64,000 nucleotides of DNA, taken from positions 1 to 64,000 of the forward strand of contig CAWEPK010000008.1 in assembly GCA_963810935.1 (NCBI GenBank). Reading direction: 5' to 3'. The number at the start of each line of letters is the position of its first letter. Positions within the stretch are counted from its first letter, which is position 1. This stretch comes from an uncultured delta proteobacterium (GTDB taxonomy: Bacteria; Desulfobacterota; Syntrophorhabdia; Syntrophorhabdales; WCHB1-27). The notes beneath the pieces were generated by a model. It worked only from the letters and a program-made list of their open reading frames with translations, was not told the origin of the DNA and made no database searches. The translations under genes and the position numbers were made by a program. Positions 1 through 64,000 of the stretch are shown piece after piece.

Positions 1-5
1 ACCCC

Positions 6-1313
6 GTGAAATACGTGATCGTCAACGCGGACGAGGGCGACCCCGGCGCCTACATGGACAGGAGCTTGCTCGAAGGCAACCCGCATGCGGTGCTTGAGGG
101 CCTGACCCTGGGGGCTTATGCGATAGGCGCCCACGAGGGCTACATATACGTCCGCCAGGAATACCCCCTCGCTGTCGAAAACGTCAACATGGCCATAAAG
201 ACGGCGGAAGAAATGGGCCTCCAGGGCAAGAACATCCTGGGTTCCGGCTTCGACTTCGTCGTCAAGGTACACAGGGGCGCAGGCGCCTTTGTTTGCGGCG
301 AATCGACCGCCCTCATGACCGCCATCGAAGGCAGGGCGGGAGAGCCCAGGCCCAAGTATATCCGGTCCAATATCGTCGGCCTCTGGAGCAAGCCGTCCGT
401 CCTCAACAACGTCGAGACGTGGGCCAACGTCCCGCTTATCATCAACAACGGCGCCGACTGGTTCACGCAATACGGCACGGAGACGAGCAAGGGCACCAAG
501 ATATTCTCCCTTGTCGGCAAGATAACGAATACGGGTCTCGTCGAAGTGCCTATGGGCACTCCTCTGAAGGAGATCATTTACGACATAGGCGGCGGCATAC
601 CGAACGGCAAGAAGTTCAAGGCCGTACAGACGGGCGGGCCTTCGGGCGGCTGCCTGCCTGAAGACGCCCTTGACCTGCCAGTCGGCTTCGACGGGCTGAC
701 CAAAGCAGGCTCGATGATGGGCTCCGGCGGCATGATCGTCATGGATGAAGATACCTGCATGGTCGACGTCGCCAGGTACTTCATGGAGTTCCTCACCGAC
801 GAGTCGTGCGGCAAGTGCGTACCCTGCCGTGAGGGCATGAGGCAGATGCTCAAGCTGCTTACCAATATCACCAAGGGCAAAGGCAAGGAAGGCGACGTAG
901 AGACCCTCGAGGCGCTCTCCGAGACTGCCATAGAGGCGGCCCTCTGCGCGCTCGGTAAAAGCTCCCCGAACCCCTTCCTCTCAACGCTTAAATACTTCAG
1001 GGACGAGTACGAGGCGCACGTTAAAGAGAAGCGCTGCCCCGCCTTGTCGTGCAAGGAGCTTATCAACTTCTACATCGACCCCGCGAAGTGCAACGCCTGC
1101 ACCACCTGCGCCAGGAAATGCCCCTCGGAAGCGATTATAGGGGGGAAGAACCTCATCCATATGGTAGATCAGGAAAAGTGCACGAAATGTGGAACGTGCT
1201 TTGAAGTCTGTCCTCCCAAGTTCCGCGCGGTGACCAAGATATCGGGCGTCCCCGTTCCGCCGCCCCTTACCGAAGAAGCGAGAAAGATAGTCAGGGAGGC
1301 TAAACAGAAATGA
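6..1313 (+). CDS. NuoF/HydB-like NADH- and FMN-binding Fe-S subunit with C-terminal 2x[4Fe-4S] (5'-truncated by the window edge)
   Basis: [22 protein letters not shown] and [12 protein letters not shown] motifs; two CxxCxxCxxxCP motifs. Confidence 0.9.
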
Positions 1314-1918
1314 GTGAGATCGTCTTCCAGATCGACGGCAAGGAAGTAAAGGCGACCGAGGGACAGACCGTCCTCGAAGTAGCGCAGGCGAACGGCATAT
1401 CCATCCCGACCCTTTGCTGGCATGAGAAGCTGGAGCCCTTCGGGGCCTGCCGGCTCTGCATAGTCGAGATAGAAATAAAGGGCTGGACCAAGCTCGCCGT
1501 CTCCTGCGTCTATCCTGCCGAGAAGAATATAATAGTGCGCACCCGGTCCGAGAAAGTAGACAGGATACGCAAGATGATCCTGGAGTTGCAGCTTGCACAT
1601 GCGCCCGACGCCTTCATCCTACAGGACTACGCCAGGGAATACGGGGCGGACAAAAACCGCTTCGAGAAGGAGTCTTCTTTCTGCATCCACTGCGGCCTTT
1701 GCATCCGTTACTGCAACGAGGTCAAGAAGGCAAACGCCATCGGCTTCGTGGACAGGGGCATCCGCAAGGAGATAAGCTTCATCCCAGACATAGCGGCCAA
1801 AGAATGTTGGAACTGCAAGGAATGCTTCCCCCTGTGCCCGACCGAGGCCCTACAGGCGGCCTACGTGCTGGTCGAGGCGCTGGCGGGGTTTCCGAAAAGA
1901 AACGGCGCAGGAGAGTAG
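1310..1918 (+). CDS. 2Fe-2S/4Fe-4S protein resembling the NuoG/HydA N-terminus, with no catalytic domain
   Basis: [27 protein letters not shown] and [12 protein letters not shown]; overlaps the upstream stop. Confidence 0.85.
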
Positions 1919-1975
1919 GACGGGAAGGGTTGCCGCTGACGTGGCAGGGTCCGGGGAGGAGAGGCCCCGGATAAG

Positions 1976-2407
1976 ATGAAAGTCATAGTCGTCGCAGGCG
2001 CCCGGTCCAAAATCGGCAAGACACACCTTGCCAGGGCGCTGTGCAACCTCCTTCCGGGCGCAGTCCGCATCAAAATCGGCCATCACGAGCGGAAGAAGAA
2101 CGCCGTCGATGACGGCTACCTGTATCCGATGGGCACGGGTTTTGCCCGCATCGCCTCCGACCACCCCGACGCGGACTTCCTCATAATCGAGAGCAACGGG
2201 ATACTCGAAGAGATCAACCCCGACTGCACTATCTACCTTCCCGCCGACGACCCGAAGCCGTCTGCGGCAATCGCTATGGAGAAGGCCGACATAATCCGGG
2301 GGACGCGCGTTTCCGCCATCACAATCTCTCTTCTGGCGAAGCGCCTGGAGTGCGACGAGTCGCTTGTCGAGGAAATTATAAAACTCTCCAATGCCATGAA
2401 AGAATAA
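1976..2407 (+). CDS. Small hypothetical P-loop protein
   Basis: GARSKIGKT Walker A-like motif and FLIIES Walker B-like motif. Confidence 0.6.
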   Translation: MKVIVVAGARSKIGKTHLARALCNLLPGAVRIKIGHHERKKNAVDDGYLYPMGTGFARIASDHPDADFLIIESNGILEEINPDCTIYLPADDPKPSAAIAMEKADIIRGTRVSAITISLLAKRLECDESLVEEIIKLSNAMKE

Positions 2408-2421
2408 TGCCGCTTGCTGCT

Positions 2422-3468
2422 TTACTCCAGATAGCCCTTTTGCGGCATAAGGTCAAGCTGCGTAAGGACATCGCCTGTCGCTGCGATCATCTCTTGCGGT
2501 ATGCGGACCCCGGCATGGAGCATCGGGCCTTCCTTCTTGCGTGCCGACGGCCCGAATGCAAAGAAGTGGTCTATCGCCTTATTCGCGTTCGTGAATGCGT
2601 TGCCGCCGGCCATGTCCTGCACCGTTGCGAAGACCCGGTCGAACGCGAAAGTCACTTTTTCGGACGCCTCTGCCGCCGCAGATAAGCGCCCGCCTGTCGC
2701 GGCCTCGACAATGGCCGATAGTTTTTCGGCGAAGCAGTTGGCCGTGCTCAGGAGGAACCCATCGTAAGGGCCGCCCCCTTCCTTAAGCCAGCCCGCATAG
2801 CTCCCTTCGGCCCCCCGCGTAAGGAAGACCCCGCCGCTGTCGACGCCCGATAAGGCCACTGCGTCGCTCCCGCTCGTGTCTTTGAAGAAGACCAGATTCG
2901 GATATTTCTTTACGAGGCCGGCGAAGGTCTCCGGCGCTACCTCGTTCTCCGTCACCTGCGGGAGCTGGTAAAGGGCGGTAGGCAAACCCTTATCGAGGAC
3001 TGCGGAGAGTCCGGCCGCAATATCATCCTGAGTGAGCGCGTTGCCCTTAGGCGGGCAGACTGTGAAAGCGGCGATGCGAGCGGCCGCGAGGTATTCGGCT
3101 TTCTCTTTCTTCCCGGTTATCGCCGACGCGAGGGCCGCGATCCGGTCGATCTGCTTTAGCATAGAGGCGGCATCCGGCTTGAGCACTCCCGCGAGCAGCG
3201 CAAGGCCATCCTTTTGGGCACGGACAATTGCGAACCTCAAAAGCTGTTCCTCTTCATCATCGCGCAGCTCCCAGCCGTCGCCGGTCGTTCCCGGCACCAG
3301 GTAACCTTTTACCCAGCGGCCGATGTGGCCCAGGTGCGCCGACATGCGGTCAAAATTGATGCGGACCGCATCGTCGTAATGCGTCAGGAGCGGGCACCAC
3401 AGCCTTGGTATCCCCTCCGGAAAAGGCCGTGACATAAGCTCCCTGCGCGTTTCCGTAACATCGCCCAT
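2422..3468 (-). CDS. Dihydrodipicolinate synthase-family aldolase/dehydratase
   Basis: PGTTGDG, LYQLPQVT and FFKDTSG (Schiff-base Lys). Confidence 0.8.
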   Translation of the reverse strand: MGDVTETRRELMSRPFPEGIPRLWCPLLTHYDDAVRINFDRMSAHLGHIGRWVKGYLVPGTTGDGWELRDDEEEQLLRFAIVRAQKDGLALLAGVLKPDAASMLKQIDRIAALASAITGKKEKAEYLAAARIAAFTVCPPKGNALTQDDIAAGLSAVLDKGLPTALYQLPQVTENEVAPETFAGLVKKYPNLVFFKDTSGSDAVALSGVDSGGVFLTRGAEGSYAGWLKEGGGPYDGFLLSTANCFAEKLSAIVEAATGGRLSAAAEASEKVTFAFDRVFATVQDMAGGNAFTNANKAIDHFFAFGPSARKKEGPMLHAGVRIPQEMIAATGDVLTQLDLMPQKGYLE

Positions 3469-3489
3469 CCGAAAACCCTCCCTGCCGCG

Positions 3490-5070
3490 CTACATGCTGA
3501 ACGCTTTTTCCGTGCCGGCGTACTGCTTCCTGAGTTTCGGTTTCTCTATCTTCCCCGTAGGGTTCCTGGGGACTTCCCCGAAAAATACCTTGCGGGGCCG
3601 TTTGTACCTGGGAAGCTTCTCGCAGAATTTGAGAAGCTCCTCTTCTGTCAGCGTCCTGCCGGGCGCGACATCGACGACGACGGCGACGATCTCGCCCAGC
3701 CGCTCGTCCGGTATGCCGATGGCCGCAACGTCTTTGATCGCCTGGTTCGTATGGATGAAGTCCTCGACTTCTACAGGGAAGACGTTCTCGCCGCCCGTAA
3801 TGATAACGTCCTTCGCCCGGTCCACGATATAGATAAATCCGTCCTCATCCTGCCGGGCGATGTCCCCCGTGTAGAGCCAGCCGTCTTTGAGGGCCTTGGC
3901 AGTCGCCTCCGGGTTCTTGTAATATTCGCGCATTACACCGTTGCCCCGGACGACAAGCTCCCCGGGGCCTCCAGCCTCCACGTCCTTGCCCGACGCATCC
4001 ACGATGCGCGCGTCCCAGTTGAAGCCGGGCCGCCCGATTGCGCCCACCTTGTGGATATTTTCGAGTCCCAGATGGACGACGTTGGGGCCCGTCGCCTCGC
4101 TCAGCCCGTAAGTCGTATCATAGGCCATGTCCGGGAAATATTTCTTCCAGTGGATGATGAGCGCCGGCGGGACGGGCTGCGCGCCTATGTGCATGAGGCG
4201 CCACTGGGAGATCCTGTAGTCGGAAAGCTTCAGCTCTCCGCTGTCGAGCTTGAGCAGTATGTCCTGCGCCCAGGGCACGAGCAGCCAGACGATGGTGCCC
4301 CCTTCCTCGCTCACCGCCTCCAGCACCCACTGGGGCGACGCGCCTTTCAGGAGCACCGATGGCGCCCCCACTATGAGGCTGCCGAACCAGTGCATCTTCG
4401 CGCCCGTATGATAAAGGGGAGGGATGCAGATAAAAATGTCCTTCTTTGTCTGGAAATGGTGCAGGTTCTCCGTGATGCAGGCGTTCGCCATGTTGCGATG
4501 GGTCAGGAGAATGGGCTTTGGCTGGCCCGTAGTGCCGGACGTGAAGTAAAGCCCGCACGGGTCGTCGAACGCTATGTGGACGCCGGCCGGCGTTGACGGA
4601 GATGCGCCAAGCAGCTTTGAGAAACTCTCAGCGTACGGCGGGCAGTTGTCCCCCGCGCAGATAAAGTGCTTTACCGAAGCGAGCTTTTCCTTTATCGGAT
4701 CGATCCTGTCGGCGAACTCGCCGCCGAAGATGAGAATATCCGGCTCTGCGACGTCCGCGCAATATTTTATATCGTCGCTGGTGAACCTGAAATTAAGGGG
4801 GACGACCCATGCCCCGGTGCGGACGATGCCGAAATAGGCGATGAGCCACTCGATGGAGTTATTCATCAGGTGCATCACCTTGTCGCCCTTGCGGATGCCC
4901 CTGGCAATGAGCGCGTTGGAGAATGCGTTAGCCCGCTCATCGAATTCGCGCCACGTAATGGTCAGCCGTTTTCTGTCCTGAGGGCTCCTTTCGACCAGGG
5001 CGATATCGTCCGGGTACATCCTGCCGTTCCTTGCAAGCATCTCACCGATATGCACGTCAATGTCACCCAT
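3490..5070 (-). CDS. Acyl-CoA synthetase (AMP-forming, class I adenylate-forming enzyme)
   Basis: YFTSGTTGQPK, YGLSEA, YTGDIA and RNPTGKI. Confidence 0.9.
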   Translation of the reverse strand: MGDIDVHIGEMLARNGRMYPDDIALVERSPQDRKRLTITWREFDERANAFSNALIARGIRKGDKVMHLMNNSIEWLIAYFGIVRTGAWVVPLNFRFTSDDIKYCADVAEPDILIFGGEFADRIDPIKEKLASVKHFICAGDNCPPYAESFSKLLGASPSTPAGVHIAFDDPCGLYFTSGTTGQPKPILLTHRNMANACITENLHHFQTKKDIFICIPPLYHTGAKMHWFGSLIVGAPSVLLKGASPQWVLEAVSEEGGTIVWLLVPWAQDILLKLDSGELKLSDYRISQWRLMHIGAQPVPPALIIHWKKYFPDMAYDTTYGLSEATGPNVVHLGLENIHKVGAIGRPGFNWDARIVDASGKDVEAGGPGELVVRGNGVMREYYKNPEATAKALKDGWLYTGDIARQDEDGFIYIVDRAKDVIITGGENVFPVEVEDFIHTNQAIKDVAAIGIPDERLGEIVAVVVDVAPGRTLTEEELLKFCEKLPRYKRPRKVFFGEVPRNPTGKIEKPKLRKQYAGTEKAFSM

Positions 5071-5300
5071 ATTCCCCCCTTTTTGGCCCGCGCCCTAATT
5101 TATCTTGGCTTTGCCTACCCGATGGTATTATACATAAATAAGCCGCCCTTGTGAACGGTTCTCGGGCTCGGGCCGTGCAAGAAATAACGCGTGTGTTGCG
5201 GGGATTTTTATGAAGGAAGTCGATCTATCGTCCGCCCGGCCTTATCTTCCGGTCCGATATTGCCGAACATATTATCATGCACATGCTCAAGGAGAGGAGA

Positions 5301-7805
5301 ATGGCCCAGAAATCGGAAAACGGGGCGAAAGTCACGCCGCTGACCATAAACGAGGTTAAGCCCGGCTGGTCCGGGGACGACGACCGGTACGCCAAGTCCC
5401 TCGTCAACCACCTCACCCTAGGCCTTGCCAAGGACATGTATTCGGCGACAGCCAAGGACAAGTTCAACGCGGTCATCCTCTCGGTGCGGACGGCCATGAT
5501 CCGCGACTGGATCAGCACGCAGCAGCAGTATTACCTGACCGATGCGAAGCGCGTCTATTACCTCTCGATGGAGTTCCTCCTCGGGCGGCTCCTCAATTCT
5601 TACCTGATCAACCTGGGCCTTACGGAGCAATACCGCCAGGCCCTGGGCGTCCTGGACATAGAGTTCGAAGAGGTGCTCGATAACGAATGGGACGCGGCGC
5701 TGGGCAACGGCGGCCTGGGCAGGCTCGCCGCCTGCTACCTCGACTCGATGGCGACGCTGCGGTATCCCTGTTACGGATACGGCATCCGCTACGAATACGG
5801 TATATTCAGCCAGAGGATCAAGGACGGCTACCAGTCGGAAGCGCCCGACAACTGGCTCCGCTACGGCAATTTCTGGGAATTTCCCAGGGCCGAGCTGCTC
5901 TACCCGGTCCGGTTTTACGGCCGCGTCGAGAATTACTCGGGCTCCGACGGCCGACAGAAGTCGGCATGGATCGACACGGACGAGATATTCGCCATGGCGT
6001 ACGACTACCCGGTACCGGGGTACAGGAACGGCTTCGTCAATACCCTACGCCTCTGGGCCGCCAAATCGACGCGCGACTTCAACCTGGATTACTTCAACAG
6101 CGGCGACTACGTAAAGGCCGTTGAGGACAAGAATAACAGCGAGAACATATCGAAGGTCCTCTACCCGAACGATTACTCCCTGGCCGGCAAGGAGCTGCGC
6201 CTGAAGCAGCAGTATTTCTTCGTAGCGGCCACGCTGGGAGACGTCATCCGCAGATATAAAAAAACGCACGACTCGTGGGTAGGCTTCCCGCAGAAGGTCG
6301 CCATCCAGCTTAACGATACGCATCCTTCGATCGCGATCCCCGAGCTTATGCGCAAGTTCGTCGATGAAGAGGGCCTGGAATGGGATGACGCCTGGGCCAT
6401 CGCATCGCGCACCTTCGGCTACACGAACCATACGGTGCTGCCCGAGGCGCTGGAGACGTGGTCCGAGGACCTGATCGGCCATCTGCTCCCCCGCCACCTG
6501 CAAATCGTCCGGGAGATCGACAGGCGCCTTCTTATTCAGGTGTCGCGCCGGTTCCCGAACGAGCCGGGGCGTCGTGAGAAGACGGCCATCATCACGGGCG
6601 GCTGCGGCGGCGTGGTCCACATGGCAAGGCTCGCCATCGTCGGCAGCCACGCGACGAACGGGGTCTCGCGCCTCCATTCCGAGATACTCAAGGCGGACGT
6701 CTTCAACGATTTTTACCTGATGTATCCCGAGCGATTCCATAACGTGACGAACGGCATAACTTACAGACGGTGGCTCATGGAGGCCAACCCCCGGCTCGCG
6801 GACCTGATAACGGAGGCCATAGGCGTTGGATGGACAAAGGACCTGGAGCAGTTGCGCGCCCTGGAGCCCTTCGCTTCCGACGGGAGTTTTTGCGACTCCT
6901 TCGGGCAGATAAAGCAAAAGAACAAGGAGAGGCTTGCCGAGCACCTGGAGACCACGGAAAAGATCAAAATGGAGCCGGCGCTTTTCCTGGACTGCCAGGC
7001 GAAGCGGTTCCACGAATATAAACGGCAGCTCCTCAACGTCTTCCACGCGATAACGCTCTATAACAGGCTCGTCGAGGGCAGGGAGGGCGACTCCTTCGTG
7101 CCGAGGACGATCCTTTTCTCCGGCAAATCTGCGCCTGCTTATCTTATCTGCAAACTGATCATCAAGCTGATCCACAACGTCGCCGACGTGATCGCCGCGC
7201 ATCCTCTCTCAAGAGAGAAGCTGCAAATCGTTTTCGTGCCCAACTACAGCGTGACCCGCGCGCAGTACATCATCCCTGCCGCCGAGCTGTCCGAGCAGAT
7301 ATCGACGGCCGGGTATGAGGCGTCCGGCACGGGCAACATGAAGTTCATGCTCAACGGGGCGCTCACGCTGGGGACGCTCGACGGCGCCAACATCGAGATG
7401 CTTGCAGAGGTGGGGGAAGAGAACTTCTTCCGCTTCGGCCTCGACGCCTGCGGTGTGCAGGCGCTAGGCCCGTGCTACAACCCGGAGAAATACATACAGG
7501 AGAATGAGGAGCTTAAGCGCGTCATCGCGCAGCTTAGGGGCGGCTATTTCTCTGCCGAAGACCCCGCCCTGTTTTACCCCATACTCGACAGCCTGAAAGG
7601 CGACCGCTTCTTCGTGCTTGCCGACTATGCAGCCTACGTGGAATGCCAGGAGAGGGTGTCGAGGGCCTACCAGGACCGCGAGGAATGGACCAGGAAGGCG
7701 GTTATCAACGTGGCGAGGTCGGGAAGGTTTTCCAGCGACCGGGCAGTGGACGAGTACGCGCGGGACATCTGGGACGTCTCCCCGCTGCTGCCGAAGATAG
7801 AGTAG
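5301..7805 (+). CDS. glgP: Glycogen/alpha-glucan phosphorylase
   Basis: LGNGGLGRLAAC and EASGTGNMKF (PLP Lys); SD AAGGAG before ATG 5301. Confidence 0.95.
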   Translation: MAQKSENGAKVTPLTINEVKPGWSGDDDRYAKSLVNHLTLGLAKDMYSATAKDKFNAVILSVRTAMIRDWISTQQQYYLTDAKRVYYLSMEFLLGRLLNSYLINLGLTEQYRQALGVLDIEFEEVLDNEWDAALGNGGLGRLAACYLDSMATLRYPCYGYGIRYEYGIFSQRIKDGYQSEAPDNWLRYGNFWEFPRAELLYPVRFYGRVENYSGSDGRQKSAWIDTDEIFAMAYDYPVPGYRNGFVNTLRLWAAKSTRDFNLDYFNSGDYVKAVEDKNNSENISKVLYPNDYSLAGKELRLKQQYFFVAATLGDVIRRYKKTHDSWVGFPQKVAIQLNDTHPSIAIPELMRKFVDEEGLEWDDAWAIASRTFGYTNHTVLPEALETWSEDLIGHLLPRHLQIVREIDRRLLIQVSRRFPNEPGRREKTAIITGGCGGVVHMARLAIVGSHATNGVSRLHSEILKADVFNDFYLMYPERFHNVTNGITYRRWLMEANPRLADLITEAIGVGWTKDLEQLRALEPFASDGSFCDSFGQIKQKNKERLAEHLETTEKIKMEPALFLDCQAKRFHEYKRQLLNVFHAITLYNRLVEGREGDSFVPRTILFSGKSAPAYLICKLIIKLIHNVADVIAAHPLSREKLQIVFVPNYSVTRAQYIIPAAELSEQISTAGYEASGTGNMKFMLNGALTLGTLDGANIEMLAEVGEENFFRFGLDACGVQALGPCYNPEKYIQENEELKRVIAQLRGGYFSAEDPALFYPILDSLKGDRFFVLADYAAYVECQERVSRAYQDREEWTRKAVINVARSGRFSSDRAVDEYARDIWDVSPLLPKIE

Positions 7806-7978
7806 CAAGCCGCAGCCTCCGCACATTTCGACGTAATCCACGCCCGTTCTTTCCCGCGTACATCGGCCTTCGCCGAGCATGCCCTTAAGTGTTTCTAAAA
7901 ACAGACGAAAAGATTATCAACGCGGTGACGTTGGGGAGCGCAGCCGGCGACCGCAAATCAGCTTGGGGGCAAAAATAC

Positions 7979-8446
7979 GTGAAAACAATCGTTGCTATAC
8001 CGATGATATGCGCAGTGGTTATCGGTCTTTTGCTGACAGGAGCGGAGGGCGTTTCTAACGCGGGCAGCACTCCCGCCCAGGCGAAGGCCATGGTCGAAAA
8101 AGCAATCGCGTACTACAAAGCAAACGGCAGAGACGGCTCGCTGGCCGAGATAAGTAACTCCAAGGGCCGGTTCGTAAAGGACGACCTCTACGTCTTCGTC
8201 TACGACATGAAGGGGAAGTGCGTGGCCCACGGGTTCAATCAAAAGCTGGTCGGCATCGACCTCGCGGACATGAGGGACCCCGACGGCACGTATTACGTCA
8301 AAGAGAGGATAGAGATTGTAAAGGCGAAGGGAAAGGGGTGGCAGGACTATAAATTCTCCAACCCCGTGACGAAAAAGATCGAGCACAAGACCGCTTACGT
8401 GGAGAAGGCAGGCGATCTCATATTCGGATGCGGGGCATATAAGTAG
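7979..8446 (+). CDS. Exported single-Cache domain protein
   Basis: Signal peptide; DLYVFVYD...AHG...DPDG...GWQDY Cache signature; start approximate. Confidence 0.8.
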   Translation: MKTIVAIPMICAVVIGLLLTGAEGVSNAGSTPAQAKAMVEKAIAYYKANGRDGSLAEISNSKGRFVKDDLYVFVYDMKGKCVAHGFNQKLVGIDLADMRDPDGTYYVKERIEIVKAKGKGWQDYKFSNPVTKKIEHKTAYVEKAGDLIFGCGAYK

Positions 8447-8485
8447 CGGCAGAAAGGTGCCCGCCCGATAGACGAGGGGTGTTGC

Positions 8486-10126
8486 ATGAAGCGATATCTC
8501 ATGGGCTTGCGGATGCAGAAAAAACTCTTTTTGCCTCCGGCTTTTGTAACCCTTTGCCTACTGGTCTTCGGCGTAACTGCCTACCTCGGGCTCGCGAGCC
8601 AGCAGTCCGTAATAAAAACGATGTACAACGAGAGCTTTGCCGGGTACAGGACCTCCGCCGAGGTCTCCCACGACATGGCCGACGCCCACGCCGGCATTTA
8701 CCGGCTCCTCGGCTGGGCGAGCGCTCAATACCAGGCGAGTAAGATCGAAGAAGCGGGGGCGCAGCTTAGCCGGACGATAGATAAATCGGTTGAAAACCTG
8801 ACGAAGAAGGCGGAATCGCCCAGAATATCGAAAGCCGAGAGAGACCTGTACCAGGCGTCTCTGGATGCCCTCAAGGAATACCGCACGACCGCATCTACGG
8901 TCATCAGCATGGCGACGGGTGACGCCAACTCCGCAATCATGTTCATGGCGAGCGCGGAGGACAAGTTCCAGAAGATGAGCGGGCAGTTCAAGGAGCTTCT
9001 CAGGTACGACAACGAGAAGAGCAGGGCAAGCTACGAATTTTCTTTAAAGACGTTCACACGGGTCGCGGAGGTCTGCGGAGCGGTGCTCTGCGCCGGCCTC
9101 GTACTCTCCTGGCTCCTTACGATCTTCATGGCGAGGTTGATACTCGATCCCATCAAAAGAATGGTCGAGACCATCGAGGAAATATCGAAAGGCGACCTGA
9201 CGAAGCGCGTAGACGCCGACTGCAGGGACGAGATAGGCGACATGGCCCGCCACTTCAACAGTTGCACGGAGGGCCTGCGCATGGTGGTAAGCCAGCTTGC
9301 ACAAAGCAGCAAGCAGGTATCGTCGGCCGCCCACCTGCTCGACAAGTCGACCGAGCAGATGACCGCAGGTGTCGAGCAGGCGGCTGTACAGGCAGACTCC
9401 GTCGCAGCCGCGGGTGGGCAGATGTCCCTGACGTCCGCCGACATCTCCCGCAGTTGCGCAGTTGCAGTAACCAACTCCGAGGAGGCCAACAAAGCAGCGG
9501 CTGCCGGTGAGACAGTGGCGCTGGCCGCTATCGCAGTGATGAACCGCATCAACGAGCGGATGGCAGCGTCGGCCGGTATCGTGAAGGACCTGGGCGAGCG
9601 GTCGCAAGAGATCGGGCGCATCGTAGGGCTTATCGACGAGGTGGCGGACCAGACGAACCTGCTGGCGCTCAATGCGGCGATAGAGGCGGCGCGGGCGGGC
9701 GAGCACGGCAGAGGGTTTGCGGTCGTTGCCGACGAGGTCAGAAAGCTCGCAGAGAAGACGAGCCTTGCTACGGGCGAGATCAGCCATACAATACGGGCGA
9801 TGCAGGCGGAGACGAAGAAAGCCGTGTCATCGATGGAAGACGGGGTTGCCGAGGCAGGGAAGGGCAACGTGGAGGCGGCCAAGTCCGGGGAATCGCTGGG
9901 CGATATACGCCGGCAGATAAGTAACGTTACTACGGAGATCAACCAGATAGCAACGGCGTCGGAGGAAGAGACTGCGACGACGAACGAGATAGCAGCGAGC
10001 ATAAAGCAGATATCGAATGTCATGAAGGATACGGCTGCAAGGATACAGGAGAATGCGGCTGCGTCGTCACAGCTCGCAGGGCTCGCGAAGAGCCTGGAGA
10101 GCCTCGTAGGACAGTTCAGGCTGTAG
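8486..10126 (+). CDS. Methyl-accepting chemotaxis protein
   Basis: Two TM segments, HAMP domain, and [36 protein letters not shown]. Confidence 0.95.
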
Positions 10127-10180
10127 GCGCGGCCTGCCCGTAAAAGGCCGGGCCGCAGGTTTCGCGCCGGGCCGACGCGC

Positions 10181-11155
10181 CTATGTCTTGAGTAGTATGA
10201 CCACTTTTCCGCCGGCCGCACCGCTCCCGACGTCGACGTACGCCTGCACTGCCTCCGATAGAGAGCACGTCCTTGCGATGTGCGGCGCAGTGAGCCTGCG
10301 GCCGTCGAAATCGGCCATCAGGCCGTCGAGGAGATCGCCCGATGCAATGGTGTCGAGGAGGGCCGTGTTGACGCCAAAAAGAGTGAGCTGCCTCCTGTAA
10401 AAATCGAGCAGGTCGAAGGTGACCCTCCTTTCGCCGACTGCCGTGATGTTTATCTGGCGGCCGTCACGGCCGAGTGAGTTGAGAGACGGCTCGAAAAGCG
10501 GACCTCCGACGCAATCGAAGGCCACGTCCGCGCCGCGTCCGTCCGTAAAATACATGACGCGCTTTGCGACGTCGTCCGTATCGCTCCCCAGGGCAAGGTC
10601 GATGCCGGACAGCCCCGCCTTGTCCGGTGGCTTTTTGTCTACCGCGATGACGCGCGCGGCCTTCGTTTTCGCCATCTTGATTACGGAGCTTCCCACGCCG
10701 CCGCTCGCCCCGGTCACAAGCACCGTCTCGCCTTCTTTAAGTGCGGCCTTCTTTATGAGGCCGAGGTAGGCGGTAATGTAATTCGTGCCGACGCTGGCTG
10801 CTTCCTCCATCGAAAGAGACGACGGCTTGCGGCGCGCGCCCTTTTTCGGGACCACTATATATTCGGCGTGGCTGCCGTCCCTGGTGAAGCCGATGTCTCC
10901 CCCTGACGCCCACACGTGCACCCCTTTCATCGCGTCGTCGCCTGCCACAACGACCCCGGCGAGGTCGCGGCCTGGAATGCGGGGTAGCTTCGTCTGGGGG
11001 AAACTTCCCTGGACGTTCTTTACGTCGGCAGGGTTAATAGATGCGGCATGTACTTCTATCAGCACCTCGCCGGGACCGGGCGAGGGTGTGGGTACTTCCA
11101 CCACGCGCAGCACGCTCTTTATATCTCCGAAGTTTTCGAATCGCAGGGCCTTCAT
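10181..11155 (-). CDS. MDR-family NADPH:quinone oxidoreductase
   Basis: ASINPAD, PRIPGRDLAG and VLVTGASGGVG. Confidence 0.85.
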   Translation of the reverse strand: MKALRFENFGDIKSVLRVVEVPTPSPGPGEVLIEVHAASINPADVKNVQGSFPQTKLPRIPGRDLAGVVVAGDDAMKGVHVWASGGDIGFTRDGSHAEYIVVPKKGARRKPSSLSMEEAASVGTNYITAYLGLIKKAALKEGETVLVTGASGGVGSSVIKMAKTKAARVIAVDKKPPDKAGLSGIDLALGSDTDDVAKRVMYFTDGRGADVAFDCVGGPLFEPSLNSLGRDGRQINITAVGERRVTFDLLDFYRRQLTLFGVNTALLDTIASGDLLDGLMADFDGRRLTAPHIARTCSLSEAVQAYVDVGSGAAGGKVVILLKT

Positions 11156-11227
11156 ATGTCATCCCTCCATGGGGCAAATTTAAGTAGGGGCGCACGATCG
11201 CGCAAGGGCACTCTCCGCACAAATTAC

Positions 11228-11261
11228 TTGACTATCGTAGTATCGGGTGTTATATAGCGAT
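11228..11261 (+). promoter_or_regulatory. sigma70 promoter overlapped by a ModE-type operator
   Basis: TTGACT-N17-TATATA; ATCGTAGTATC-N6-TATATAGCGAT (11234-11261) resembles the ModE box; lies upstream of modA. Confidence 0.7.
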
Positions 11262-11298
11262 GAAAGGCGAAAGACGAAACGCCTACAGGGAGGAAACA

Positions 11299-12042
11299 AT
11301 GAAGAGAATAGCAATCCTGGTTTTTGCCGCAGTTTTCCTCTTTGCCGCTGCCGCAAGCGCGGCAGAAGTCAATGTATCGGCTGCGGCTTCCCTGCGCGAG
11401 GCGGTAAACGCCCTGACGGACAGTTTCGCGAAGCGGAACCCCGGCATCGAGTTTCGCAACAATTTCGGCGGGTCGGGTGCGCTGGCAAAACAGATCGAGA
11501 ACGGGGCGCCTGCGGACGTCTTCTTTTCCGCAAATGTCGAGTGGATGGACTACCTCAGGGGCAAGAAACTGATTGACGACAAAAGCGTCTTCACGTTCGC
11601 TTACAACGTCCTTGTCTTTGCGGGAAAGCCGGACGTGAAAGCGGAGAAGCTTCAGGACATGGTGCGGCTAAGGAAGATTGCGATAGGCAGCCCCAAGAGC
11701 GTGCCCTGCGGTGAATATACGATGCAGGCATTCAAAAACGCCGGCATCGAGAAACAGGTCGAAAACAAGCTCGTCATGTGCCGGGACGTGCGTGAATGCC
11801 TCCTTTACGCAGAACGCGGCGAGGTGGACGGCTCCTTCGTTTACAAGACCGATGTAGAGACGGCGGGGCAGAGCGTCAAGGTCCTCTTCACGGTGCCGCA
11901 GGAATATTATTCCAGGGTGACCTATCCGGCAGGGCTGACCGTGGCGGGCAGCAAGAAGGCGGAAGCCGGCGCGTTCGCCAAATTCCTCCAGTCGGCGGAG
12001 GCAAAGAAGATACTCGCGGGGCATGGTTTCGTGGTAAAGTAA
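11299..12042 (+). CDS. modA: Molybdate ABC transporter substrate-binding protein
   Basis: SAAASL, FGGSGALAKQIENGAPADVFFSAN; signal peptide; SD GGAGG. Confidence 0.95.
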   Translation: MKRIAILVFAAVFLFAAAASAAEVNVSAAASLREAVNALTDSFAKRNPGIEFRNNFGGSGALAKQIENGAPADVFFSANVEWMDYLRGKKLIDDKSVFTFAYNVLVFAGKPDVKAEKLQDMVRLRKIAIGSPKSVPCGEYTMQAFKNAGIEKQVENKLVMCRDVRECLLYAERGEVDGSFVYKTDVETAGQSVKVLFTVPQEYYSRVTYPAGLTVAGSKKAEAGAFAKFLQSAEAKKILAGHGFVVK

Positions 12043-12046
12043 CCGG

Positions 12047-12733
12047 ATGATCGGCTTCACGCCTGCCGATTATTCGGCGATCTACCTGTCTCTGAAGGTG
12101 TCGATCACGGCGACGTTGATATCGCTTCCTTTCGGTTTCGCCGTCGCCTACCTGATGACGTATCGGCGGTTCAGGGGGAGAGTGGGAGTGGACGTTGCGG
12201 TGAACCTCCCCCTGACTCTGCCTCCCGTTGTGATCGGCTACCTGCTGCTCCTTTTGCTCGGCCACCAGGGACCTATCGGTAAGTTCGTGCTCCAGCCCCT
12301 CGGCATAAAGCTGATCTTCACGTGGAAGGCCGCAGTCCTGGCCACGGCAGTGGTCGGTTTTCCGCTCATGGTCAGGTCGATACGCACGGCCATGGAAGCC
12401 ATCGACGAGCGGCTCGTCAACGTCTCGCGCCTTCTCGGGGCGCGGACCCTCGACACTATCATTACCGTAATCGTGCCCCTCTCCGTGCGCGGGATCATAG
12501 CGGGCTCCGTGCTCATGTTCGCGCGCGGACTGGGCGAATTCGGCGCGACCGTCATCGTGGCAGGCAACATCCCCGGCGTCACGCAGACAATACCACTCGC
12601 CATTTATGAATATGCAAGCTCGCCGAGGGGCGACGTCATGGCCCTGAGCCTATGCGCTGTATCCGTTACGATCTCCATTGTTGTCCTAGTTTTTCATGAG
12701 TGGCTCGGAAGGCGCGTAGTGAGGGCGGATTAG
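12047..12733 (+). CDS. modB: Molybdate ABC transporter permease
   Basis: LPLTLPPVVIGY and FARGLGEFGAT. Confidence 0.95.
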   Translation: MIGFTPADYSAIYLSLKVSITATLISLPFGFAVAYLMTYRRFRGRVGVDVAVNLPLTLPPVVIGYLLLLLLGHQGPIGKFVLQPLGIKLIFTWKAAVLATAVVGFPLMVRSIRTAMEAIDERLVNVSRLLGARTLDTIITVIVPLSVRGIIAGSVLMFARGLGEFGATVIVAGNIPGVTQTIPLAIYEYASSPRGDVMALSLCAVSVTISIVVLVFHEWLGRRVVRAD

Positions 12734-12735
12734 GT

Positions 12736-13788
12736 ATGGAGCTACGGGTAGCGGCGCAGAAACGGTTCGGCGGCTTTTTCCTCGATGTAGATTTCACCGT
12801 GCGGGGTGACCGCGTCGGTGTCTTCGGCCCATCGGGCTGCGGAAAATCGACGATGGTGGGCCTGGTCGCCGGCCTTACCGCTCCGGACAAGGGCGTGATA
12901 ATCCTCGACGGGGAGACGCTTTTCGATAGCTCGACGGGGCGCAACGTCCGGGCGGAGCAAAGGCGCATAGGCATGGTTTTCCAGCGGCCGAGCCTGTTCC
13001 CCCACCTGAGTGTGAAAGGCAATCTTATGTACGGCTACAAGAGGTGCCCGCCCGACCTTCGCAAAATCGAATTCGGCGACGTGGTGGAGGTACTGAAGAT
13101 TTCGAGCCTCCTCGATCGGGGCGTAAGGCACCTTTCGGGCGGGGAGAAACAGCGGGTGGCGCTCGGCCGGGCGGTGCTCGGTAGCCCGCGCCTGCTGCTC
13201 CTCGACGAGCCCCTGTCCGCCCTCGACGACAATCTCAAGTTCCAGATAATCCCTTTTCTGAAAAATGCCTGTGAAGCCTTTAAAATTCCGTACCTGTTTA
13301 TCTCTCATTCGTTGCTCGAGATGCGGATCATGACGGACGCCGTGCTCCATGTCGCGGAAGGCCGTGTTATCGGGCAGACAACCGCCGAGGACCTTACGCG
13401 GGCCGCCATGAGCGAGACCACAGGCTACACGAACCTACTCCGCCTGCCTGCGCCCCGCCGGCTCGACGGGCTGTATGCCTACAGTTGGGGCGGCCTGGAG
13501 CTATTCATCTCTTCCGGGAGCGATCAGCCGGAGGTGCTCTTCGAGCTTCCGGCAAGGGACATTATCCTATTCAGCGGCAAGCCCCAGGCGATCAGCGCCC
13601 GCAACCTGCTCAAGTGCAAAGTCGCGGGCGTATTCGAGGCCCGCGGCTCGGTCGGCATCGAATTGGAATGCGGAAGCGGCCGCCTGGTGGCCGAGGTGGT
13701 CAGGCAAGCCGCAGACGAGCTTGGCATAAAGCCAGGAGGCGAGCTTTATGCAGCGATCAAGGCGACGGCGTTCAGGAGGCTCGGTTAG
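12736..13788 (+). CDS. modC: Molybdate ABC transporter ATP-binding protein
   Basis: GPSGCGKST, LSGGEKQR and C-terminal TOBE/Mop (ISARNLL...IKA). Confidence 0.95.
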   Translation: MELRVAAQKRFGGFFLDVDFTVRGDRVGVFGPSGCGKSTMVGLVAGLTAPDKGVIILDGETLFDSSTGRNVRAEQRRIGMVFQRPSLFPHLSVKGNLMYGYKRCPPDLRKIEFGDVVEVLKISSLLDRGVRHLSGGEKQRVALGRAVLGSPRLLLLDEPLSALDDNLKFQIIPFLKNACEAFKIPYLFISHSLLEMRIMTDAVLHVAEGRVIGQTTAEDLTRAAMSETTGYTNLLRLPAPRRLDGLYAYSWGGLELFISSGSDQPEVLFELPARDIILFSGKPQAISARNLLKCKVAGVFEARGSVGIELECGSGRLVAEVVRQAADELGIKPGGELYAAIKATAFRRLG

Positions 13789-13829
13789 CAAGACGATAAA
13801 CATAGAACCGATAGGGTCATCCGCTCCCC

Positions 13830-14750
13830 TCATCCCCGCCAACGCAGGAGCCGTTTTTCCGCCCGGTCCAGACAGAATATTATCCCGGTCACAACAAAGC
13901 CGATAAAGATGATGCCGGCGATGACCCGTTTGTAATCTGCGAAGTCGGAGAAGTATTTCACGTACCAGCCCAGGCCCGATGTGGCGCCTATCATCTCAGC
14001 TGCCGTCAGCAAAATGAATGACAGAACGAGTCCTATGTTTGCCCCGGCAATGATGGACGGCAGGCAGGCGGGCAGGATCACGCGGAAGAGCATGGTTCGT
14101 TCCCCTACGTTCAGGGCCCGAGCCGAGTCTATGATCCGCCGGTCCACGGTGAACACGCCGTTCAGGGTGTTGATAAAGACCGGCCAGAAGGCGCCTATGA
14201 AGATAATGAACATGGAAGACAGCATAAACGTCGGGAAGACAGCAATGGCGTAAGGGATATAAACGATGGGAGGGATCGGTCCCAGGATCCTAGTCAGTGG
14301 GGTGACGGCCCTGTGCAGGCGCTTGTGCCAACCGATGACGAGGGCCAGCGGTATGGCGGCCGCCAAAGCCGCCACGTACCCCGCCAACAGAAGCCTGAGC
14401 GAGCTTGCAAGCCCCTTCGCCAGCTCACCCGCGTCCCCTGCCATGAGTATCATGATCTGATTGGGGGTCGGGTAGAGTATACGATCGAGAAGGTCGAGCC
14501 TGGTGGTCGCCATCTCCCAGGCGAGGAGGGATAGGTATAAAATGGCCGTCAGGTCGCCCGCGGTCTGTATTCCGGAGTAGCTATGACCTGCAACAAGGAA
14601 GACGACATATAAAGACTCCACTGCGAGGACGAACCAAAGCAGTTGGGTGCCCGCTGCTCCCGGACGTCCCGTGGGCATGAACAAGAGCACGGCTGCGAAA
14701 ATGAGAAAAAGAAAGTTTGCCGGTGACAGGAACCGTCTGGCGACGTCCAT
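13830..14750 (-). CDS. ABC transporter permease (SsuC/TauC-like)
   Basis: PIPPIVYIP, EAA-like loop and AAEMIGATSGLG. Confidence 0.9.
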   Translation of the reverse strand: MDVARRFLSPANFLFLIFAAVLLFMPTGRPGAAGTQLLWFVLAVESLYVVFLVAGHSYSGIQTAGDLTAILYLSLLAWEMATTRLDLLDRILYPTPNQIMILMAGDAGELAKGLASSLRLLLAGYVAALAAAIPLALVIGWHKRLHRAVTPLTRILGPIPPIVYIPYAIAVFPTFMLSSMFIIFIGAFWPVFINTLNGVFTVDRRIIDSARALNVGERTMLFRVILPACLPSIIAGANIGLVLSFILLTAAEMIGATSGLGWYVKYFSDFADYKRVIAGIIFIGFVVTGIIFCLDRAEKRLLRWRG

Positions 14751-14756
14751 ATCTTA

Positions 14757-15656
14757 TTACCTCTTTGCTATCCTTTCCGATCCTGCGCCGGCGTCGGCAA
14801 GGAATAGCTCTTCATCCTCATGGAAGAGATCGAGTACTTCATTGCGTAGATGCACGTACGCATCTTGCTTCATGATGGCCGTCCTGCGGCGAGGACGCTC
14901 GAAAGGGACGGTAAACTCCCTAAGCACCGACCCGTAGCGGGCCGACATGACCACGACCCGGTCAGCCATAAGGATCGCCTCGTCCAAATCATGGGTAATG
15001 AAAACAACTGTTTTTCGCGTGTTGCCTTCATCGCGGAGATGTAATAACAGTTCTTGCAGGGCCACCCTGTTCCTGGTGTCGACTGCGCTGAAAGGCTCGT
15101 CCATAAGCAGGATATCCGGGGACATTGCGAAGGCCCGCGCGATAGCGACCCGTTGCTGCATACCGCCCGACAACTGCAAAGGGAATTTGTCGCCCAGCCC
15201 CGCGAGGCCGACCATCTCCAGATAACGGTCGGCATGGTCTTTCAGCTCGCGCGCACTTGCGCCGGGACGGACTTGCCTGAGACCGAAGGTAATGTTGGTC
15301 CGGGCGCTCATCCAGGGGAAAAGGGAGTAATGCTGGAAGACGATTCCCCTCTCAATCCCGGGGCCGGTCACCTCCTTTCCGTCAAGGAGGATCGTCCCGC
15401 CGGTCGGCCGTATGAGGCCGACCAGGAGAAACAGGAGCGTGCTTTTGCCGCAGCCCGAAGGTCCGACTATGCTTACGAACTCCCCGGTGCCGACAGAGAG
15501 GGACATACCGTTCAGTACGGGTACGCTCTCGGGTCCCGTGCCATAAGCGAAAGAAACGTCCTGCAAAGCCAGCTTATTGATGACACATCCTTTGTCCATG
15601 CCTGAAAACCCTTTACATGGTATCGGGCGACGTCCGCTTGCGAATCCGGCGGACAT
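14757..15656 (-). CDS. ABC transporter ATP-binding protein (SsuB/TauB-like)
   Basis: GPSGCGKST, LSGGMQQR, LLMDEPF and FITHD. Confidence 0.9.
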   Translation of the reverse strand: MSAGFASGRRPIPCKGFSGMDKGCVINKLALQDVSFAYGTGPESVPVLNGMSLSVGTGEFVSIVGPSGCGKSTLLFLLVGLIRPTGGTILLDGKEVTGPGIERGIVFQHYSLFPWMSARTNITFGLRQVRPGASARELKDHADRYLEMVGLAGLGDKFPLQLSGGMQQRVAIARAFAMSPDILLMDEPFSAVDTRNRVALQELLLHLRDEGNTRKTVVFITHDLDEAILMADRVVVMSARYGSVLREFTVPFERPRRRTAIMKQDAYVHLRNEVLDLFHEDEELFLADAGAGSERIAKR

Positions 15657-15673
15657 CGCCTCCCTTCGGCCCT

Positions 15674-16704
15674 CTAAGCGTTACGCAGCTTATATTCCTT
15701 CGCTAGTCGCTGATAGACAGGGTCTTTAGGCGCTTCTTTGAGAATGGAGTCGAGCGCTTTCTTGTAGAGGTCCGTATTCAGGTGCTTGTCGATGTCTACG
15801 TTCGTGCCCGGCTCTATATAGCCGACTTTGCGCATGTTCTCCCAGAAGTGCACGGACCCTTTCCTTCCGGGGTCCGGGTGGCTATCGCAATGGCCGCCGT
15901 AAGTTTCCTCCATGAGGACGTCCTTGTCGACCTTTACATACTTCGCGATGATATCGACCGTCTCTTCTTTTCTCGTCTGGTAGAAGCGGTATGCCTTGAT
16001 GAGGGCCCGCAGGAAATGGACGTAGTCATCAGGTTTCTCGCTCAGCCTGCCGGTGAGGGCCACCTGGCGGCAGCAGGAATGGTCCTTCTCCACCGTGTCC
16101 GTGTAGAGCGCCGTCTTTAGGCCCATCTTCTCGCAATTTTTCAAATGGGGCGACCAGACCATGCCTGCGTCCACCGTCCCTTTCTTTACCGCTTCGAGGA
16201 CGGCGCCGGGCGATTCGAGTTCCAGCAGGGTCATATCCTTCTTCCAATCGACCCCTGCCCGCCGCAGGGCTGCCCGGAAGACGACGTCGGCCGTGGAGAG
16301 CCGGACGGTGGCGATCCTCTTGCCTTTGAAGTTTTTCAGGCTCTTGAATTCGTTTACGCGGTCCGCCTTCGTCACCAGCCCGCTGCCTCCGTTCTCCATC
16401 TGCCCGCCGAACATGGTGAATGGGCTCCCGTTTGCGATGAACTTGAGGGGGGCGGTCGTGCCGAAAGTCCCTGCGTCAAGCCTGCCCGCGAGAATGGCGT
16501 TCATGCCCTCGCCCGAGTTGTTGAACAGGAACAGTGTGACGTCGAGTCCCTCCTCCTCGAAGAAGCCTTTCTCCTTGGCCACGAAATAGAGTACGTGGCC
16601 GGGGCTCGCCAGGTATCCCGCGTTGAACCTCTTGAGCTCTTGGCCCAGGCGGGCGCCGCAGACAGAACGGCGCCGATCAATGCCATCACTATAAATCTTT
16701 TCAT
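15674..16704 (-). CDS. ABC substrate-binding protein (SsuA/NMT1-like) with a Cys-Cys motif; apparent 1-nt deletion near 16642
   Basis: Signal peptide MKRFIVMALIGAVLSAAPAWA lies in a different frame from ELKRFNAGYLASPGH...AKEKGFF; HSCCRQ motif. Confidence 0.85.
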
Positions 16705-16765
16705 AACCTTGATCCTCCTTGCTGTATTCAAACGATCCGGCTACGCCAACCGTTTGGCGTATTCC

Positions 16766-17788
16766 CTAATTCCCCTTTACGGCGGCTGTCATCGCCTTGA
16801 TATGCGCTATGGGAGTAGAAGTGCTCAGGCCGCACGCGGGGGAGATTATATCCACATCGTCCCGAACCAGTTTCCTTGCCGTCTTTGCGATCTTGCCGGC
16901 AGGGCCGAATTCCAAAAGGTACGTGCTGACGTTCCCCATCGTTGTCAGTCGCGGGTATGTCTGCTTCAAGCCGCGCAGGCTCACCATGGCATCTGTACTG
17001 ACTGCATCGGCTCCTATCGCGGGGATAAGATGCGCGACAGCCTTCATGTCCCCGCAGATATGAACTATGACGGGCGTGTCTGCATCACGTACGGCTTGCA
17101 CGATCTTTTTCAGATACCTGACCGCGTACTCTTCAAAGGTCTTCGGCCCGAGTATCTCTCCTGAGGCGGTAGGGTCGGCTATGCAGACGGCGTCCGCTCC
17201 GCTCTCGACAAGCGACCTCGCATACGCGATCAGGAAGCGGCTTACGTGGTCGATTATCCGGTGCGAGTTTTCCCTGTCCTTCCTCAGCTCCTTAAGGAAC
17301 GCGGAAGGGTCCACCAGTGAGGCGGCGGCCGTGACCGGCCCCGTGATGTTCCCGATGACGGGGATATCCGGATATCTGCGGGACAGGATGCCCGCCGCCC
17401 GGACGACCGTACGAATGCGACTTGAATTCAGCAGATCGTTAATATCCTTGCACACCACTTTCGAGACGGAGGGAAATTTTTCTTTCGCGACCTTCGGCTC
17501 GCAGGTGAGGCTGCCGTAATCGATTTCGCTCCCCATGGCCTGCGCCTCGGCGGTGACGTCGAAAGGAACACCCAGGTTCTCGAAGCCCGTCTGCTCGTGT
17601 ACATCGTAGGCAAGCTCCGCCATGAGCGTGCTGTCAGTGTGGGCTTCGGGCAAACGGTGGCCCGTCTTTCTCATGATGTCCACCACGGCAGCGTTCATCA
17701 TGCCGCCGGCGCAGATTACGGGCGGCCGGTCCGGTGTTTTCTTCGCCAGGACCGCCATCAACCGCTCTTTGGGGTTCAATGCAGCCAT
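16766..17788 (-). CDS. MtaA/CmuA-type methylcobamide methyltransferase (UroD family)
   Basis: VHICG and SPACGL Zn ligands; GPVTAA. Confidence 0.85.
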   Translation of the reverse strand: MAALNPKERLMAVLAKKTPDRPPVICAGGMMNAAVVDIMRKTGHRLPEAHTDSTLMAELAYDVHEQTGFENLGVPFDVTAEAQAMGSEIDYGSLTCEPKVAKEKFPSVSKVVCKDINDLLNSSRIRTVVRAAGILSRRYPDIPVIGNITGPVTAAASLVDPSAFLKELRKDRENSHRIIDHVSRFLIAYARSLVESGADAVCIADPTASGEILGPKTFEEYAVRYLKKIVQAVRDADTPVIVHICGDMKAVAHLIPAIGADAVSTDAMVSLRGLKQTYPRLTTMGNVSTYLLEFGPAGKIAKTARKLVRDDVDIISPACGLSTSTPIAHIKAMTAAVKGN

Positions 17789-17790
17789 GA

Positions 17791-18858
17791 TTATTTTTTT
17801 GCCACCAGCGGCGAATGCGCCGGGTCTCCACCTATCTCCGCGGCCGTATCGAGCATGGCCCGTATGTTCTCGAAAGGGGTGTCGATAGGCAGGCTGCAGC
17901 CGGAACAGATCACATAGCCCTTGGGGTTGTCATGGGCCTGCCTGACGCATTGGATAGTCGCTTTGCGCACGTCTTTCGGCGTCCCCGCGTACATCACGCC
18001 GGAAGGGTCAACGTTCCCCGTAATGCGCACCCTGTCGCCCACCCGCTCCTTGCACTCGGAAAGGCTCGCGACGTTATCGATGCTGAGGCAGTCCGCCCCT
18101 GTGTCGGCCATCCCCTCCCAAATCTTGTCCGTCTTGCCGCATATATGGAGCGTGACCGGTTTGCCCCTGGAGTGTACATGGGCGATGAGCCGCTTAAGGT
18201 ACGGGAATGAATACTCCATGAAATGTTTGGGACTGACGATGGTGGTGGACGACATGGGCTCGGAAACGGTCGGCGTTAGCCCTATATCGATAAAGGCGTC
18301 GGCGTACCGGACGGCCGTCTCAAAAGAAACGGCGCACAGCTTGTGCACCGCTTCGGGGTCTCTGGCTAGGAGCCTTGACAGTTTCTCGACGCCGATCAGG
18401 AAAAACGCGTTCGTGAATGGACCGACGACGCCGCCCGAGCAAGACACTTCCGCCCCCAGTGCATCGATGACTATTTTGGCGGCTTCGAGGTGGGAAGGAA
18501 GGCGGCCGTCATGGTATGGGTCTGCCGGCTGAATGTCGTCTATCCCGGCGAGGTCGGTTATGGCGGGCGCTTCCAGGTCGGCCGTGTCGTCTACCGGATA
18601 GCAGACCTTTGCCCCCATGGCCTCCGCCTGGACGTAAAGGTCCGTAAAGGGCCTGACGCCGTCGTATGCGAACATGCGGTAAGCGGCGATGTGGGCTTGT
18701 GCGATCAGTTGTCCGTTGTTCCTGAACTCGGACACCTTACAGCCGATAACCCTTGCTGCGCCGTTCGCGATATTCGGGTTGCAAGGCAGGCGGTCTATCC
18801 TTTCCCCTTTGTTGTAAGCGATCATCCGCTCAAGCGAAGTTATACGGTCTCTATCCAT
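17791..18858 (-). CDS. Second UroD/MtaA-family methyltransferase
   Basis: GPFT, LHICG, GNVDP and CSGCSLP. Confidence 0.85.
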   Translation of the reverse strand: MDRDRITSLERMIAYNKGERIDRLPCNPNIANGAARVIGCKVSEFRNNGQLIAQAHIAAYRMFAYDGVRPFTDLYVQAEAMGAKVCYPVDDTADLEAPAITDLAGIDDIQPADPYHDGRLPSHLEAAKIVIDALGAEVSCSGGVVGPFTNAFFLIGVEKLSRLLARDPEAVHKLCAVSFETAVRYADAFIDIGLTPTVSEPMSSTTIVSPKHFMEYSFPYLKRLIAHVHSRGKPVTLHICGKTDKIWEGMADTGADCLSIDNVASLSECKERVGDRVRITGNVDPSGVMYAGTPKDVRKATIQCVRQAHDNPKGYVICSGCSLPIDTPFENIRAMLDTAAEIGGDPAHSPLVAKK

Positions 18859-19513
18859 TGTCCAAGCCTCCTGTCAGCTTACGGGCCAGCTTCGCCGCGA
18901 GCGATGCGTTTGCGGCATAGCCGTTCGCGCCTATCCGCTCAGCGAATCCTTTCGAGATGGGCCCGCCGCCGACCATCACCCTGACCCGGTCTTTCATGTT
19001 GCCTTTTTTCAGAAGCGCCACGACTTCTTTCATCCCGTTCATCGTAGTCGTCATCAGCGTGGAGAGGGCGATGATCCGTGCGTCCGTCTCTTTCGCCTTT
19101 TCGATAAACGCCCTGGGGGAAACGTCCCTCCCGAGATCGACGACATCGAAGCCTGATGTCTCCAGCATGATCTTCACGAGGTTCTTGCCTATGTCGTGGG
19201 TATCACCTTCAACCACGCCGATGACGACCTTTACCTTGGTCCCGCCGTCATCAACGGGCAGGTGCGACTTGAGGACATCGAGGCCGGCGTACATGGCGTC
19301 GGAGCAAAGCAAGAGCTCCGGTATAAAGTATTCCTCCGCTTCATAGAGCTTACCGGCCCTGTTCATTCCGTCGGATAGACCCTTGTTGATTGCCCGATAG
19401 GCGTCGAGTTTGCCATCTGCCACCGCTCTCGATATTCTCACGGTTTCTTCTTCATCCATATCGAGAACGGCGTCCGAAAGGGATTTATATAAACGTTCTT
19501 TTAGTATTGCCAT
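18851..19513 (-). CDS. Methyltransferase-cognate corrinoid protein
   Basis: GDTHDIGKNLV, STLMTTTM and MVGGGP B12-binding motifs. Confidence 0.92.
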   Translation of the reverse strand: MAILKERLYKSLSDAVLDMDEEETVRISRAVADGKLDAYRAINKGLSDGMNRAGKLYEAEEYFIPELLLCSDAMYAGLDVLKSHLPVDDGGTKVKVVIGVVEGDTHDIGKNLVKIMLETSGFDVVDLGRDVSPRAFIEKAKETDARIIALSTLMTTTMNGMKEVVALLKKGNMKDRVRVMVGGGPISKGFAERIGANGYAANASLAAKLARKLTGGLDNG

Positions 19514-19691
19514 TTATCTTATCTCACAATGTTTTTGTAAACCCCGGATAGTTCCTTTCGCACCTCTTTATGGTGCGGTGTTCCGGCCGTGGCTGAGCAT
19601 CCGCCTTTCCGCAAAGAAAGGCTTCTTCAGCGCTATAGCCGATGTTGGATGAGTTTACGAAAGGAGGAATAAGGTGGGGGGGAAGATCAAG

Positions 19692-19817
19692 CTAGAGGGG
19701 AACGACCGGACGATGAGACACCTCTCCCTCCTTCCGTGACATTTTAAGGCCTACCCTAGGCCTTTCGCGGCCATACGCGACCGCTCACGTGAGAGAAAAG
19801 GGCGCCTGACGAGGCAT
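19692..19817 (-). CDS. Putative selenocysteine leader peptide A (MPRQAPFSLT-U-AVAYGRERPRVGLKMSRKEGEVSHRPVVPL)
   Basis: SD AAAGGAGGTGA; ATG 19817; in-frame TGA 19787-19785; hairpins follow; TAG 19694-19692. Confidence 0.65.
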
Positions 19818-19856
19818 GGTCTCACCTCCTTTACCTTTCAAGTCGAATCGTCCGTA

Positions 19857-19885
19857 ATGCTAAATTAAATATTTCCGTATGTCAA
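19857..19885 (-). promoter_or_regulatory. sigma70 promoter for leader A and the corrinoid operon
   Basis: TTGACA-N17-TAGCAT on the minus strand. Confidence 0.75.
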
Positions 19886-19911
19886 ACGTAATCAAGGCGT
19901 GCGAAAGGTAT

Positions 19912-19941
19912 TTGACTTGCGGACAGGTTCGGGTATAGAGT
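19912..19941 (+). promoter_or_regulatory. sigma70 promoter for leader B and selD
   Basis: TTGACT-N16-TATAGA (or N18-TAGAGT). Confidence 0.55.
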
Positions 19942-19990
19942 TAAGCAGCAACGCGCACTCGCAAGTAAAAATAAACAGTAAAGGTGTGCA

Positions 19991-20095
19991 ATGTTCAAGA
20001 TTTGCGCGTGAATTGAAACAGGGGCGCCGGGTGGCGCGCTTGGCTTCGCCTCCATACGTCGGGTAATGGAGCAGTCTCTCCTCGCGGTCGTTTAA
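19991..20095 (+). CDS. Putative selenocysteine leader peptide B (MFKICA-U-IETGAPGGALGFASIRRVMEQSLLAVV)
   Basis: SD AAAGGTG; ATG 19991; TGA 20009-20011; SECIS-like GCGCC-GGGT-GGCGC with the loop starting at +18; TAA 20093-20095. Confidence 0.65.
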
Positions 20096-20114
20096 CCTTC
20101 CAGGGCTTCTCCTT

Positions 20115-20144
20115 GCGGCCGGCGCATGCCGGCCGTTGTTATTT
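20115..20144 (+). terminator. Attenuator-type terminator in the selD leader
   Basis: GCGGCCGGC-GCAT-GCCGGCCGT followed by TGTTATTT. Confidence 0.6.
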
Positions 20145-20191
20145 GTCCGTCTCAATATAGCAAGGGGCAAAATTCGTTAAAGGAGAGGCAC

Positions 20192-21217
20192 ATGGAAACA
20201 GCACTTACGCAGCACGCCCGTTTCGGGGGGTGCGGGGCGAAGATCGGCCCCGGCGACCTTTCGAACATACTCTGCGGGATCGACATCCCCGAGGACGCCA
20301 ACGTAATCGTCGGTCTCAAAGGCTTCGAGGACGCAGGCGTCTACCGCATCACCGATGAATTGGCCGTCGTCCAGACAGTCGATTTTTTCACGCCTGTCGT
20401 GAACGACCCGTACACGTTCGGCAGGATCGCGGCGGCCAATGCCCTTTCGGACATCTACGCAATGGGCGCGAATCCGGTGACTGCCCTCAACCTCGTTTGT
20501 TTCCCGCCAAAGAAGCTCGATATAAGCATACTGCGCGATATCCTGCGCGGGGGCATCGACAAGGTAAGGGAAGCGGGGGCGAGCCTGCTGGGCGGCCACA
20601 GCGTAGATGACGATGAGGTCAAGTACGGCCTGTCCGTGACGGGCCTTGTACATCCCGACAGGATCGTGAGGAACGAGGGCGCCGGGCCGGGCGACCTGCT
20701 CGTCCTCACGAAGCCGCTGGGTACGGGTATCCTCATAAGCGCCATGAAAGGAAATCAGGTGTCTCCGGAGACGGAGGCGCAGGTGTCGTCCGTCATGGCG
20801 ACGCTTAACAGGCAGGCATCCAAGGCGATGCTCGCAGCGGGCGCCCATGCTGCTACGGACGTGACGGGCTTCGGCCTTGCGGGCCATCTCAAGGAGATGA
20901 TAAAGGAGGACATCGGCGCGGAAATTGACGCCGCAATGCTGCCTTATTTTCCCGAGGCGGAGGGCCTTGCAGCCGCCGGGTTCCTCCCGAGCGGCTTCTA
21001 CAGGAACAGGGATTTTTACTCGCCGTCCGTGGAGTCGGAGGTGGACGGCTTCTTGTTCGACCTGATATTCGACCCCCAGTCATCGGGCGGGCTTCTCATC
21101 GCCCTCGGGGAGGGCGATATGGAGGCTTTCGACAGGGAGGCGAAAGGCCGCTCCGTGGATTACCGGGTGATAGGCCGCTTCACGGACGGGCCGAAAGGGA
21201 AGATACACGTCGCCTGA
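20192..21217 (+). CDS. selD: Selenide, water dikinase (selenophosphate synthetase), Cys form
   Basis: GGCGAKIG (TGC codon), QTVDFFTPVV, AANALSDIYAMG, TDVTGFGLAGHL and DPQSSGGLL. Confidence 0.95.
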   Translation: METALTQHARFGGCGAKIGPGDLSNILCGIDIPEDANVIVGLKGFEDAGVYRITDELAVVQTVDFFTPVVNDPYTFGRIAAANALSDIYAMGANPVTALNLVCFPPKKLDISILRDILRGGIDKVREAGASLLGGHSVDDDEVKYGLSVTGLVHPDRIVRNEGAGPGDLLVLTKPLGTGILISAMKGNQVSPETEAQVSSVMATLNRQASKAMLAAGAHAATDVTGFGLAGHLKEMIKEDIGAEIDAAMLPYFPEAEGLAAAGFLPSGFYRNRDFYSPSVESEVDGFLFDLIFDPQSSGGLLIALGEGDMEAFDREAKGRSVDYRVIGRFTDGPKGKIHVA

Positions 21218-21281
21218 ACGCCTTACGGCCCTTACGCAGAGAGTTGCGGGGAACCGACAAGTTGAAGGAGGAGAAGAGAAG

Positions 21282-21734
21282 ATGAAGGAATTCGAGCCCA
21301 ACATTGTTGCGTATTGTTGCGAGTACTGCGGGTATGCCGCAGCCGACCTTGCCGGCTCCATGCGGATTTCGTATCCCGCCAACGTGAAGATCGTCAAGAT
21401 CCCGTGCACCGGCAGGTTCGACATCATCCACGCACTTAAGGCCTTCGAGTCGGGTGCGGACGGGGTCTTCCTCGTTGGATGTCTCGAAGGGAATTGTCAT
21501 TTCGAGACAGGGAACCTGCGGGCCAAAAAGCGGGTCGAACATCTCCGCCGCCTGCTGGACGAGTGCGGGATAGGCGGCGACCGCTCGGGCATGTACAACA
21601 TGTCTTCCGCAATGGGCAGGCAGTTCGCGGAAGCGGCACGCGAGATCACGGAAAAGGTAAGGTCGCTTGGACCCAACCCTGCGAGGAAAGCGAGGAAGAG
21701 GGGCGGCGAACACACCGTCGGGGCAGCCCTGTAG
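21282..21734 (+). CDS. mvhD: MvhD/FlpD-type [2Fe-2S] hydrogenase delta subunit, Cys form
   Basis: CCEYCGYAAADLAG, PCTGR and GADGVFLVGCLEGNCHF. Confidence 0.9.
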   Translation: MKEFEPNIVAYCCEYCGYAAADLAGSMRISYPANVKIVKIPCTGRFDIIHALKAFESGADGVFLVGCLEGNCHFETGNLRAKKRVEHLRRLLDECGIGGDRSGMYNMSSAMGRQFAEAAREITEKVRSLGPNPARKARKRGGEHTVGAAL

Positions 21735-21782
21735 CCGGAAGCAACCGCCGGGGGCTTATCCTGCCCGGCCCCTTAGCGGCTA

Positions 21783-21811
21783 TTGACTTTGCGCGGGTGC
21801 CCTTATACTAT
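21783..21811 (+). promoter_or_regulatory. sigma70 promoter for leader C
   Basis: TTGACT-N17-TACTAT. Confidence 0.7.
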
Positions 21812-21844
21812 ATATGTGGCCGGTGCAATCGCCGGCAGGATAAA

Positions 21845-21946
21845 ATGATGAAAATATACGGGATAATATTTGTTCCATTGAGCTGAGAAGCGAGCGGGAG
21901 GCCCGTGAGGTCTCCACTTCCGTCCGCTGCCGCTTCACCGCCCTGA
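21845..21946 (+). CDS. Putative selenocysteine leader peptide C (MMKIYGIIFVPLS-U-EASGRPVRSPLPSAAASPP)
   Basis: SD AGGA; TGA 21884-21886; then 10 nt and GGAGGCC-CGTGA-GGTCTCC; second TGA 21944-21946. Confidence 0.7.
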
Positions 21947-21960
21947 CCCTTCTTTTTTGG

Positions 21961-22019
21961 ACCTCTCGGGAAATCCGGGCGCGAAGATGTCGCGGCCGGA
22001 TTTTTTGTCTCCGGGAGGT
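21961..22019 (+). terminator. Terminator / SD-sequestering hairpin upstream of the double-cubane reductase gene
   Basis: AAATCCGG.GCGCGA-AGATG-TCGCG.GCCGGATTTTTT; the outer ACCTCTCGG pairs with CCGGGAGGT, which contains the SD. Confidence 0.7.
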
Positions 22020-22023
22020 TTAA

Positions 22024-23211
22024 ATGCCTGACAGCAATCAAATATATCCATATGCGGTCGAGCCGCTGATCGAGGACGACTACGCAGGCGAGCCGCCCGC
22101 CAAGCGCCTCCTTGCGTATCTTCAGAGCCGGCGCGAGGCCGGCTCTAAGATCGTGGGCATCTACTGCGGCTACGCGCCGGTAGAGATAATCCGCGCCCTC
22201 GGCCTCGTGCCCGCTTCGCTCTGCGCGTTCTCAAACGCGACGATAGAAGCTGCTGAGGCGGTGCTGCCCGCCAACCTTTGTCCCCTTATAAAATCGAGCT
22301 ACGGCTTTATCATGAAAGACGCCTGTCCTTTCTTTGCGGTCTCCGACGCGGTGGTGGCCGAGACGACGTGCGACGGCAAGAAGAAGATGTTCGAGCTGAT
22401 CGCAGACCGCAAGCCGATGCACGTCATGGACCTGCCGCAGGTGCCGGACGAGCCGGAGGCGCTCGACAACTGGACCACGATGATCCGCAAGCTTCAGAGG
22501 TTCCTCGAATCCGTGTTCGGCGGCAAGGCAACCGACGAACAGATAGAGTCTGCCATCCATGACACGAACGAGAAGGCCCGGCGCATGAATGAGATATTCG
22601 AATACGCGGCCCTCAACCCGCCGGTGATAGGGTGGCCCGAGCTTTATGACGCCCTTTTCCTGGGCCAGGGCGCATCGGGGGCCGACCTCGCGCCCATACT
22701 CGACGGGATGCTTGAGAAGCTCGAAAAACGAAAACGCGACGGTTACGTCTATGGGCCGAAAGGCGCGCCCAGGGTCATGGTGACGGGGTGTCCCGTAGGC
22801 GGTGATTCGCTAAAGGTGCTTACGGCGATAGAAGAGGCGGGAGGGGTAGTCGTCGCACTCGATTCATGCTCCGGCATGAAGCCCTACGCGGACTACATCG
22901 AAGAAGGCACGGGGGACCCCGTGCGCGCGATGGCTGCGCGATACCTGAAGGTCCCGTGCTCCTGCATGACGCCGAACAGGCGCCGGCTCACGGAGATTGA
23001 CAGGCTTATCGAAAAGTTCAGGCCGGACGCGGTCGTGGACGTAGTCCTCCAGGGGTGCCATTCGTACAACATAGAATCGATCAAGGTGGGTGAGAGGGTG
23101 CGGACGAACCACGGCCTGCCTTTTCTCACCGTAGTCACCGATTACTCACAGGGCGATATCGGGCAGATGCGGACGCGAATGGAGGCTCTTCTGGAAATGT
23201 GCAGGCAATGA
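22024..23211 (+). CDS. Double-cubane-cluster reductase (2-hydroxyacyl-CoA dehydratase D family)
   Basis: YCGYAP, LCPLIKSSYG, CPFF, ETTCDGKKKM, DSCSG, PCSCMTPN and GCHSY. Confidence 0.85.
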   Translation: MPDSNQIYPYAVEPLIEDDYAGEPPAKRLLAYLQSRREAGSKIVGIYCGYAPVEIIRALGLVPASLCAFSNATIEAAEAVLPANLCPLIKSSYGFIMKDACPFFAVSDAVVAETTCDGKKKMFELIADRKPMHVMDLPQVPDEPEALDNWTTMIRKLQRFLESVFGGKATDEQIESAIHDTNEKARRMNEIFEYAALNPPVIGWPELYDALFLGQGASGADLAPILDGMLEKLEKRKRDGYVYGPKGAPRVMVTGCPVGGDSLKVLTAIEEAGGVVVALDSCSGMKPYADYIEEGTGDPVRAMAARYLKVPCSCMTPNRRRLTEIDRLIEKFRPDAVVDVVLQGCHSYNIESIKVGERVRTNHGLPFLTVVTDYSQGDIGQMRTRMEALLEMCRQ

Positions 23212-24390
23212 AGCCCATCTATTTCGATAATGCGGCTACCTCGTGGCCCAAGCCGCCCGCTGTGATAGAGGCGATGGCGCAGGTTCAACGACGCGGTAGG
23301 GGGCAACCCCGGCCGCTCCGGCCACAGGCTTTCCATCGAGGCGGCCCGCGTAGTCTTCGAGGCGAGGGAGCTTGTGGCGCAGCTTATCGGCGCCCCCGAC
23401 CCGCTCTCTGTCGTTTTCACGAAGAACGCAACGGAGGCGCTCAACTGCGTCCTTCTCGGCCTGCTCAAACCGGGCGACCACGTTGTCACGACGTCCATCG
23501 AGCATAATTCGGTGATGCGGCCCCTGCGCTTTCTCGAAGGGCAGGGCGTAGAGCTTTCCATTGCGCGCTGCTCGCCTGCGGGAGAGCTGGACCCGGAAGA
23601 CGCAGCGGCCTGCATGAGAAAGAATACCCGCGCCGTTGTGGCGACCCACGCCTCCAACGTCACGGGCACATTGCTTCCCATAGAGGAGCTTGCGGAAATC
23701 GCGCACCGGTACGATGCGCTCCTGGTTGCGGACGCTTCCCAGACTGCGGGCTGCGTCCCGATAGACGTTGCCGCATCGGGCATCGACGTCCTCTGTTTTA
23801 CGGGTCACAAGTCCCTCCTAGGTCCGCAGGGGACGGGCGGCTTCTACGTGCGCAAAGGGGTCGAAGAACGCCTTCTCCCGCTCATGCGGGGCGGCACGGG
23901 AAGCGCCTCCGAATCGGAGGAGCAGCCTGAGTTTTTGCCGGACAGGTTCGAGTCGGGCACACCCAACACCATCGGCCTCGCGGGACTCGCCGCAGGCGTC
24001 CGTTTCGTGCTTGACGACGGGGTAGGGCGCATCCGGGAGAGGGAGATCGGCCTGACGCGGCAGTTTCTTGAAGGGGCCGGGGCTATCCTGGGCATAACCG
24101 TTTACGGGCCGCCGGAGGCGGACCGGCGCACAGCCGTCGTCTCCTTCAACCTGAAGGGCGGGAGTCCGTCGGAGCTTGCCTTCGACCTCGACGAGCGTTT
24201 CGCCGTCCTGTGCCGTCCGGGCCTGCATTGCGCCCCTGCCGCGCATCGCACCATAGGCACCTTCCCGCAAGGGGCCGTGCGGTTCAGCTTCGGATTCTAC
24301 ACGACTGCGGATGAGGTCCGCGCCGGGCTGGCCGCTATGGCGCAATTGAGCGCCGAACACTATGCTTCCAAAGGAGGAACTAATGTCTGA
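23208..24390 (+). CDS. Cysteine desulfurase/selenocysteine lyase-family (class V PLP) enzyme; apparent 1-nt insertion near 23280
   Basis: IYFDNAATSWPKP is out of frame with NPGRSGH...EHNSV, TGHKSLLGPQG and RPGLHCAP. Confidence 0.88.
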
Positions 24391-24988
24391 GCTGGTGAAT
24401 GCGAAAGGCCTTGCCTGCCCGGAACCCGTTATACTGGCAAAAAAGGCGCTCGATGCGCATGACGAGGTTACGGTGCTGGTCGATAATGAGATGTCGCTGG
24501 AGAACGTGCAGCGCCTGGCCTCATCTTCGGGATGCGCAGTCGAGACTATAGCAGAGGCGGGCGGGGTCTTCCGTCTCGAAATAAAAAAACAGCAGGGCAA
24601 AGCGACGCCGTGCGCTGCGTCGCCGGGACCCGCGCCTGTGCAGAGCAGCCAGGGGCCTACCATATTCGTTATCGCGTCGAATATCATGGGCTACGGTAAC
24701 GACGACCTGGGCGCGCTCCTGATGAAAGCGTTCATCCATACGGCCGTTGACCTGGAACGCTTACCCGACATGATGATCTTATACAACACGGGTGTTAAGC
24801 TGGCCGCGCCGGATTCAGGCGCGCTCGACGACCTGAAGGCGCTCGAAGAGAAAGGGGTGAAGATACTCGTCTGCGGCACGTGCGTCAATTTCTTTGACCT
24901 GACAGGCAAGATCGGCGCGGGGACCGTCTCCAATATGTACGACATAGCGGGCGCGCTATCGAGTGCGGGCAGAATCGTGAAGCCTTGA
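24383..24988 (+). CDS. yedF: Selenium-metabolism protein YedF (TusA/SirA plus DsrE-like domains)
   Basis: KGLACPEPVI, YNTGVKL, LVCGTC and VSNMYDI. Confidence 0.85.
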   Translation: MSELVNAKGLACPEPVILAKKALDAHDEVTVLVDNEMSLENVQRLASSSGCAVETIAEAGGVFRLEIKKQQGKATPCAASPGPAPVQSSQGPTIFVIASNIMGYGNDDLGALLMKAFIHTAVDLERLPDMMILYNTGVKLAAPDSGALDDLKALEEKGVKILVCGTCVNFFDLTGKIGAGTVSNMYDIAGALSSAGRIVKP

Positions 24989-25224
24989 AGGAAGAGCAGA
25001 AGCAGCGTTACCTGGTTGCCATGTTCGCTTCCGTCAGCATGGTGATGAAGGCGGAAAAGATACTCAAGGCGGCGGGTGTCCCCCACAAGATAATTCCCGT
25101 ACCCAGGAGCATCAGCTCTGACTGCGGGGTCTGCATCCGCTTACTGCCCGAAGACAGGGAAACCGTAGTTGAGGCGCTCGGGGCCGAGGTGCGCGTGAGC
25201 GAGATACGCGAGCTGGAGCGATGA
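24985..25224 (+). CDS. DUF3343-family small Se/S carrier-like protein
   Basis: IPVPRSISSDCG motif; coupled to yedF. Confidence 0.8.
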   Translation: MKEEQKQRYLVAMFASVSMVMKAEKILKAAGVPHKIIPVPRSISSDCGVCIRLLPEDRETVVEALGAEVRVSEIRELER

Positions 25225-25275
25225 GGACTTGCTTATGAGCACAATGGCGTTTGCGTACGCCCGGAACGATAAGCA

Positions 25276-25735
25276 ATGACGCTCGACCTTGTGCGCCGGG
25301 TGGCGCTCTCACCCCGTTTGTATATACCTGTACGGCTCGGCCTTGCCGTTCTTTTTATCTATGCGGGCGCGGTAAAGCTCGCTGACCCGAGGGCGTTTGC
25401 CCGCACCATCTCCCACTACGGCCTCGTACCCGAACCCCTGCTGCCCACCGTTGCAGTGGGGCTGCCGGTAATGAGAGCTGCTCGCCGGTATTGCGCTGTT
25501 GTTAAATCTGGTGCCCGGCCTGCACGCCGTATCCGTCCTTCTTTTGCTCTTTGCCGGCGTCCTCGGCTACGGTTACTTCACCAATATGGATATAGACTGC
25601 GGCTGCTTCGGACAGCAGGAGCTGGCGGAGCACAAAGGCCTCGTTTATGCTTTTTATCGCGACCTCGGGCTTCTCGCAACGGTCGCGTTTCTTCACTGGT
25701 CGCGCATTGCGCGCAGCAGACCCGTTTCAAAATAA
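25276..25735 (+). CDS. MauE/DoxX-family membrane protein; apparent 1-nt insertion near 25473
   Basis: The FIYAGAVKLADP...GLPV frame joins the ELLAGIALL...IDCGCFG frame. Confidence 0.8.
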
Positions 25736-25755
25736 CAGACTGAGGGAGGTTTAAA

Positions 25756-26268
25756 ATGACGTTGAAAAAGACGGTTGTTGCGGCCCTGGTTGTTGCGGGT
25801 ATATTTTGCTTCGCAGGGTCGGGTAAGGCCCTGGCCGCATGGGGAGACAAGGAACTGGAGACGGAAAAAACGGCGGTTGCCTTCCAGCGGGAGGTTGTAA
25901 GGGGCGCATACAAGGTCGTGACGACCGAAGAATTGAAAGGCTGGATCGACCAGAAGAAGGAGATGCTGATCGTCGATACGATGCCCGCCGACAACTTCAA
26001 GAAAGAGCATATACCGGGGGCCGTCAACTTCCCCCTGCCTATCCCCGAAATGAAAGAGATGGACGCAAAGACGAAGGCCGATCTCGAGAAAGTCCTGGGG
26101 CAGAACAAAGACCGGCTGATTGTTTTCTATTGCGGCTTCACGAAATGCACGCGGAGTCATAACGGTGCGATGTGGGCGGTGAAGCTGGGCTACAAGAACG
26201 TTTACAGGCAGCCCGGAGGCATCAAGGCGTGGGATGAGGCGGGGTATCCAGTGGAGAAGTCTAAATAG
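25756..26268 (+). CDS. Exported rhodanese-like sulfur/selenium transferase
   Basis: Signal peptide; HIPGA, FYCGFTKCTRSH and GGIKAW. Confidence 0.88.
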   Translation: MTLKKTVVAALVVAGIFCFAGSGKALAAWGDKELETEKTAVAFQREVVRGAYKVVTTEELKGWIDQKKEMLIVDTMPADNFKKEHIPGAVNFPLPIPEMKEMDAKTKADLEKVLGQNKDRLIVFYCGFTKCTRSHNGAMWAVKLGYKNVYRQPGGIKAWDEAGYPVEKSK

Positions 26269-26281
26269 GCGGAAAGCCCCC

Positions 26282-26968
26282 TCAAGGGTACCATTTCACG
26301 AGCTTCTCCGGGTGGACGCCCGCCAGGTAAAGCACCATGATCGTCCAATTCCGCAGTGTGCATCCGGCAATGCCTTCTTTTTGCCAGCGGCGGGCGGAGG
26401 TCTGCACCTTTTTATCGATTATGCAGATCTTCCCGCCGCGTTTTTTTACCCTGCGCATCAGGTCTACATCTTCCATGATCGGCATGTCGCCGTAGGCGCC
26501 GATGTCCGTAAAGTAGTCGCGGGCTATAAAGATAGCCTGGTCCCCGTAAGGTACGCGCGTCAGGCGCGAGCGCATGCTCGATATCTGCTCGATGACGCGG
26601 AACACGCATCGGCTGTCGCTTATCCCAAGGTCGAACGCCCCGGCCGCGAATTGCCCGTCCGCCATTACCGACGCGACTTTTTCGAGTCCGCCGGCAGGGA
26701 GCGCCGTATCCACGTGGAGGAATAGAAGCACGTCGCCATGCGCGGCAGCGGCCCCGGCGTTCATCTGGGCGGCGCGTCCTTTCGCGGAGACAATGCCGTG
26801 CGCACCGCCCCTGATAGCGCTCACGGTCTCGCCTCCAGGGCTTCCGTCCACCACGATGATCTCTACCGTCCCTTCCGGCGTTTGCGCAGCCTGGGCGGCA
26901 AGGCGGCCTATCGCGTCATTGACTATCGCCTCTTCATGGAAGACGGGGATAATGACGGAGATGCTCAC
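26282..26968 (-). CDS. GT2 glycosyltransferase, rSAM/selenodomain-associated transferase 2 type
   Basis: ISVIIPV, VVDGSP, GRAAQMNAGA, LFLHVD, PYGDQAIF and TSARRW. Confidence 0.85.
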   Translation of the reverse strand: MSISVIIPVFHEEAIVNDAIGRLAAQAAQTPEGTVEIIVVDGSPGGETVSAIRGGAHGIVSAKGRAAQMNAGAAAAHGDVLLFLHVDTALPAGGLEKVASVMADGQFAAGAFDLGISDSRCVFRVIEQISSMRSRLTRVPYGDQAIFIARDYFTDIGAYGDMPIMEDVDLMRRVKKRGGKICIIDKKVQTSARRWQKEGIAGCTLRNWTIMVLYLAGVHPEKLVKWYP

Positions 26969-27645
26969 GGCTTGCCGAGCCTCTCCCTTACGAAATCGAG
27001 GGACGCGAGGACGCCGGACGGCAGATGTTTGTTGCGTTCCCGGAAGGCAAGAAGGTCGTCGTAGACATCGATGTCTCTCCAGACCGGCAGGATATGGACG
27101 CAGAGGCCGTGCCTTTTGAGCACGGCTATTGTCGTGTCGAATACGCCCGGTGCCCCCCATTCTACCCCTGAGAAAGGCGCATCGATCAGGGTCGCTGGCC
27201 GGAAGCCTATGAGGTAGTATCCACCGTCCGCTGCGGGGCCGATGACAACGTCCCGCGTCCGCAATCCCTCGAATGCCTCTTTCAGTAAGACAGATGGGAG
27301 GTCTGGGAAGTCGCTGCCTATGAGGACGGCCCGGGCGCAGCCCGAAAGGGCCTGCGCGAGCGCGGAGAACATCCTCTGTCCGAGGTCGGCCCCGGCCTGG
27401 GGCAGACACGTTATATCATCGCCGAGCCAAGCTGCGACGTCCTCTCGCGCGTCCGGCGGATGGAAGCGGACGAGCGGGGGGTAGCCCGCCTTGCGGGCGG
27501 TTGCCAGGATATCGGAGACACAGGCGCCATAAAAGGCCGCGGCATCGTCGTCGCCTATCTTTCGTGCAAGCCTCGTTTTGACCCGGCCTTTTTCGGGGAG
27601 CCTGACAAAAACGATCAGCCGTTCATCAGATGGCTGGTTTATCAT
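26965..27645 (-). CDS. DUF2064 transferase, rSAM/selenodomain-associated transferase 1 type
   Basis: GRVKTRL, DLGQRM, IGSDFP, GPAADGGYYLIG and DID. Confidence 0.85.
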   Translation of the reverse strand: MINQPSDERLIVFVRLPEKGRVKTRLARKIGDDDAAAFYGACVSDILATARKAGYPPLVRFHPPDAREDVAAWLGDDITCLPQAGADLGQRMFSALAQALSGCARAVLIGSDFPDLPSVLLKEAFEGLRTRDVVIGPAADGGYYLIGFRPATLIDAPFSGVEWGAPGVFDTTIAVLKRHGLCVHILPVWRDIDVYDDLLAFRERNKHLPSGVLASLDFVRERLGKP

Positions 27646-27651
27646 CGGCCC

Positions 27652-28609
27652 TCACGCTGTCTGGCCCTGGCACGAGCTCGCCCGCGCCCGCCGTGCACCC
27701 GTAGCAGTGGTCGCCGACGACGATGCGCCGGGCGGCAAGCGCGCCCGTATCGAAATCGGAGATGTGGTATGGAGCGCCGTGGTTTATCGTCAGGCCGAGG
27801 ACCTGATTGAAGTCGCAGTCGTAGAGGCTGCCGTCCCAGCCTACCGAGACGGTCGATTTGCACATCACGCCGCTCAAACTCGCCGGGTTGAAGGCAGCGA
27901 TAAGACTCTTCATATAATCCTCGTAATTGCCCGATGCGAGAAGATACTCAAGGTAGCGTCCTATGGGCATGTTCGTTATGCAGAAGAGATGGTTGAAGCT
28001 TACCCCGTGACGCTCGGCGAGGACCTGCCTGAAAAGCGCCTCAAGCCCTGCCTGCGATCCGGGGAGATATGCGCCTGCCGGGTTGTGCACGAGATCGAGG
28101 ACCAGTCCGCTGCCCTCCCGCCCGTAGCCGAGGGCGTTGAGACGGGCAATGACTCCGATCAGACCGGTGAAGACGCCTTCACCCCTCTGGCGCTCGGTCA
28201 GCCTGGGATCGACGTGGGGCAGGGAAAGGACGACCTCGATCCCGGTGGCTGCGTAAAGATCGATGAACGGCTCGTATCTCTTTTCCAGAAGGACGACGCC
28301 GTTGCTTCGCACGAGGACGCGCCGCCCGAGGGCGGCACATGCCTGCAAAAAAGGCCGCAGGCCGGGATGCAACTCCGGGCTGCCCCCCGTTATATCGACT
28401 ACGGGGATGTCCTGGCTGCGCACCACTTCGAGGCACTGCTCCATCACCCTATCCGGCATCACTTCCGACCGTTCGGGACCTGCCTGCACGTGGCAATGCC
28501 TGCATTGGAGGTTGCACCGGTAGCCGACGTTCACCTGGAGGACGCCGATGCCCGAGGCCATGATCGGCACCCGCGCCTTGTCCTCGAACGATGGTGAGAC
28601 TTTCGACAT
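27652..28609 (-). CDS. arsS: ArsS-like radical SAM/Cys-rich protein, Cys form; apparent 1-nt insertion near 27680
   Basis: CNLQCRHCH, DITGGSPEL and YDCDFNQ; removing one base restores the C-terminus HCYGCTAGAGSSCQG. Confidence 0.85.
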
Positions 28610-28617
28610 CCTCACTT

Positions 28618-28950
28618 TTACATCTCCTTCTTCCTGACTATCTTCCTCATCTGGGTAGAGTGCGCAAGGACTATACCGGCAGTCATGGCGGCGCCCACGT
28701 GGACGGCCTCCATCATCTCTTCCCTGGATATGCCCAGAGACAGGCAGTGGTTCGTGTACGCGTCGATGCAGTAGGGGCATTTCTGCGTAGTCGCGACTGC
28801 CAGGGCTATAAGGCTCTTTTCTTTCTCGGTCAGGCGTCCCGCTTTCATTGCCTCGCCGTAATAATCAAAATACTTCTCCCCGAGCGCCGGCGCGTACTCA
28901 CCGATATTCGGAAAGTCTTCAAGGTCCTTCGTCTCGTAGTATTCTCCCAT
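28618..28950 (-). CDS. AhpD/CMD-like peroxidase associated with ArsS
   Basis: EKSLIALAVA..QKCPYCIDAY. Confidence 0.85.
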   Translation of the reverse strand: MGEYYETKDLEDFPNIGEYAPALGEKYFDYYGEAMKAGRLTEKEKSLIALAVATTQKCPYCIDAYTNHCLSLGISREEMMEAVHVGAAMTAGIVLAHSTQMRKIVRKKEM

Positions 28951-28964
28951 AAATATGCCTCCTT

Positions 28965-29402
28965 TCACGATATTTTTGAAGTACCGCCCCATCGCGCAAC
29001 TGCCGCGCCGGGAATCCACACGAGGTTTGCCGTACCCAGAAGGCAGAGCAAAATCATATCGATCTGCCATAGGGAGAGGAAGCCAAGATGAAAGCCGTCC
29101 CTGAAAAGGGCGGCGGGCACGATGAGCAGGGCTTGTGTGGCCGGTGTATATCCTGCAAAGAGTATGGCGGCGGCAAGCAGCTCCAGGAGCAGGAAGACGA
29201 CGAGCCGGATCTGCCGCCGGGCAGCGCCGAAGGCTGTTGCGAAGACAGCCGTCAAAAGGGGTATCGCGTGCCCGGTTGTCAGGCGCATCTCCAGCCATAT
29301 GAACCGATTAAGGATGAGGGCCAGGCAGAGACCCGCAACCATGCCGGCAAGGGCGGCTTTTATATAGTTGCGGACCGTTCCTGGCTGACAGTTATCGGGC
29401 AA
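28965..29402 (-). CDS. Hypothetical integral membrane protein
   Basis: About four hydrophobic segments; sits within the operon. Confidence 0.6.
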   Translation of the reverse strand: MPDNCQPGTVRNYIKAALAGMVAGLCLALILNRFIWLEMRLTTGHAIPLLTAVFATAFGAARRQIRLVVFLLLELLAAAILFAGYTPATQALLIVPAALFRDGFHLGFLSLWQIDMILLCLLGTANLVWIPGAAVARWGGTSKIS

Positions 29403-29420
29403 AAGTCTTCCCTCCCCTGC

Positions 29421-30062
29421 CTATCTTGCGGCCTTGAAGGTAATGATTACGAGCGTGCCGTCAGGCGGAAGCACTTCCCTGTTGCCCATGAGGGAAACTT
29501 CTTTCCGCGACTCGATGGCCCCGTAGGTATACGTCGCGTTGCTAGTTATGCCGACCGGGCAACTGTCCAGGCACATGAGGCAGCCTGTCTTCATGTCCAT
29601 CGCTGCCTGGAGGTTCCCACCGAAACGGATAACGAGCGGCTTGCCGCTGCTGTCCTTGATCGCCTCGTCGATGCGGTAGACCTTCGGCGCGCCTTTCCAC
29701 GTCACGAAGACGTCGAGCCTGTCCCCCTGGACGTGGGTCTTCTCTTTGTTGTCCCACGTCACGTTGTTCCCCGGCGTCAGGCCGAGCTTCACGAGGGCGT
29801 CGTAAAAGGGCTTCGGTTCCGCAAAGGCGGCAAAGACCGATTTGCCCCCATTCGACCCTCCCTTGAAGACTACCCCGTGCCGGGTCGTCTGAACGAGGTA
29901 CTTTCCGTTGACCTGGGCGAGGACGGAGACGCTACGGGCTTTCATATCGATGACGAGCGGGTTGTTTGGCGTGGGGCCTGTCTCCTGTGAGAACGCGGGT
30001 ATCGCCGTAAACGCCGCGAGCAGGGCGACGGCCAGGGCCCATACGAAAAAGTGTTTCTTCAT
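29421..30062 (-). CDS. YdjY-family exported protein
   Basis: Signal peptide; TRHGVVFKGGSNG and GCLMCLDSCPVGITSN. Confidence 0.75.
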   Translation of the reverse strand: MKKHFFVWALAVALLAAFTAIPAFSQETGPTPNNPLVIDMKARSVSVLAQVNGKYLVQTTRHGVVFKGGSNGGKSVFAAFAEPKPFYDALVKLGLTPGNNVTWDNKEKTHVQGDRLDVFVTWKGAPKVYRIDEAIKDSSGKPLVIRFGGNLQAAMDMKTGCLMCLDSCPVGITSNATYTYGAIESRKEVSLMGNREVLPPDGTLVIITFKAAR

Positions 30063-30117
30063 ACTTGTTCCTCCTGGTGACTTGGTTTTGTCTTTTTGTC
30101 GGGTATCTGCACGGCTC

Positions 30118-31977
30118 TCATACAAGGTCGTCCTTTCCGTGCTTTGCCTTGTAGCGCCTGTAGAGCAGGGGCAGCACCGAGACGAGGACGATAAGGACGA
30201 GGCCGATGATAAACGTGAGGGAGACCTTGCCGCGCGCAAGGTCGAGGAGAGAGCTGGAAAAAACGATAAACGCGATGCAGGCGGGCAACATGCAGAAAAA
30301 GGTGGCGATTGCATATTGGCGGAAGCCGATGCTGGTCAGCCCGAATGCATAGTTGAGGAGGTTGAACGGAAAAATCGGGACCAGGCGCGTGAAGGCGACG
30401 ACCTTCCATCCGTGTTTCTCCACCCCCTCGTCGAGCCTCTTCCACCTGGGACTACTGAGGTGCTGCGCCACCCATTCGCGCGCGAGGTAGCGGGAGACGA
30501 GGAAGGCGACGCAGGCGCCCGCCGTAGCGCCGATTATCGCATAAATGACGCCCCAGAACGGCCCGAAGATGATGCCTCCGACGACAGTGATGGGCGTCCC
30601 CGGCAGGAAAAGGGCGGGGGCTACCGCGTAGATGATTACATAAATGACGGGCGCGAGGGCGCCATACCCTGCTATCAGGTTGCGGAGGGTTTGCTGGTCC
30701 AGGTATCGGGAGAGGCCGGCGGTCTTTACTACTGCAATGGCTGCCGCCACAAAGAGCACGAACAAAAGGAGCTTTGCCATGCCGCCTTTCTTCTGCGGCT
30801 CCTTACCCGTGAAGGTGCGCTCCCTGGAGACCGCGGCGGGTACGTTCTCCTTGAACCATTTCTTCAGCCTGAGCCGCTTCCAATAGGTGAGGGGAGGCTT
30901 TGCTACCTTCGCTCTGCCGTCGGGATCGGGCCCGTCATCCCAGAGGATATCGAGGATATGCGCAGCAGGGGCGAGCTTCGAGAGCATATTTGCGCAGCCC
31001 GCGCAGTAAGTGATGACTTTTTTTCCGACGGCTTCGGTCCGTCGCCGCCTGCCCCAGACCGCCGCAAGCTCGGGAGCAAGGGCGCCGACCGCCCCGCCTT
31101 CGCCGCAGCAAAAGGTCCGGCTGCCGGTGTGCTCCATCTCCATGATTGCCCGGCCTTTGTTCCCGATCAGCTTTCGGACCGACCTGTGCATCTCCTCATC
31201 GAACCGCACTGCACACGGGTCGTGCACGGTGACTGCCTCTCCGGTCAGCCCGGCGCGCCCCCCGTCGCCGCAGTCTTCGGCGAGCACTTCATATAGGCTC
31301 CGGATCGAAAGACCCGTGCCGTAGCGGACGAACATCCTATAGCAGTTCGGGCAAGCGACGATGACGCGCGTAACGCCATGCGCGGCGAGGTAGCCCCTCA
31401 TCTCCGCGAACATGGCGTTGAAATGGTCCTCTCTGCCGAGGTCGTGAGAGGGTTTCATACAGCAATCGAGCACTATGCCGATGGATGGGAGCTTTTCTTT
31501 CAGGCGCTTGTAGACGAGCTTGACCTTTTCGGAGCGTGTGCCGGCGAGCGTGCAGCCGGGAAAGAAGACCGTATCGCAGCCTGCCGGGAGCGCATAATAC
31601 GAATACTTGCGGGAAGTGCCGCGCCTTTCGTATCCCTTCAGGACGGCGTGCTCCGGATAGTCGCCTCTACCCTGCCTCACGGCCTCTCTGCGCATCTCCA
31701 AAAAGAGGCGCGCCGGGTCGATCTTCGCCGGGCAGACCGCGGTGCAGAGGCCGCAGAGGCTGCATTCGAAGGGCAGGGCCAGGTCCTCTTTCCGCAAGGC
31801 GGGGTCGTACCGGTCCGCTATCTCTTTGGGTTTGCCGTGTTTCTTGAGGAAGGCGCACTCTTTCCGGCAGAGGTCGCATTCAATACAGGCGGTGGAGACC
31901 AGGCCCAGCTCTTCCTGCATTGTCGCGCTAAGCCCGGTTGTTTTGTCCGGGGAGCGCACTTTCGGCTTTGCGGCCAT
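30118..31977 (-). CDS. Fe-S/CCG-domain oxidoreductase fused to a TVP38/VTT (DedA-like) membrane domain
   Basis: CIECDLC, CSLCGLCTAVCP, FFPGC, HDPC and CCGEGG; C-terminal RLVPIFPFNLLNYAFG. Confidence 0.85.
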   Translation of the reverse strand: MAAKPKVRSPDKTTGLSATMQEELGLVSTACIECDLCRKECAFLKKHGKPKEIADRYDPALRKEDLALPFECSLCGLCTAVCPAKIDPARLFLEMRREAVRQGRGDYPEHAVLKGYERRGTSRKYSYYALPAGCDTVFFPGCTLAGTRSEKVKLVYKRLKEKLPSIGIVLDCCMKPSHDLGREDHFNAMFAEMRGYLAAHGVTRVIVACPNCYRMFVRYGTGLSIRSLYEVLAEDCGDGGRAGLTGEAVTVHDPCAVRFDEEMHRSVRKLIGNKGRAIMEMEHTGSRTFCCGEGGAVGALAPELAAVWGRRRRTEAVGKKVITYCAGCANMLSKLAPAAHILDILWDDGPDPDGRAKVAKPPLTYWKRLRLKKWFKENVPAAVSRERTFTGKEPQKKGGMAKLLLFVLFVAAAIAVVKTAGLSRYLDQQTLRNLIAGYGALAPVIYVIIYAVAPALFLPGTPITVVGGIIFGPFWGVIYAIIGATAGACVAFLVSRYLAREWVAQHLSSPRWKRLDEGVEKHGWKVVAFTRLVPIFPFNLLNYAFGLTSIGFRQYAIATFFCMLPACIAFIVFSSSLLDLARGKVSLTFIIGLVLIVLVSVLPLLYRRYKAKHGKDDLV

Positions 31978-32119
31978 TCCATCACCCCTGTTCTTTAGCT
32001 TACAGGCCGCCCGTACGCGCTTCCGTTCAGCACGGGCACGCCGCCGTTCTATTGTCTTTCTCGATTACCTGTTTTTGCCTTCCGACCTTCGACTTCCCGG
32101 CCGTAGGCTATGGACGGCC

Positions 32120-32215
32120 CTATCGGCGCCGGGCGGGGAAGGTGGAGGGGCTCATTGAAGGTCGCACGGACCTCCACGCAATCGATCAGATCGACATTTT
32201 GCTTAGATAGAGCAC
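32120..32215 (-). CDS. Putative selenocysteine leader peptide D (MLYLSKMSI-U-SIAWRSVRPSMSPSTFPARRR)
   Basis: SD GGAGG; GTG 32215; TGA 32188-32186; then 10 nt and GGAGGTC-CGTGC-GACCTTC; TAG 32122-32120. Confidence 0.7.
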
Positions 32216-32372
32216 TCTATGAAACCTCCATTGCCATCAAAGTATAACTAGGTTATTAGTATCATACTGCGGTGGAAGAATCAAGGGAAGGCTGCGCAGG
32301 ATAGGCTCATGTGCCTTTAGCGACTGTGCGAGGTTTGTAATTAGATGCGCCCGGCGCGCGGCGATTTTTTAA

Positions 32373-32401
32373 TTGACATGACGGGTAAAGGGGTTTAAGT
32401 T
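32373..32401 (+). promoter_or_regulatory. sigma70 promoter for the porin leader
   Basis: TTGACA-N17-TAAGTT. Confidence 0.65.
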
Positions 32402-32433
32402 TAAGAAAATTTGGGTAGGAAGGTGTGTGCGCA

Positions 32434-32517
32434 ATGGAAGACGACCCTGGCGGTCATATACAACTCGGTTGGAGCGGTGGACATGCTGCAGCTTCCGGGT
32501 GTCGTCGGACCCTCTGA
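32434..32517 (+). CDS. Putative leader peptide MEDDPGGHIQLGWSGGHAAASGCRRTL
   Basis: SD AGGAAGGT; first 22 nt identical to the mgtA leader. Confidence 0.65.
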   Translation: MEDDPGGHIQLGWSGGHAAASGCRRTL

Positions 32518-32725
32518 GAGTTCCGACCACTCCCGGTCCGGATAGCGTCTCCTCCGGGAGAGGATCGTATCATGTATTCCCCAAACCACTCTTCTGACTG
32601 GCTCCAGCCATAGAAACAAAATATGAATTTGCTGGTATCAGCGATCAACCTGCGGGCAGCATGCCGCTTATCGGCGTGCCGTTCAAGTCTGTGAGATATG
32701 CCGTCCGCCCGCAACAGAAGGAGAC

Positions 32726-34105
32726 GTGGAAGTGCGATTCTGCATTCGCCGGAAGACAGGCTTGTTCATTCTGGCCCTGGGCGCCCTCGCGGCGCTGGCG
32801 GCTCCCGGCCTCGTGCGCGCCGCCGACCCCCAGTCCTCCCTTCCCCCCTGGTTCCCCCAGCTCTTAGGCGCACAGGTAAACGGGGTCTACCAGAACTCCC
32901 CTTCCTTCCATAGCCCGTACACGGGAGACAAGAGCTTCATCTTCGATCATAGCTTCAAGCAACAGTTGACCCATGTCTACGGCCTCTATTTAGGCTCCCA
33001 GATAACACCTTCACTCCAGGCATACGGTGACTTCGAGATGTTTCGGGGGTCGGGCATAAGCAACGGCATTGGTTTGGGCGGTTTCAGTAATGCGGACGTC
33101 ATAAGGGCAGGGCCTGCCAATTTAGGCCAGGAGCCCTACCTTGCCCGCCTCTATGCCAGATACGTCATCCCCTTATCGAATGCCGTGACGGACCCGGTAG
33201 AGAGGGGCATGGACCAGATACCGGGTAGCCAGGCTGCGGACCGCATAGAGATAAAGGCAGGCAAGCTCGCCCCTACGGACGACTTCGACCAGAACCGCTA
33301 TGCCAATAACGGCCGCACGCAGTTCATGAACTACGACTTTTTATTTAATACGGCCTGGGACTATGCATCCGATACAAGGGGATACTCCATAGGCTTCTCC
33401 GCCGCTCTTGTCCATCCCACGTGGAGGCTTATCTTAGGAAGCTACCAGGAGCCTACATCCAGAAACGGCATGAACCTGGACAATAATATCTCCAAGGCCA
33501 GAGGGGACCAGATGGAGCTTGACCTGGCGCACTGGGAGAAGGGCCCCGTAGTCCGCCTTTTAGCCTTCAGGAACGAAGGGAGGATGGGCGACTACAGGGA
33601 CGCCATCGCCTTAGGTGCATTAACAGGTAACGTACCCGACACCACCCTCAACGGGCGGCCCGGCCACGTCAAGTACGGCTTCGGCTTAAACATAGAGCAG
33701 CCCCTTGCCAATGACGGGGACACGGGCATCTTTGCAAGGTTCGGCTGGGCCAACGGGAATAACTCCAACTGGTCCTATACCGAATCCGACAGGCACGCAA
33801 GCACAGGCGTCCAGATAAGCGGCAAGAACTGGGGCAGGCAGGAGGACCAGGCAGGTCTGGCCTTCGGCCTGAACGGCATCACGTCCTCCCATCAGCACTA
33901 CCTCCAGCAGGGAGGCATAGGCATGCTCGTAGGGGACGGGACGCTGAACTACGGCCTGGAGCAGGTGACGGAGGCCTACTACAGGATACAGGTAGGCAGG
34001 TACGTGCAGATAAGCCCCGACTTCCAGTACATCTGGAACCCTGCCTACAACAAAGACAGGGGGCCGGTGCAGGTCTACGGGATGAGGATGAGGGTGTACT
34101 ACTAA
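32726..34105 (+). CDS. OprB-family outer-membrane porin (MnoP-like divalent-cation porin subgroup)
   Basis: Signal peptide; FDQNRYA...TQFMN...AWDYASDTRGY, EAYY and SPDFQYIWNPAYNKDRGP. Confidence 0.8.
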   Translation: MEVRFCIRRKTGLFILALGALAALAAPGLVRAADPQSSLPPWFPQLLGAQVNGVYQNSPSFHSPYTGDKSFIFDHSFKQQLTHVYGLYLGSQITPSLQAYGDFEMFRGSGISNGIGLGGFSNADVIRAGPANLGQEPYLARLYARYVIPLSNAVTDPVERGMDQIPGSQAADRIEIKAGKLAPTDDFDQNRYANNGRTQFMNYDFLFNTAWDYASDTRGYSIGFSAALVHPTWRLILGSYQEPTSRNGMNLDNNISKARGDQMELDLAHWEKGPVVRLLAFRNEGRMGDYRDAIALGALTGNVPDTTLNGRPGHVKYGFGLNIEQPLANDGDTGIFARFGWANGNNSNWSYTESDRHASTGVQISGKNWGRQEDQAGLAFGLNGITSSHQHYLQQGGIGMLVGDGTLNYGLEQVTEAYYRIQVGRYVQISPDFQYIWNPAYNKDRGPVQVYGMRMRVYY

Positions 34106-34164
34106 CTACCGGGTGGTTGGTGGTGATAAAGGCAAAGGCGGATGTTGTGGCGGGGTTTGGACTC

Positions 34165-34286
34165 GCCGCATGGAGGATACTCCCTCTGCGGCGCACTGTT
34201 CGCCTTGCGCCCTACGACGTACCTGCGTACGCCTCCGGGCGGCAAGGCTCCCATTGCATCCGCACATGAAGCATCCTCCATGCGGC
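34165..34286. repeat. MITE/REPIN-like long inverted-repeat element
   Basis: 14-bp perfect terminal IR GCCGCATGGAGGAT / ATCCTCCATGCGGC with nested internal IRs. Confidence 0.6.
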
Positions 34287-34370
34287 TCCTCCGACCACGG
34301 CTGCAATTGGACCGAGGGCCAATTGCAGCAACTGCGGGTGGGAAGTAATTGTAGGGCGGCTATTTACTTC

Positions 34371-34399
34371 CGCCATTCCGGCGGAAGCCGGAATCCAGG
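34371..34399. repeat. REP-like palindrome
   Basis: ATTCCGGC-GGAA-GCCGGAAT followed by CCAG. Confidence 0.5.
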
Positions 34400-34431
34400 G
34401 TTGAGGGGCTGTGGAGCGGCCCTGAGGCTCG

Positions 34432-35241
34432 TTATTTTTTTTGCGCTGCCTTTGAGATAGCTACCCGTATCGCGAGGCAATCGTACACCACACGGTCGGC
34501 CTGGTAGACGACGGTTCCCCGGCTCACTACGCGCCACCCTCCGTTTTCATAAACGCCGTTGGACGCAAGCGCTTCGATGAGGCCGGGTGCGGAATCGAGG
34601 GATTCCACGAGACCGGGGTTCTGGGCAAGGACCACGTATTTCATGCCTGGGGCAGTCACCAGGGTCAGGGGCTCGATCAGAAGGCTCGACAAATCAGGCG
34701 CTACCTCTTCCGCGACAGTGGCCCTGGCCTGGAGCTGGATCATCCTCGCCCTGGTGTCGGGCCCGGCCGTTTCCTTCGCGGAGCTTATGAGATCGAGGAG
34801 GTCGTCCCGGACCTCGTTCAACTCCTTGACAGAGCGCCACTTCTCAGCCCCTTCATAGGCCGTGAGGGCCTTGGCCAGCATGGAGACCTCTCTCAGGTAG
34901 TGGTTCCGCTGGTTCGCGGGCACGAGATACATGGCGATGACAGAGACCGGGACGCCGTCGGGAGCGCCGTAATCGATCCCTGTCGGGCTCCAGCCCACAA
35001 CGCACATCAAGTCTTCTTCGAAGGGCACCCGCGCGTGCGGGCATGCCCAGCCTTTTCCGATTGACGTGTTGAACGAGGTCTCCCTCGACATTACCAGTCC
35101 CACCACATCGGTCCCGGAGGGCACTGACGGGATTGCTTCGAGGATGTGGGCGAGGACGCGCAGGGCGTCATCCTTGTCATTGTCGGGCAGCTCGATCAGC
35201 CTGCCTTCCTGAAGTGCGTCGAGAAGGGTGTCCATAATCAA
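34432..35241 (-). CDS. PTS EIIA(Ntr/Fru)-type domain protein with a C-terminal extension
   Basis: RE...TSIGKGWACPHAR and GIDYGAPDG; overlaps the mgtA stop. Confidence 0.8.
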   Translation of the reverse strand: MIMDTLLDALQEGRLIELPDNDKDDALRVLAHILEAIPSVPSGTDVVGLVMSRETSFNTSIGKGWACPHARVPFEEDLMCVVGWSPTGIDYGAPDGVPVSVIAMYLVPANQRNHYLREVSMLAKALTAYEGAEKWRSVKELNEVRDDLLDLISSAKETAGPDTRARMIQLQARATVAEEVAPDLSSLLIEPLTLVTAPGMKYVVLAQNPGLVESLDSAPGLIEALASNGVYENGGWRVVSRGTVVYQADRVVYDCLAIRVAISKAAQKK

Positions 35242-37955
35242 TAACCTCCGTACCGTTTAAAGAACCACGTTTTGACGAGGTGCGTCAGGGTGGCGTACGA
35301 AAAGAGGAAGAAAGCGATCCATGCCCAATAAATAGGCGGCAAAGGCACAAACCCCAAGGTAGGCGCGAACGACGAATAGGGCAGCCAGGCGCCGATAGCC
35401 ATCACGAGGATCGTCATGAAGGTCATCGGCATGGACGCGTGGCTGCCTATAAAGGGTATCCGGCGGGTCCTGATGATGTGGACTATCAGCGTCTGGGTCA
35501 GAAGGGATTCCACGAACCATCCCGTATGGAAAAGCCTCGCGGCGGCCTCGCCCGCCAAAGGCCCCGCGCCTGCATAGCCCCGGCACCCGAAAAAGAACCA
35601 CATCAGGGCAAAGGTCGCGTAGTCGAAGATCGAGCTAACCGGCCCTATGAACACCATGAAGCGTTTTATATTGGCTATGTTCCACTTGAGTGGTTTTGTG
35701 ATCTGCTCGGGGTCAACGCTGTCTGTCGGTATGCCGGTCTGGGAAAAATCGTAGAGCAGGTTGTTCAGAAGCACCTGTATGGGCAGCATGGGCAGGAAGG
35801 GCAAGAGGTAGCTGGCGCCGACTACGCTGAACATGTTCCCGAAGTTAGAACTTGCTCCCATCCGTATGTATTTCACTATGTTGGCAAAGACCTTCCGGCC
35901 TTCGATGATGCCCTCGGCGAGAATCAGCAGGCTTTTCTCAAGAAGCACGATGTCCGCCGACTCCTTGGCGACATCGACTGCCGAGTCGACTGATATGCCT
36001 ACGTCTGCCGCCCGGAGGGCCGGCGCATCGTTGATCCCGTCTCCCAGGAACCCTACAACGTGCCCGTTAGACCTGAGGTTGCGGACGATCTCCTCCTTTT
36101 GCGTCGGGGTAAGCTTGACGAAGACATCGGTCTCCCGCACGGTCCTGGAGAAGTCCTCTGCCGACATGGCGGATAGCTCCCCGCCTGTAATGATGGTCTC
36201 TGCCAAAAGGTCGACGTCCCTGCACACCTTTTGCGTGACCAGATAGTTGTCCCCGGTCAGCACCTTCACTTTTACGCCTGCCTGGCTCAAAAGGTCCAGC
36301 GCTTCCGCGGCCTCGGATTTCGGAGGGTCGAAAAATGCGATATACCCGAGGAGGATCATCGCCGATTCGTCGCCGGCCGTGAAAATGCTCTTGTCCCTGG
36401 GAAACTCACGGTATGCGATGCCCAGCACCCGGAAGCCGTCCGTGTTGAGCCTGTCGACCTCCTCGAACAGGTCTGCCCGGATCATTGGGATCAGAGGGTA
36501 CACCTCATCGCCGATCTGGTAGTGGGTGCAGCATGCGTAGATTTCCTCTACGGCCCCTTTGCAGATGAGGACGTTGTCGCCCTCGTAATCGACGACGACC
36601 GACATACGGCGACGCTGAAAGTCGAACGGCAGCTCGTCCACGAGGGTGCAGTCCCGCTCCACGTCGAGGTCCGCGTGCTCGAGCACGGCGCGGTCGATCA
36701 GATTGCGAAGGCCCGTCTGGTAATAGCTGTTCAGGTACGCGTAGGTCAGCACGTCGGTGCTCGGATGGCCGATGATGTCGACGCTGCGCTCCAGCACGAC
36801 CTTGTCCTGGGTGAGAGTACCCGTCTTGTCGGTGCAGAGGATGTCGATGGCGCCGAAGTTCTGGATCGAAGGAAGGCGTTTGACGATGACCTTTTCCTTA
36901 GCCATGGCGAGGGCGCCCTTGGCCAGGTTCACCGTTACGATCATGGGCAACATCTCGGGGGTAAGGCCGACCGCGACCGAAAGGCCGAAGAGAAGGGCTT
37001 CCAGCCAATCGCCCTTGGTCATGCCGACGATGAAGAAGACGGCGCAGACCAGGACGGTCATGTACCTGATCATGAGCCAGGTAAAGGAACGGACGCCCTG
37101 GTCGAAGCTAGTTTCTTCCCTCTCCCCCGCCAGCCGCTCGGAGATAGCCCCGAAGATAGTGTGCGCCCCGGTGTTTATCACAAGCCCCCGGGCGGAGCCG
37201 CTGGTGGCCGTGGTGCCGAGAAAACAGGCGTTCGGCAGCTCCAGGGCGGAGTGGCGCGGGACGTCTTCGGCGTCCGCTGTTTTTTCCACCGCCATCGACT
37301 CGCCGGAGAGGGCCGATTGGCTGACAAAAAAGTCTTTCGTCCAGAAGAGGCGCAGGTCTCCGGGGATGAGCGACCCTGCCTGGAGTAGCACCACGTCGCC
37401 GGGCACGACCTCGGATATCCTTATCTCCACCGCAGCCCCGTCTCTGAGTACGACGGTCCGTGACTGCACGCGTTTCCCAAGGGACTCGACGGCACGGTTC
37501 GAGCGGTTGTCAAGGACGTAGGAAAGGCCTACGCTGAGAAGGACCATCGCGCCGACGATGAAAGACGACCTGATCTCGCCGATGACGCCGGAAACAACGG
37601 CTATAACCAGAAGCTGGATAACCAGGGGGCTTTTGCAGCGATGGAGAATGTCTGCAAAAAAACCGACGTGCCGTGTGTGGGAAAGCTCGTTGGGCCCGTA
37701 TTCGTCCAGCCGGCGTTCGGCCTCTTCGCTATTGAGGCCCCCCGGGGTCGTCCCAAGGACCTTTACGGCCTCGGATACAGGCACTACGCAAAGGTCGATG
37801 AGGCGGCGTTCATCCTCCGGGGTATTGCGGTGATTATTGGCCGCTTGAGGGTCGCGCCTGGACTTATTCGAGAGGTTGGTAAATACGCCCTTGTTCGTTT
37901 TGCAGCCTCCGCTCTTCCCCGGGTGCGCGACGGACCCCGAGACAGGCATGAACAA
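35238..37955 (-). CDS. mgtA: Magnesium-translocating P-type ATPase
   Basis: AVGLTPEMLP, DKTGTLT, PFDFQRRRMSV, GDGINDAP, SSNFGNMFS and FHTGWFVES. Confidence 0.93.
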   Translation of the reverse strand: MFMPVSGSVAHPGKSGGCKTNKGVFTNLSNKSRRDPQAANNHRNTPEDERRLIDLCVVPVSEAVKVLGTTPGGLNSEEAERRLDEYGPNELSHTRHVGFFADILHRCKSPLVIQLLVIAVVSGVIGEIRSSFIVGAMVLLSVGLSYVLDNRSNRAVESLGKRVQSRTVVLRDGAAVEIRISEVVPGDVVLLQAGSLIPGDLRLFWTKDFFVSQSALSGESMAVEKTADAEDVPRHSALELPNACFLGTTATSGSARGLVINTGAHTIFGAISERLAGEREETSFDQGVRSFTWLMIRYMTVLVCAVFFIVGMTKGDWLEALLFGLSVAVGLTPEMLPMIVTVNLAKGALAMAKEKVIVKRLPSIQNFGAIDILCTDKTGTLTQDKVVLERSVDIIGHPSTDVLTYAYLNSYYQTGLRNLIDRAVLEHADLDVERDCTLVDELPFDFQRRRMSVVVDYEGDNVLICKGAVEEIYACCTHYQIGDEVYPLIPMIRADLFEEVDRLNTDGFRVLGIAYREFPRDKSIFTAGDESAMILLGYIAFFDPPKSEAAEALDLLSQAGVKVKVLTGDNYLVTQKVCRDVDLLAETIITGGELSAMSAEDFSRTVRETDVFVKLTPTQKEEIVRNLRSNGHVVGFLGDGINDAPALRAADVGISVDSAVDVAKESADIVLLEKSLLILAEGIIEGRKVFANIVKYIRMGASSNFGNMFSVVGASYLLPFLPMLPIQVLLNNLLYDFSQTGIPTDSVDPEQITKPLKWNIANIKRFMVFIGPVSSIFDYATFALMWFFFGCRGYAGAGPLAGEAAARLFHTGWFVESLLTQTLIVHIIRTRRIPFIGSHASMPMTFMTILVMAIGAWLPYSSFAPTLGFVPLPPIYWAWIAFFLFSYATLTHLVKTWFFKRYGGY

Positions 37956-38092
37956 TGAAACCCCTTGCCGGAAAGGAACTTAACCGGCCGGGAAAATGTT
38001 CTTTACTTCAGCGTCTGTTGCTTATCTGTCTTAGGAGCGAATGAGGAGAGTTTTCCCCTGATGCCGCCCGGGCTCAGGGGGAGATAAGAAGG

Positions 38093-38173
38093 CTAACGAA
38101 TCTTCCCGTAGTGCTGAGGAGGAGCGGCTTCGCTCCGACCAAACCAAGTAGGACCGCCAGGGTCGTCTTCCAT
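38093..38173 (-). CDS. Putative MgtL-like leader peptide MEDDPGGPTWFGRSEAAPPQHYGKIR
   Basis: Lies between the promoter and mgtA; SD GGAAAGGT; shares 22 nt with the porin leader. Confidence 0.7.
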   Translation of the reverse strand: MEDDPGGPTWFGRSEAAPPQHYGKIR

Positions 38174-38215
38174 CAAGGACCTTTCCATAGTGTAGTATTA
38201 CAACAACTCCTTCGA

Positions 38216-38244
38216 ATTCTAATTCATATAAGCTCTTTGGTCAA
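38216..38244 (-). promoter_or_regulatory. sigma70 promoter for the mgtA leader
   Basis: TTGACC-N17-TAGAAT. Confidence 0.7.
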
Positions 38245-38317
38245 CAAAAAAATAAGCCCTTGCCTTCATTAATGTTATCTTTTTATAATACTTATCGCGG
38301 CGAGAGGGAGGGAGCCC

Positions 38318-38791
38318 TTGGACGAAGGGATATCGATAACGATTGATGCGAGCGTCTCGGAAGTCATCGAGAAAAGAGGCATAAGGCGGGAAGACGTCGT
38401 AATGGTCCTGGCATACGCCCAGGAGACAGGGAATTTCTTCGCAAACGGCTCGGGGGAGCGTCGCCTGGCCTATCGGAAGGCGGAAAAAACGACGTTCTGG
38501 GTTGAATACGCGAGGGAGGGGGACGGGTACAGGGCCCTGTGCGCCTACTCCCATCGTATGGAGATACTGGAAGGGCTCAACATGCCGGCCGGGCCCAGGG
38601 ACGAGAAAATCGATTGGCTCTGCGCCCGGTGCCGTAAGGCCCTGGAGTGGGCCACCGTGAAACTGGCGTACCTGGACGAGACCTTCGCTGCGGACATCCC
38701 TGCCTGCCCCTCCTGCCAGCGTCCCCTCGTGAGCGAGGAGAACGCAGTCGGGAAGATGGCGCTGGCCGAAAAAATGCTGGAAGACAAATAA
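38318..38791 (+). CDS. Small redox protein with two CxxC motifs (DVU_1557-like C-terminus)
   Basis: TFWVEY...AYSHRM, then CARC...CPSC...EKMLEDK. Confidence 0.65.
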   Translation: MDEGISITIDASVSEVIEKRGIRREDVVMVLAYAQETGNFFANGSGERRLAYRKAEKTTFWVEYAREGDGYRALCAYSHRMEILEGLNMPAGPRDEKIDWLCARCRKALEWATVKLAYLDETFAADIPACPSCQRPLVSEENAVGKMALAEKMLEDK

Positions 38792-38804
38792 AGGAGCCGT
38801 TCCG

Positions 38805-39257
38805 ATGGAGCGCGTTATCAATCTCAGCGGAAGAGAAATGGACATCATGGTCCTTACGCATAAAGGCTACTGTTGCAGCCAGGTGATGGCCATCCTCATG
38901 CTGAGGGAGATGGGGCGGGAAAACCCCGACCTCGTAAGGGCCATGGGCGGCCTCTGCTACGGTATCGGGTACTCGGGCGAGATGTGCGGGGCCCTGTCGG
39001 GCGGGGCGTGCCTTATATCCCTCGTTGCAGGCAAGGGCGAAGACGGCGAATCCCCCAAAGAAAAGATGCCCCTCATGCTGAGCGAGCTTGTCGATTGGTT
39101 CAGGGAGAAGGTGCAAGGCCCTTACGGGAGCGCGAAGTGCGACGATATCCTGGGGTCGAATGCCGACAAAAGGCCCTGCATGGCCCTTATCGCGGAAACA
39201 TACGACAAGACAATGTCGATCCTCAAAGCGCATGGGATAGGACCGGCTGCGGCCTGA
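38805..39257 (+). CDS. C-GCAxxG-C-C family putative redox protein
   Basis: GYCCSQ and MCGALSGGAC. Confidence 0.8.
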   Translation: MERVINLSGREMDIMVLTHKGYCCSQVMAILMLREMGRENPDLVRAMGGLCYGIGYSGEMCGALSGGACLISLVAGKGEDGESPKEKMPLMLSELVDWFREKVQGPYGSAKCDDILGSNADKRPCMALIAETYDKTMSILKAHGIGPAAA

Positions 39258-39327
39258 ACAGTCGTCCACTTTACGTGGTCTGGAGACCGGCCTTATGTTA
39301 CCTTCAGGGGCACCCGAAGGAGCGGAC

Positions 39328-40974
39328 ATGGTAACGCTCGACGAGAACGCGCTGCTAGTCCTTAGTAAAAGGTACCTCGTCAAGGACGAGACAGGGGAGC
39401 CGGTCGAGACGCCGGACGGCCTCTTCCGCCGTGTCGCGGAGCACGTGGCCGCTGTCGAGGACGGCTATCCGTCCGGGCGGCGCCGCGAGATGAGCGACGC
39501 TTTTTACCGGATGATGGCAGATCTCGAATTCCTGCCAAATTCCCCGACGCTCATGAACGCAGGCCGCCCCCTGGGGCAGCTTGCCGCATGCTTTGTCCTG
39601 CCCGTTGAAGACTCCCTCGACTCGATCTTCGACCAGGTAAAGCTGACCGCCAGGATCCACCAGACAGGCGGCGGCACCGGTTTTTCCTTCTCCCGCCTCA
39701 GGCCGAAGAACGACGTGGTGAGGTCCACGACGGGGGTGGCGAGCGGTCCGGTCTCCTTTATAAGGGTCTTTAATTGCGCGACCGGCGTCATGAAGCAGGG
39801 CGGGACGAGGCGGGGCGCCAACATGGGAGTGCTCAGTATCGACCATCCCGACATAGAGGAGTTCATAACGGTCAAGAAGGACCCGGCGGAGCTTACCAAC
39901 TTCAACCTGTCCGTCGCCGTGACGGACGAATTCATGCAGGCATTCGAGGCGGGCCGCGCATTCCCTCTCGTTAATCCCAGGACCGGCAAGGAATCGACGA
40001 AGGTAGACGCACGAGGACTCCTGATGTTGATTGCGGAATCCGCCTGGTCCTCCGGCGAGCCCGGAGTGATCTTTATCGATACGGTCAATAAGGCTAACCC
40101 CACGCCCCGCATAGGAGAGATTGCCGCCACCAACCCCTGCGGAGAGCAGCCGCTTCTGCCCTATGAATCATGCTGCCTTGGGTCTATCGACCTGGCTAAG
40201 ATGGAAAGAGACGGGGACGTGGATTGGGACAGGCTAAAGCGGCTGACGCACCTCGGCGTGCGGTTCCTCGACAACGTGATTGACGCGAGCGTCTATCCGG
40301 CAGAAGAGATCGCCGCCATTACGAGGTCGAACAGGAAGATCGGCTTAGGCGTCATGGGTTTTGCGCACCTGCTGATCCGTCTCGGCATACGGTACGACTC
40401 GGATGAGGCCGAAAAGCTGGGCGGCAAAATAATGGAATTCATCCAGGCGGAGTCGAAGGCAGCGTCCGGTGAGCTTGCGGGGGAGCGCGGCCCGTTCCCT
40501 AATTTTAAGGGGAGCGTGTGGGACAATAAGGGCCTCCCCCAGCGGAACGCAACCACGACCACGGTGGCCCCTACCGGCACACTGAGCATTATCGCAAATA
40601 CGTCGAGCGGCATAGAGCCGATCTACGATGTGGCGTACAGCAGGCTGATCCTCGGCGGGATAGAAGTGCACGTGGACGACCCGCTGTGGCGCAGTATCAA
40701 GGGCCGGCCCGACGCCGCGAACGCTATGGACAGGCTTTTCCGCAAGGCTTACCAGGTAGCCCCCATCGACCACCTGCGGATACAGCGGGCCTTCCAGGAG
40801 CACGTGGACAACGCTGTGTCGAAGACCATCAACCTGCCCGAGACGGCCACGCCGGACGAGGTGCTCGACATCTACGTCCAGGCCCACCGGATGGGCCTGA
40901 AAGGCACTACGATCTTCAGGAACAAAAGCCGCGATTACCAGATACTCTCCTGCGGTACGCACCAGATCTGCTGA
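39328..40974 (+). CDS. nrdJ: Class II (B12-dependent) ribonucleotide reductase, compact form
   Basis: PNSPTLMNAG, QLAACF, ATNPCGEQPL, VAPTGT and NAVSKTIN. Confidence 0.9.
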   Translation: MVTLDENALLVLSKRYLVKDETGEPVETPDGLFRRVAEHVAAVEDGYPSGRRREMSDAFYRMMADLEFLPNSPTLMNAGRPLGQLAACFVLPVEDSLDSIFDQVKLTARIHQTGGGTGFSFSRLRPKNDVVRSTTGVASGPVSFIRVFNCATGVMKQGGTRRGANMGVLSIDHPDIEEFITVKKDPAELTNFNLSVAVTDEFMQAFEAGRAFPLVNPRTGKESTKVDARGLLMLIAESAWSSGEPGVIFIDTVNKANPTPRIGEIAATNPCGEQPLLPYESCCLGSIDLAKMERDGDVDWDRLKRLTHLGVRFLDNVIDASVYPAEEIAAITRSNRKIGLGVMGFAHLLIRLGIRYDSDEAEKLGGKIMEFIQAESKAASGELAGERGPFPNFKGSVWDNKGLPQRNATTTTVAPTGTLSIIANTSSGIEPIYDVAYSRLILGGIEVHVDDPLWRSIKGRPDAANAMDRLFRKAYQVAPIDHLRIQRAFQEHVDNAVSKTINLPETATPDEVLDIYVQAHRMGLKGTTIFRNKSRDYQILSCGTHQIC

Positions 40975-41085
40975 CGAAAGAACCTGCGTAATAATTATAA
41001 GAGATGCCGTCGCGCCGGAGGTGCCTCCGCCTCCGCTTCCCGCTGATCTTGTCTGCCTGAAGCAGGGTACATACATTAGGCGTAA

Positions 41086-41115
41086 CAAAAAAGGGCGGCG
41101 ATGAGCGCCGCTTTT
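41086..41115 (+). terminator. Intrinsic terminator-like hairpin after nrdJ
   Basis: AAAAGG-GCGGCG-ATGAG-CGCCGC-TTTT. Confidence 0.5.
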
Positions 41116-41132
41116 CGTGAAGGAGGCAATCA

Positions 41133-42347
41133 ATGAAGGCAATGGTTTTTGAAGGGATAGGAGACATACAGGTCGAAAACGTGCCGGACCCGAAGATCGA
41201 GCAGCCGACGGACGCCATCGTGCGCCTCACGGCTTCCGCCATCTGCGGGACCGACCTGCACATGGTAAGAGGGACGCTGGGCCACATGAAACCGGGGACT
41301 ATCCTGGGGCACGAGGGCGTGGGCATCGTTGAAGACTTCGGGCCGGGGGTCAGAAACATGAAGAAGGGCGACAGGGTTATAATACCATCCACTATCGCCT
41401 GTGGCTATTGCTCGTACTGCCGGGACAGCTATTACTCGCAATGCGACAACGCCAACCCGAACGGCAGGCTCGCCGGCACCGCCTTCTTCGGGGGGCCGCA
41501 GGAATCGGGGCCGTTCAACGGCTTGCAGGCGGAGTTTGCCAGAGTCCCTTACGCGAACGTCGGGCTCGTAAAGATGCACAACGGCATCGAGGACAGGCAG
41601 GCGATCATGCTCTCCGACATATTCCCTACGGGGTATTTCGGCGCTGACATCGCACAGATCGAGCCGGGCGATACAGTGGCCGTCTTCGGGTGCGGGCCCA
41701 TCGGCCAGTTCGCCATAGCGAGCGCGCTGCTCATGGACGCCGGCCGGATATTCGCGATAGACCATGTACCCTGCCGCCTGCAGATGGCCCTGAACCAGGG
41801 CGCGGAGATCATCAATTTCGAGGAAGAAGACCCTGTGCAGGTGATACGCGATCTGACGGGAGGCATCGGCGTGGACAGGGCCATAGACGCGGTCGGCGTC
41901 GACGCGCAGCGACCCCATCAGGGCCCGGCGGCGTCGAAGGCCCAGGCGGACGAGGCCGAGTTCACGCGGGAATTGAGCGAGATCGCGCCGGAGACGCACC
42001 CCCAGGGCCGGACGTGGGTGCCGGGCGACGCTCCTTCGCTCGCGCTTACGTGGGCGGTAGAGGCGCTCGCAAAAGCGGGCACTCTCTCGGTCATCGGGGT
42101 CTATCCGCAGCCGCTGCGCGCATTCCCGATGGGTGAGGCGATGAACAAGAACCTTACGGTGAACATGGGGAACTGCAACCATCGTAAGTATATCCCCAAG
42201 CTCCTGGAGCTGGTGCAGAACAACACCATAGACCCCTCGAAGATGCTCACCAACGTAGAGCCCCTGACGTCCGCCTCCGACGCGTACAAGTCCTTCGACG
42301 AGCGGCAGCAGGGATGGATCAAGGTGGAGCTGGTGCCTGGGAGGTAA
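41133..42347 (+). CDS. Zn-dependent alcohol/formaldehyde dehydrogenase
   Basis: ICGTDLH, GHEGVG, CGYCSYC, SDIFPTG and GCGPIG. Confidence 0.9.
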   Translation: MKAMVFEGIGDIQVENVPDPKIEQPTDAIVRLTASAICGTDLHMVRGTLGHMKPGTILGHEGVGIVEDFGPGVRNMKKGDRVIIPSTIACGYCSYCRDSYYSQCDNANPNGRLAGTAFFGGPQESGPFNGLQAEFARVPYANVGLVKMHNGIEDRQAIMLSDIFPTGYFGADIAQIEPGDTVAVFGCGPIGQFAIASALLMDAGRIFAIDHVPCRLQMALNQGAEIINFEEEDPVQVIRDLTGGIGVDRAIDAVGVDAQRPHQGPAASKAQADEAEFTRELSEIAPETHPQGRTWVPGDAPSLALTWAVEALAKAGTLSVIGVYPQPLRAFPMGEAMNKNLTVNMGNCNHRKYIPKLLELVQNNTIDPSKMLTNVEPLTSASDAYKSFDERQQGWIKVELVPGR

Positions 42348-42353
42348 CGGACG

Positions 42354-42986
42354 TTATTTTACCGCCCTGACGATGTAGCCGAGGGGGAAGGCGGCGCTGG
42401 CCGGACCGAGCCTCGCAAAAAGCGGGTTCAACAGGTTGAGTGCGACCCGCGACGGCCTGTAGTCGTTATTGGCGATATGCCATGCCGCCTGAAATCCGTT
42501 TCCATGAGGTTCCACGCGAACCTCCGAAAAGGCCGAGCAGAGGGCATTCAGGGAATCGGGCGTGTACCTGTAGTAATCGAACGGGTCGGGATGGTAACGG
42601 TAAATGAAACGGGTAGAGGCGATAAAGACGCCTCCAGGTTTGAGGACCCTGTGGATCTCGGCGATTGCTTTTTGCGGCTCGCGCAGATGTTCGAGGACTT
42701 CGAGGGCCAGCACTGTATCGAATGAGCCATTTGCGGCCGCAATATCGTGGAGGTCGCAGCAGATATCGGGCCTTGCCTCGCCGCAGATATCGAGCGTAAC
42801 GTAGCGGGTGCTTTTTATGAGGCGCCTGTAGGGCGCGTACTTTGCGCCCACGTCGAGAATCCACCCGCCGTCAATCGAGGCGAGCACAGGCGCGAGCCTC
42901 CGCATCAGGCTCGTCCTGACTACGGACGGTATCCGGAGCGTCGGGCAGGCGTCAAAAAGGCTTTTAATCCATTTTTGTCTGGTCAT
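42354..42986 (-). CDS. Class I SAM-dependent methyltransferase
   Basis: ILDVGA, EVLEH and RVLKPGG. Confidence 0.85.
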   Translation of the reverse strand: MTRQKWIKSLFDACPTLRIPSVVRTSLMRRLAPVLASIDGGWILDVGAKYAPYRRLIKSTRYVTLDICGEARPDICCDLHDIAAANGSFDTVLALEVLEHLREPQKAIAEIHRVLKPGGVFIASTRFIYRYHPDPFDYYRYTPDSLNALCSAFSEVRVEPHGNGFQAAWHIANNDYRPSRVALNLLNPLFARLGPASAAFPLGYIVRAVK

Positions 42987-44236
42987 GGCGTACCGGCCGA
43001 AAGCACCCGGTCCATCGTCTCCTTAAGCGTCCGGGACAGGTTGGCGTAGTCGAATTTCTCTATCTCCGCAATCTCCGGGGCATACGGGAGCGTGCCGCTC
43101 TCCTGCCATGGGCATATGCTGCGGCCAATGCGCCTTCCACCTCCGCCTATGCGGCAGGCCGGTATCGTCACACCCGTCCTTGTCTTTTTTATGATGTCGT
43201 CCACGTCGCCGTTTTCTTCGGCGATTGCCAGGACGGGTTTCGCCATGGCGAGATAATAATAGAGCTTATGAGGGACAATTGCCTTGCTGTACGGGGTCTC
43301 GAACATCAGAAGGAGCAGCATGTCGCACCTGCCGACGATCTCGAACGCATCGGCGTGGGGCAGGTTGCCGTGGACGATGACCCGGTCCGCCATCCCCTCA
43401 CTCTGGATGAAATTCCTTGCCTGGAGCGATACCGGGCCGCATATGTGGAGCTTGATCCGGGGATGCGGGGGCGCGCCGGCCAGCCGCTTCAGCGCAAGGA
43501 TAAACTCCTTCCACGGGAAGCCCCTCTTGTCGAAGTATCCCATGTAACCGACGGTGAATTCATCCGTCCTGGCGGTCATAGGCACGGCCCTTTCCCTGCC
43601 GTCGTAGCCGTTTGGTATCACCGTTATCTTGCTTGCGTCGATGCCGAAAGACTCCCGGTAGACGCGCTCATTGCCCATGGTGTTCGCGATGATGTGGTCG
43701 CACCTGTCGTAGACGAGGCGCTCCATCCTTTTGACTATGAGGTCGTGCAGCGGGGTAGGGGGCCGGTAGACGACCTTCTTCGTCGTCCAGAGGTCCTGGA
43801 AATCGGCGATCCAGCGGACGCCCGTCAGCCTGGCGAGAAGCATGCCTGTTATATGTATGCTTTCCGGGGGCGACGTGGTCAGGACGAGGTCGATAGCCTC
43901 TTTTCGTATCATGCGGCAGCCCTTTATGAGGGCGCTCGGCAGCCACGTCACGTAGAGGTCGGGGATGAAGAAGAGGCTTTCGAAATATACGGTCATGGCC
44001 CACGAGTGGAAGAGCTTTGAGAACACGCGGAAGGGGGACTTGCGCATGCAGAGCGTACGCTCAACGCGCAGGCCGTTGGACTTTGGGCCGGACAGGGGCA
44101 ATTCGCGCTGCCGGCCTGTCCTGACAGTCAGGATCACAGGCTCGTAGCCGAGCGCGGGCAGGCGGTGGGCGAATTTGTCCAGACGAAGCCCGCCGCCACC
44201 GGGAAAGTCGTGGGTTACGATCAGGACCTTTCTCAT
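42983..44236 (-). CDS. GT4-family glycosyltransferase
   Basis: TTSPPES, WIADFQDLW, IPNGYD and PHKLYYYL. Confidence 0.85.
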   Translation of the reverse strand: MRKVLIVTHDFPGGGGLRLDKFAHRLPALGYEPVILTVRTGRQRELPLSGPKSNGLRVERTLCMRKSPFRVFSKLFHSWAMTVYFESLFFIPDLYVTWLPSALIKGCRMIRKEAIDLVLTTSPPESIHITGMLLARLTGVRWIADFQDLWTTKKVVYRPPTPLHDLIVKRMERLVYDRCDHIIANTMGNERVYRESFGIDASKITVIPNGYDGRERAVPMTARTDEFTVGYMGYFDKRGFPWKEFILALKRLAGAPPHPRIKLHICGPVSLQARNFIQSEGMADRVIVHGNLPHADAFEIVGRCDMLLLLMFETPYSKAIVPHKLYYYLAMAKPVLAIAEENGDVDDIIKKTRTGVTIPACRIGGGGRRIGRSICPWQESGTLPYAPEIAEIEKFDYANLSRTLKETMDRVLSAGTP

Positions 44237-44456
44237 TGGTCTTGCAATGAGATTAATATTGGTACGTTCTAGTGATTGTCAACTTGCGGGGTAGGGGCGG
44301 CCGGGATCTTTTCGCGGCAAATGCGGGCGACCCGTCGGCGCAGCGTCCTCACGTACCAAATGTGTACGCTCCGGGCGCGCGCTCTCCGGTTCTACGCATT
44401 ACCCACGAAAATCTCTCCGGCCTCAGGCTGTTAAAAAAAACAATGGCCGCCGCTAA

Positions 44457-45621
44457 TCAAATGTCCGGGTTCATCTTAAAGACGGCAAAGTCCCTCTGTC
44501 CGAGCTTTTCTGCCTTAGTCAGCTTGCCCGATGCTACGGCGATGATCTCGTCGAAGATGCGTTTCCCTGCGTGGGCCGGCGTCTCCTTTCCCTGGAGGAG
44601 CCTGTCCATGTCCATGTCCATATTATCGCGCATGGCAAGGAAGGTCTGGTGGTTAGCCGTTATCTTGATGACCGGCGAAATCGGCGATCCGCAGGGTGTG
44701 CCCCTGCCTGTCGTGAACGCGACTATCTGGGCGCCGCCTGCGACCATCCCGGTAAGCTGCTCGATGTCATGGGCCGGGGTGTCCATATAGATGAGGCCCT
44801 TCTTTGACGGCCGCGAGGCGTAGGCGACCAGCTCTTCGAGCCGGGCGGTCCCTGCCTTGTAGATGCAGCCGAGCGATTTTTCTTCCAGGGTCGTGATGCC
44901 GCCCGCGATGTTGCCGGGCGCGGGGTTGCTCTGCCTGATGTTCTGGCCCGACGCAAGAGTTCTCCGTTCCCACCACGCGACCGCTTCGACGATCTGCCTC
45001 GCCACCTTCTTTGTCCGCGCCCTGGCCGCCAGAATGTGCTCCGCGCCGATGATCTCCGGCGTCTCGGAAAGGATCACCGAGCCGCCTTCCGCAATCAGCA
45101 TGTCGCTCGCGAAGCCGAGGGCGGGGTTCGACGCCAGGCCGGAGTCTGTAATCGGACCCTCCGCATTCCGTCCCGAGGAGCAGCTCGCCCGCAGGTATCG
45201 GCCGCCGTTTAAGGGCGGCTGCCTTGCGAAGCATGCCGGCAACGATCTTCCTGCCCTGCGCCGTTGTCTTGCGCGTGCCGCCCGCCTCCTGGATGACGAG
45301 CGTCTCGACCGGTTTGCCGGCCTTTGCGATATCGCCGCCAAGCTCCTGGGCGGACAATTCTTCGCAGCCGTTCCCGACGACGAGGACGGAAAAGACGTTG
45401 GGGTTCATGCCGAAGCCCGAAAGCGTCCGTCGGACGATAGCCCGATCCTCGCCCATCTGGCCGCACCCGAAGATATTGGGCAGGCAGACGACGCCCTTGA
45501 ATCCCCTGGCAATCGACTGGGCGCATACCTGCGAGCAGCCGACGCTCGGGATAACGAGCACGTGGTTCCGCGTCCCCGCACGGCCGTCGCTTCGTTTATA
45601 ACCCTGGAAGGTCGTCGTCAT
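44457..45621 (-). CDS. UxaA/GarD/SuyB-family dehydratase, large subunit; apparent 1-nt insertion near 45146
   Basis: GYKRSDGRAGTRN...GTECGGSD joins SGLASNPALG...LEEKSLG...FTTGRG in another frame. Confidence 0.88.
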
Positions 45622-45908
45622 CGCGCGCCTCCTTTCGGCCCGCTGACGAGGTTGTGGACATGGACGTGCTCGCCCCGCGCAACCTTCGATACGGCCCGCC
45701 CGATGGTCTCGCCGTATTTTATGACCGCCTCGCCCTTCTTGATCGGCCTCAGTGCGAGCTTATGGCCCTTCGGCACGTCCGACACAAGCTGGATATCTTC
45801 AACGCCCCCTTTCAGCTCTACGGAGACGGTCGCCCCTTTTTCGAGGCCGTCGAGGGCGGTCGCCACATTGTCTTTCACGTTGATAACTATTACCTTCGCC
45901 TGTCTCAA
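45618..45908 (-). CDS. UxaA-family SAF-domain small subunit
   Basis: DNVATAL, GHKLAL, KYGETIG and HVHVHN. Confidence 0.88.
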   Translation of the reverse strand: MRQAKVIVINVKDNVATALDGLEKGATVSVELKGGVEDIQLVSDVPKGHKLALRPIKKGEAVIKYGETIGRAVSKVARGEHVHVHNLVSGPKGGAR

Positions 45909-45927
45909 TTCTTCCTCCTTTCAGTAA

Positions 45928-47229
45928 CTACTGCCAGTCGACGATGGGGATGACGAGGCCGCCTGATGGCAGTACTGCGACTTCCGCCTTCGGGTAGGAG
46001 GCCGCGAGCCGCTGCAAGCCTTCGGCAAGCGTGGGTGCATGCTCGAGGCCCATAGCTGCCGCCTCCTCGGGTGATATCATGGTCGAGACTAGGACCGTGC
46101 GGACCTTTTCACGGAGGAAGAAACACGACATTGCCATGTTGAATTCAACGGCCTTATCCGTAAGAAAGGGGCGTCCGGCGGACATTGTCTCCCTTATGTA
46201 TCCGGCCGGGTCCGCGCCCGCGCATTTCTCCGCCACGCTTCTGAATGCCGAAGTGAAGAAATCGGGCACCGGGTGCACGAGTGGCGCGACCAACAGGATG
46301 GCGCCCGTCTGCCTGGTGATCAAGTCCGGCGCGCTTAAGCCCTTTGCAAACTGGTGGCCGTGCGTGTGGGGGTAAGTAGACGCGATCGTGATATCGACCT
46401 TGCCGGGAAAGGGGTGGCCGAGCTTCTCCGCGCAGACTGCGCACGCCGCCTCGAAGGCGCCGTCCAGGCTGCCGCCGATTATGCCGATGATTTCCCCCTC
46501 CTGGTTATAGACGCAGTTGATGGAAAAATCGAGGCCGATGGCATGGGCGACCTTCATGCAATCTTCATGGAAGGGGTTGCCCTTCGTCCTCCCTGCTCTT
46601 GCCCCCGGGTCCACCGTGTTCTTCATGTGGTGGGCCATGATGAAGTCGAAGTTGCAGACGCCCGGCATGAGGATCTTGGGCCCTCCGCCGAAACCGGCCA
46701 TGGGGTGGGGCAGTATGGAACTGAGGCTGATCTTGAAATCTGCCCCTGCTACTACCGGGTTTATCTTTAGCTGTCTGGCGTCGCCCGGTATGGCGATGGG
46801 GACGAGGTCCGCCTGGCTTGCGTTGTGCTGGACTATGCGGTAAGAGGAGACGGTCTCTTTCCCGACTCTGTGCTCCAGCTCTTTCGGGTCGAGGGGCACG
46901 TGGGTGCCGAGGGCGACAACTATCGTGACGCTATCCCTCGGTATTCCTGCGTCGAGAAGGGCCGGCAGCAGGACGCTGAGTATGCCGGCCACCGGGGTAG
47001 GGCGCGTGCCGTCGTCGATGATGACGGCGAATTTCTTCGACCCGGCGCAGGCCTCCCGCAACGGCTTCGAGCCGACAGGCTTTGTCAGCGCGGCCAGCGC
47101 CATCTCATTGACCGGCGCGGCCTCAGCGGGCGGGCTTTCGACGAAGTGGGTCACCTCCCATCCGGGCGGGAGTGTGAAATACTCTTTTTTGCCGGGACCG
47201 GTGCACAGATAGAAACGCTGCTCCATCAT
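45928..47229 (-). CDS. LarA-family nickel-pincer racemase/epimerase
   Basis: DDGTRPTP, ALGTH and PHPMAGFGGGPKILMPG. Confidence 0.85.
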   Translation of the reverse strand: MMEQRFYLCTGPGKKEYFTLPPGWEVTHFVESPPAEAAPVNEMALAALTKPVGSKPLREACAGSKKFAVIIDDGTRPTPVAGILSVLLPALLDAGIPRDSVTIVVALGTHVPLDPKELEHRVGKETVSSYRIVQHNASQADLVPIAIPGDARQLKINPVVAGADFKISLSSILPHPMAGFGGGPKILMPGVCNFDFIMAHHMKNTVDPGARAGRTKGNPFHEDCMKVAHAIGLDFSINCVYNQEGEIIGIIGGSLDGAFEAACAVCAEKLGHPFPGKVDITIASTYPHTHGHQFAKGLSAPDLITRQTGAILLVAPLVHPVPDFFTSAFRSVAEKCAGADPAGYIRETMSAGRPFLTDKAVEFNMAMSCFFLREKVRTVLVSTMISPEEAAAMGLEHAPTLAEGLQRLAASYPKAEVAVLPSGGLVIPIVDWQ

Positions 47230-47341
47230 ACCCTCCCATCGAAGAGTCCTGTTTGCGGGCCTTTGCGAAGACCCGGCCGGCACGCGTGAGCGCCTGGTAC
47301 ACTATAACATGCGTGCGACTATTTTTGTCTGGAATAGTTGC

Positions 47342-47376
47342 AAAAAAAAGCAAAGGCCCTCTGGACGAGGGCCTTT
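47342..47376 (-). terminator. Intrinsic terminator of the csp gene
   Basis: AAAGGCCCTC-GTCCA-GAGGGCCTTT-GC-T8 on the minus strand. Confidence 0.75.
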
Positions 47377-47387
47377 ATCCGGCAGGC

Positions 47388-47588
47388 TTAGACAGGCACT
47401 ACGTTTGTGGCGCGCAAACCCTTCGGCGTCTTTTCGATATCGAACTCAACCGCCTGACCCTCGGTCAGGGATTTGAACCCGCTGCCGCTGATCGACGTGT
47501 GATGAACAAAAACATCTTCGCCGTCTTCCCGGGCAATAAATCCGAAGCCCTTCGAGTCGTTAAACCATTTTACGGTTCCCCTAGGCAT
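47388..47588 (-). CDS. cspA: Cold-shock protein
   Basis: [15 protein letters not shown] and DVFVHH. Confidence 0.95.
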
Positions 47589-47698
47589 CCCCGAACACCT
47601 CCTTTCATAGATTGAAAGGTTACGAAACGCAATAAAAAAAACCGCAAAGGACGTTCGTCTTTGCGGCCTTCATTACGGCAAAAACGTAAACCTGGGTT

Positions 47699-47727
47699 AG
47701 TATGTCACGCGTATTAGGTGTTGTCAA
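47699..47727 (-). promoter_or_regulatory. sigma70 promoter of csp
   Basis: TTGACA-N17-CATACT. Confidence 0.7.
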
Positions 47728-47847
47728 GAAAATTTGTATGGCTTTTTCACAAGGCCGGATTTTCGCTGCTTCCATTTTTCTGATAGAATATTGCGGTCGC
47801 AAATATGTGTTTCGGTAAATACGGTCCAAGGAGAGAACGGGCACGCT

Positions 47848-49020
47848 ATGATAACCTATGAAGACCGGGGAGTTTCGGCAGGCAAGGCAGACGTGAAGGC
47901 GGCAATAAAGGCGGTCGATCCGGGCCTTTTCCCAGGGGCTTTTTGCAAGGCCGTGCCCGACGTTCTGGGAGGCTCTCCCGACCATTGTCTTCTGCTTCAC
48001 GCGGATGGGGCGGGCACGAAGGCGGCGGTCGCCTATATGCATTACCGCCGCCACAAGGACGCCTCCATATTTTATGGTATTGCCCAGGACTCGCTGGTGA
48101 TGAACCTGGACGACCTGGCCTGCGTGGGGGCAAGCGGTCCCTTCGCACTCTCCAATACGATAGGGCGGAATGCAAAGCTGGTCCCCGGCGAGGTGATCGA
48201 GGCGATTGTGACCGGCTACGAGATGCTCGCGCAGAAGCTGAAAGGCTATGGGATAGATATCCACGGCTGCGGCGGCGAGACGGCGGACGTGGGCGACCTG
48301 GTCAGGACCATCATAGTCGATTCGACAATGGCCGTGCGCATGGCGCGGGCAGACTTCGTCGATTGCAGCCGGGTCGCGTGCGGCCACGATATCGTGGGGC
48401 TCGCGTCGAGCGGCCGGGCCGTATATGAAGAGACGTACAACTCAGGAGTAGGCAGCAACGGCTTCACCGCCATGCGCCACGAGGTCCTCGCCGGAAAGTA
48501 CCGTGAGGAATTCCCCGAGACGTACGCGCCGGAGATCGCAGGCATTGCCTACACGGGCAAATGGGACATTGACGACGCCCTGCCGGGGACGCCGATGACT
48601 GTCTGCGAGGCACTCCTTTCCCCGACGCGCACGTACGCGCCGGTCCTCCGGGAGATAATCGGCCGTTACAGGAATGCGATCTCGGCCGTCTTCCACAACA
48701 CGGGCGGGGGGCAGACGAAATGCCTGTCTTTCGGGGAAAACATCAAATACGTGAAAGACAATCTCTTCCCGGTGCCGCCGGTTTTCGCGTTTGTCAGGGA
48801 GCAGACGGGTTTGTCCGAGAGAGAAATGTACAGGGTATTCAACATGGGGCACCGCATCGAGATAGTATGCGAGCCGGTCGTTAGTGCTGCAATCATTGAT
48901 ATATCCGGAAAATTCGGCATCGAGGCGCGCGTGGTCGGACGCACGGAGGTCGGCGACGGCGGAGTCTCGCTCGACGTCATCGCCCCCGGAGGGACCATAA
49001 GCTATCGAAAAAATGGGTGA
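47848..49020 (+). CDS. purM: AIR synthase (phosphoribosylformylglycinamidine cyclo-ligase)
   Basis: YEDRGVSAGK, HADGAGTK, MNLDDL, GGETAD and EMYRVFNMG. Confidence 0.85.
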   Translation: MITYEDRGVSAGKADVKAAIKAVDPGLFPGAFCKAVPDVLGGSPDHCLLLHADGAGTKAAVAYMHYRRHKDASIFYGIAQDSLVMNLDDLACVGASGPFALSNTIGRNAKLVPGEVIEAIVTGYEMLAQKLKGYGIDIHGCGGETADVGDLVRTIIVDSTMAVRMARADFVDCSRVACGHDIVGLASSGRAVYEETYNSGVGSNGFTAMRHEVLAGKYREEFPETYAPEIAGIAYTGKWDIDDALPGTPMTVCEALLSPTRTYAPVLREIIGRYRNAISAVFHNTGGGQTKCLSFGENIKYVKDNLFPVPPVFAFVREQTGLSEREMYRVFNMGHRIEIVCEPVVSAAIIDISGKFGIEARVVGRTEVGDGGVSLDVIAPGGTISYRKNG

Positions 49021-49115
49021 TATGCAAAGTTTTTTGGTGACACGGACAAACATATCTTATAGAATGTTTCTCAACGAGTCGTTGGAGACTCTTGAAGGTA
49101 TGGAGGTAGAAGATT

Positions 49116-49976
49116 ATGCCTTTGGACCTTGGTAATATCGGCCAGGTTTTAAAAAATGCTCGTGAGGAAAAAGGACTCACCATCGAGCAGGTGGCCGCCC
49201 GCCTCTTCATAAGCAAGGGAAAATTGGACGCAATCGAGAACGGCGACTGGAGAAGGTTGCCGCATCAGGTTTACATCAGAGGATACATCATTCAGTATGC
49301 GACGTTCCTGAATGTGCTGGACCTCGTGCGGGCCGAGCTTGCGGCCCCTGAAGCGGAAGCAGATCAGGCCAGGCAGAAGGATGCGCCGAAGGGGCGCGTG
49401 GCCATACCTATGAGCCAGGGCCTGAGGAAGAGGGTAGTAAGCATTGGGATAACGGGCGCAGTGCTGCTCGGCTTCCTTATTTTTATGAACGTCCGGACGC
49501 CGCACCATGTCGTGCAGCAACCGCAGCAACAGGCATTGAAGGGAGCGCCGCAGGCGGCTGCCGAGCAGGCAGCGGCTGCGGCGAACCAGCAGGATGGTGC
49601 AGCGGCTGGCGCGCAGACAGTGGCGGGCCAGCCGCAGGACCAGAAGGCCGCTGCGCAGGCCGGCGAGGAGGGCTACCAGACCGTCGCCGGGCAGGACCGC
49701 TCGGAAGCCGTCTATGACAAGAGACAGGACAAGCTGGTCCTTGCGCCCAAGAAGCTGATGATCGCATGCCAGGAACGGACGTGGCTGGCCATCGTAATCG
49801 ACGGCACGGAGCGGAAGGAGTTTACGCTCAATCCGGAAGAGGTGGTCGTGCTGAACGCCAACGAGAAGTTCGACGTCCTCATCGGCAACGTCGGAGGCGT
49901 CAAGCTGTTCTACAATGGTAAAGAAGTGAGCCTCCCCGGGGAGAGCGGAGAGGTAAAGCGCGTTACCCTCTCGTAG
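49116..49976 (+). CDS. rodZ: RodZ-like HTH-TM-DUF4115 protein
   Basis: N-terminal HTH (LP..VYIRGYI..YA), one TM segment and a C-terminal IGNVGGV...NG. Confidence 0.8.
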   Translation: MPLDLGNIGQVLKNAREEKGLTIEQVAARLFISKGKLDAIENGDWRRLPHQVYIRGYIIQYATFLNVLDLVRAELAAPEAEADQARQKDAPKGRVAIPMSQGLRKRVVSIGITGAVLLGFLIFMNVRTPHHVVQQPQQQALKGAPQAAAEQAAAAANQQDGAAAGAQTVAGQPQDQKAAAQAGEEGYQTVAGQDRSEAVYDKRQDKLVLAPKKLMIACQERTWLAIVIDGTERKEFTLNPEEVVVLNANEKFDVLIGNVGGVKLFYNGKEVSLPGESGEVKRVTLS

Positions 49977-50078
49977 CCGACGCCGGTCCCCCAAAACCCG
50001 TTTACACCATCAATCGCAAACGCCCGGGAAATTTTGATTGCACTCGCCGGCGTATTATGAGAAACCATATACTGACTT

Positions 50079-50573
50079 ATGGTTATTCTCGGTATAGATC
50101 CAGGATTGGCAAACACGGGTTTCGGGGCTATCACCTGCGGCCGGGGTTCTGTTTCGCTGGTGAGGTGCGGGGCTATAACGACTTCGCCCCGGTCCCACGT
50201 TGCGGAGCGGTTCTTCCAGATCCACAGCGACCTCGGTCAACTGATGGACGCCCTTAAGCCGGAGGTCGTAGCCGTGGAGAACATATTTTCTCTCGTGCGC
50301 TATCCGAAAGCGGGCCTGACGCTCGGCGGTGTCATGGCCGTCGTTTACCTGGCCGGCTCCCAGAGGGGCACCCGCGTTATCGAGGTGACGCCCAGGGAGA
50401 TAAAGAACGCGCTTGCGGGCTACGGCAATGCGGCCAAGGTGCAGGTCCGGGAGGTTACAAAAAGGGCGCTCGGCGTCGGGCAGGTCAAATCCTTTCACGC
50501 TGCAGACGCGCTCGCCGTAGCGTTGACGGTTTTTTACAGGAGCTACCGGGGGAAAAATGATATCCTACCTTGA
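50079..50573 (+). CDS. ruvC: Holliday junction resolvase
   Basis: ILGIDPG, GYGNAAK and AADALAVA. Confidence 0.93.
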   Translation: MVILGIDPGLANTGFGAITCGRGSVSLVRCGAITTSPRSHVAERFFQIHSDLGQLMDALKPEVVAVENIFSLVRYPKAGLTLGGVMAVVYLAGSQRGTRVIEVTPREIKNALAGYGNAAKVQVREVTKRALGVGQVKSFHAADALAVALTVFYRSYRGKNDILP

Positions 50574-51171
50574 AGGGGTGCTCAAAAGGCTGTATGCGGA
50601 CAGGATCATGCTTCTGGTCGGGGGGACCGGCTACGAGGTGCTGATCCCCGCCTACGTGATGAGCGAGATCAGGCGCACGGTGAAGGCGGACGAGGCCCTG
50701 AAGCTCTACATCTCGTTCAACCAGACGGAGAGGCAGCCCAAGCCCGTGCTCGTCGGTTTCAGGACGGAGCTTGACAAGGAGTTCTTCGAGCTGTTCATAT
50801 CGGTGGAGGACATCGGTCCTTCGGCCGCGATCAGGGCGCTAACGAGGCCAGTGCGGGAGATCGCGCGGTCGATAGAAGAAAAGTCCGTGAGGGACCTGCG
50901 TCAATTGAAAGGAATAGGCGAGAGGAAGGCGGAGAAGATCATAGCCACTCTCAAAGGCAAGGCGGCCAAATACGCCCTCATACCGCAAGAGGAGCTGCCC
51001 GCCGAAGTGCCGGAAGACTTCAAAACCGAGGTCGAGATGGTGCTTACAACGCAGTTGGGCCATAAGCCGCTCGAGGCAAGGAAGATGATAGAAGAGGCCA
51101 TGAAAAGGGCGCCTTCGATAGCGACGTCCGAGGAGCTCTTCGAAGAGGTCTACAGGGGCCAGAAGAAATGA
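50557..51171 (+). CDS. ruvA: Holliday junction branch migration protein
   Basis: MISYLEG, GTGYEV and [11 protein letters not shown]; lies between ruvC and ruvB. Confidence 0.9.
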
Positions 51172-52217
51172 TAGAGGACGAGTCGGATAAACTCACCGTC
51201 GCGGAAAAGGAAGATGCGGCCGACGAAGATTTCCTGAGCCTGCGGCCGAAGGCGCTGACCGAATACGTCGGGCAGGATAAGGCCGTCGAGACCCTGAAGA
51301 TAGCGATAGAGGCGGCGCTCAAGAGAGGAGAGGCGCTGGAGCATATCCTTTTAAACGGGCCGCCGGGCCTGGGAAAGACCACGCTCGCCCACATCATCGC
51401 CAACGAGATGAACACGAAGATCATCACCTCTTCGGGGCCGGCCCTTGAGAAAGGCGGGGACCTGATGGGCCTGCTTACCAATATGGAGAAGGGGGACATC
51501 TTCTTCATCGACGAGATACACCGGATACCGAAGATCGTGGAGGAGTTCCTTTACCCGGCCATGGAAGACTTCGCAGTGGACTTCATATTCGACCGCGGCG
51601 TCCACGCCCGGACACACAGGTACCGGCTGGAGAGGTTCACGCTCATAGGGGCCACGACAAGGGCCGGGCTCCTGTCGTCGCCTCTGCGCGAGCGGTTCGG
51701 CATCGTGCGGGACCTCGATTTTTACGAAGAGCCGGACCTTGTGCGCATTGTCAAGCGGTCGGCCGTTATCCTGCAGATACCCGTCCACGAAGACGGGGCG
51801 TACGAGATAGCCAGGAGGTCGAGGGGCACGCCAAGGGTGGCCAACAGGCTGTTGAAGCGCGTCCGCGACTACGCCCAGGTAAGGGCGAAGGGCGTTATCA
51901 CGAAGGCCGTTGCCATCGAGGCCCTGTCGCTCGAAGGCATCGACGAGCAGGGCTTAAGCGAGCTGGACAGGAAGCTGCTCAAAGTGATCATCTTCAATTA
52001 TAAAGGCGGCCCGGCGGGCATAGAGGCCCTTGCGGCAACTCTCCAGTTGGAGACGGACGTGCTTCTGGAGGTGGTTGAGCCCTATCTCTTGAAGACGGGC
52101 CTTGTGATCAGGACATCGCAGGGCAGGAAGGCGTCCGAAAAGGCGTACGAACACTTAGGGCTGCAGCACCACGGGAAAGCCCACGGGGCGTCAGGCCTGT
52201 TCGAAGACAAGAAATAA
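51168..52217 (+). CDS. ruvB: Holliday junction helicase
   Basis: [18 protein letters not shown] and [12 protein letters not shown]. Confidence 0.96.
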
Positions 52218-52349
52218 AGTCTTTCATCCCCCCACGAAAATGCTTGACAAGTATCCGGGAACCGGCTGAAAATAGGTGCAACCGGACACCGGGTGAGGCA
52301 ACAGGCCCGCGAAATCGGATCGTTTTGGTGTCCTTTGTGGAGGCGTATA

Positions 52350-53871
52350 ATGAAGCATTACTCAGCTTTAGGAGAGGGACCGAAAGTATTCCATAAGGAG
52401 ACTACGGTTGCGCGGACGGGCGCACGGAAGGCGATTTCGCTCTTGTGCCTGCTCGTTTTTCTGTTGCCGGTGGCGATCGCAGGCTGTGGACCTACGACCG
52501 AGGAGATCGCGGCGCGAGAGCAGGCGAGGGAGAGGCGGCAAGCCGCCCTGCACGTGCAGGAGGAGGCCAGGAAGCGTGAAGAAGAGGTGCGAAAGCGCGA
52601 AGAACAGGCCAGGCAGGAGGCCCGGATAAAGGCAGAGGCCGCGCGCCTCGCGCGGATCGAGGCGGCCATATCCGCTGCTGACCAGGCGGGATCCCAAAAC
52701 CGTCCGGACGTCGCCCTTGCGCGTCTCCTTGAAGCCCTTAAGGACATAAAGCGCTACGAACCCGAGGTAGTAGGGATAGGGGTGCAGATAGCCATCAAAG
52801 ACGGCTTCCCGTCCGTTGTCTCCATTTCCGGGCAGTCACCCGCATATAAGGCTGGGGTCCGGGCCGGCAACCGGATCGTAAAGGTCGAGGGGCAGCCGAC
52901 TCAGAATATGGAGCTCGCGGGCATCGTCAGGACGTTGAGGGGGGCAAAAGGTGCGGCGGTCACAGTGACCGTTTCGGCCGAAGGCGGCGATCAGGCGACC
53001 GAGTGCCGGATCGTGCGTGACACTGTTTACCCCGGCGACCGGCAGATCAGGGAGAAGATAATAAAAGTGGTCAGGGCAATGAAACCGGCCCCAGCGCTTC
53101 CCGAGGAGGCCGTCCGCTCGATGACGAGGGGGGATACCAAGGTGCGGATGGGAGGGACCGGCGCCTATGCCGCCGCCGCCGTCGAGATGGAGCAGGCGGT
53201 ACTGGCCGCGCCCTGGAACGCGGACTATTATTTCAGGTTGGGCATGGTCCAGGAGAGGGCGGAGATGTACGGCGAGGCGAGCCAGAACTATCTGCTCTAT
53301 GTGGCGGCGGCGCCCAACGCGCCTAATGCCTCAGCCATGCGGAACAAGGTCTACAGCCTCGAAGTGATGCAGGAAGAGAAGGAGAAACTACTTTCCCTCG
53401 CTGGGCCGTGGAAAAGCAGGGGAGGCAACATATACACCGTATCGGTAGAGGGACGGAGGATAAAGATCGACGGCGAGCTCTCCGGAGAAGCTGGCCAACG
53501 GCACCACGCAGAAATGGTATTACTCCTTCGACCTCGAGGCCACGGGCAACTCACTTGAAGGGGCCAACACGATTGCACGCGACCCTCATTCAGGGTGCAG
53601 CTTTCCGAACGAGACGGTACAGGCATCCGGAATGATAGGCGATGGGGCCGGCTCGCTGAAAATCAACTGGAAGAATACGATCTATTCATGGACATGGCAG
53701 GGTAACGCGTGTACGGAAGTTAACTCCATGGGCGTACGGGACGAGGTGCTGGACCTGGTGGAGCGCACAACTGCCACCCAACAGGCCGCCCAGCAGGTAA
53801 GTCAGCCGAGCCCTGCACAGGAGCAACCCGCCAGATCGAGAGGGCTTAAACGCAAAGCAGTCTCGCAGTGA
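52350..53871 (+). CDS. Lipoprotein with coiled coil, PDZ and TPR regions; apparent 1-nt insertion near 53484
   Basis: Lipobox IAGC; GIGVQI...SPAYKAGV PDZ; TPR-like; the shifted frame continues open into the 53632-53871 ORF. Confidence 0.7.
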
Positions 53872-53960
53872 GGCGCGGGAAAGAGCTAATAGGTTAACGC
53901 GCGAAAGGTCGGAAAAAAGGAATTTTGCAGGCGGCTGGTGAGGCGTTTAGAAAAAGCGCC

Positions 53961-54713
53961 TTACTGGCTGAGCCTCTCCATCTCCTTGGTCGATATATCG
54001 AAGTTGGCGTGTACGTCCTGCACGTCGTCCGAATCTTCCAGGATTTCCATGAGCTTAAGCATGGTCTCGGCGGGTTTCCCTTCGAGCTTTACGGAGGTCT
54101 GGGGAACCATGTCGATCTGGGCGACGCTGTATTTCAGGTTGTTCTGGTCGAAGACCTTCTTGACGGACTCGAAGCTGGCGGCGTCGGTAAATACCTCCAC
54201 GACGTCTTCATCTTCGGTAACGTCTTCTGCGCCCGCTTCCAGGGCCACTTCCATTATCTTGTCCACGTCCACAGCCTGTCTCTCAAAGGAAAGGTAACCC
54301 TTTTTACTGAATATCCAGGCCACGCTGCCCGCCTCGCCGAGGTTCCCGTTATAGCGCGAGAAGATGTGGCGTATCTCCGCCGTGGTCCTGTTCTTGTTGT
54401 CGGTGAGCGTTTCGACGAGTATGGCCACGCCGCTGGGCCCATAGCCCTCGTAGGTGTACTCTTCGTACATCTCGCCGCCTTCCTGGGCGGCCGCGCCGCG
54501 TTTTATCGCCCTTTCAATGTTCTCCTTGGTCATATTCTCCGACTTTGCCTTGAGCACGGCAACCCGGAGACGGGGGTTGGCCTCTGCGTCCCCGCCGCCC
54601 GTCCTTGCAGCGGTGGTAATCTCTTTGATAATCTTGGTAAAGATCTTGCCCCGCCGGGCATCAGCGGCGCCCTTCTTGTGCTTAATGGTGCTCCACTTGC
54701 TATGTCCGGACAT
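53961..54713 (-). CDS. yebC: YebC/PmpR family protein
   Basis: [22 protein letters not shown] and TDNKNRT. Confidence 0.95.
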
Positions 54714-54734
54714 GGTCCCCTCGGGAAAGATTAG

Positions 54735-54811
54735 TGGTGGGCAGTACAGGAGTCGAACCTGCGACCTCTGGTATGTGAGACCAGCGCTCTAACCATCTGA
54801 GCTAACCGCCC
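54735..54811 (-). tRNA. tRNA-Val(CAC)
   Basis: GGGCGGTTAGCTCAG...CTGGT-CTCACAT-ACCAG...GGTTCGACTCC...ACCA; 77 nt with encoded CCA. Confidence 0.95.
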
Positions 54812-54978
54812 TTTTTCCTTATAGTATAATGAACACCGAATCAAAGTCAATACAGACCTGCGGCCTAAAAGGCATGTCGGCAGCGACTTTGCGGACAAGT
54901 CATGCGCGGACGCGTTGCGCCCCCGGTCCGCTCCGTGGGATACTACCACCTGGCTGGAAGCTGCTCATGGAGAGTGGA

Positions 54979-55707
54979 ATGAGAAAGGGCGGAGTGGCCG
55001 GCGCCCCGGAAATCGTTGAGATGCTGCGGGCCCTAGGCGACCCGGAAAGGGCCGGGGCCATGCAGAGATATTTCAAGACAGGCCCGGGTGAATACGCGGA
55101 GGGCGACCCTTTTCTCGGCATCACCGTGCCCCAGGTAAGGAAACTCGCCGCCCGGCTCGGCCAAGTGGGTCTTCCCGAAACGTTGAGGCTCCTCCGGTCG
55201 CCCATTCACGAGGCGAGGCTCCTCGCCCTGATCGTCATGTGCAGCGCGTACGAAAAGGCGGACGGGGACATAAAGGAGTCCATATTCCGCGCATACCTTG
55301 CGAATACAAAGTTCATCAATAACTGGGACCTCGTAGACGTTTCCGCGCCGAGGATCGTGGGGGCGCATCTGGCCGGTTGCGGAAGTCGCGACATCCTTCG
55401 CCGCCTGGCCGCCTCAAAGCTCCTCTGGGAAAGGCGGATCGCCATCATAGCCACCTTTTATTTTGTGCGCAGGGGAGAGTATGCGGATACCCTCGATATA
55501 GCGCGCCTGCTCCTCGACGACCGGTCCGACCTGATACACAAAGCGGCAGGATGGATGCTCAGGGAGGTCGGCAAGCAGGACCGCGAGGCCGAGGAAGCCT
55601 TTCTGAAGACCTATTGCAGACGCATGCCGAGGACGATGCTGCGGTATGCCATAGAGAAATTTCCCGAAGCGGTAAGGCGGCAATACCTTAAAGGCGAGAT
55701 CGCATGA
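54979..55707 (+). CDS. DNA alkylation repair protein (AlkD-like)
   Basis: YFKTGPGEY, NNWDLVD, WERR and HKAAGWMLREVGK. Confidence 0.88.
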   Translation: MRKGGVAGAPEIVEMLRALGDPERAGAMQRYFKTGPGEYAEGDPFLGITVPQVRKLAARLGQVGLPETLRLLRSPIHEARLLALIVMCSAYEKADGDIKESIFRAYLANTKFINNWDLVDVSAPRIVGAHLAGCGSRDILRRLAASKLLWERRIAIIATFYFVRRGEYADTLDIARLLLDDRSDLIHKAAGWMLREVGKQDREAEEAFLKTYCRRMPRTMLRYAIEKFPEAVRRQYLKGEIA

Positions 55708-55874
55708 GCGGGGGTCGTGGCCCGGTGCGCCCAGCGAGCCCCCGCAGTTCCTTAAGTTTTGGCAGTCCGTAGCGATAATCCGTTGAGACGCCGTAATTAT
55801 ACGTCCGATCCGGCCGGGGAAGGGCCGGGTGCGGACCTTGGCCAAGCCGGGGGGTAGCCCCGCTGGAGGAGAAA

Positions 55875-56348
55875 ATGGACGTCAAGTTTATCAACCCTTT
55901 CGTCGCAGCCACCCAAACGGTCTTCAAGACCATGCTCAATATCGACCTGCTCCTGGGAAAACCGAGCCTTAAGCAACAGAGGACGACATCTGCCGACGTG
56001 ACGGGCATCATGTCCATGGTGGGGGACAAAAAAGGGACGATTGCCCTCTGTTTCAAAGAGAAAGGGGCGCTTTTCGTCTTCAACAGCCTTATGGGCGACA
56101 ATGTGTCCGCCATATCGGCTGAAGTCGTCGACGCCATAGGCGAGCTTACCAATATCGTCTCCGGCCAGGCTCGGAAGGAGTTCGAGAAGAGCGATATAAA
56201 CCTGAAGGCATCCATCCCTATGGTCGTAGTAGGGCAGGGCGTCGAAACAAACTTCATCACGAGCGTTCCGATAATCACGCTGCCTTTCACCTTCTCCGTC
56301 AATAATGGAGTGGACGAGCCGTTCAACCTGGATTTTTCGTTCGAATAG
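55875..56348 (+). CDS. cheX: Chemotaxis phosphatase CheX
   Basis: INPF and DAIGELTNIVSG. Confidence 0.88.
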   Translation: MDVKFINPFVAATQTVFKTMLNIDLLLGKPSLKQQRTTSADVTGIMSMVGDKKGTIALCFKEKGALFVFNSLMGDNVSAISAEVVDAIGELTNIVSGQARKEFEKSDINLKASIPMVVVGQGVETNFITSVPIITLPFTFSVNNGVDEPFNLDFSFE

Positions 56349-56506
56349 ACGGGCTGACCGGGAAAGGGAAGGTATCGTAAGCCGCTGCCCCGTTGTCGAA
56401 CCATCGACGTTCCGCCATCGAATATGTGTTGCAATCTTTCTTTCAATGTGGGAAAAGAATATGGGAGTTGACCCGGCAGCTTTTGCCGTGTCACAAGGAG
56501 GTAGGA

Positions 56507-56802
56507 ATGGTGTGTCGCAGCAGGACGTGGCAGGTTGCGTCGTTGCTCGTTGCCCTGGCGTCGTCGGCCCCTTCGGCCCGGCGCTGGCCGGTGAGGGCCG
56601 CGATGGGCAGACAGGCGGCCCGGCACCGGCGCCCCCTCCCGTGATCGACGTACAGCGGGACAGTGAGAAGACCGTTTATACGATCGGAAGCTCTCCCAAG
56701 GCCAAAGGAAAGACAGATAAAGACAGGTCATGGGATATGCTCAACAATGTGCTGATCGACGCGAGAGGCGTTAATGGAAAAAGGCCGGATAATAATCGTT
56801 GA
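56507..56802 (+). CDS. Small exported hypothetical protein, probably frameshifted near 56560
   Basis: SD AAGGAGGT; the signal-like MVCRSRTWQVASLLVAL is out of frame with ...KTVYTIG...SWDMLNNV. Confidence 0.45.
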
Positions 56803-58216
56803 TGATGAACAGGGCATCCTGGACACCCTCAGCGAGTTCCTGAGGGCGAAGGGTTACGAGGTAGACCCTTTCGCCGACGCGATCAATGCGCTGCCTGCCC
56901 TGAAGAACAACGGCTACGACGTCCTGATCACCGATATCAAGATGCCGAAGATCGATGGGCTTCAAATCATCAATTTCATTCAGAAAGAGTATCTCAACAC
57001 CCTTGGTATCGTAATCACGGGGTACGCCAGCCTGGAAACGGCAGTGGCCGCAATGCGCTGCGGCGCCTTCGATTACATCAGCAAGCCGTTTAAGTCGGAA
57101 GACGTGCTTGCGATCGTCGAGTCGGCCATGCAGTACGCGAAGCTGCTTGCCGGGGACAGCATACCGAAAAAGCTCACCTCCAAGGCGAACCTGCTGAGGC
57201 GGTTCTCGGAAAGCCGCGTGATCCGCGAGAACACCATGCTCCGCAGCTTCCTCAAAGACAAATACAAGTTCGAGAACATGATAGGCGTGAGCCTGAGCAT
57301 GCAGAAGGTCTTCGAGCTTATTGAGAAGGTGGCCGACACGAACGCGACCGTGCTGGTTACCGGGGAAAGCGGGGTAGGCAAGGAGCTTGTGGCAAGGGCC
57401 ATCCACTTCAATTCTTCCAGGAGGGATAAGCCCCTTGTCGTAGTCAACTGCGGCGCCATCCCTGAGACCCTGCTCGAAAGCGAGCTTTTCGGCTACGAGA
57501 AGGGCGCCTTCACGGGTGCGGTCGCCACGCGCCTCGGCAGGTTCGAGCTGGCCGACGGCGGGACGATCTTCCTGGACGAGATAGGCGACATGAGCTCCAG
57601 CCTCCAGGTCAAGCTGCTGCGCGCCATACAGGAGAGGACCTTCGAGCGCATAGGCGGGAATAAGACAATCGACGTGGACCTGCGCATCATCGCTGCCACG
57701 AACCGCGACCTGGACGGGATGGTAAGGGAGGGCAAATTCAGGGACGACCTGTATTACAGGCTCAACGTCGTCCCCATCCACATCCCGCCCCTGCGCGAGC
57801 GCAAGCAGGACGTCCCCCTGCTGTATGCCCATTTTCTCGAAAGGTCGAACGCCATGAACAACGGCGCCGTCGATGGTTTTTCCGACGAGACCATGGAGGT
57901 CCTGCTCGATTACGACTATCCCGGGAACGTGCGGGAGCTGCAGAACCTGGTGGAGCGGCTCGTTGTCCTGAGGAAGAGCGGCATCATCAAGATCGAGGAC
58001 CTGCCGGAGAAATTTTACCTCCCGCAGCAGAAGAGGGAGCAGACGGGATTCGACCTCGCCCGCGGCTACGATACGCTCGTCTCCGAGTTCGAGCAGAACC
58101 TCATATTAAAAGCGCTCGACGAGACGAACGGCGTCAAAAGCAAGGCCGCCCAAATCCTCAGCATGAACAGGACTACGCTGATAGAAAAGATGAAAAGACT
58201 GGGCATCGCGGATTAA
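56774..58216 (+). CDS. sigma54-dependent response regulator (FleQ/FlrA-like)
   Basis: REC domain, GESGVGKE, GAFTGA and Fis HTH (NRTTLIEKMK). Confidence 0.9.
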   Translation: MEKGRIIIVDDEQGILDTLSEFLRAKGYEVDPFADAINALPALKNNGYDVLITDIKMPKIDGLQIINFIQKEYLNTLGIVITGYASLETAVAAMRCGAFDYISKPFKSEDVLAIVESAMQYAKLLAGDSIPKKLTSKANLLRRFSESRVIRENTMLRSFLKDKYKFENMIGVSLSMQKVFELIEKVADTNATVLVTGESGVGKELVARAIHFNSSRRDKPLVVVNCGAIPETLLESELFGYEKGAFTGAVATRLGRFELADGGTIFLDEIGDMSSSLQVKLLRAIQERTFERIGGNKTIDVDLRIIAATNRDLDGMVREGKFRDDLYYRLNVVPIHIPPLRERKQDVPLLYAHFLERSNAMNNGAVDGFSDETMEVLLDYDYPGNVRELQNLVERLVVLRKSGIIKIEDLPEKFYLPQQKREQTGFDLARGYDTLVSEFEQNLILKALDETNGVKSKAAQILSMNRTTLIEKMKRLGIAD

Positions 58217-58260
58217 ATCCAGACAAAAAGAAGAAACTCCCCGGCCATGCCGCAAATGTG

Positions 58261-59295
58261 TCACAAACGATAGACGTCGGTCAGGCTGACCCGTTTCCCC
58301 GGTGAAGTCAGAATGTTCTCGAATCCGGCTTCGTGCAGCATAGTTTTGCAGTCCCGGATGTCCAGCCCGCGATGCCCGGCAGTATCCTTCTCCGTGTCTC
58401 TGGGGTTGGCCCCGGTCTCCGCGAAGACCGTGTTCGCCCCGGCGGTGATGCCCAACAGGTTGGGCTCATGGACCCCGATGCATCTCGTTTCGGAACATGC
58501 CAGGGTCGCCATGGCAATCACGGCTGTTACCTGCGCCAGCCTCAGTTCCGAAATCTGGCCGTACGGAGACAGCGGGGCCGACGGAATATAGACTCGCCTC
58601 ATTGCGGCGTGCTGGACGCATCCGTATTCGATCCCGACGAACATCTGCTCTATGAGTTCCTCTGTGGTATGTTCCGGTCCTATCGGCTCGCAGCAGTAGT
58701 AAAAGTCCAACCCGGCGTCCTTGATGGTCCGCATAGTCGCCTTTCTCCGCTCGGGGTCGAGCGACGTGTCGATGCCTTCCCGCAAGCGGCAAACATGATA
58801 AGCCCCGTCTACGCCCGCCGCTTTCAGGTCGCGCGCCTGGGCTTGATCGAAGTCGCCGATGTTGACCACAATCCCCGTTTCCCGGGGGATGCGCTCACGC
58901 ACGCTCCGCACGACGCGGATCAGCCGCTCAAAGTCGAACGTGTGCATCGTCATCAGGAAAAGGGCGTAGAGGTCTCCGGAGGCCGTCAACTCGCCGGCCC
59001 TATGTAAAACGTCCTCGTCCGTCATAACGCTCGGCTCAAATACAGTGTGACCCTCGCCGAAACTGCAAAACTTACACTTGCCAGGACAAGCCGCGATCTC
59101 GATGCCGATCTGGGCAAGGACAATGCCTCCATTGTCGAACCGTCGCCTGGTTACCGAATCACCCACGGCGCGTAAGACGGCCGCCTCGAACGACCTTTCC
59201 GGCAATTCCAGAAGAAAAGCGCACTCCGCCCTGCCTGGGGCGCGGCCCTCCTGCGCCCGGTCGAGAATTCCAGCAACTGTCGCATGAATCTTCAT
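58261..59295 (-). CDS. BioB-like radical SAM protein
   Basis: CPGKCKFC and ETGANPRD. Confidence 0.8.
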   Translation of the reverse strand: MKIHATVAGILDRAQEGRAPGRAECAFLLELPERSFEAAVLRAVGDSVTRRRFDNGGIVLAQIGIEIAACPGKCKFCSFGEGHTVFEPSVMTDEDVLHRAGELTASGDLYALFLMTMHTFDFERLIRVVRSVRERIPRETGIVVNIGDFDQAQARDLKAAGVDGAYHVCRLREGIDTSLDPERRKATMRTIKDAGLDFYYCCEPIGPEHTTEELIEQMFVGIEYGCVQHAAMRRVYIPSAPLSPYGQISELRLAQVTAVIAMATLACSETRCIGVHEPNLLGITAGANTVFAETGANPRDTEKDTAGHRGLDIRDCKTMLHEAGFENILTSPGKRVSLTDVYRL

Positions 59296-59443
59296 TCGTA
59301 TCTCCTTTATGCCGGCAACTAACACCTGGCGTTGTCCATCCCTTATTGTGATACCACTTCCTGGTTGGCACAGCAACAGGAAGGCGAAACCCGTATTGCG
59401 ACAAGGCATGGCGGGAGGGTACGCCTATAATTGTCTACCCCCT

Positions 59444-59457
59444 GTCAAAACCGTGAC
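59444..59457. promoter_or_regulatory. FleQ-type enhancer site
   Basis: GTCA-AAACCG-TGAC inverted repeat about 80 bp upstream of the sigma54 promoter. Confidence 0.5.
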
Positions 59458-59533
59458 GGAACCATCTGGAGCCCGCCCGCCGTTTCCCGCAAATCTCCTT
59501 TCATTTCAAGCAAGTCCCCTCAAACCTGAATTT

Positions 59534-59549
59534 TGGTACGCGTTTTGCT
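59534..59549 (+). promoter_or_regulatory. sigma54 -24/-12 promoter
   Basis: TGGTACG-CGTT-TTGCT. Confidence 0.8.
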
Positions 59550-59561
59550 TAGGAAGCCTTC

Positions 59562-60653
59562 ATGCAATCTTCAGAGACACAACTGCTCAAGAATGCGTTC
59601 CAGGAATTCGTAAAGGCATCCGACTCACTCAGCGGTTATTACCTCGTGCTGGAAGAGCGGATAAAACGCCTCAACGAAGAGGTCAACGAGAAGAATAAAG
59701 AGCTGGAGAAGGCTAAGGAATACTTTTACAACATCCTCAACTCGCTGCCTGTAGGGGTCGTCGTGCAGAAGGGCGAGTCGGTCCTTTTCACCAACAGGGA
59801 GGCTGAAAAATTCGGATGGGCCGAGCTTTCCGGCCAGCTCAACCGGGCGGGTTCGCTCATAGGGGAGGTCAAAAACGGCAAGGGCTTCTTCCGGTGGCGG
59901 AAAAGCGGCCTGACGAACGGCTCGGCCGGCAAGGACGTGATCGTCCTGGAAGACGTAAGCGAAATCCAAAGGATGAAGGAGCGTTCCGAGAGGGACGAGA
60001 GGCTCCGGGCAATGGGGGAGATGGCCGCAAGGATCGCCCACGAGATAAAGAACCCCCTTGGGTCGATGCAGCTCTTCCTTTCCATGATACTCAGGGGCGA
60101 GGTCGGCGACAAGGAAAGGGAATATGTCAATTCGGTGATCTTCGGCGTCAACACCATCGACAGGATAATCAACAACATCCTTTCGTACACGCGGCCCAAA
60201 ACCCTCGTCCGGAGGGAAGCGCTGCTTTCCGCCATAGTGAAAGAGACGCTCGATTTCATGGGCATCTCCGTCGTCAAAAAGAACATCAGGATAGGTTTTG
60301 CGAGCGAATTCGACGAGAAGACCTGGTTCGACCCGGACCTTCTGAAGCTGGCGCTCATGAACTTTATAAGCAACGCCTTCGAGGCCCTGCCGGAGAACGG
60401 CTCCCTCGACGTTGCGATAAGAGAGGAAGGGGCATACGCGTCGGTTGCCCTTGCGGATAACGGCGTGGGGATGGACGAGGAGACCAGAAGGAGCATATTC
60501 AACCCCTTCTTCACGACGAAAGACAAAGGCGTGGGCCTCGGCCTTTTCATAGCGCACAACATCGTGAAGGCGCACGACGGCTACATAGAGGTGGAGTCGG
60601 CGGAAGGGAAGGGATCGACCTTCACCGTCTACCTTCCCAAAGGACAGTCATGA
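59562..60653 (+). CDS. Flagellar sensor histidine kinase (FleS/FlgS-like)
   Basis: AHEIKNPLGS, DNGVGM and FFTTKDKGVGLGL. Confidence 0.88.
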   Translation: MQSSETQLLKNAFQEFVKASDSLSGYYLVLEERIKRLNEEVNEKNKELEKAKEYFYNILNSLPVGVVVQKGESVLFTNREAEKFGWAELSGQLNRAGSLIGEVKNGKGFFRWRKSGLTNGSAGKDVIVLEDVSEIQRMKERSERDERLRAMGEMAARIAHEIKNPLGSMQLFLSMILRGEVGDKEREYVNSVIFGVNTIDRIINNILSYTRPKTLVRREALLSAIVKETLDFMGISVVKKNIRIGFASEFDEKTWFDPDLLKLALMNFISNAFEALPENGSLDVAIREEGAYASVALADNGVGMDEETRRSIFNPFFTTKDKGVGLGLFIAHNIVKAHDGYIEVESAEGKGSTFTVYLPKGQS

Positions 60654-61945
60654 GAAATATCCTTGTTGTCGATGACGATTACCACATGCGCATGGCCCTA
60701 ACCGAGGCGCTTTCCAAGGCAGGCTATGACGTCTGCGCGGCTGAGGACGGAAGGGTCGCCATGGAGTCCATGAAGAAATCGGTTTGCGACCTCGTCATCA
60801 CCGACGTAAAGATGCCCTATGTCAACGGGATCGACCTGCTGGGGCGCATAAAAAAGGAGCACTGCTCCCTTCCCGTTATAGTTATAACCGCTTACGGTAC
60901 TGTCCAGCACGCGGTAAACGCGATCAAGGAAGGGGCGTTCGACTACATACAGAAGCCCTTCGATACGGACACGCTCTATGAAGTCGTGCAACGCGCCCTC
61001 GGGCTCGAAAGCGGGCGGATCGTCTGCGTCTCCAGGATCATGAAGGACCTGCTCGTGCGGGCGCAGCAGGTTGCGCGCTCGGACGCAACTGTCCTCGTCG
61101 CGGGTGAGAGCGGAGTAGGCAAAGAGCTGATCTCCAGATATATCCACGAAAACAGCGACCGGGTAGATATGCCTTTCGTGGCCGTAAACTGCGCGGCACT
61201 GCCGGAAAACCTTCTGGAAAGCGAGCTTTTCGGATACGAGAAGGGCGCCTTTACGGGCGCGATTGCGCGGAAGCCAGGCAAGTTCGAGCTTGCGGACAAG
61301 GGCACCATCCTCCTGGACGAGGTCACTGAGATGGACCTCAGGCTCCAGGCAAAACTCCTCCGCGCGCTTCAGGAAAGGGAGGTCGAGGTAATCGGCGGGA
61401 AACTGCCCAGGAAGGTCGATGTAAAGGTAATCGCGACGACGAACAGGAACCTCACGCAGCTCGTCGAAGAGGGCAAGTTCCGCGAAGACCTTTATTACAG
61501 GCTGAACGTCTTCCCCATCACGGTGCCGCCTCTGCGCGAAAGAAGGGAGGACATACCGGAGCTTGCAGCCAACCTATTGAAGAAATACGCCCGAGGCGCA
61601 GACACGCGCATCGAAGAAGAGGCGATGTCGCACCTGATCTCGCGCCGGTGGAGAGGCAACGTGCGCGAGCTCGAGAACGTGATAGCGCGGGCGTGCATCC
61701 TTTCCGACTACAGGGTCATCAAGCTGGCGCACCTCCAGGAGCCGGGCGACGAGAGGGCCCAGGTGCAGCCCTCGCAGATAGAGACGGTCGGCTCAGTCAG
61801 GCAGATGGAGATGAAGCTTATCCTGGAGGCCTTAAAGACGGTGAACGGGAACAGGACCAAGGCCGCCTCCGTCCTGGGAATAACGTCCAGGACGCTGAGG
61901 AACAAGATAAGGGAATACCGGGACCTCGGTCTCGCAGTGCCTTAA
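60650..61945 (+). CDS. Flagellar sigma54 response regulator (FleR/FlgR-like)
   Basis: REC domain, GAFTGA and RTLRNKI HTH; precedes flgB. Confidence 0.9.
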   Translation: MRNILVVDDDYHMRMALTEALSKAGYDVCAAEDGRVAMESMKKSVCDLVITDVKMPYVNGIDLLGRIKKEHCSLPVIVITAYGTVQHAVNAIKEGAFDYIQKPFDTDTLYEVVQRALGLESGRIVCVSRIMKDLLVRAQQVARSDATVLVAGESGVGKELISRYIHENSDRVDMPFVAVNCAALPENLLESELFGYEKGAFTGAIARKPGKFELADKGTILLDEVTEMDLRLQAKLLRALQEREVEVIGGKLPRKVDVKVIATTNRNLTQLVEEGKFREDLYYRLNVFPITVPPLRERREDIPELAANLLKKYARGADTRIEEEAMSHLISRRWRGNVRELENVIARACILSDYRVIKLAHLQEPGDERAQVQPSQIETVGSVRQMEMKLILEALKTVNGNRTKAASVLGITSRTLRNKIREYRDLGLAVP

Positions 61946-61957
61946 ACGGGAGCGACC

Positions 61958-62302
61958 ATGGGCATGATCGACCTGATCGAAAAAGCACTCGACATCAGGG
62001 CCTTCTATCAGAGGGTGCTGGCGACCAACATCGCCAATGTCGAGACGCCGGGGTACAAAGAGAGGGAGCTGGACTTCAAGACGGAGCTGGACAGGCTTGC
62101 CGACGACAGCACGGGAAGCGCAATCCGGGTAGGCGAAAAGACGGAAGGCGCGGGAAGCAGCGCAGTGGATGATAATACGGTGGTTATCGAAGGCCAGATC
62201 GTCAAAATGACGGAAAATACTTTGATGTTCAATTCCCTGGTCCAGCTCATAAACAAGAGATTCTCGATGATTCGTTACGCGATCAACGAGGGGAGGAAGT
62301 AG
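61958..62302 (+). CDS. flgB: Flagellar basal-body rod protein FlgB
   Basis: NIANVETPGYK. Confidence 0.9.
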   Translation: MGMIDLIEKALDIRAFYQRVLATNIANVETPGYKERELDFKTELDRLADDSTGSAIRVGEKTEGAGSSAVDDNTVVIEGQIVKMTENTLMFNSLVQLINKRFSMIRYAINEGRK

Positions 62303-62303
62303 C

Positions 62304-62735
62304 ATGGATATGCTCGAGATCCTGCGTATAAGCTCGTCCGGCATGAGGGCGCAGAGGACCAGGATGGAGGCCATCGCCACGAACCTGGCGAACGTAAACT
62401 CGACGAAGAGCGACGAAGGCGGGCCGTTCAGGAAGAAAGAGGTCGTCTTCGCCACCAGCGACGTATCGGAAGGCAGCACGTTCGGCTCGGTTTTAGAGAA
62501 GAAGCTCGAGGGCGTTAAGGTCGACCAGGTAATCGAGAGCCAGAGGCCCTTCGAGCGGACTTACGACCCCTTCCATCCCCACGCGGATAAAGACGGCTAT
62601 GTCTCCATGCCCAACGTAAACGTGATGGAAGAGATGTCCGACATGGTGTCGGCGACGAGGGCCTACGAGGCCAACGTCAACGTGGCGGGAAGCGTTAAGC
62701 AGATGTTCATGAAGTCTTTGGAGATAGGCCAGTAG
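62304..62735 (+). CDS. flgC: Flagellar basal-body rod protein FlgC
   Basis: NLANVNST, YDPFHPHAD..GYV.MPNVN and RAYEAN. Confidence 0.95.
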   Translation: MDMLEILRISSSGMRAQRTRMEAIATNLANVNSTKSDEGGPFRKKEVVFATSDVSEGSTFGSVLEKKLEGVKVDQVIESQRPFERTYDPFHPHADKDGYVSMPNVNVMEEMSDMVSATRAYEANVNVAGSVKQMFMKSLEIGQ

Positions 62736-62743
62736 GAGACGCC

Positions 62744-63031
62744 ATGAAGGTAGAAAAGCTCGTATTGGACGACTTCTCGAAGCAGCAGACCGCCAAGGCG
62801 CAGAAAGCGGAAACTTCCTTTTCAGACATACTGAAAGAGTCCATCGACAAGGTTTCGGAGCTTGAAAAGGAAGCCGGCGTCCAGACGGAAAAACTGGTGA
62901 AAATGGAGAGCCAGGACGTCCATAACACCATGATCTCCGTTCAGAAGGCAGACCTCACGTTCCAGATGATGATGCAGATCCGGAACAAAATAATCGATGC
63001 CTATCAGGAGATCATGAGGATGCAGGTGTAA
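62744..63031 (+). CDS. fliE: Flagellar hook-basal body protein FliE
   Basis: IRNKIIDAYQEIMRMQV. Confidence 0.95.
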   Translation: MKVEKLVLDDFSKQQTAKAQKAETSFSDILKESIDKVSELEKEAGVQTEKLVKMESQDVHNTMISVQKADLTFQMMMQIRNKIIDAYQEIMRMQV

Positions 63032-63034
63032 AAG

Positions 63035-64000
63035 GTGGATACGGTTTTCGATAATATCAGGGGTCATCTGAAGACCATACCGAAAAACAAGCTCTACCTT
63101 TACGTTATGCTTCTGCTCGGCGGCATAGGTGCTGCCGTCATCGGCCTTTCCTTCATCGAACGGGAAGAGTATCAGCCGCTTTTCATAGGGTTGACTACCG
63201 AAGACGCCTCCAACGTAGTGTCGAGGCTGAAGGAGCAGAAGATACCCTATAAGCTGGGCGCCAGCGGGACGACCGTTTCCGTGCCCAAGGAAAAGCTGTC
63301 CGACGTCAGGCTGGTCCTCGCCTCCCAGAACGCGCTTCCGGGCGGAGGAGGGGTGGGCCTGGAGCTTTTCGACAAGACGAATTACGGCATGACCGAGTTC
63401 ATGCAGACCGTCAACTATAAGAGGGCCATACAGGGAGAGCTGACCAGGACCATCAACCAGATGCCCGAGGTGAAGGCCTCCCGCATACACATAGCTATAC
63501 CGGAGAAGTCGCTTTTCACGGAGAGGGAAAAAGAGGTCACGGCCTCGGTGTTCCTGAAGCTGAAGCCGGGCAGGGACCTTTCCAGGGAACAGGTGGCCGC
63601 CGTCGTGCAGCTCGTTGCGGGCAGCATAGAGGGACTCAAGGCGGACAACGTAGTCGTCATTGACTCTTCCGGTAAGGTACTCCATAAGAGCGGCGAAGGC
63701 GACTCCGGACTGGTGCTTTCCGGGCAGCAGTACGAGCTGCAGAAAAGCGTGGAAAAGAAGATAGAGGATTCGGTCGCCTCGATGCTCCAGACGGTGCTGA
63801 TGAGCAGCAGGTCGATCGTCCGGGCGAGCGTCGATCTCAACCTCCGCAAAGTAGAGAGGATGGAGGAAGAATACGCCCCCGACAAAAAAGTTGTGACGCA
63901 GGAAAAGAAGACGAGAGAAAAATCAGTCAACGGCAAGCCCAAGGCCGGCGGGGTGCCGGGGGCAGCGGCAAGTCTCGCGGCTGCGGCTGCAAAGACGCAG
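63035..64000 (+). CDS. fliF: Flagellar M-ring protein FliF (3'-truncated by the window edge)
   Basis: GVGLELFDKTNYGMTEF...NYKRAIQGELTRTI...SRIHIAIPEKSLF; absent from the ORF track because it has no stop in the window. Confidence 0.93.
   Translation, partial: MDTVFDNIRGHLKTIPKNKLYLYVMLLLGGIGAAVIGLSFIEREEYQPLFIGLTTEDASNVVSRLKEQKIPYKLGASGTTVSVPKEKLSDVRLVLASQNALPGGGGVGLELFDKTNYGMTEFMQTVNYKRAIQGELTRTINQMPEVKASRIHIAIPEKSLFTEREKEVTASVFLKLKPGRDLSREQVAAVVQLVAGSIEGLKADNVVVIDSSGKVLHKSGEGDSGLVLSGQQYELQKSVEKKIEDSVASMLQTVLMSSRSIVRASVDLNLRKVERMEEEYAPDKKVVTQEKKTREKSVNGKPKAGGVPGAAASLAAAAAKTQ

Follow-up and report, generated by a model that had tools for sequence, protein, structure and literature searches.

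The window analysed here, 64,000 nt of contig CAWEPK010000008.1 (assembly GCA_963810935.1; order Syntrophorhabdales, phylum Desulfobacterota), contains a short leader, leader C, in front of an operon for a double-cubane-cluster reductase, a Sec-lyase-like desulfurase and YedF (Table 1). NCBIfam matches for this operon were NF040772 (444 bits), TIGR03527 YedF and TIGR01977/SclA-like, and the neighbours of leader C comprise selD, the Sec-lyase-like gene and YedF. Every sequence feature that a preliminary description of this DNA had reported was found in place when the window was read directly.

Table 1. Positions in the window of the parts of leader C and of the genes that follow it.
Feature	Position	Strand	Evidence
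Sigma-70-like leader promoter, TTGACT-17 nt-TACTAT	21783..21811	+	sequence scan
Leader ORF: 12 codons, UGA (codon 13), 19 codons, stop TGA 21944-46	21848..21946	+	sequence, family layout
In-frame UGA, proposed selenocysteine/sensing codon	21884..21886	+	sequence, family conservation
Segment 1: 5' strand of lower stem, long SECIS hairpin	21885..21897	+	MFE fold
SECIS-like upper hairpin, 7 bp (one G-U), loop CGUGA	21897..21915	+	sequence, MFE fold
Segment 2: final codons of leader ORF	21919..21943	+	folds, family covariation
Anti-SD strand	21956..21969	+	MFE fold, family covariation
Intrinsic terminator: hairpin 21971-22003, T6/U-tract 22001-06	21971..22006	+	sequence, folds
SD (GGGAGG 22013-18) and start codon of first gene	22011..22026	+	sequence, folds
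First gene of the presumed regulated operon, double-cubane-cluster reductase (HGD-D fold)	22024..23211	+	Pfam, NCBIfam
Sec-lyase-like desulfurase	23374-24390 (as listed)	+	Pfam, NCBIfam
YedF	24362-24988	+	Pfam, NCBIfam TIGR03527
67-aa ORF	25021-25224	+	ORF list
MauE/DoxX-like protein, then rhodanese	after the 67-aa ORF	+	Pfam

The leader ORF has its own ribosome-binding site, AGGA at 21838-41, located 6 nt upstream of the ATG at 21848, and an additional ATG at 21845 lies in frame with this start. The SECIS-like hairpin begins 10 nt downstream of the UGA. The core of the terminator (21975-99) carries one G-G mismatch and the loop AGAUG; because of the mismatch in its stem the hairpin was absent from a simple terminator scan. 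In the folds segment 2 has two alternative partners, segment 1 (via 21924-36) or the terminator. The second of these pairings constitutes an antiterminator, whose 3' strand is the top of the terminator, 21977-22000. Positions 21961-69 are complementary to CCGGGAGGT (22011-19), and the MFE fold places here a helix of 14 pairs (21956-69 with 22011-24) that covers GGGAGG and the A of the start codon.

A covariance model based on six relatives identified 84 copies in 49 of the 96 genomes of the host order. No match was obtained in the 146 genomes of a phylum sample that lie outside this order, and the three matching genomes of that sample (3/151) were all members of the host order. A scan of genome contigs with a 19-nt degenerate exact pattern returned mostly chance matches: seven of the 80 loci taken (8 matches) fitted the model, and their records are titled Syntrophorhabdus, Syntrophorhabdaceae or 'Deltaproteobacteria bacterium'. 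The layout was highly regular. In 66 of 71 aligned full copies, 12 codons are followed by the UGA with its hairpin and then by 57 or 60 nt to a stop in the same columns; beyond the ORF stop the anti-SD comes first, followed by the intrinsic terminator and then by the first gene's SD. The promoter pattern TTGACN-N16-18-TAnnnT was present within 110 nt upstream of 52 of 71 leaders, compared to 18 of 2000 control windows. On these comparative grounds leader C is a real member of a conserved family, and the family, with its number of copies and clear covariation, is ready for an RNA-family description.

Conservation of the reading frame extends past the internal UGA, which is itself retained in 69 of 72 rows of the alignment. 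Insertions and deletions within the ORF are multiples of three, and a terminal stop occupies the same columns in 70 of the 72 rows while the stop codon itself interchanges (UAA 49, UGA 14, UAG 7). The leader peptide is conserved, with the consensus ...IFIPLG-U-ETYREPGWLPVVTVFAVSPP, and third-position wobble was seen at the conserved codons Pro10, Pro19, Ala29, Ser31 and Pro33.

The upper helix of the hairpin was 97.8% paired across the family, with double changes at five of its seven pairs, and the lower stem (columns 38-45:90-97) was 77.2% paired. All 71 members have G at loop position 2 and either G or U at position 3. The loop is closed by CC/GG pairs in 66 of 71 members and starts 17 nt past the UGA in 68 of 71. 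The two UGA-containing FdhA genes of the host genome carry SECIS hairpins with CC/GG closure and with loops, GGGCU and GGUCU, that start 18 nt past the UGA; as far as sequence comparison can tell, the leader hairpin equals these in loop motif, closing pairs and spacing. The leader thereby appears to possess what characterizes a bacterial SECIS, namely a UGA, a hairpin at a fixed distance, a loop with G followed by G or U and, by comparison, continued in-frame translation. The G and A of the UGA pair within the lower stem, and RNA structure could therefore contribute to the invariance of this codon. The host genome contains a tRNA-Sec. Its presence failed as a discriminator for the leader, the trait being order-wide (77 of the 96 genomes of the order score above cut-off). 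The selB homologue of the host assembly is split over three frame pieces.

These data bear on a simpler reading, in which the UGA simply ends a leader peptide of 12 residues and the hairpin is merely an attenuator or pause element with no role for selenocysteine. A 20-codon frame stays open by chance with a probability of roughly 0.4, pairing of the UGA's G and A in the lower stem could fix the codon, and no relevant Rfam match was obtained between 19500 and 22100, whether at gathering score or with E allowed up to 10, although Rfam may hold no bacterial SECIS model. A plain stop is nevertheless quite improbable given the interchanging stop codons in fixed columns and the indels in threes, the correspondence with the FdhA SECIS hairpins of the same genome, and the location of all three UGA leaders of the window before selenium-linked operons.

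The helices of the predicted OFF state were 89.7% paired in the family alignment, with double changes in 25 of 39 pairs; the terminator helix itself was 91.0% paired. The antiterminator (columns 86-101:145-166, 15 pairs) was 88.5% paired, compared to 30-65% in slid controls, and its double changes, in 40 cells, were reached by none of 500 shuffles. Corrected mutual information was used in place of a permissive covariation listing, which was dominated by G-U noise, and by this measure column pair 90:162 of the antiterminator ranked second-highest among all column pairs. As judged from the alignment, what competes with the terminator in a conserved manner is the leader ORF's 3' end, paired with the terminator top. 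A Rho-dependent reading, with the C-rich tract 21912-58 as a rut site, was set aside, the canonical intrinsic terminator being conserved.

The covarying helices also weigh on the possibility that the main product of the ORF is a functional selenopeptide of 33 residues, for instance one that carries selenium or is acted on by the downstream enzymes, with the RNA structures secondary. A conserved peptide with wobble at several conserved codons would fit such a function, but the conserved codons mostly coincide with conserved helices, and the terminator, the anti-SD and the covarying antiterminator would be left without a role. The family copies, moreover, precede unrelated first genes: two reductase paralogues, HdrA-like, MvhD-like and DoxX-like genes, and tRNAs. 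We regard a primarily peptide-based function as highly improbable.

The RNA was also folded with a ribosome at different positions. The terminator as defined by model columns saturated near 0.66, and the figures given here for the ribosome states use replacement definitions. For nascent RNA of the window ending at 22000, the predicted P(terminator) was 0.98 when no ribosome was placed on the leader; it fell to 0.04 for a ribosome at the UGA and was 0.99 for one at the stop. In folds of the family members, whose RNAs ended at the base of the hairpin, P(terminator) exceeded 0.5 in 42/66, 24/66 and 64/66 copies for the same three states. The value at the stop was higher than that at the UGA by more than 0.3 in 43 of these 66 copies, and the reverse was seen in none. 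Shuffling of segment 2 restored the terminator in 58 of 66 members and shuffling of the 5' part of the ORF did not (20/66). The terminator was kept in all three ribosome states by 22/66 members and lost even without a ribosome in 20/66. When the U-tract was included as free RNA the terminator prevailed at equilibrium with the ribosome at the UGA (0.88 in the window, above 0.5 in 42/66 of the family), and a duplex test of segment 2 with segment 3 in truncated regions gave a z of only -0.96. An effect of ribosome position on the terminator is predicted by thermodynamic models. The sequencing runs listed for this DNA were four DNA runs from one study and none of RNA. The expectation of the preliminary description that read-through to 21946 would lead to the terminator/sequester state agrees with the values modelled for a ribosome at the stop. 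By its sequence and these models leader C would qualify as a leader-peptide attenuator: an ORF with its own ribosome-binding site after a promoter, a sensing codon, an intrinsic terminator and an antiterminator gated by the ribosome. The sensing codon is a variant, one recoded stop and not a run of sense codons.

A different switch had been put forward in the preliminary description, in which a ribosome paused at the UGA melts the 5' arm of the SECIS-like hairpin, and 21902-12 then captures 21960-70 and frees the SD, turning the operon ON in low selenium. Much of the underlying anatomy was borne out. The hairpin at 21897-21915 forms seven pairs around the loop CGUGA, and 10 of the 11 positions of CCCGTGAGGTC (21902-12) find a complement in GACCTCTCGGG (21960-70), the remaining one being a U-U mismatch. 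The former segment, which had been described as loop and 3' arm, in fact takes in the final 2 nt of the 5' arm, the whole loop and only the initial 4 nt of the 3' arm. Pairing of the same anti-SD segment with the SD, around a terminator ending in T6, was likewise seen in the sequence and in the MFE fold. As an isolated duplex 21902-12:21960-70 is energetically competitive (-20.6 kcal/mol, z -4.9 against shuffles; -21.0 for SD:anti-SD). With at most one mismatch allowed, the window contains the 11-mer 3 times where 2.19 occurrences would be expected on both strands of the 64 kb, and the chance of a same-strand copy within about 100 nt is therefore roughly 0.002. The two sequences recur in two same-genus relatives (L030 and L042), duplexes of the SECIS loop/3' arm with the anti-SD across the family had a median of -7.0 compared to -4.2 for shuffled sequences (z<-2 in 31/66), and the pairing attained a P of 0.35-0.46, only in nascent RNA with the A site 1-2 codons beyond the UGA.

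Competitive energy was, however, not accompanied by conservation. The columns corresponding to 21902-12:21960-70 pair in 60.3% of cells (72 aligned members). Shuffles gave 60.1% and slid controls 40-60%, and covariation was not in excess. A ribosome at the UGA would cover approximately 21869-21895, so that the hairpin, contrary to the earlier claim, is predicted to stay folded (P 0.96) and only the lower stem to melt; once melted, moreover, the SECIS could not recruit SelB. Nor was the anti-SD captured: in full-length RNA this pairing had a P of 0.00, and anti-SD:SD (0.97) and the terminator (0.99) persisted at every ribosome position. The pairing leaves the terminator stem untouched and therefore cannot account for anti-termination. 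The notion of a mutually exclusive switch is supported for the existence of exclusive structures and unsupported for the SECIS:anti-SD pairing as its arm, the conserved alternative being segment 2 with the terminator. Capture of the anti-SD as the main switch is improbable; because a mild complementarity of the SECIS loop/3' arm with the anti-SD extends over the family, it may play a local auxiliary role in the host genus.

The helix between anti-SD and SD (columns 123-129:194-200) was 95.2% paired in the family, with double changes at five of six pairs. By this evidence leader C appears to be SD-sequestering, a conserved helix joining the SD and start codon to an upstream anti-SD. In nested equilibrium folds no position of the leader ribosome freed the SD (median unpaired 0.02-0.04). 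With the antiterminator forced, the SD was unpaired at only 0.24, at a median cost of +10.7 kcal/mol in nested folds, outside which pseudoknot sterics lie. Translational coupling from the leader stop was also considered and rejected: the stop is 11-16 nt upstream of the anti-SD and a terminating ribosome would open at most 1-3 bp.

We consider it fairly probable that leader C is a trp-like, ribosome-mediated attenuator in which a selenocysteine UGA serves as the sensing codon and reads the supply of Sec-tRNA. The anatomy, the family conservation, the reading frame, the SECIS signature and the alternative helices on which this proposal builds are established at the level of sequence and of comparison among relatives. 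Transcription would start from the leader's own promoter and a ribosome would translate the 33-codon ORF. At codon 13 (UGA, 21884) it would cover segment 1 (approximately 21885-95), with the SECIS tip (21897-21915) folded at the mRNA entrance, where SelB with Sec-tRNA(Sec) could bind. While the ribosome waits at the UGA, segment 2 (21919-43) would be without a partner and would pair with the emerging 21977-22000; with this antiterminator formed there would be no terminator, and RNA polymerase would enter the double-cubane reductase/Sec lyase/YedF operon. If selenocysteine is inserted, the ribosome would reach the stop at 21944 and sit exactly on segment 2, and the terminator would form. In transcripts escaping termination the flanking 14-bp anti-SD:SD helix would hide the ribosome-binding site. 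An untranslated leader would also give the terminator, through pairing of segment 1 with segment 2 in the long SECIS hairpin. Given these states, leader C would report the supply of Sec-tRNA(Sec)/SelB. RF2 release at the UGA in low selenium could allow segment 1 to pair again, which counts against the proposal.

We infer actual selenocysteine insertion, the direction of the response to selenium and an opening of the SD in the ON state. Most likely the selenium-acquisition genes would be ON when selenocysteine insertion is impossible and OFF when it is possible, which agrees with the low-selenium ON state expected in the preliminary description. The same attenuator might also operate with the opposite sign, the antiterminator forming with selenium and a quick RF2 release giving the terminator without it, so that the operon is ON at high selenium. 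The structural states by themselves leave the sign unfixed. Passages of Kotini et al. 2015 (PMC4513850) describe Sec recoding as slow, with a long pause at the UGA, and a SECIS-bound SelB complex that excludes RF2, and the dwell at the UGA could for these reasons be longer with selenium. The conserved in-frame extension and a stop that masks segment 2, however, would make sense only if selenocysteine insertion leads to termination. Positive feedback on selD and selenium-mobilising genes is also hard to rationalise, and linkage to selC*/selB*, with a Cys-charged tRNA-Sec look-alike, fits shortage. We find the opposite sign unlikely.

In its general plan, the attenuator proposed for leader C resembles trpL and hisL: a short translated ORF, four segments that can pair as 1:2, 2:3 and 3:4, an intrinsic terminator upstream of the first gene, and a stop placed such that a terminating ribosome masks segment 2 and a ribosome at the sensing codon masks segment 1. 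Unlike these, leader C would sense recoding capacity and not a standard aminoacyl-tRNA, by a single UGA that needs SECIS and SelB and at which the alternative is RF2 release and not an indefinite stall; its segment 1:2 pairing doubles as the SECIS lower stem, and its anti-SD:SD helix wraps the terminator. The tnaC leader responds to tryptophan by way of the nascent peptide, with Rho as the effector, and prfB senses RF2 by frameshifting. In both, as proposed for leader C, downstream expression depends on what the ribosome does at a UGA within a short ORF or near the beginning of a gene, but neither uses a SECIS or selenocysteine. In E. coli, Thanbichler and Boeck in 2002 reportedly found that a SECIS-like element in the selAB 5' UTR binds the SelB quaternary complex beside the start site, and that initiation is repressed in this way with no need for UGA decoding. 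Leader C similarly would employ a SECIS-type leader hairpin for feedback on genes of the selenocysteine pathway. It differs from the selAB operator in that the hairpin lies inside a translated ORF after an in-frame UGA, with approximately 110 nt between it and the regulated SD downstream, and in that the output includes a terminator.

For fdhF(Sec) of Treponema primitia, passages of PMC3892789 describe that an undecoded UGA uncouples translation from transcription and alters transcript completion with selenium. Failed UGA decoding thus changes transcript completion there as proposed for leader C. Unlike in leader C, the effect described in those passages occurs inside the selenoprotein gene and reduces the 3' part of that gene under selenium scarcity. 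A dedicated leader ORF is lacking there, as are an antiterminator and an SD sequester. The same passages present attenuation on a rare amino acid as engineered only and unreported in nature, and searches of full texts available without subscription turned up none in which a natural leader attenuator with a selenocysteine codon is described. How bacteria sense selenium status is largely an open question; in the part of PMC5322559 consulted, a comparative study could propose only a LysR-type regulator. If the proposal for leader C is true, use of the recoding step as a sensor extends classical attenuation to the 21st amino acid and provides a natural counterpart of the engineered rare-amino-acid attenuators, and a compact selenium reporter. 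Shared control would also give a common physiological context to double-cubane reductases, MvhD-/HdrA-like proteins, DoxX/rhodanese proteins and selC*/selB*.

Two more UGA leaders, both of them also conserved among relatives, are present in the window; one precedes selD and the other a corrinoid methyltransferase operon. In leader B a terminator switch was not seen in the same scan. Among relatives, members of the leader C family lie upstream of selC*-type tRNAs (anticodon GCA or UCA) and of a SelB-like gene. The selD/Sec-lyase-like/YedF and the selC*/SelB-like contexts both fit a selenium-shortage regulon. We tentatively suggest, with the case for and against close to balanced, that the host order runs such a regulon of 'hungry stop codon' attenuators: UGA/SECIS leaders that report SelB delivery of Sec-tRNA(Sec), represented in the window by three unrelated leader families of the same architecture. 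It would cover selD, the double-cubane reductases with Sec lyase/YedF, the corrinoid methyltransferase system and the relatives' selC*/selB*, that is, a Cys-charged tRNA-Sec look-alike and its own elongation factor. Under such a regulon the cell would switch to selenium scavenging and to a Cys-for-Sec back-up exactly when selenocysteine insertion fails. An in-frame TGA suspected in the reductase orthologues of two relatives proved to be the terminal stop.

All elements of the UGA leader before the reductase gene at 22024 (leader C, 21845..22023) that the preliminary description had named, namely the ORF, the UGA, the hairpin, the anti-SD and SD, the terminator, and the complementarity of 21902-12 to 21960-70 at 10 of 11 positions, were confirmed in place (see table). 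Such 11-mer matches are expected by chance 2.19 times over the whole window on both strands, and local chance is an unlikely explanation of the match within the leader. The duplex of 21902-12 with 21960-70 (-20.6 kcal/mol) and that of SD with anti-SD (-21.0 kcal/mol) are equally strong. Judged by gene content, leader C lies in a selenium cluster, with selD and an MvhD/VhuD-like gene upstream. Downstream are the double-cubane-cluster reductase, a Sec-lyase-like desulfurase, YedF, a small ORF, a MauE/DoxX-like protein, and a rhodanese.

Positions of the leader features, neighboring genes, and leader-linked tRNA loci
Feature	Position	Strand	Details
Promoter-like site	21783-21811	+	TTGACT-17-TACTAT
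Leader C ORF	ATG 21845 or 21848; in-frame TGA 21884-86; next stop 21944-46	+	from sequence
SECIS-like hairpin	21897-21915	+	7 bp, loop CGUGA, first base 10 nt past UGA
Antiterminator	21919-43 with 21977-22000		ORF end with terminator top
Anti-SD:SD helix	21956-69 with 22011-24	+	14 bp in MFE fold; covers GGGAGG and first base of start codon
Terminator hairpin	21971-22003; T6 at 22001-06	+	from sequence
selD	20192-21217	+	upstream of leader C
MvhD/VhuD-like gene			upstream of leader C
Double-cubane-cluster reductase	22024-23211	+	NF040772, 444 bits; downstream of leader C
Leader B	19991-20146; ATG 19991, UGA 20009, stop 20095, terminator 20115-36	+	before selD
Leader A	19817-19692; ATG 19817, UGA 19787, stop 19692	-	before B12-binding (corrinoid) protein 19513-18851 and two URO-D/MtaA-like methyltransferases
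Leader with selC*-type tRNA, locus L051	1501-3179		G092:C5
Leader with selC*-type tRNA, locus L107		reverse	G027:C10
Leader with selC*-type tRNA, locus L236			G040:C131
Leader with selC*-type tRNA, locus L238/L093			G084:C172

Reductase orthologues in relatives were preceded by recognisable homologues of leader C. Six of these reductase-linked leaders were aligned (A1), and the covariance model built from A1 (R1) matched 84 places in 49/96 genomes of the order Syntrophorhabdales, with at most three per genome. In a phylum sample R1 matched 3/151 genomes, each a member of the order, and some public records with the title Syntrophorhabdus sp. or Syntrophorhabdaceae bacterium also carry the family. 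A second alignment (A2) comprised 72 R1 matches, 71 of them full-length rows. A promoter-like site was present just 5' of the leader in 52/71 copies, compared with 18/2000 control windows. The layout of 12 codons, UGA, 57 or 60 nt, and a stop was found in 66/71 full-length rows. The internal stop was UGA in 69/72 rows, and the terminal stop, in fixed columns, was UAA in 49, UGA in 14, and UAG in 7. Length differences were multiples of three, and the codons for Pro10, Pro19, Ala29, Ser31, and Pro33 varied chiefly at the third position. This conserved layout, the interchange of stops, the three-nucleotide indels, and the third-position variation indicate that the sequence past the UGA is selected as a reading frame. 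The G and A of the UGA are also paired in the lower stem, and RNA structure may help to fix this codon. The source genome carries a degenerate second copy (G000:C8:400806-400983, minus strand, locus L098/L106, 72 bits) in which the frame past the UGA is broken, CAA occupies the terminal-stop position, and no obvious gene follows.

Ribosome footprints, known from toeprinting and helicase work, extend from -15 to +11 of the A site, and this footprint was assumed in constrained folding, the test suggested by the preliminary description. With the window RNA ended at 22000, where the hairpin is complete and the U-tract still within the hybrid, P(terminator) was 0.98 with no ribosome, fell to 0.04 when the A site held the UGA, and was 0.99 when it held the ORF stop; treating the U-tract as free RNA brought the value at the UGA back up to 0.88. 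For the family, 66 distinct in-frame members were folded with the RNA cut at the hairpin base, and P(terminator) exceeded 0.5 in 42/66 (no ribosome), 24/66 (UGA), and 64/66 (stop). P(terminator) was higher at the stop than at the UGA by >0.3 in 43/66 members, and the reverse occurred in none; the terminator was kept in all states in 22/66 and lost even without a ribosome in 20/66. The contrast was weaker when the U-tract was included (54, 42, and 65 of 66, in the same order). Shuffling the ORF end (segment 2, 21919-43) in the UGA state returned the terminator in 58/66 members (median 0.90), compared with only 20/66 when an equal-length 5' part of the ORF was shuffled as a control. In these folds, read-through to the ORF stop gives the terminator, as had been proposed. 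The SECIS tip was still folded with the UGA in the A site (P 0.96), contrary to the claim that a ribosome there melts its 5' arm.

The OFF-state consensus contains five helices: a basal helix, a lower stem formed by the UGA-proximal strand (segment 1, 21885-97) and segment 2, the SECIS tip, the terminator, and the anti-SD:SD helix. Overall it was 89.7% paired, with 25/39 pairs changed on both sides. An unbiased mutual-information scan ranked a terminator apex pair first and, second, the third position of codon 29 (column 90) with the terminator 3' arm (column 162). This second pair led to an extended antiterminator, in which the final 16 ORF nucleotides (columns 86-101) form 15 pairs with the entire terminator top (segment 3, columns 145-166). 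It was 88.5% paired, against 30-65% in slid controls, and none of 500 shuffles reached either its 40 cells with changes in both partners or its covariation score of 0.210. Because kinship among sequences can outscore shuffles without any structure, we rate the evidence for the antiterminator as a conserved competitor of the terminator as good but not conclusive. A duplex test on truncated regions of segments 2 and 3 was weak (z -0.96), since the regions used lacked the stretch of the helix that lies in the 3' arm. The columns of the helix originally put forward, 21902-12 with 21960-70, were 60.3% paired, compared with 60.1% in shuffles and 40-60% in slid controls, and showed fewer pair types than shuffles. 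The original interpretation is partly supported: a mutually exclusive switch exists, but the helix named for it and the effect on the SECIS were wrong, and the probable competitor is the ORF end, which would pair with the terminator.

Across the family the anti-SD:SD helix is strongly conserved, with 95.2% of its cells paired. In nested equilibrium folds a leader ribosome did not open the SD from any position (median accessibility 0.02-0.04; >0.5 in at most 4/66), and in the window the helix stood at 0.97 for every ribosome position. Even when the antiterminator was forced, which cost a median +10.7 kcal/mol, median SD accessibility rose only to 0.24. On these folds we regard the helix as a conserved lock on the OFF state.

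The SECIS-like tip helix was 97.8% paired, with compensatory changes at 5/7 pairs. In 71/71 copies position 2 of its 5-nt loop was G and position 3 either G or U; the loop was closed by CC/GG in 66/71 and began 17 nt past the UGA in 68/71. The two FdhA hairpins of the same genome also have CC/GG closure, with loops GGGCU and GGUCU starting 18 nt past the UGA. No Rfam family matched. We regard the hairpin as a candidate SECIS with predicted SelB binding. A selAB-type operator was ruled out: the hairpin is translated and distant from the regulated start.

In the proposed mechanism, a ribosome on the UGA would hide segment 1, segments 2 and 3 would pair, and transcription would read through. A ribosome at the ORF stop would hide segment 2 and the terminator would form, and with no ribosome segments 1 and 2 would pair alongside the terminator. 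A conserved small residue, mostly Gly or Asp, precedes the UGA, and the ORF ends in Ser-Pro-Pro; these features may retard release at both stops. Since the ribosome reaches the stop solely via Sec insertion, selenium sufficiency would mean OFF, and shortage would mean ON while the UGA remains occupied, a sign that we infer as plausible. The opposite sign could result if the ribosome dwelt longer on the UGA with selenium present; Kotini et al. 2015 (PMC4513850) describe Sec recoding as slow, with a long pause, and a SECIS-bound complex that excludes RF2. ON at shortage is preferred on three grounds: the frame and the place of the stop are conserved, this sign makes homeostatic sense for selD, Sec lyase, and YedF, and gene context in relatives favors it. 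Leader C has the anatomy of the established trp-type attenuator, which the introduction of PMC3892789 also outlines. Leader C has every sequence-level defining feature of leader-peptide attenuators, differing in its SECIS-dependent UGA as the sensing codon, and would be expected to act like one. The full-text literature searched yielded no natural selenocysteine-codon leader attenuator, and PMC3892789 (2013, T. primitia) states that rare-amino-acid attenuation had been engineered only. Leader C is also distinct from the polarity described for T. primitia fdhF, which is intragenic.

The first gene after family leaders most often encodes either of two double-cubane reductase paralogues; HdrA-like, MvhD-like, and DoxX-like genes also occur. 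Many leaders carry only a truncated reductase N-terminus behind them, and it looks as if leader and reductase start were copied as a cassette ahead of new operons. Remnants comprise 20-70 residues of the 426-residue reductase (MSDYTQMW...), then other genes (loci L032, L036-L038, L043, L047, L052-L054, and others). Tandem leaders also occur on one strand, at spacings from a few hundred up to 1600 nt (G053:C1:142235-142420 and 142572-142757, locus L082; G006:C48:35537-35713 and 37118-37292). In G006 an MvhD-like gene follows one leader and an HdrA-like gene the next.

Family leaders were further found directly before tRNA-Sec-like, selC*-type tRNAs of ~90 nt. Three genomes have the anticodon GCA in this tRNA, and one has UCA. 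A SelB-like GTPase gene followed the tRNA in both loci examined; 1/60 loci scanned, with short flanks only, contained such a tRNA. By their sequences these loci match the selC*/selB* arrangement of Mukai et al. (PMC5389517). The pair is apparently under Sec-leader control and would provide Cys in place of missing Sec.

The source genome has three tRNA-Sec copies, two FdhA genes with in-frame TGA, and a selB homologue. The tRNA-Sec genes (G000:C4:30323-30414, C6:4921-5012, and C11:126664-126755) have near-equal scores (71 bits), and ARAGORN calls each tRNA-SeC with anticodon tca; reported assembly contamination is 7%, and the three may be genuine copies or reflect redundancy in the assembly. 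The selB homologue (G000:C5:224288-226169) is matched as three pieces, each in an open frame of its own (model positions 1-168, 175-368, and 496-580), a split that frameshifts, misassembly, or a broken gene could explain.

A scan of the window for short ORFs in which a stable hairpin lies behind an in-frame UGA picked out two further intergenic leaders. Leader B contains 6 codons, UGA, a GCGCC-GGGU-GGCGC hairpin, the anti-SD CUUCUCCUU, a terminator, and the selD SD. Its homologues in 6/96 order genomes all retain the UGA and share 6 codons, UGA, hairpin, 27-28 more codons, stop, anti-SD, terminator, and selD SD; a thermodynamic ribosome scan of leader B gave no terminator switch. Leader A has 10 codons before its UGA and two hairpins after it, the second with a SECIS-type loop AGGGU ~27 nt past the UGA. 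Homologues were found in 5/41 relatives, with a second copy in the source genome (C1:6595-6702), and UGA was present in 7/7 aligned sequences. In genera with few or no R1 matches (g3 0/6 genomes, g5 1/3), a 'type II' UGA leader precedes the reductase orthologue (loci L012 in G016, L016 in G007, and L017 in G018). It reads …I-I-UGA-[L/S]-V… and has the hairpin GGGAGUCCGUGxGxxUCCC; its 3' region is long and shows no obvious U-tract.

Follow-up and report, generated by a model that had tools for sequence, protein, structure and literature searches.

An ArsS-type operon in the 64-kb stretch of DNA analyzed here (the window) probably handles selenium rather than arsenic. Positions 32215 to 26282 of the minus strand form a single densely packed operon, in which seven genes follow a short open reading frame (ORF), leader D, that carries a candidate selenocysteine (Sec) codon. 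That this is one operon of a selenium regulon, working by the mechanism proposed below, seems to us possible, with slightly less than an even chance of being right.

The gene order given in an initial annotation (CCG-FeS/VTT fusion, YdjY, membrane protein, AhpD-like protein, ArsS-like protein, and two transferases) was confirmed by family matches; all seven genes lie on the minus strand. The first (30118..31977) encodes a 619-aa fusion of a 4Fe-4S dicluster and two CCG (HdrD/GlpC-like) domains with a C-terminal VTT/DedA domain (98 bits against Pfam VTT). The Fe-S/CCG part is cytoplasmic, and the VTT/DedA part is a membrane domain. The top NCBIfam match of this CCG-VTT protein, and the top family of its CCG part, is NF045663, "diclust_near_Sec" (223.6 bits, under the cut-off of 530), where "near Sec" is a name chosen by the NCBI curators. 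CCG-VTT proteins of close relatives are 77-70% identical to it. The fusion is followed by a periplasmic YdjY-domain protein with a signal-peptide-like N terminus (29421..30065; NF040466, 153 bits) and by a small hydrophobic protein of 145 aa with a TTG start (28965..29402), which matches no known family and is kept at the equivalent position in a related locus, L003.

The remaining four genes make up the ArsS cassette: an AhpD-like CxxC protein (CPYC; 28618..28962; TIGR04169, 150.8 bits versus a cut-off of 120), a radical-SAM ArsS with rSAM and DUF3641 domains (27626..28612; TIGR04167, 383 bits versus a cut-off of 300), a TIGR04282/DUF2064 nucleotide-diphospho-sugar-transferase-like protein (26965..27645; 183 bits; PDB 3cgx, E = 2.5e-39), and a TIGR04283 family-2 glycosyltransferase (26282..26962; 235 bits). 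The last gene is convergent with a rhodanese gene at 25756-26268. ArsS scores as a TIGR04167 equivalog; from about position 27680 onward, its final ∼9 residues fall in the wrong frame in this assembly, in which indel errors are present, and the other frame yields the family motif ...AGASSC with a stop at 27654-27652.

Two known gene sets come closest to this operon. The first is the Escherichia coli locus ydjX-ydjY-ydjZ-ynjA-ynjBCD-ynjE, of unknown function, which likewise has YdjY, VTT proteins, an AhpD-like gene next to them, and an adjacent rhodanese. The parallel drawn in the initial annotation was borne out for YdjY (58% identity over 185 aa) and for the VTT part (34% identical to YdjX and 32% to YdjZ), but was weak for YnjA, which the AhpD-like protein matches at E = 7e-4 over 47 aa. 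Judged by these identities, the predicted envelope module (YdjY, the VTT/DedA-HdrD-like Fe-S disulfide-reductase fusion, and the small membrane protein) is homologous to E. coli YdjX/YdjY. The two loci also differ: the single VTT copy here forms a fusion with an Fe-S/CCG reductase domain, the AhpD-like protein is of a different subfamily than YnjA, the YnjBCD transporter is not in the operon, and the E. coli locus has neither ArsS nor the two transferases.

The second is the ArsS/arsenosugar cassette, which comprises the same four families, including an ArsS with rSAM and DUF3641 domains. Could the operon then be a genuine organoarsenical (arsenosugar-type) cassette, with ArsS acting on dimethylarsenite from an arsM elsewhere and the Sec leader limiting expression to times of Sec availability? 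All four cassette proteins exceed the curated thresholds of families whose names refer to arsenosugar synthesis, and the sole activity demonstrated for ArsS, according to the accessible part of PMC13598754, is the adenosylation of dimethylarsenite. The AhpD-like protein also weakly matches (25 bits) a family termed "arsenite methyltransferase/AhpD selenoprotein" in its AhpD domain, and the ArsS of a related Syntrophales locus, L020, is itself a selenoprotein, such that a tie to selenium might arise through the Sec use common in such enzymes. However, the absence of ArsM and ArsR claimed earlier held among translations of the 67 larger ORFs of the window (7 + 35 + 25), which likewise gave no Acr3, ArsB, or ArsC. 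No SAM methyltransferase, ArsR, Acr3, ArsB, or ArsC was found among 56 ORFs of five ArsS-bearing loci or among the 12 ORFs of L020; thus, neither here nor in these six related loci (68 ORFs) does arsM or another arsenic gene lie nearby. All seven operon proteins are Cys forms without an in-frame UGA, the L020 genes run in the same direction as selD, sclA, and yedF, and the neighbors are rhodaneses and Se/S carriers rather than arsenic resistance genes. Unlike the arsenosugar cassette, the genes here are joined to a YdjY/VTT-CCG module, a selenium island, and a UGA-containing leader, and the C terminus of ArsS is frameshifted in this assembly. We therefore consider an organoarsenical role unlikely. 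The 64 kb visible here is part of a larger genome, elsewhere in which an arsM could lie.

The island around the operon contains selD (20126-21217), genes for a double-cubane protein, SclA, YedF, and a Se/S carrier (22024-25224), the rhodanese gene, and a Mlp-type corrinoid/MtaA cluster with an ABC transporter (13830-19513). Clusters of this Mlp type are linked to methyl-selenide use in the available text of PMC10418091. No tRNA-Sec, selA, or selB was seen within the window. The initial annotation had suggested a survey of gene neighborhoods for selD. Of 62 loci with a homologue of CCG-VTT, 13 encoded SelD, YedF, SclA, or the double-cubane protein at most 10 kb away, 20 had a rhodanese, and 14 had YdjY. 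In L020, from a Syntrophales metagenome-assembled genome, a co-directional array encodes CCG-VTT, YdjY, SclA, YedF, a rhodanese, TIGR04169, a Sec-containing ArsS, and a Sec-type SelD, and it is adjoined by a divergent "selenium metabolism-associated LysR" gene (298 bits versus a cut-off of 250). In L003, a Sec leader belonging to the leader C family (see below) precedes genes for a rhodanese, CCG-VTT, two YdjY proteins, a membrane protein, an AhpD-like protein, ArsS, and YedF, in that order. The L020 array, the L003 leader, and the 13 selenium-associated loci support the earlier preference for selenium over arsenic; what we infer beyond this is which substrate is handled and in which direction expression is controlled. 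The association with selenium could also reflect selenoprotein members of these families (ArsS with U in L020) and not a selenium substrate.

The genes that dominate these neighborhoods encode rhodaneses, TusA/YedF-type carriers, and cysteine-desulfurase-type enzymes, and E. coli ynjE, beside ydjXYZ, is annotated as a sulfurtransferase. Type I Mlp clusters, moreover, divide into selenium and sulfur clades (PMC10418091, in the portion at hand). These observations would fit an operon for sulfur, serving, for example, persulfide or thiosulfate trafficking and making a thio-adenosyl or thiosugar product, with selenium genes nearby through shared carriers. We find this highly improbable, as the Sec-codon leader, the linkage to selD, and the selenium-associated LysR are selenium specific, and sulfur is abundant for such anaerobes, so that a dedicated system of the kind used for a trace element would scarcely be required.

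Leader D (32120..32215, minus strand) is a 31-codon ORF with a GTG start at 32215, a GGAGG at 32229-32225 (9 nt ahead of the GTG), an internal ATG at 32197, and a TAG stop at 32122-32120. Its codon 10 is an in-frame TGA (32186..32188), the candidate selenocysteine codon, and 21 open codons follow it; the peptide would read VLYLSKMSI-U-SIAWRSVRPSMSPSTFPARRR. A SECIS-like hairpin, TGGAGGTC-CGTGC-GACCTTCA (32156..32176; 8-bp stem, CGTGC loop), starts 9 nt past the TGA and closely resembles that of leader C (GGAGGCC-CGTGA-GGTCTCC), one of three more UGA-plus-hairpin leaders in the island. Leader C is kept in four genomes (L001 to L004); in its 7-bp hairpin, all 35 cells are paired and 4 of 7 pairs have changed on both sides, and an indel of 3 nt and a stop codon in alignment preserve the open frame past the UGA. 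For leader D itself, no homologue was detected by blastn or with the leader C covariance model, and covariation therefore offers no support for this particular hairpin. Among the 450-nt regions upstream of CCG-VTT in 59 loci we found five weak leader candidates, none resembling D. On these searches, leader D appears as a singleton without relatives. Its hairpin matched the leader C model weakly (16.8 bits, E = 0.48), and the fold of the region was not unusually stable (z = −0.88; 33 of 200 shuffles were equally stable).

The initial annotation had described leader D as a switch of the same design as leader C, built on an 8-nt complement to the 3′ arm of the hairpin. The complement is exact: GAAGGTCG (32083..32090, minus strand) pairs perfectly with CGACCTTC (32164-32157). 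In dinucleotide-preserving shuffles of the downstream RNA, a complement of at least 8 nt to this arm arose in 20 of 2,000 and 13 of 1,000 cases, and one to any part of the hairpin arose in 59 of 2,000; the complement is thus uncommon but not decisive. In the minimum-energy fold, GAAGGTCG pairs instead with CCACCTTCC (32145-32137). The likeness to leader C held only weakly, its complement being 6 nt long (79 of 1,000 shuffles) and the design not being kept in homologues: those in L001, L003, and L004 have complements of 4 nt, which is chance level, and in L002 the match is 7 nt long and lies ∼140 nt downstream (94 of 1,000 shuffles). The switch itself found no support, since constrained folds left the ribosome-binding site unaffected and no terminator was found at leader D.

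Is leader D, then, a plain 9-codon upstream ORF that terminates at UGA ahead of an ordinary hairpin and a chance complement, with the operon regulated in some other way? The missing homologues, covariation, excess stability, and terminator, the unchanged ribosome-binding site, and the unconserved complement would all fit such an ORF, as would the LysR regulator used by relatives and the indel errors of the assembly. Against it, UGA-plus-hairpin ORFs are rare: scanning both strands yielded 11 candidates in ∼152 kb of intergenic DNA, of which 5 are real, namely, the four homologues of leader C and a selenoprotein C terminus. In addition, the D stem and loop are a near copy of the leader C hairpin, which shows covariation; the frame is open for 21 codons; and the leader is correctly placed and oriented in an island with three similar ones. 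On balance, we regard a plain upstream ORF as somewhat unlikely.

If leader D is instead a Sec-dependent leader of a selenium operon, the envelope module would take up and reduce a chalcogen species; a link between DedA and selenite uptake is made in the accessible part of a review (PMC11422209). ArsS would then transfer a 5′-deoxyadenosyl group to a selenium center in place of dimethylarsenite, with a methylated selenide or a carrier-bound perselenide as candidate acceptors, and the two transferases would process the adenosyl adduct to yield a ribosyl product resembling a selenosugar. The selenoneine (sen) pathway, by which bacteria make a C-Se bonded sugar and which requires a SelD-type enzyme, has a selenosugar intermediate, although its enzymes are not known to be related to those encoded here. 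Expression would be tied through the leader to decoding of UGA as selenocysteine, that is, to the supply of Sec-tRNA(Sec).

In which direction might this control work? No promoter-like site was found for the leader D operon. Downstream of the hairpin lies a C-rich, G-poor tract (32096..32155, minus strand; 27 C and 16 G in 60 nt; top 4.6% among all 60-nt windows of the 64 kb), a candidate Rho loading site. Most of it (32155-32120) is translated only with TGA decoding, and the remainder lies past the stop. Because D has neither a terminator nor a predicted ribosome-binding-site switch, and because most of the tract is covered by ribosomes only with UGA decoding, we lean slightly toward translation-transcription coupling (Rho-type polarity), in which the operon would be switched on by Sec decoding and off in selenium starvation. 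The opposite polarity, with the operon on in starvation as in trp-type attenuators, is nearly as probable; Methanococcus selenium-scavenging genes are up under selenium depletion, as stated in the available part of PMC11097638. Leader B and L002 lack this C-over-G skew. In leaders B and C, terminators form in every modeled ribosome state and no antiterminator could be modeled.

The E. coli selAB leader reportedly (Thanbichler and Bock 2002, as cited in PMC3892789) contains a SECIS-like element, through which UGA/SECIS decoding or binding likewise sets downstream output. The accessible text on Treponema primitia fdhF(Sec) translational coupling (PMC3892789) provides a precedent for selenium acting on transcription via UGA/SECIS translation, with the element setting the amount of downstream message or protein, as proposed here. 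Trp/his-type attenuation and the mycobacterial polycysteine short ORFs (as described in the available portion of bioRxiv 10.1101/834739) also sense the supply of one amino acid through a codon in a short upstream ORF, but the sensed codon here would be UGA with a SECIS-like hairpin, and D has no terminator. In T. primitia fdhF and E. coli selAB, as far as the accessible sources describe them, the element is either part of a selenoprotein gene or a nontranslated SelB binding site, whereas leader D is a dedicated short ORF before genes without a Sec codon.

At the right-hand end of the selenium island in the window (59% G+C, with closest protein relatives bearing Syntrophorhabdus or Deltaproteobacteria names), seven minus-strand genes run from 31977 to 26282, overlapping or separated by gaps of about 50 nt or less. 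HMM searches bore out the gene list of the initial annotation. The first gene encodes a 619-aa fusion (CCG-VTT), in which a 4Fe-4S dicluster and two CCG domains are joined to a VTT/DedA membrane domain; its nearest relatives are 77-70% identical. Its best NCBIfam match, NF045663 (diclust_near_Sec), scored 223.6 bits, under the family cut-off because only half of the NF045663 architecture is present. Next come a YdjY-domain protein with a signal-peptide-like N-terminal start and a 145-aa hydrophobic ORF that matched no family and, in a protein atlas, only unnamed clusters, all below 0.9. The last four products exceed curated cut-offs: the AhpD-like TIGR04169 (150.8 bits, cut-off 120), the radical-SAM enzyme ArsS (TIGR04167; 383 bits, equivalog cut-off 300), TIGR04282 (DUF2064; 183.2 bits, cut-off 134), which also matches PDB 3cgx, and the GT2 enzyme TIGR04283 (235 bits, cut-off 182). 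Structure searches returned no close solved structure for YdjY (best E 0.0077) or for ArsS, whose E of 3.9e-07 covers the radical-SAM core only.

The ArsS of the window has the CxxxCxxC radical-SAM motif (CNLQCRHC in translation), PF04055, and the C-terminal DUF3641 domain (PF12345). Its C-terminal CTAGxGSS(C/U) motif is found only in another frame, after about 27680. Among eight ArsS homologues, the motif ends in SSC in four (loci L001, L002, L003, and L005) and SGC in two (L023 and L031); one diverges ahead of the motif (L018), and the ArsS of L020, a Syntrophales MAG, reads ...GFTUNG, with TGA where Cys stands in the others. Apparent single-base frame errors were seen at the ArsS C terminus (about 27680, minus strand) and the SclA N terminus (about 23290, plus strand), and a probable one in the MauE-like gene (25276-25743, plus strand). 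These observations suggest assembly indel errors rather than pseudogenes, and similar errors could affect the leader frames.

Is this an arsenic operon? ArsS is known to adenosylate dimethylarsenite (PMC13598754). The initial annotation had noted that the operon has no ArsM or ArsR, which was borne out across 64 kb of genome: no ArsM, ArsR, Acr3, ArsB, or ArsC was found among 67 ORF translations of the window. The sole SAM methyltransferase among the scanned ORFs (42354-42986) lies 10 kb off, beside a glycosyltransferase, and matched no ArsM model. Arsenic-type genes for a dimethylarsenite source, sensing, or export were likewise absent from 56 ORFs of five other ArsS-bearing loci (L002, L003, L018, L023, and L031) and from 12 ORFs of L020. 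By Pfam, the same 56 ORFs include rhodaneses, B12-binding radical-SAM proteins, GT2s, DUF2064, DUF3047, class-V aminotransferase, and TusA, with methyltransferase and arsenic genes absent. A serious rival is that the operon carries out Sec-assisted organometallic chemistry on arsenic with arsM elsewhere in the genome; the equivalog-level ArsS score is compatible with it, and the lack of arsenic genes beside ArsS in locus after locus speaks for a selenium function. In two of these loci, from Geobacteraceae/Desulfobacterales, B12-binding radical-SAM genes (possible methylases) follow ArsS, GT2, and DUF2064 (L023, 17194-18621; L031, 17851-20695).

The neighborhoods of related loci point to selenium. 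We retrieved 62 loci, on contigs at one genome per species, with an alignment of 14 CCG-VTT proteins and, by tblastn with the window proteins, counted neighbors lying up to about 10 kb from the CCG-VTT gene. Many of the loci lie on short contigs, and the counts are lower bounds. YdjY was found in 14 of the 62, rhodanese in 20, ArsS in 8, and TIGR04282 or TIGR04283 in 9. The neighborhood survey for selD that had been proposed at the outset gave SelD at 7 loci; YedF was present at 6, SclA at 3, and the double-cubane protein at 6, with at least one of these four at 13. By chance, a single-copy gene would be expected in a 20-kb neighborhood at well under one of 62 loci, assuming genomes of a few megabases. 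Six of the seven SelD matches are the Sec form, and the seventh spans the C-terminal half only. The cluster is thus recurrently linked to selD, yedF, sclA, and rhodanese genes, and also to a LysR regulator. In L020, CCG-VTT, YdjY, SclA, YedF, rhodanese, TIGR04169, the Sec-containing ArsS, and a Sec-type SelD form a one-strand array (8924-18609), from which a "selenium metabolism-associated LysR" (298 bits, cut-off 250) diverges. This array has no Sec leader. The presence of the LysR gene there and the absence of a leader suggest that control differs between lineages, with the same genes under a protein regulator in some and a leader in others. L003 provides a second genome with the cluster behind a Sec leader, of another type than that of the operon studied here: its leader is followed by rhodanese, an ORF, CCG-VTT, two YdjY genes, a membrane protein, an AhpD-like protein, ArsS (405.8 bits), and YedF.

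The rest of the selenium island comprises an ABC transporter with an Mlp-type corrinoid/MtaA cluster (13830-19513, minus strand), selD (20126-21217), the double-cubane, SclA, YedF, and Se/S-carrier genes (22024-25224), and a MauE-like protein with a rhodanese (25276-26268); selD and a tRNA-Val are the only Sec machinery and tRNA genes in the window. Mlp-type corrinoid/MtaA clusters have been linked to the use of methyl-selenide (PMC10418091), which suggests that methylated selenium species are at hand. A short ORF that has an in-frame TGA near its start, plus a hairpin, precedes each of three units of the island: leader A (about 19816-19691, minus strand) ahead of the corrinoid/MtaA/ABC unit, leader B (19991-20095, plus strand) ahead of selD, with a terminator-like hairpin at 20115-20136, and leader C (21845-21946, plus strand) ahead of the double-cubane/SclA/YedF unit, with a terminator-like hairpin and T-run (about 21974-22005, plus strand) before the double-cubane gene.

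Scanning the intergenic DNA of the 62 loci for Sec leaders yielded 11 candidates, 4 of which are clear homologues of leader C and come from the four closest genomes: L001 (11594-11698, minus strand), L002 (13049-13150, minus strand), L003 (8467-8568, plus strand), and L004 (150-251, minus strand). The family shares a peptide pattern around U; a stop position common to its members and an indel of 3 nt keep its frame past the TGA, and it matches no Rfam family. In its 7-bp hairpin, 35 of 35 cells are paired and 4 of the 7 pairs differ on both sides. The observed covariation was reached in 16 of 500 column shuffles, and slid registers paired in 39-74%. A T-run hairpin lies downstream in four of the five members. 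Just 5' of the leader C terminator, ACCUCUCGGG (about 21959-21970, plus strand) can pair with UCCGGGAGGU (22009-22018, plus strand), which includes the Shine-Dalgarno sequence of the double-cubane gene, and a comparable anti-Shine-Dalgarno helix occurs in the L004 fold. L002 also carries a sequence (6590-6711, plus strand; peptide MRRITGTFIPPETALFCRVRSKS) that is paralogous to the promoter and ORF start of leader C but has neither TGA nor hairpin, upstream of a GT2/DUF3047/DUF2064-ArsS fusion/CCG-VTT operon; this could be a leader that has decayed or one that works independently of Sec.

Bacterial SECIS elements are recognized by an in-frame UGA beyond which the frame stays open and by a hairpin that starts some 10 nt past the UGA and carries G/U in its apical loop. 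Leader D, on the minus strand ahead of the operon, has all of these features. Its ORF starts at a GTG (32215) with GGAGG 9 nt upstream, has an internal ATG at 32197 and the TGA at 32188-32186, and continues for 21 further codons to a TAG (32122-32120). The hairpin TGGAGGTC-CGTGC-GACCTTCA (32176-32156) begins 9 nt past the TGA, with an 8-bp stem and the loop CGUGC. The fold of the region was no better than that of shuffles (z = -0.88). Homologues of leader D were found neither by blastn of the 283-nt region against the 62 loci nor by a motif scan that covered 450 nt ahead of the CCG-VTT gene at 59 of them (upstream DNA was too short in the other three), which gave 5 weak candidates, none D-like; blastn-short against the window returned the self match only. 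The leader C covariance model matched leader D weakly (16.8 bits, E 0.48). In Rfam, no family matched the leaders at gathering scores, and their regions gave obvious chance matches only, to E 10.

How might such leaders act? The initial annotation had proposed a switch in which the 3' arm of the leader D hairpin pairs with a downstream complement, a design shared with leader C. The two 8-mers lie exactly at 32164-32157 and 32090-32083. When the downstream RNA was shuffled, 20 of 2000 and 13 of 1000 trials produced a complement of at least 8 nt to the 3' arm, and 59 of 2000 produced one to any part of the hairpin. We compared four states of leader D, using constrained folds with the ribosome at the UGA, on the hairpin, and at the stop. 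Blocking the 5' arm makes CGACCUUC pair with GAAGGUCG in the minimum-energy fold; in other states, GAAGGUCG pairs with CCACCUUCC within the leader ORF. The accessibility of the first gene's Shine-Dalgarno/AUG stayed at 0.37-0.41 in all four states, leaving a translational switch unsupported, and no intrinsic terminator was found between leader D and the first gene (minus strand, 31900-32750). As a conserved design, the arm-plus-complement arrangement is absent from the leader C family: leader C of the window has a 6-nt complement to its 3' arm, L002 has one of 7 nt that lies far downstream, and L001, L003, and L004 show no more than chance matches. Classical antitermination for leaders B and C was rejected as well, since minimum-energy folding gave the terminator in each of the three modeled states of 6/6 sequences. 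Given the constant accessibility, the unconserved complement, and the ever-present B and C terminators, the proposed switch is not supported.

A different feature follows several of the hairpins. We ranked the C-minus-G skew of the 60 nt after each hairpin among all 60-nt windows of its source, on both strands. Leader D fell in the top 4.6%, leader C of the window in the top 1.9%, L003 in the top 1.8%, and L004 in the top 3.4%; leader A has its extreme tract slightly further downstream, and leader B, L001, and L002 show no skew. The C-rich, G-poor 60 nt past the leader D hairpin fit a coupling or Rho-type model. Selenium-dependent transcription via UGA/SECIS translation has a precedent in Treponema primitia (PMC3892789). 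No promoter-like site for the leader D operon was detected by a simple scan. An OprB-family porin gene (32726-34105, plus strand) and leader D diverge from a 510-nt spacer, which holds a T-run hairpin (32346-32370, plus strand) with no evident gene for it to terminate; tblastn listed no porin homologue in the 62 loci.

The most economical reading makes the operon a selenium-linked ArsS-cassette variant that is coupled to an envelope module of the YdjXY type and stands under a Sec-decoding leader. On this reading, ArsS would attack a selenium atom, the VTT-CCG/YdjY module would import and reduce selenium species, and leader D would be decoded with Sec; the product of ArsS and the direction of control by the leader are likewise putative. 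A selenium function would mean that the widely annotated "arsenosugar" cassette is misnamed in many anaerobes, that radical-SAM adenosylation reaches from arsenic to selenium, and that the conserved envelope module is a candidate selenium uptake system. DedA has been tied to selenite uptake (PMC11422209), and a 2024 paper states that a dedicated selenium transporter had yet to be identified (PMC11097638). A bolder and, taken jointly, rather doubtful proposal is that leaders A-D are ribosome-mediated sensors for the 21st amino acid, of a new class, and set expression of the selenium regulon, that ArsS forms a C-Se bond, and that YdjY/VTT-HdrD is a dedicated selenium importer-reductase. Under this proposal, Sec-tRNA supply would be read by the UGA/SECIS of the short leader ORFs and would determine the expression level of the regulon. 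The ArsS reaction would give a 5'-deoxyadenosyl-selenium compound, which would be converted to a putative selenosugar-like metabolite. The set of UGA-containing upstream ORFs would play for selenocysteine the part that attenuators play for other amino acids. Searches of open-access papers returned no description of leader ORFs of this kind, and the words "leader" and "attenuat" are both absent from a 2026 review of prokaryotic selenoproteomes.

The operon had also been likened to the ydjXYZ-ynj locus of Escherichia coli K-12, in which ydjX, ydjY, ydjZ, ynjA, ynjBCD, and ynjE are contiguous. The likeness holds for the core: both have YdjY plus a VTT/DedA protein, and E. coli YdjX and YdjZ are 34% and 32% identical to the VTT part of the window fusion. 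It does not extend to the remaining genes. E. coli YnjA matched the AhpD-like protein of the window weakly (E 7e-4 over 47 aa), the operon has no ABC transporter where E. coli has YnjBCD, and the window rhodanese, unlike YnjE within its locus, is a convergent neighbor outside the operon. We therefore confine the parallel to the YdjX/YdjY core. We know of no function for the E. coli YdjX/Y/Z-YnjA module; the joint proposal, if true, would give the ydjXYZ-ynj locus one. E. coli YdjY (b1751) is 58% identical to the window YdjY (29421-30065, minus strand) over 185 aa. This identity is unusually high for bacteria this distant and may reflect strong constraint or gene transfer.

Follow-up and report, generated by a model that had tools for sequence, protein, structure and literature searches.

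A leader RNA of Syntrophorhabdales that probably turns on magnesium-uptake genes at low magnesium, like an unrelated leader of Salmonella

Introduction

In a stretch of 64,000 nt from an uncultured delta proteobacterium of the order Syntrophorhabdales (GenBank assembly GCA_963810935.1, contig CAWEPK010000008.1; the whole stretch is termed the window here), two convergent transcription units, one leading to mgtA and the other to a porin gene, begin with the same 22 nt, and in both these nucleotides open a short upstream open reading frame (uORF). The locus thereby raises the question of what is conserved, a peptide, an RNA or a binding site, and whether it could serve the control of magnesium uptake. 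Several known systems offer themselves for comparison. The M-box (ykoK) riboswitch precedes mgtE, mgtA and Nramp-related transporters in other phyla, and trp, his and pheST are the classical leader-peptide attenuators. The enterobacterial mgtA leader, with its uORF mgtL, is the Mg_sensor family of Rfam. In the mgtA and corA leaders, as set out in PMC11552253, the OFF fold contains a stem with pyrimidine-rich rut regions on either side, regions that the ON fold buries, translation of the uORF leads to the OFF state, and the folds govern the access of Rho. MgtL-like N-terminal ribosome-destabilising sequences (IRDs) are described in bioRxiv 10.1101/2021.02.02.429294 as acting over the first six residues, with an effect that low Mg2+ strengthens, and in E. 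coli at a stage when little of the exit tunnel is filled; the criterion is that D, E or P make up at least four of the six residues after the initiator Met. As far as searches show, uORF-based control by Mg2+ has been worked out in enterobacteria only, and a text search of the literature (subscription-only papers lay outside its scope) found no description of the leader reported here.

Results

The 22 nt, ATGGAAGACGACCCTGGCGGTC, lie at 32434-32455 (+) and at 38152-38173 (-), which bears out the identical starts reported for the two units in the preliminary description. No further match at three or fewer mismatches occurs in the window, where shuffling gives an expectation of 0, and the entire 4.06-Mb genome holds the sequence at two places, both those of the window. 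Translation likewise agrees with the uORF lengths given earlier, 27 codons plus stop in the porin leader (MEDDPGGHIQLGWSGGHAAASGCRRTL, 32434..32517, +) and 26 codons plus stop in the mgtA leader (MEDDPGGPTWFGRSEAAPPQHYGKIR, 38093..38173, -), the latter frame being covered also by the frame-maintenance test described below. The offset of the motif that follows is indeed equal, as GGTTGGAGCG and GGTCGGAGCG each begin at nt 34 of their own uORF. In the leader alignment the shared start extends to a near-invariant block of 23 nt, that is codons 1-7 plus 2 nt, located at 32434-32456 (+) in the porin leader and at 38151..38173 (-) in the mgtA leader; its nt 23 is C in the mgtA leader and A in most copies. 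A sigma70 promoter had been noted ahead of each unit. The scan tool calls that of the mgtA unit, TTGACC-17 nt-TAGAAT at 38216..38244 (-), with 10/12 matches, whereas the candidate read from the sequence of the porin unit (32373..32401, +), consisting of TTGACA (32373-32378), 17 nt and TAAGTT, has a weak -10 and receives no call. The porin-unit candidate aligns with the mgtA-unit promoter, and a TTGAC -35 about 55-65 nt 5' of the ATG is found also in relatives. The SDs noted ahead of both uORFs are present but weak, AAGGTG at 32420-32425 (+) for the porin leader and an SD-like GGAAAGG at 38180..38186 (-), 7-13 nt 5' of the uORF start, for the mgtA leader; in the leaders of relatives the SD is mostly AAGGAG.

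The gene behind the porin leader (32726..34105, +) encodes an OprB-family porin (Pfam PF04966 at 3e-32). The mgtA gene (35238..37955, -), for a Mg2+-translocating P-type ATPase, matches TIGR01524 at 1064 bits (cut-off 611) and NF011702 at 1030 bits, its start in the ORF list being either the TTG at 37955 or the ATG at 37950. Its end overlaps by 4 nt an EIIA(Ntr)/PtsN-like gene (34432..35241, -; PF00359 at 3e-17, with a weak TIGR01419 match), which probably shares an operon with mgtA. In relatives a gene for an NRMT-type Nramp protein follows the porin; the window ORF at 34113-34460 was considered as a remnant of such a gene and rejected, as it has no similarity to it and belongs to no Pfam family.

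The leader is not peculiar to this genome. Among 96 Syntrophorhabdales species genomes, 29 carry a total of 39 copies, made up of 37 places at two or fewer mismatches, one copy with four mismatches and one frameshifted copy, and further copies occur on metagenome contigs. Searched for the exact pattern, 185,579 species genomes gave 21 stretches, all of which are titled as MAGs of the Syntrophorhabd-, 'delta proteobacterium'-, Syntrophaceae- or Syntrophobacterales-type or as S. aromaticivorans UI, where the leader precedes mgtA, and in a 401-genome sample of the phylum just two matches fell outside the order, both within coding sequence, so that no true copy was found there. A covariance model of the RNA downstream (R1), built without the 23 nt, locates 29 places in the order, a lower bound because R1 was built from one class and strict filters lose the porin-class leaders and four L014-type leaders. 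Of these places 28 lie directly behind an intact motif, and the other lies behind a motif with a 1-nt insertion, ahead of a split mgtA. Four leaders of the second family in the order, L014, L025, L034 and L037, keep the 23 nt and a closing helix around a different interior. Comparison of window positions 30000-41000 with all 4227 families of Rfam 15 by cmscan (E<=1) returned nothing relevant, nor did that of seven other leaders at E<=0.1, known riboswitch models included. The M-box, RF00380, has no match in the window and scores in just one of the 96 genomes of the order, a MAG with 8% contamination, while the controls B. subtilis and L. lactis do score.

The genes behind the leaders point to magnesium. 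Among 65 first downstream ORFs there are 28 Nramp proteins, mostly of the Mg2+-transporting NRMT type, 16 MgtA-type ATPases, two MgtE-type proteins and nine OprB porins or porin-operon ORFs. By source, the 36 species-genome leaders are followed by 18 Nramp, 10 P-type ATPase, four OprB, one MgtE_N+PRC and one HMA_2 ORF and by two without family, and the 29 metagenome leaders by 10 Nramp, six ATPase, four HMA_2 and one PRC ORF and by eight without family; corA was not seen in either set. The Nramp clade of the leader matches PDB 7QIA at 1e-61 versus 1e-16 for MntH structures, 7QIA being cited in the EleNRMT Mg2+-transporter paper, and the leader association supports the assignment of this 439-aa clade as a Mg2+ transporter. 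A 413-aa MntH-like Nramp clade was rejected as leader-bearing, since none of the 19 upstream regions read has the leader; these are short 5' regions adjoining a divergent gene. The repeated occurrence of the leader ahead of MgtA, NRMT-type Nramp and MgtE-type genes and OprB porins is consistent with the Mg-starvation regulon first suggested from the two window copies, and makes the OprB-type porins and the small HMA_2 proteins candidate parts of Mg2+ acquisition.

Each leader consists of a promoter, an SD, a uORF of 24-28 codons starting MEDDPGG and an RNA domain. It had been reasoned that orthologous copies without the ATG or the frame would speak against a translated uORF; instead, of 68 distinct leaders 67 begin with ATG and the remaining one with GTG, and the frame is open. 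The SD-like motif, found in 67/68, always sits 7-14 nt ahead of the block. The first frame-0 stop falls at a median of nt 78 (IQR 75-81), and a stop before nt 60 occurs in frame 0 of one leader, compared with 31/68 and 34/68 in the other frames; within the variable stretch from nt 21 to 38, frame 0 of the 68 leaders has no stop and the other two frames have 9 and 24. GGAGC begins at nt 38 in 62/68, a fixed spacing from the start. As to the peptide, 37 of 38 leaders encode D or E at positions 2-4, and all 38 have P5. In both window uORFs E, D, D and P account for four of the six residues after Met, which gives MEDDPGG the composition by which IRDs are defined, and the mgtL-type trait of a uORF with N-terminal acidic residues and proline ahead of a Mg2+ transporter is likewise present.

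The earlier suggestion of a leader different from MgtL, peptide or RNA motif, holds with the two combined, as GGT(T/C)GGAGCG is the 5' strand of a covarying long-range helix, a:c, that closes the RNA domain. In the mgtA leader the domain (38029..38145, -), identified by covariance model (88 bits, E 1e-17), MFE fold and covariation, comprises, from coordinates and MFE fold, the segments a (38129-38140), a' (38121-38128), S5 (38071-38084), b (38063-38069), S6 (38054-38060), S7 (38043-38050) and c (38034-38041). In the porin leader (32466..32609, +) the MFE fold pairs a (32466-32475) with c (32601-32609) over 9 bp, with S5 at 32530-32541, b at 32542-32552 and S6 at 32554-32563, and RNAalifold predicts the same a:c helix from 13 porin-class leaders. 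Two folds are predicted. Fold II is a rod formed by the long-range a:c with a':b, S3:S5 and S6:S7, in which two pyrimidine-rich tracts are buried; in fold I, a pairs locally with a' and S5 with S6, and the S7-c tract stays unpaired. Pairing in fold II reaches 86.6% over 64 distinct CM-aligned leaders, and 24 of its 32 pairs change on both sides, with 190 both-side cells versus 79.5+-7.7 in shuffles and a covariation score of 0.348 versus 0.213 shuffled (reached in 0/500; slid controls 0.07-0.12), while fold I is 84% paired and scores 0.175 versus 0.147 (reached in 0/500; slid controls 0.08-0.11), shuffle counts that overstate the support for the folds because the alignment was fitted to the fold II structure and the sequences are related. 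The strongest covariation is that of a:c, in which 8/10 pairs change on both sides and many changes are compensatory across classes. The two folds are mutually exclusive, covariation backing fold II and, with weaker support, fold I. The same parts could conceivably work by another logic or for another signal, either as a trp-type attenuator with fold I as the ON state or as a sensor of translation capacity, proline/glycine supply or EF-P activity. It is true that a'-S3, S5-b, S6 and S7 show the 1:2, 2:3, 3:4 topology of the classical attenuator scheme, and that a U-rich run follows the S5:S6 hairpin in some leaders, for example L035. However, that run is not general, being absent from the window leaders and the L013 class, the strongest covarying helix, a:c, has no role in such a scheme, and all identified downstream genes point to Mg2+ uptake, so that this family of explanations is regarded as distinctly improbable.

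The 23-nt block calls for an explanation of its own. Position by position it is conserved in 31-38 of 38 leaders, between near-random flanks, and its first base is the A of the ATG. Within codons 2-7 the synonymous sites hardly vary (31-37/38), and a peptide-degenerate pattern search yielded 32 leaders, none with alternative synonymous codons; four extra matches of that search were rejected as recoded leaders, all lying inside coding regions. By our own count the variant cells of the block are about 8 synonymous and 18 non-synonymous, and the peptide is therefore no more strictly conserved than the RNA. Codon usage in the genome fails to explain the codon choice. An arrest peptide alone thus does not account for the 22 nt, the synonymous sites of MEDDPGG being equally invariant, and since this near-invariance holds over codons 1-8, a sensor made of peptide only is insufficient for the block. 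Could the block instead be the site of a protein, a DNA-binding roadblock repressor or an RNA-binding regulator, which rather than the ribosome would carry the signal? Base-by-base conservation regardless of codon position fits this idea, as do two features read from the sequence, the short dyad GACC-N5-GGTC and the 7-mers GACGACC / GGCGGTC, which form a direct repeat 9 nt apart. However, the dyad arms measure just 4 bp, the repeats are spaced out of helical phase, the block begins at the start codon and always behind an SD, the open frame behind it is left unexplained, and no candidate regulator gene was seen linked to the loci read; a protein site is accordingly considered very improbable.

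A direct metal-sensing riboswitch would account for the conservation in a different manner, the ligand, Mg2+ or a different one, being bound by the block and the a..c domain, and the uORF serving only to read out or reinforce the fold. Such a possibility is in part supported by the near-invariance of nt 1-23, third codon positions included, and by the covarying helices and two alternative folds, and direct Mg2+-dependent folding of the enterobacterial mgtA RNA is still debated (PMC11552253). It is nonetheless considered unlikely, as the reading frame with its SD, start codon and stop position is preserved far beyond the other two frames, the block starts exactly with the start codon, and known riboswitch models are unmatched (Rfam 15). 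In addition, a conserved pairing partner for the 24-nt start block was sought with RNAduplex in the rest of each leader and rejected, the best partners being scattered, and no pairing or tertiary contact of the block was found. A further, tentative possibility, somewhat unlikely in our estimate, is that the 23 nt are themselves the sensor, in which the mRNA bases of codons 1-8 and the acidic-proline nascent chain would together read free Mg2+, the bases acting in or just ahead of the early-elongating ribosome or as a GACC/GGTC mini-hairpin. The downstream domain would then be exchangeable and only convert the reading into read-through. If true, such a composite ribosome-mRNA-peptide metal sensor would be an undescribed class that arose independently of mgtL.

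Discussion

Taken as a whole, the sequence data allow a model to be proposed in which the leader is a cis-acting, translation-coupled, Mg2+-responsive attenuator of Mg2+-uptake genes, working like mgtL and unrelated to it in sequence. This reading is held with moderate confidence, and from the analogy with the enterobacterial systems we infer the Mg2+ signal, the stalling at MEDDPGG, the assignment of one fold to the ON state and the Rho output. Transcription would start about 30-40 nt ahead of the uORF, which, with its good ribosome-binding site, would run 24-28 codons into the two-fold RNA domain. With ample Mg2+ the whole uORF would be translated and a, a' and S3 melted; fold I could then form, and its exposed tract may give access to Rho, or to some other step of termination or silencing, such that the transporter gene is off. 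At low Mg2+, translation may stall or abort in the acidic, proline-containing first codons, with the front edge of the stalled ribosome just short of strand a, so that fold II would form and allow read-through.

The leader and enterobacterial mgtA/mgtL have several features in common. In both, a uORF occupies the 5' end of the mRNA of a Mg2+ transporter, acidic and proline residues directly follow the start Met, and two exclusive folds expose pyrimidine-rich tracts in one state and bury them in the other. However, the Rfam model of that leader is unmatched and the phylum here is Desulfobacterota (order Syntrophorhabdales). The peptide is MEDDPGG rather than the EPDP / MEPDPT of mgtL (bioRxiv 10.1101/2021.02.02.429294). 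Unlike in the mgtL system, porins share one leader type with mgtA, NRMT and MgtE-type genes, the distance from the start to the long-range closing helix is fixed, and codons 1-8 are near-invariant at the nucleotide level. As an IRD is a property of the amino-acid sequence, it does not predict invariant synonymous sites such as those found here. The corA-corL leader of Salmonella and E. coli shares the inverse relation of uORF translation to transporter expression proposed here, and corL, unrelated in sequence, has few acidic or proline residues, unlike MEDDPGG (both points from PMC11552253). The leader differs from the M-box, RF00380, in having a uORF. As in the classical attenuators, the short ORF of the leader runs into the first strands of the alternative hairpins, and its stop codon lies about 10-15 nt ahead of the next hairpin; unlike them, the leader has neither a single regulatory codon run nor a consistent terminator hairpin with U-tract, and it precedes transporter genes, not biosynthetic operons. 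If true, the model would represent an independent invention of mgtL-like logic in a distant anaerobic lineage. The leader annotates a regulon in Syntrophorhabdales, and about 70 natural variants are at hand for study, a set that bears on N-terminal acidic-proline peptides as a general ribosomal report of Mg2+, on frozen mRNA bases and on the driving of different output domains by one sensor module.

The C-rich tracts described behind the uORFs hold up in part only; what stands is a pair of short stretches, rich in pyrimidines and poor in G, of which one (C/G 2.96) lies at about +80..100 and the other (C/G 2.49) at about +140..160, both being short for a rut site. An intrinsic-terminator scan found no canonical terminator inside either window leader. 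Masking for a stalled or for a completed uORF translation made no difference to the predicted accessibility of the main-gene SD (32 leaders, p = 0.65) or of a generic +125..170 window. Only the aligned S7+c tract showed a change, its predicted unpaired probability rising from 0.42 to 0.56 when the uORF is masked to stop+15, in 19/22 leaders and partly by construction. Rho is encoded in the genome (700 bits).

Two leaders in the window

The 22-mer ATGGAAGACGACCCTGGCGGTC opens two upstream open reading frames (uORFs), one at 32434-32455 (+) ahead of an OprB-family porin gene (32726-34105) and one at 38152-38173 (-) ahead of mgtA (35238-37955), a magnesium-translocating P-type ATPase gene (TIGR01524, 1064 bits with the cut-off at 611) that is followed, with a 4-nt overlap, by a 269-aa EIIA(Ntr)/PtsN-like gene (34432-35241, -). 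The preliminary description had reported both copies, and they were verified as unique: the window holds no third match at up to three mismatches, shuffled sequences give none, and genome-wide (4.06 Mb, 21 contigs) there are no copies but these two. The shared offset of GGT(T/C)GGAGCG was likewise borne out, as GGTTGGAGCG and GGTCGGAGCG each start at nt 34 of their respective uORFs (27 codons on the porin side, 26 on the mgtA side; numbering from the A of the ATG). A sigma70 promoter had been proposed for each unit; this stands for mgtA, where TTGACC-17-TAGAAT was called by the scan tool; in the porin unit TTGACA is present, the -10 is weak and no promoter was called. Immediately 5' of the porin -35 lies a terminator-like hairpin with a T-run (32346-32369, +), and most leaders have a T-rich stretch preceding the -35, which may represent an UP-like element. 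An in-frame ATG lacking its own Shine-Dalgarno (SD) sequence lies 15 nt 5' of the mgtA uORF start (38186-38188, -) and is not conserved in the closest relatives (L071, L080 and L122).

Distribution of the leader family

The leader family is confined to one order, the Syntrophorhabdales. When 60 relatives were searched by BLAST with the mgtA leader, the matches started exactly at the ATG and extended for 22-60 nt, and a pattern search of 96 order genomes allowing two mismatches found 37 places in 29 genomes, 23 of them with the identical 22-mer, while an additional four-mismatch copy (MEGEPGG) adjoins another leader. The leader occurs in 18 of the 21 other genomes of the window's family and in 10 of the 69 that form a second family; the five genomes of two small families lack it. 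Outside the order, a 401-genome phylum sample yielded just two matches, both within coding sequence and neither a true leader. Scanning 185,579 species genomes for exact matches returned 21 stretches, with titles naming MAGs of Syntrophorhabdales/Syntrophorhabdaceae, "delta proteobacterium", Syntrophaceae or Syntrophobacterales, as well as Syntrophorhabdus aromaticivorans UI, which is in culture. A metagenome scan gave 73 loci with a pattern from which the start codon's AT had been left out; of these, about 24 among the matches listed are coding-sequence matches without ATG or SD and the remainder are leaders, one starting with GTG. Because the motif reads as a Walker-A-like K-T-T-L-A-V in another frame, as in the P-loop gene that is one of the two matches outside the order, P-loop NTPase genes match by chance (L030, L046 and the roughly 24 metagenome loci, e.g., L073, L085 and L095), and pattern searches for the leader are best run with an ATG and SD check.

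Genes downstream of the leaders

Pfam was used to assign the first downstream ORF with 90 or more codons for each leader. The search of the clade for MEDDPGG uORFs and their downstream genes, suggested earlier, gave mostly Nramp, MgtA-type and OprB genes: the 36 species-genome leaders precede 18 Nramp genes, 10 MgtA-type P-ATPases, four OprB porins, one MgtE_N+PRC, one HMA_2 and two ORFs of no family, and the 29 metagenome leaders, for which truncated ORFs are common, precede 10 Nramp genes, six ATPase N-termini, four HMA_2, one PRC and eight of no family. Leader-linked Nramp proteins fall mostly in one 439-aa clade that matches PDB 7QIA at 1e-61 and MntH structures at 1e-16; 7QIA appears in a paper on EleNRMT, a Mg2+-transporting NRAMP relative. 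No leader was found in 19 inspected upstream regions of the MntH-like 413-aa Nramp clade, in which the sole exception seen is L036, which carries one. By these Pfam and structure assignments, the leader set covers the known Mg2+ importers together with outer-membrane porins. In a genome of the window's genus (L143, G003:C142:5400-5792), an NRMT gene lies 40 nt behind the OprB porin, which suggests that the porin leader there would drive a porin-NRMT operon. The window's own genome has no NRMT match at E<=1e-60, and the window ORF at 34113-34460 (region 34106-34431), considered as a remnant of such a gene, is unrelated to NRMT. In some leaders (L040, L086, L101, L133 and L136), an HMA_2 (heavy-metal-associated-like) ORF of about 100 aa lies between leader and OprB porin, as in L040 (HMA_2 at 602-910, porin at 931-2421), and this small protein may assist Mg2+ uptake by binding metal in the periplasm or cytoplasm.

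In other phyla, the M-box riboswitch serves such Mg2+-transporter genes. The M-box model (RF00380) matched one of 96 order genomes, at G014:C184:1030-1202. That match sits in a MAG with 8% contamination, and its contig may be foreign.

Translation and nucleotide constraint

Several features argue, indirectly, that the uORF is translated. The preliminary description held that orthologues losing the ATG or the frame would point to a DNA operator or RNA element; of 68 distinct leaders, 67 have an ATG start and the other a GTG, and the frame stays open. An SD-like motif lies 4-17 nt 5' of the start in 67 of 68, the frame-0 stop has its median at nt 78 (IQR 75-81), and the uORF spans 24-28 codons in 55 of 68. 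A first stop before nt 60 occurs in frame 0 in one of 68 leaders as against 31 and 34 in the other frames, and within the unconserved nt 21-38 there are no frame-0 stops as against 9 and 24. In L023 and L038 (the latter from S. aromaticivorans), segment a of the RNA domain is read in a different frame, yet an open frame of 21-22 codons is preserved, which argues that past codon 8 it is translation, not peptide, that is conserved. An unbiased model search of the order, made without the near-invariant first 23 nt, placed 28 of 29 matches directly behind an intact motif. The remaining match, L142 (G010:C3:3950-7300), belongs to an additional mgtA-type copy, the second in that relative. Its motif (~250-272) carries a single inserted base that shortens the uORF to five codons, and its mgtA is broken into two ORFs that overlap (539-1609 and 1446-3203). 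It is either a decaying paralogue or a product of assembly indel errors.

Synonymous variation, proposed as a way to separate peptide from RNA constraint, gave a mixed answer. Of 38 leaders, 36, 31, 36, 37, 37 and 37 retain the third positions of codons 2 to 7, respectively, and that of codon 8 is free. The peptide-degenerate pattern ATGGANGANGANCCNGGNGG found 36 places in 96 genomes (32 known leaders and four inside genes), and no leader with substantially different synonymous codons appeared, the 32 using essentially the same ones. Given the genome's codon usage (GAA 0.34, GAC 0.72 and used twice, CCT 0.17, GGC 0.57, GGT 0.09), the product of frequencies puts the chance of this codon set at ~0.0015. 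A manual count gave about eight synonymous and 18 non-synonymous variant cells. These invariant synonymous sites and variant counts indicate that the 23-nt block is constrained as nucleic acid in addition to being translated.

Two possible folds of the leader RNA

Conservation runs from the A of the ATG to nt 23, with positions -1, -2 and 24-26 near-random, and resumes after some 10-14 variable nt with GGAGC, whose first base is nt 38 in all but six of the 68 leaders (62 of 68). Alignments and folds define the segments a, a', S3, P4, S5, b, S6, S7 and c, of which P4 is a small hairpin that usually contains the uORF stop, and predict two possible alternative folds. Fold II pairs a:c (spanning 90-140 nt), a':b, S3:S5 and S6:S7, whereas fold I, in which S7 and c stay unpaired, consists of two local hairpins, a:a' and an S5:S6 hairpin whose loop contains b. 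The a:c helix differs in sequence between classes with complementarity retained (GATTGGAGC/GTTCCAATC, GGTTGGAGCAAAG/CTTTTGTTCCAGCC, GATTGGGG/CTCCAGTC and GTGGAA/TTCCAC), and a':b is GCCGCTC/GGGCGGC in the window mgtA leader and AACCGCTC/GAGCGGTT in most leaders. In each of the window's two leaders, the minimum-free-energy fold includes a:c; separate RNAalifold runs recovered it in 13 porin-class leaders and, in four leaders of the L014 type, recovered a closing helix with a different interior.

When 25 sequences of one class were aligned with MAFFT, the score of fold II was 0.206 against 0.170 for shuffles (0/500 reach) and fold I did not exceed shuffles, these shuffle counts, like those below, not being probabilities because the sequences are related. 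A covariance model from this alignment, starting at nt 28 and so excluding the 23-nt block, aligned 66 matches from 66 loci (four spurious low scorers retained; porin class poorly aligned at c), counted as 64 distinct rows. In these rows fold II pairs 86.6% of cells (77.8% shuffled), with both sides changing in 24 of 32 pairs and 190 double-change cells against 79.5+-7.7; fold I pairs 84.0%, with 32 against 15.3+-2.7. The scores, both qualified by the alignment having been fitted to fold II, are 0.348 against 0.213 shuffled (0/500 reach; slid controls 0.07-0.12) for fold II and 0.175 against 0.147 (0/500; slid controls 0.08-0.11) for fold I.

Proposed mechanism and relation to known leaders

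In function, the nearest known system would be the enterobacterial mgtL/mgtA leader, together with corL/corA. In these leaders, according to PMC11552253, efficient uORF translation at high Mg2+ yields an OFF fold with a stem flanked by pyrimidine-rich rut regions, and poor uORF elongation at low Mg2+ yields an ON fold in which these regions are buried. In E. coli MgtL, the initiator Met is followed by an EPDP motif that makes translation abort before it has passed the first six residues; other D/E/P-enriched N-termini have the same effect, and this abortion is enhanced by low Mg2+ or bL31 loss (bioRxiv 10.1101/2021.02.02.429294). The present leader has the same ingredients, namely a uORF, a D/E/P start (E, D, D and P among the first six residues after Met), two predicted folds and pyrimidine tracts. 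The "C-rich tracts" described earlier hold in part, as pyrimidine-rich, G-poor stretches at about +80..100 and +140..160. A ribosome held with codons 5-7 in the P site would reach ~nt 28-36, just short of strand a, whose start distance is fixed. Predicted exposure of S7-c is 0.56 with the uORF masked through its stop and 0.42 with nt 1-35 alone masked (19 of 22 leaders), a difference that arises partly by construction, and a rho gene is present in the genome. These shared ingredients favour a logic in which full uORF translation would lead to fold I and OFF, and early stalling or abortion at low Mg2+ would lead to fold II and ON. Predicted accessibility of the main-gene SD does not change between the stalled and fully translated masks. 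The terminator scan found no canonical terminator in either window leader, which differs in this from classical attenuators.

Despite the likeness to mgtL/mgtA, the leader does not belong to that family, since its peptide and RNA sequences differ, its lineage is Desulfobacterota and no Rfam model matches it; by the same model search it is not an M-box. Literature text searches found no description of it, and the comparative sequence evidence lends good support to a previously undescribed cis-regulatory family, which probably evolved ribosome-based Mg2+ sensing anew. The frozen 23 nt, which the known mgtL-type model does not predict, are one odd feature beyond the uORF-based Mg2+ model. No conserved pairing partner for the block was found elsewhere in the leader, and three candidate reasons for its conservation remain: a predicted 4-bp mini-hairpin (GACC/GGTC), in which most natural variants either affect the loop or preserve wobble pairing; a resemblance of nt 13-22 to the S5-b segment, which would allow a' to pair with either of them; and a 7-mer direct repeat within the block.
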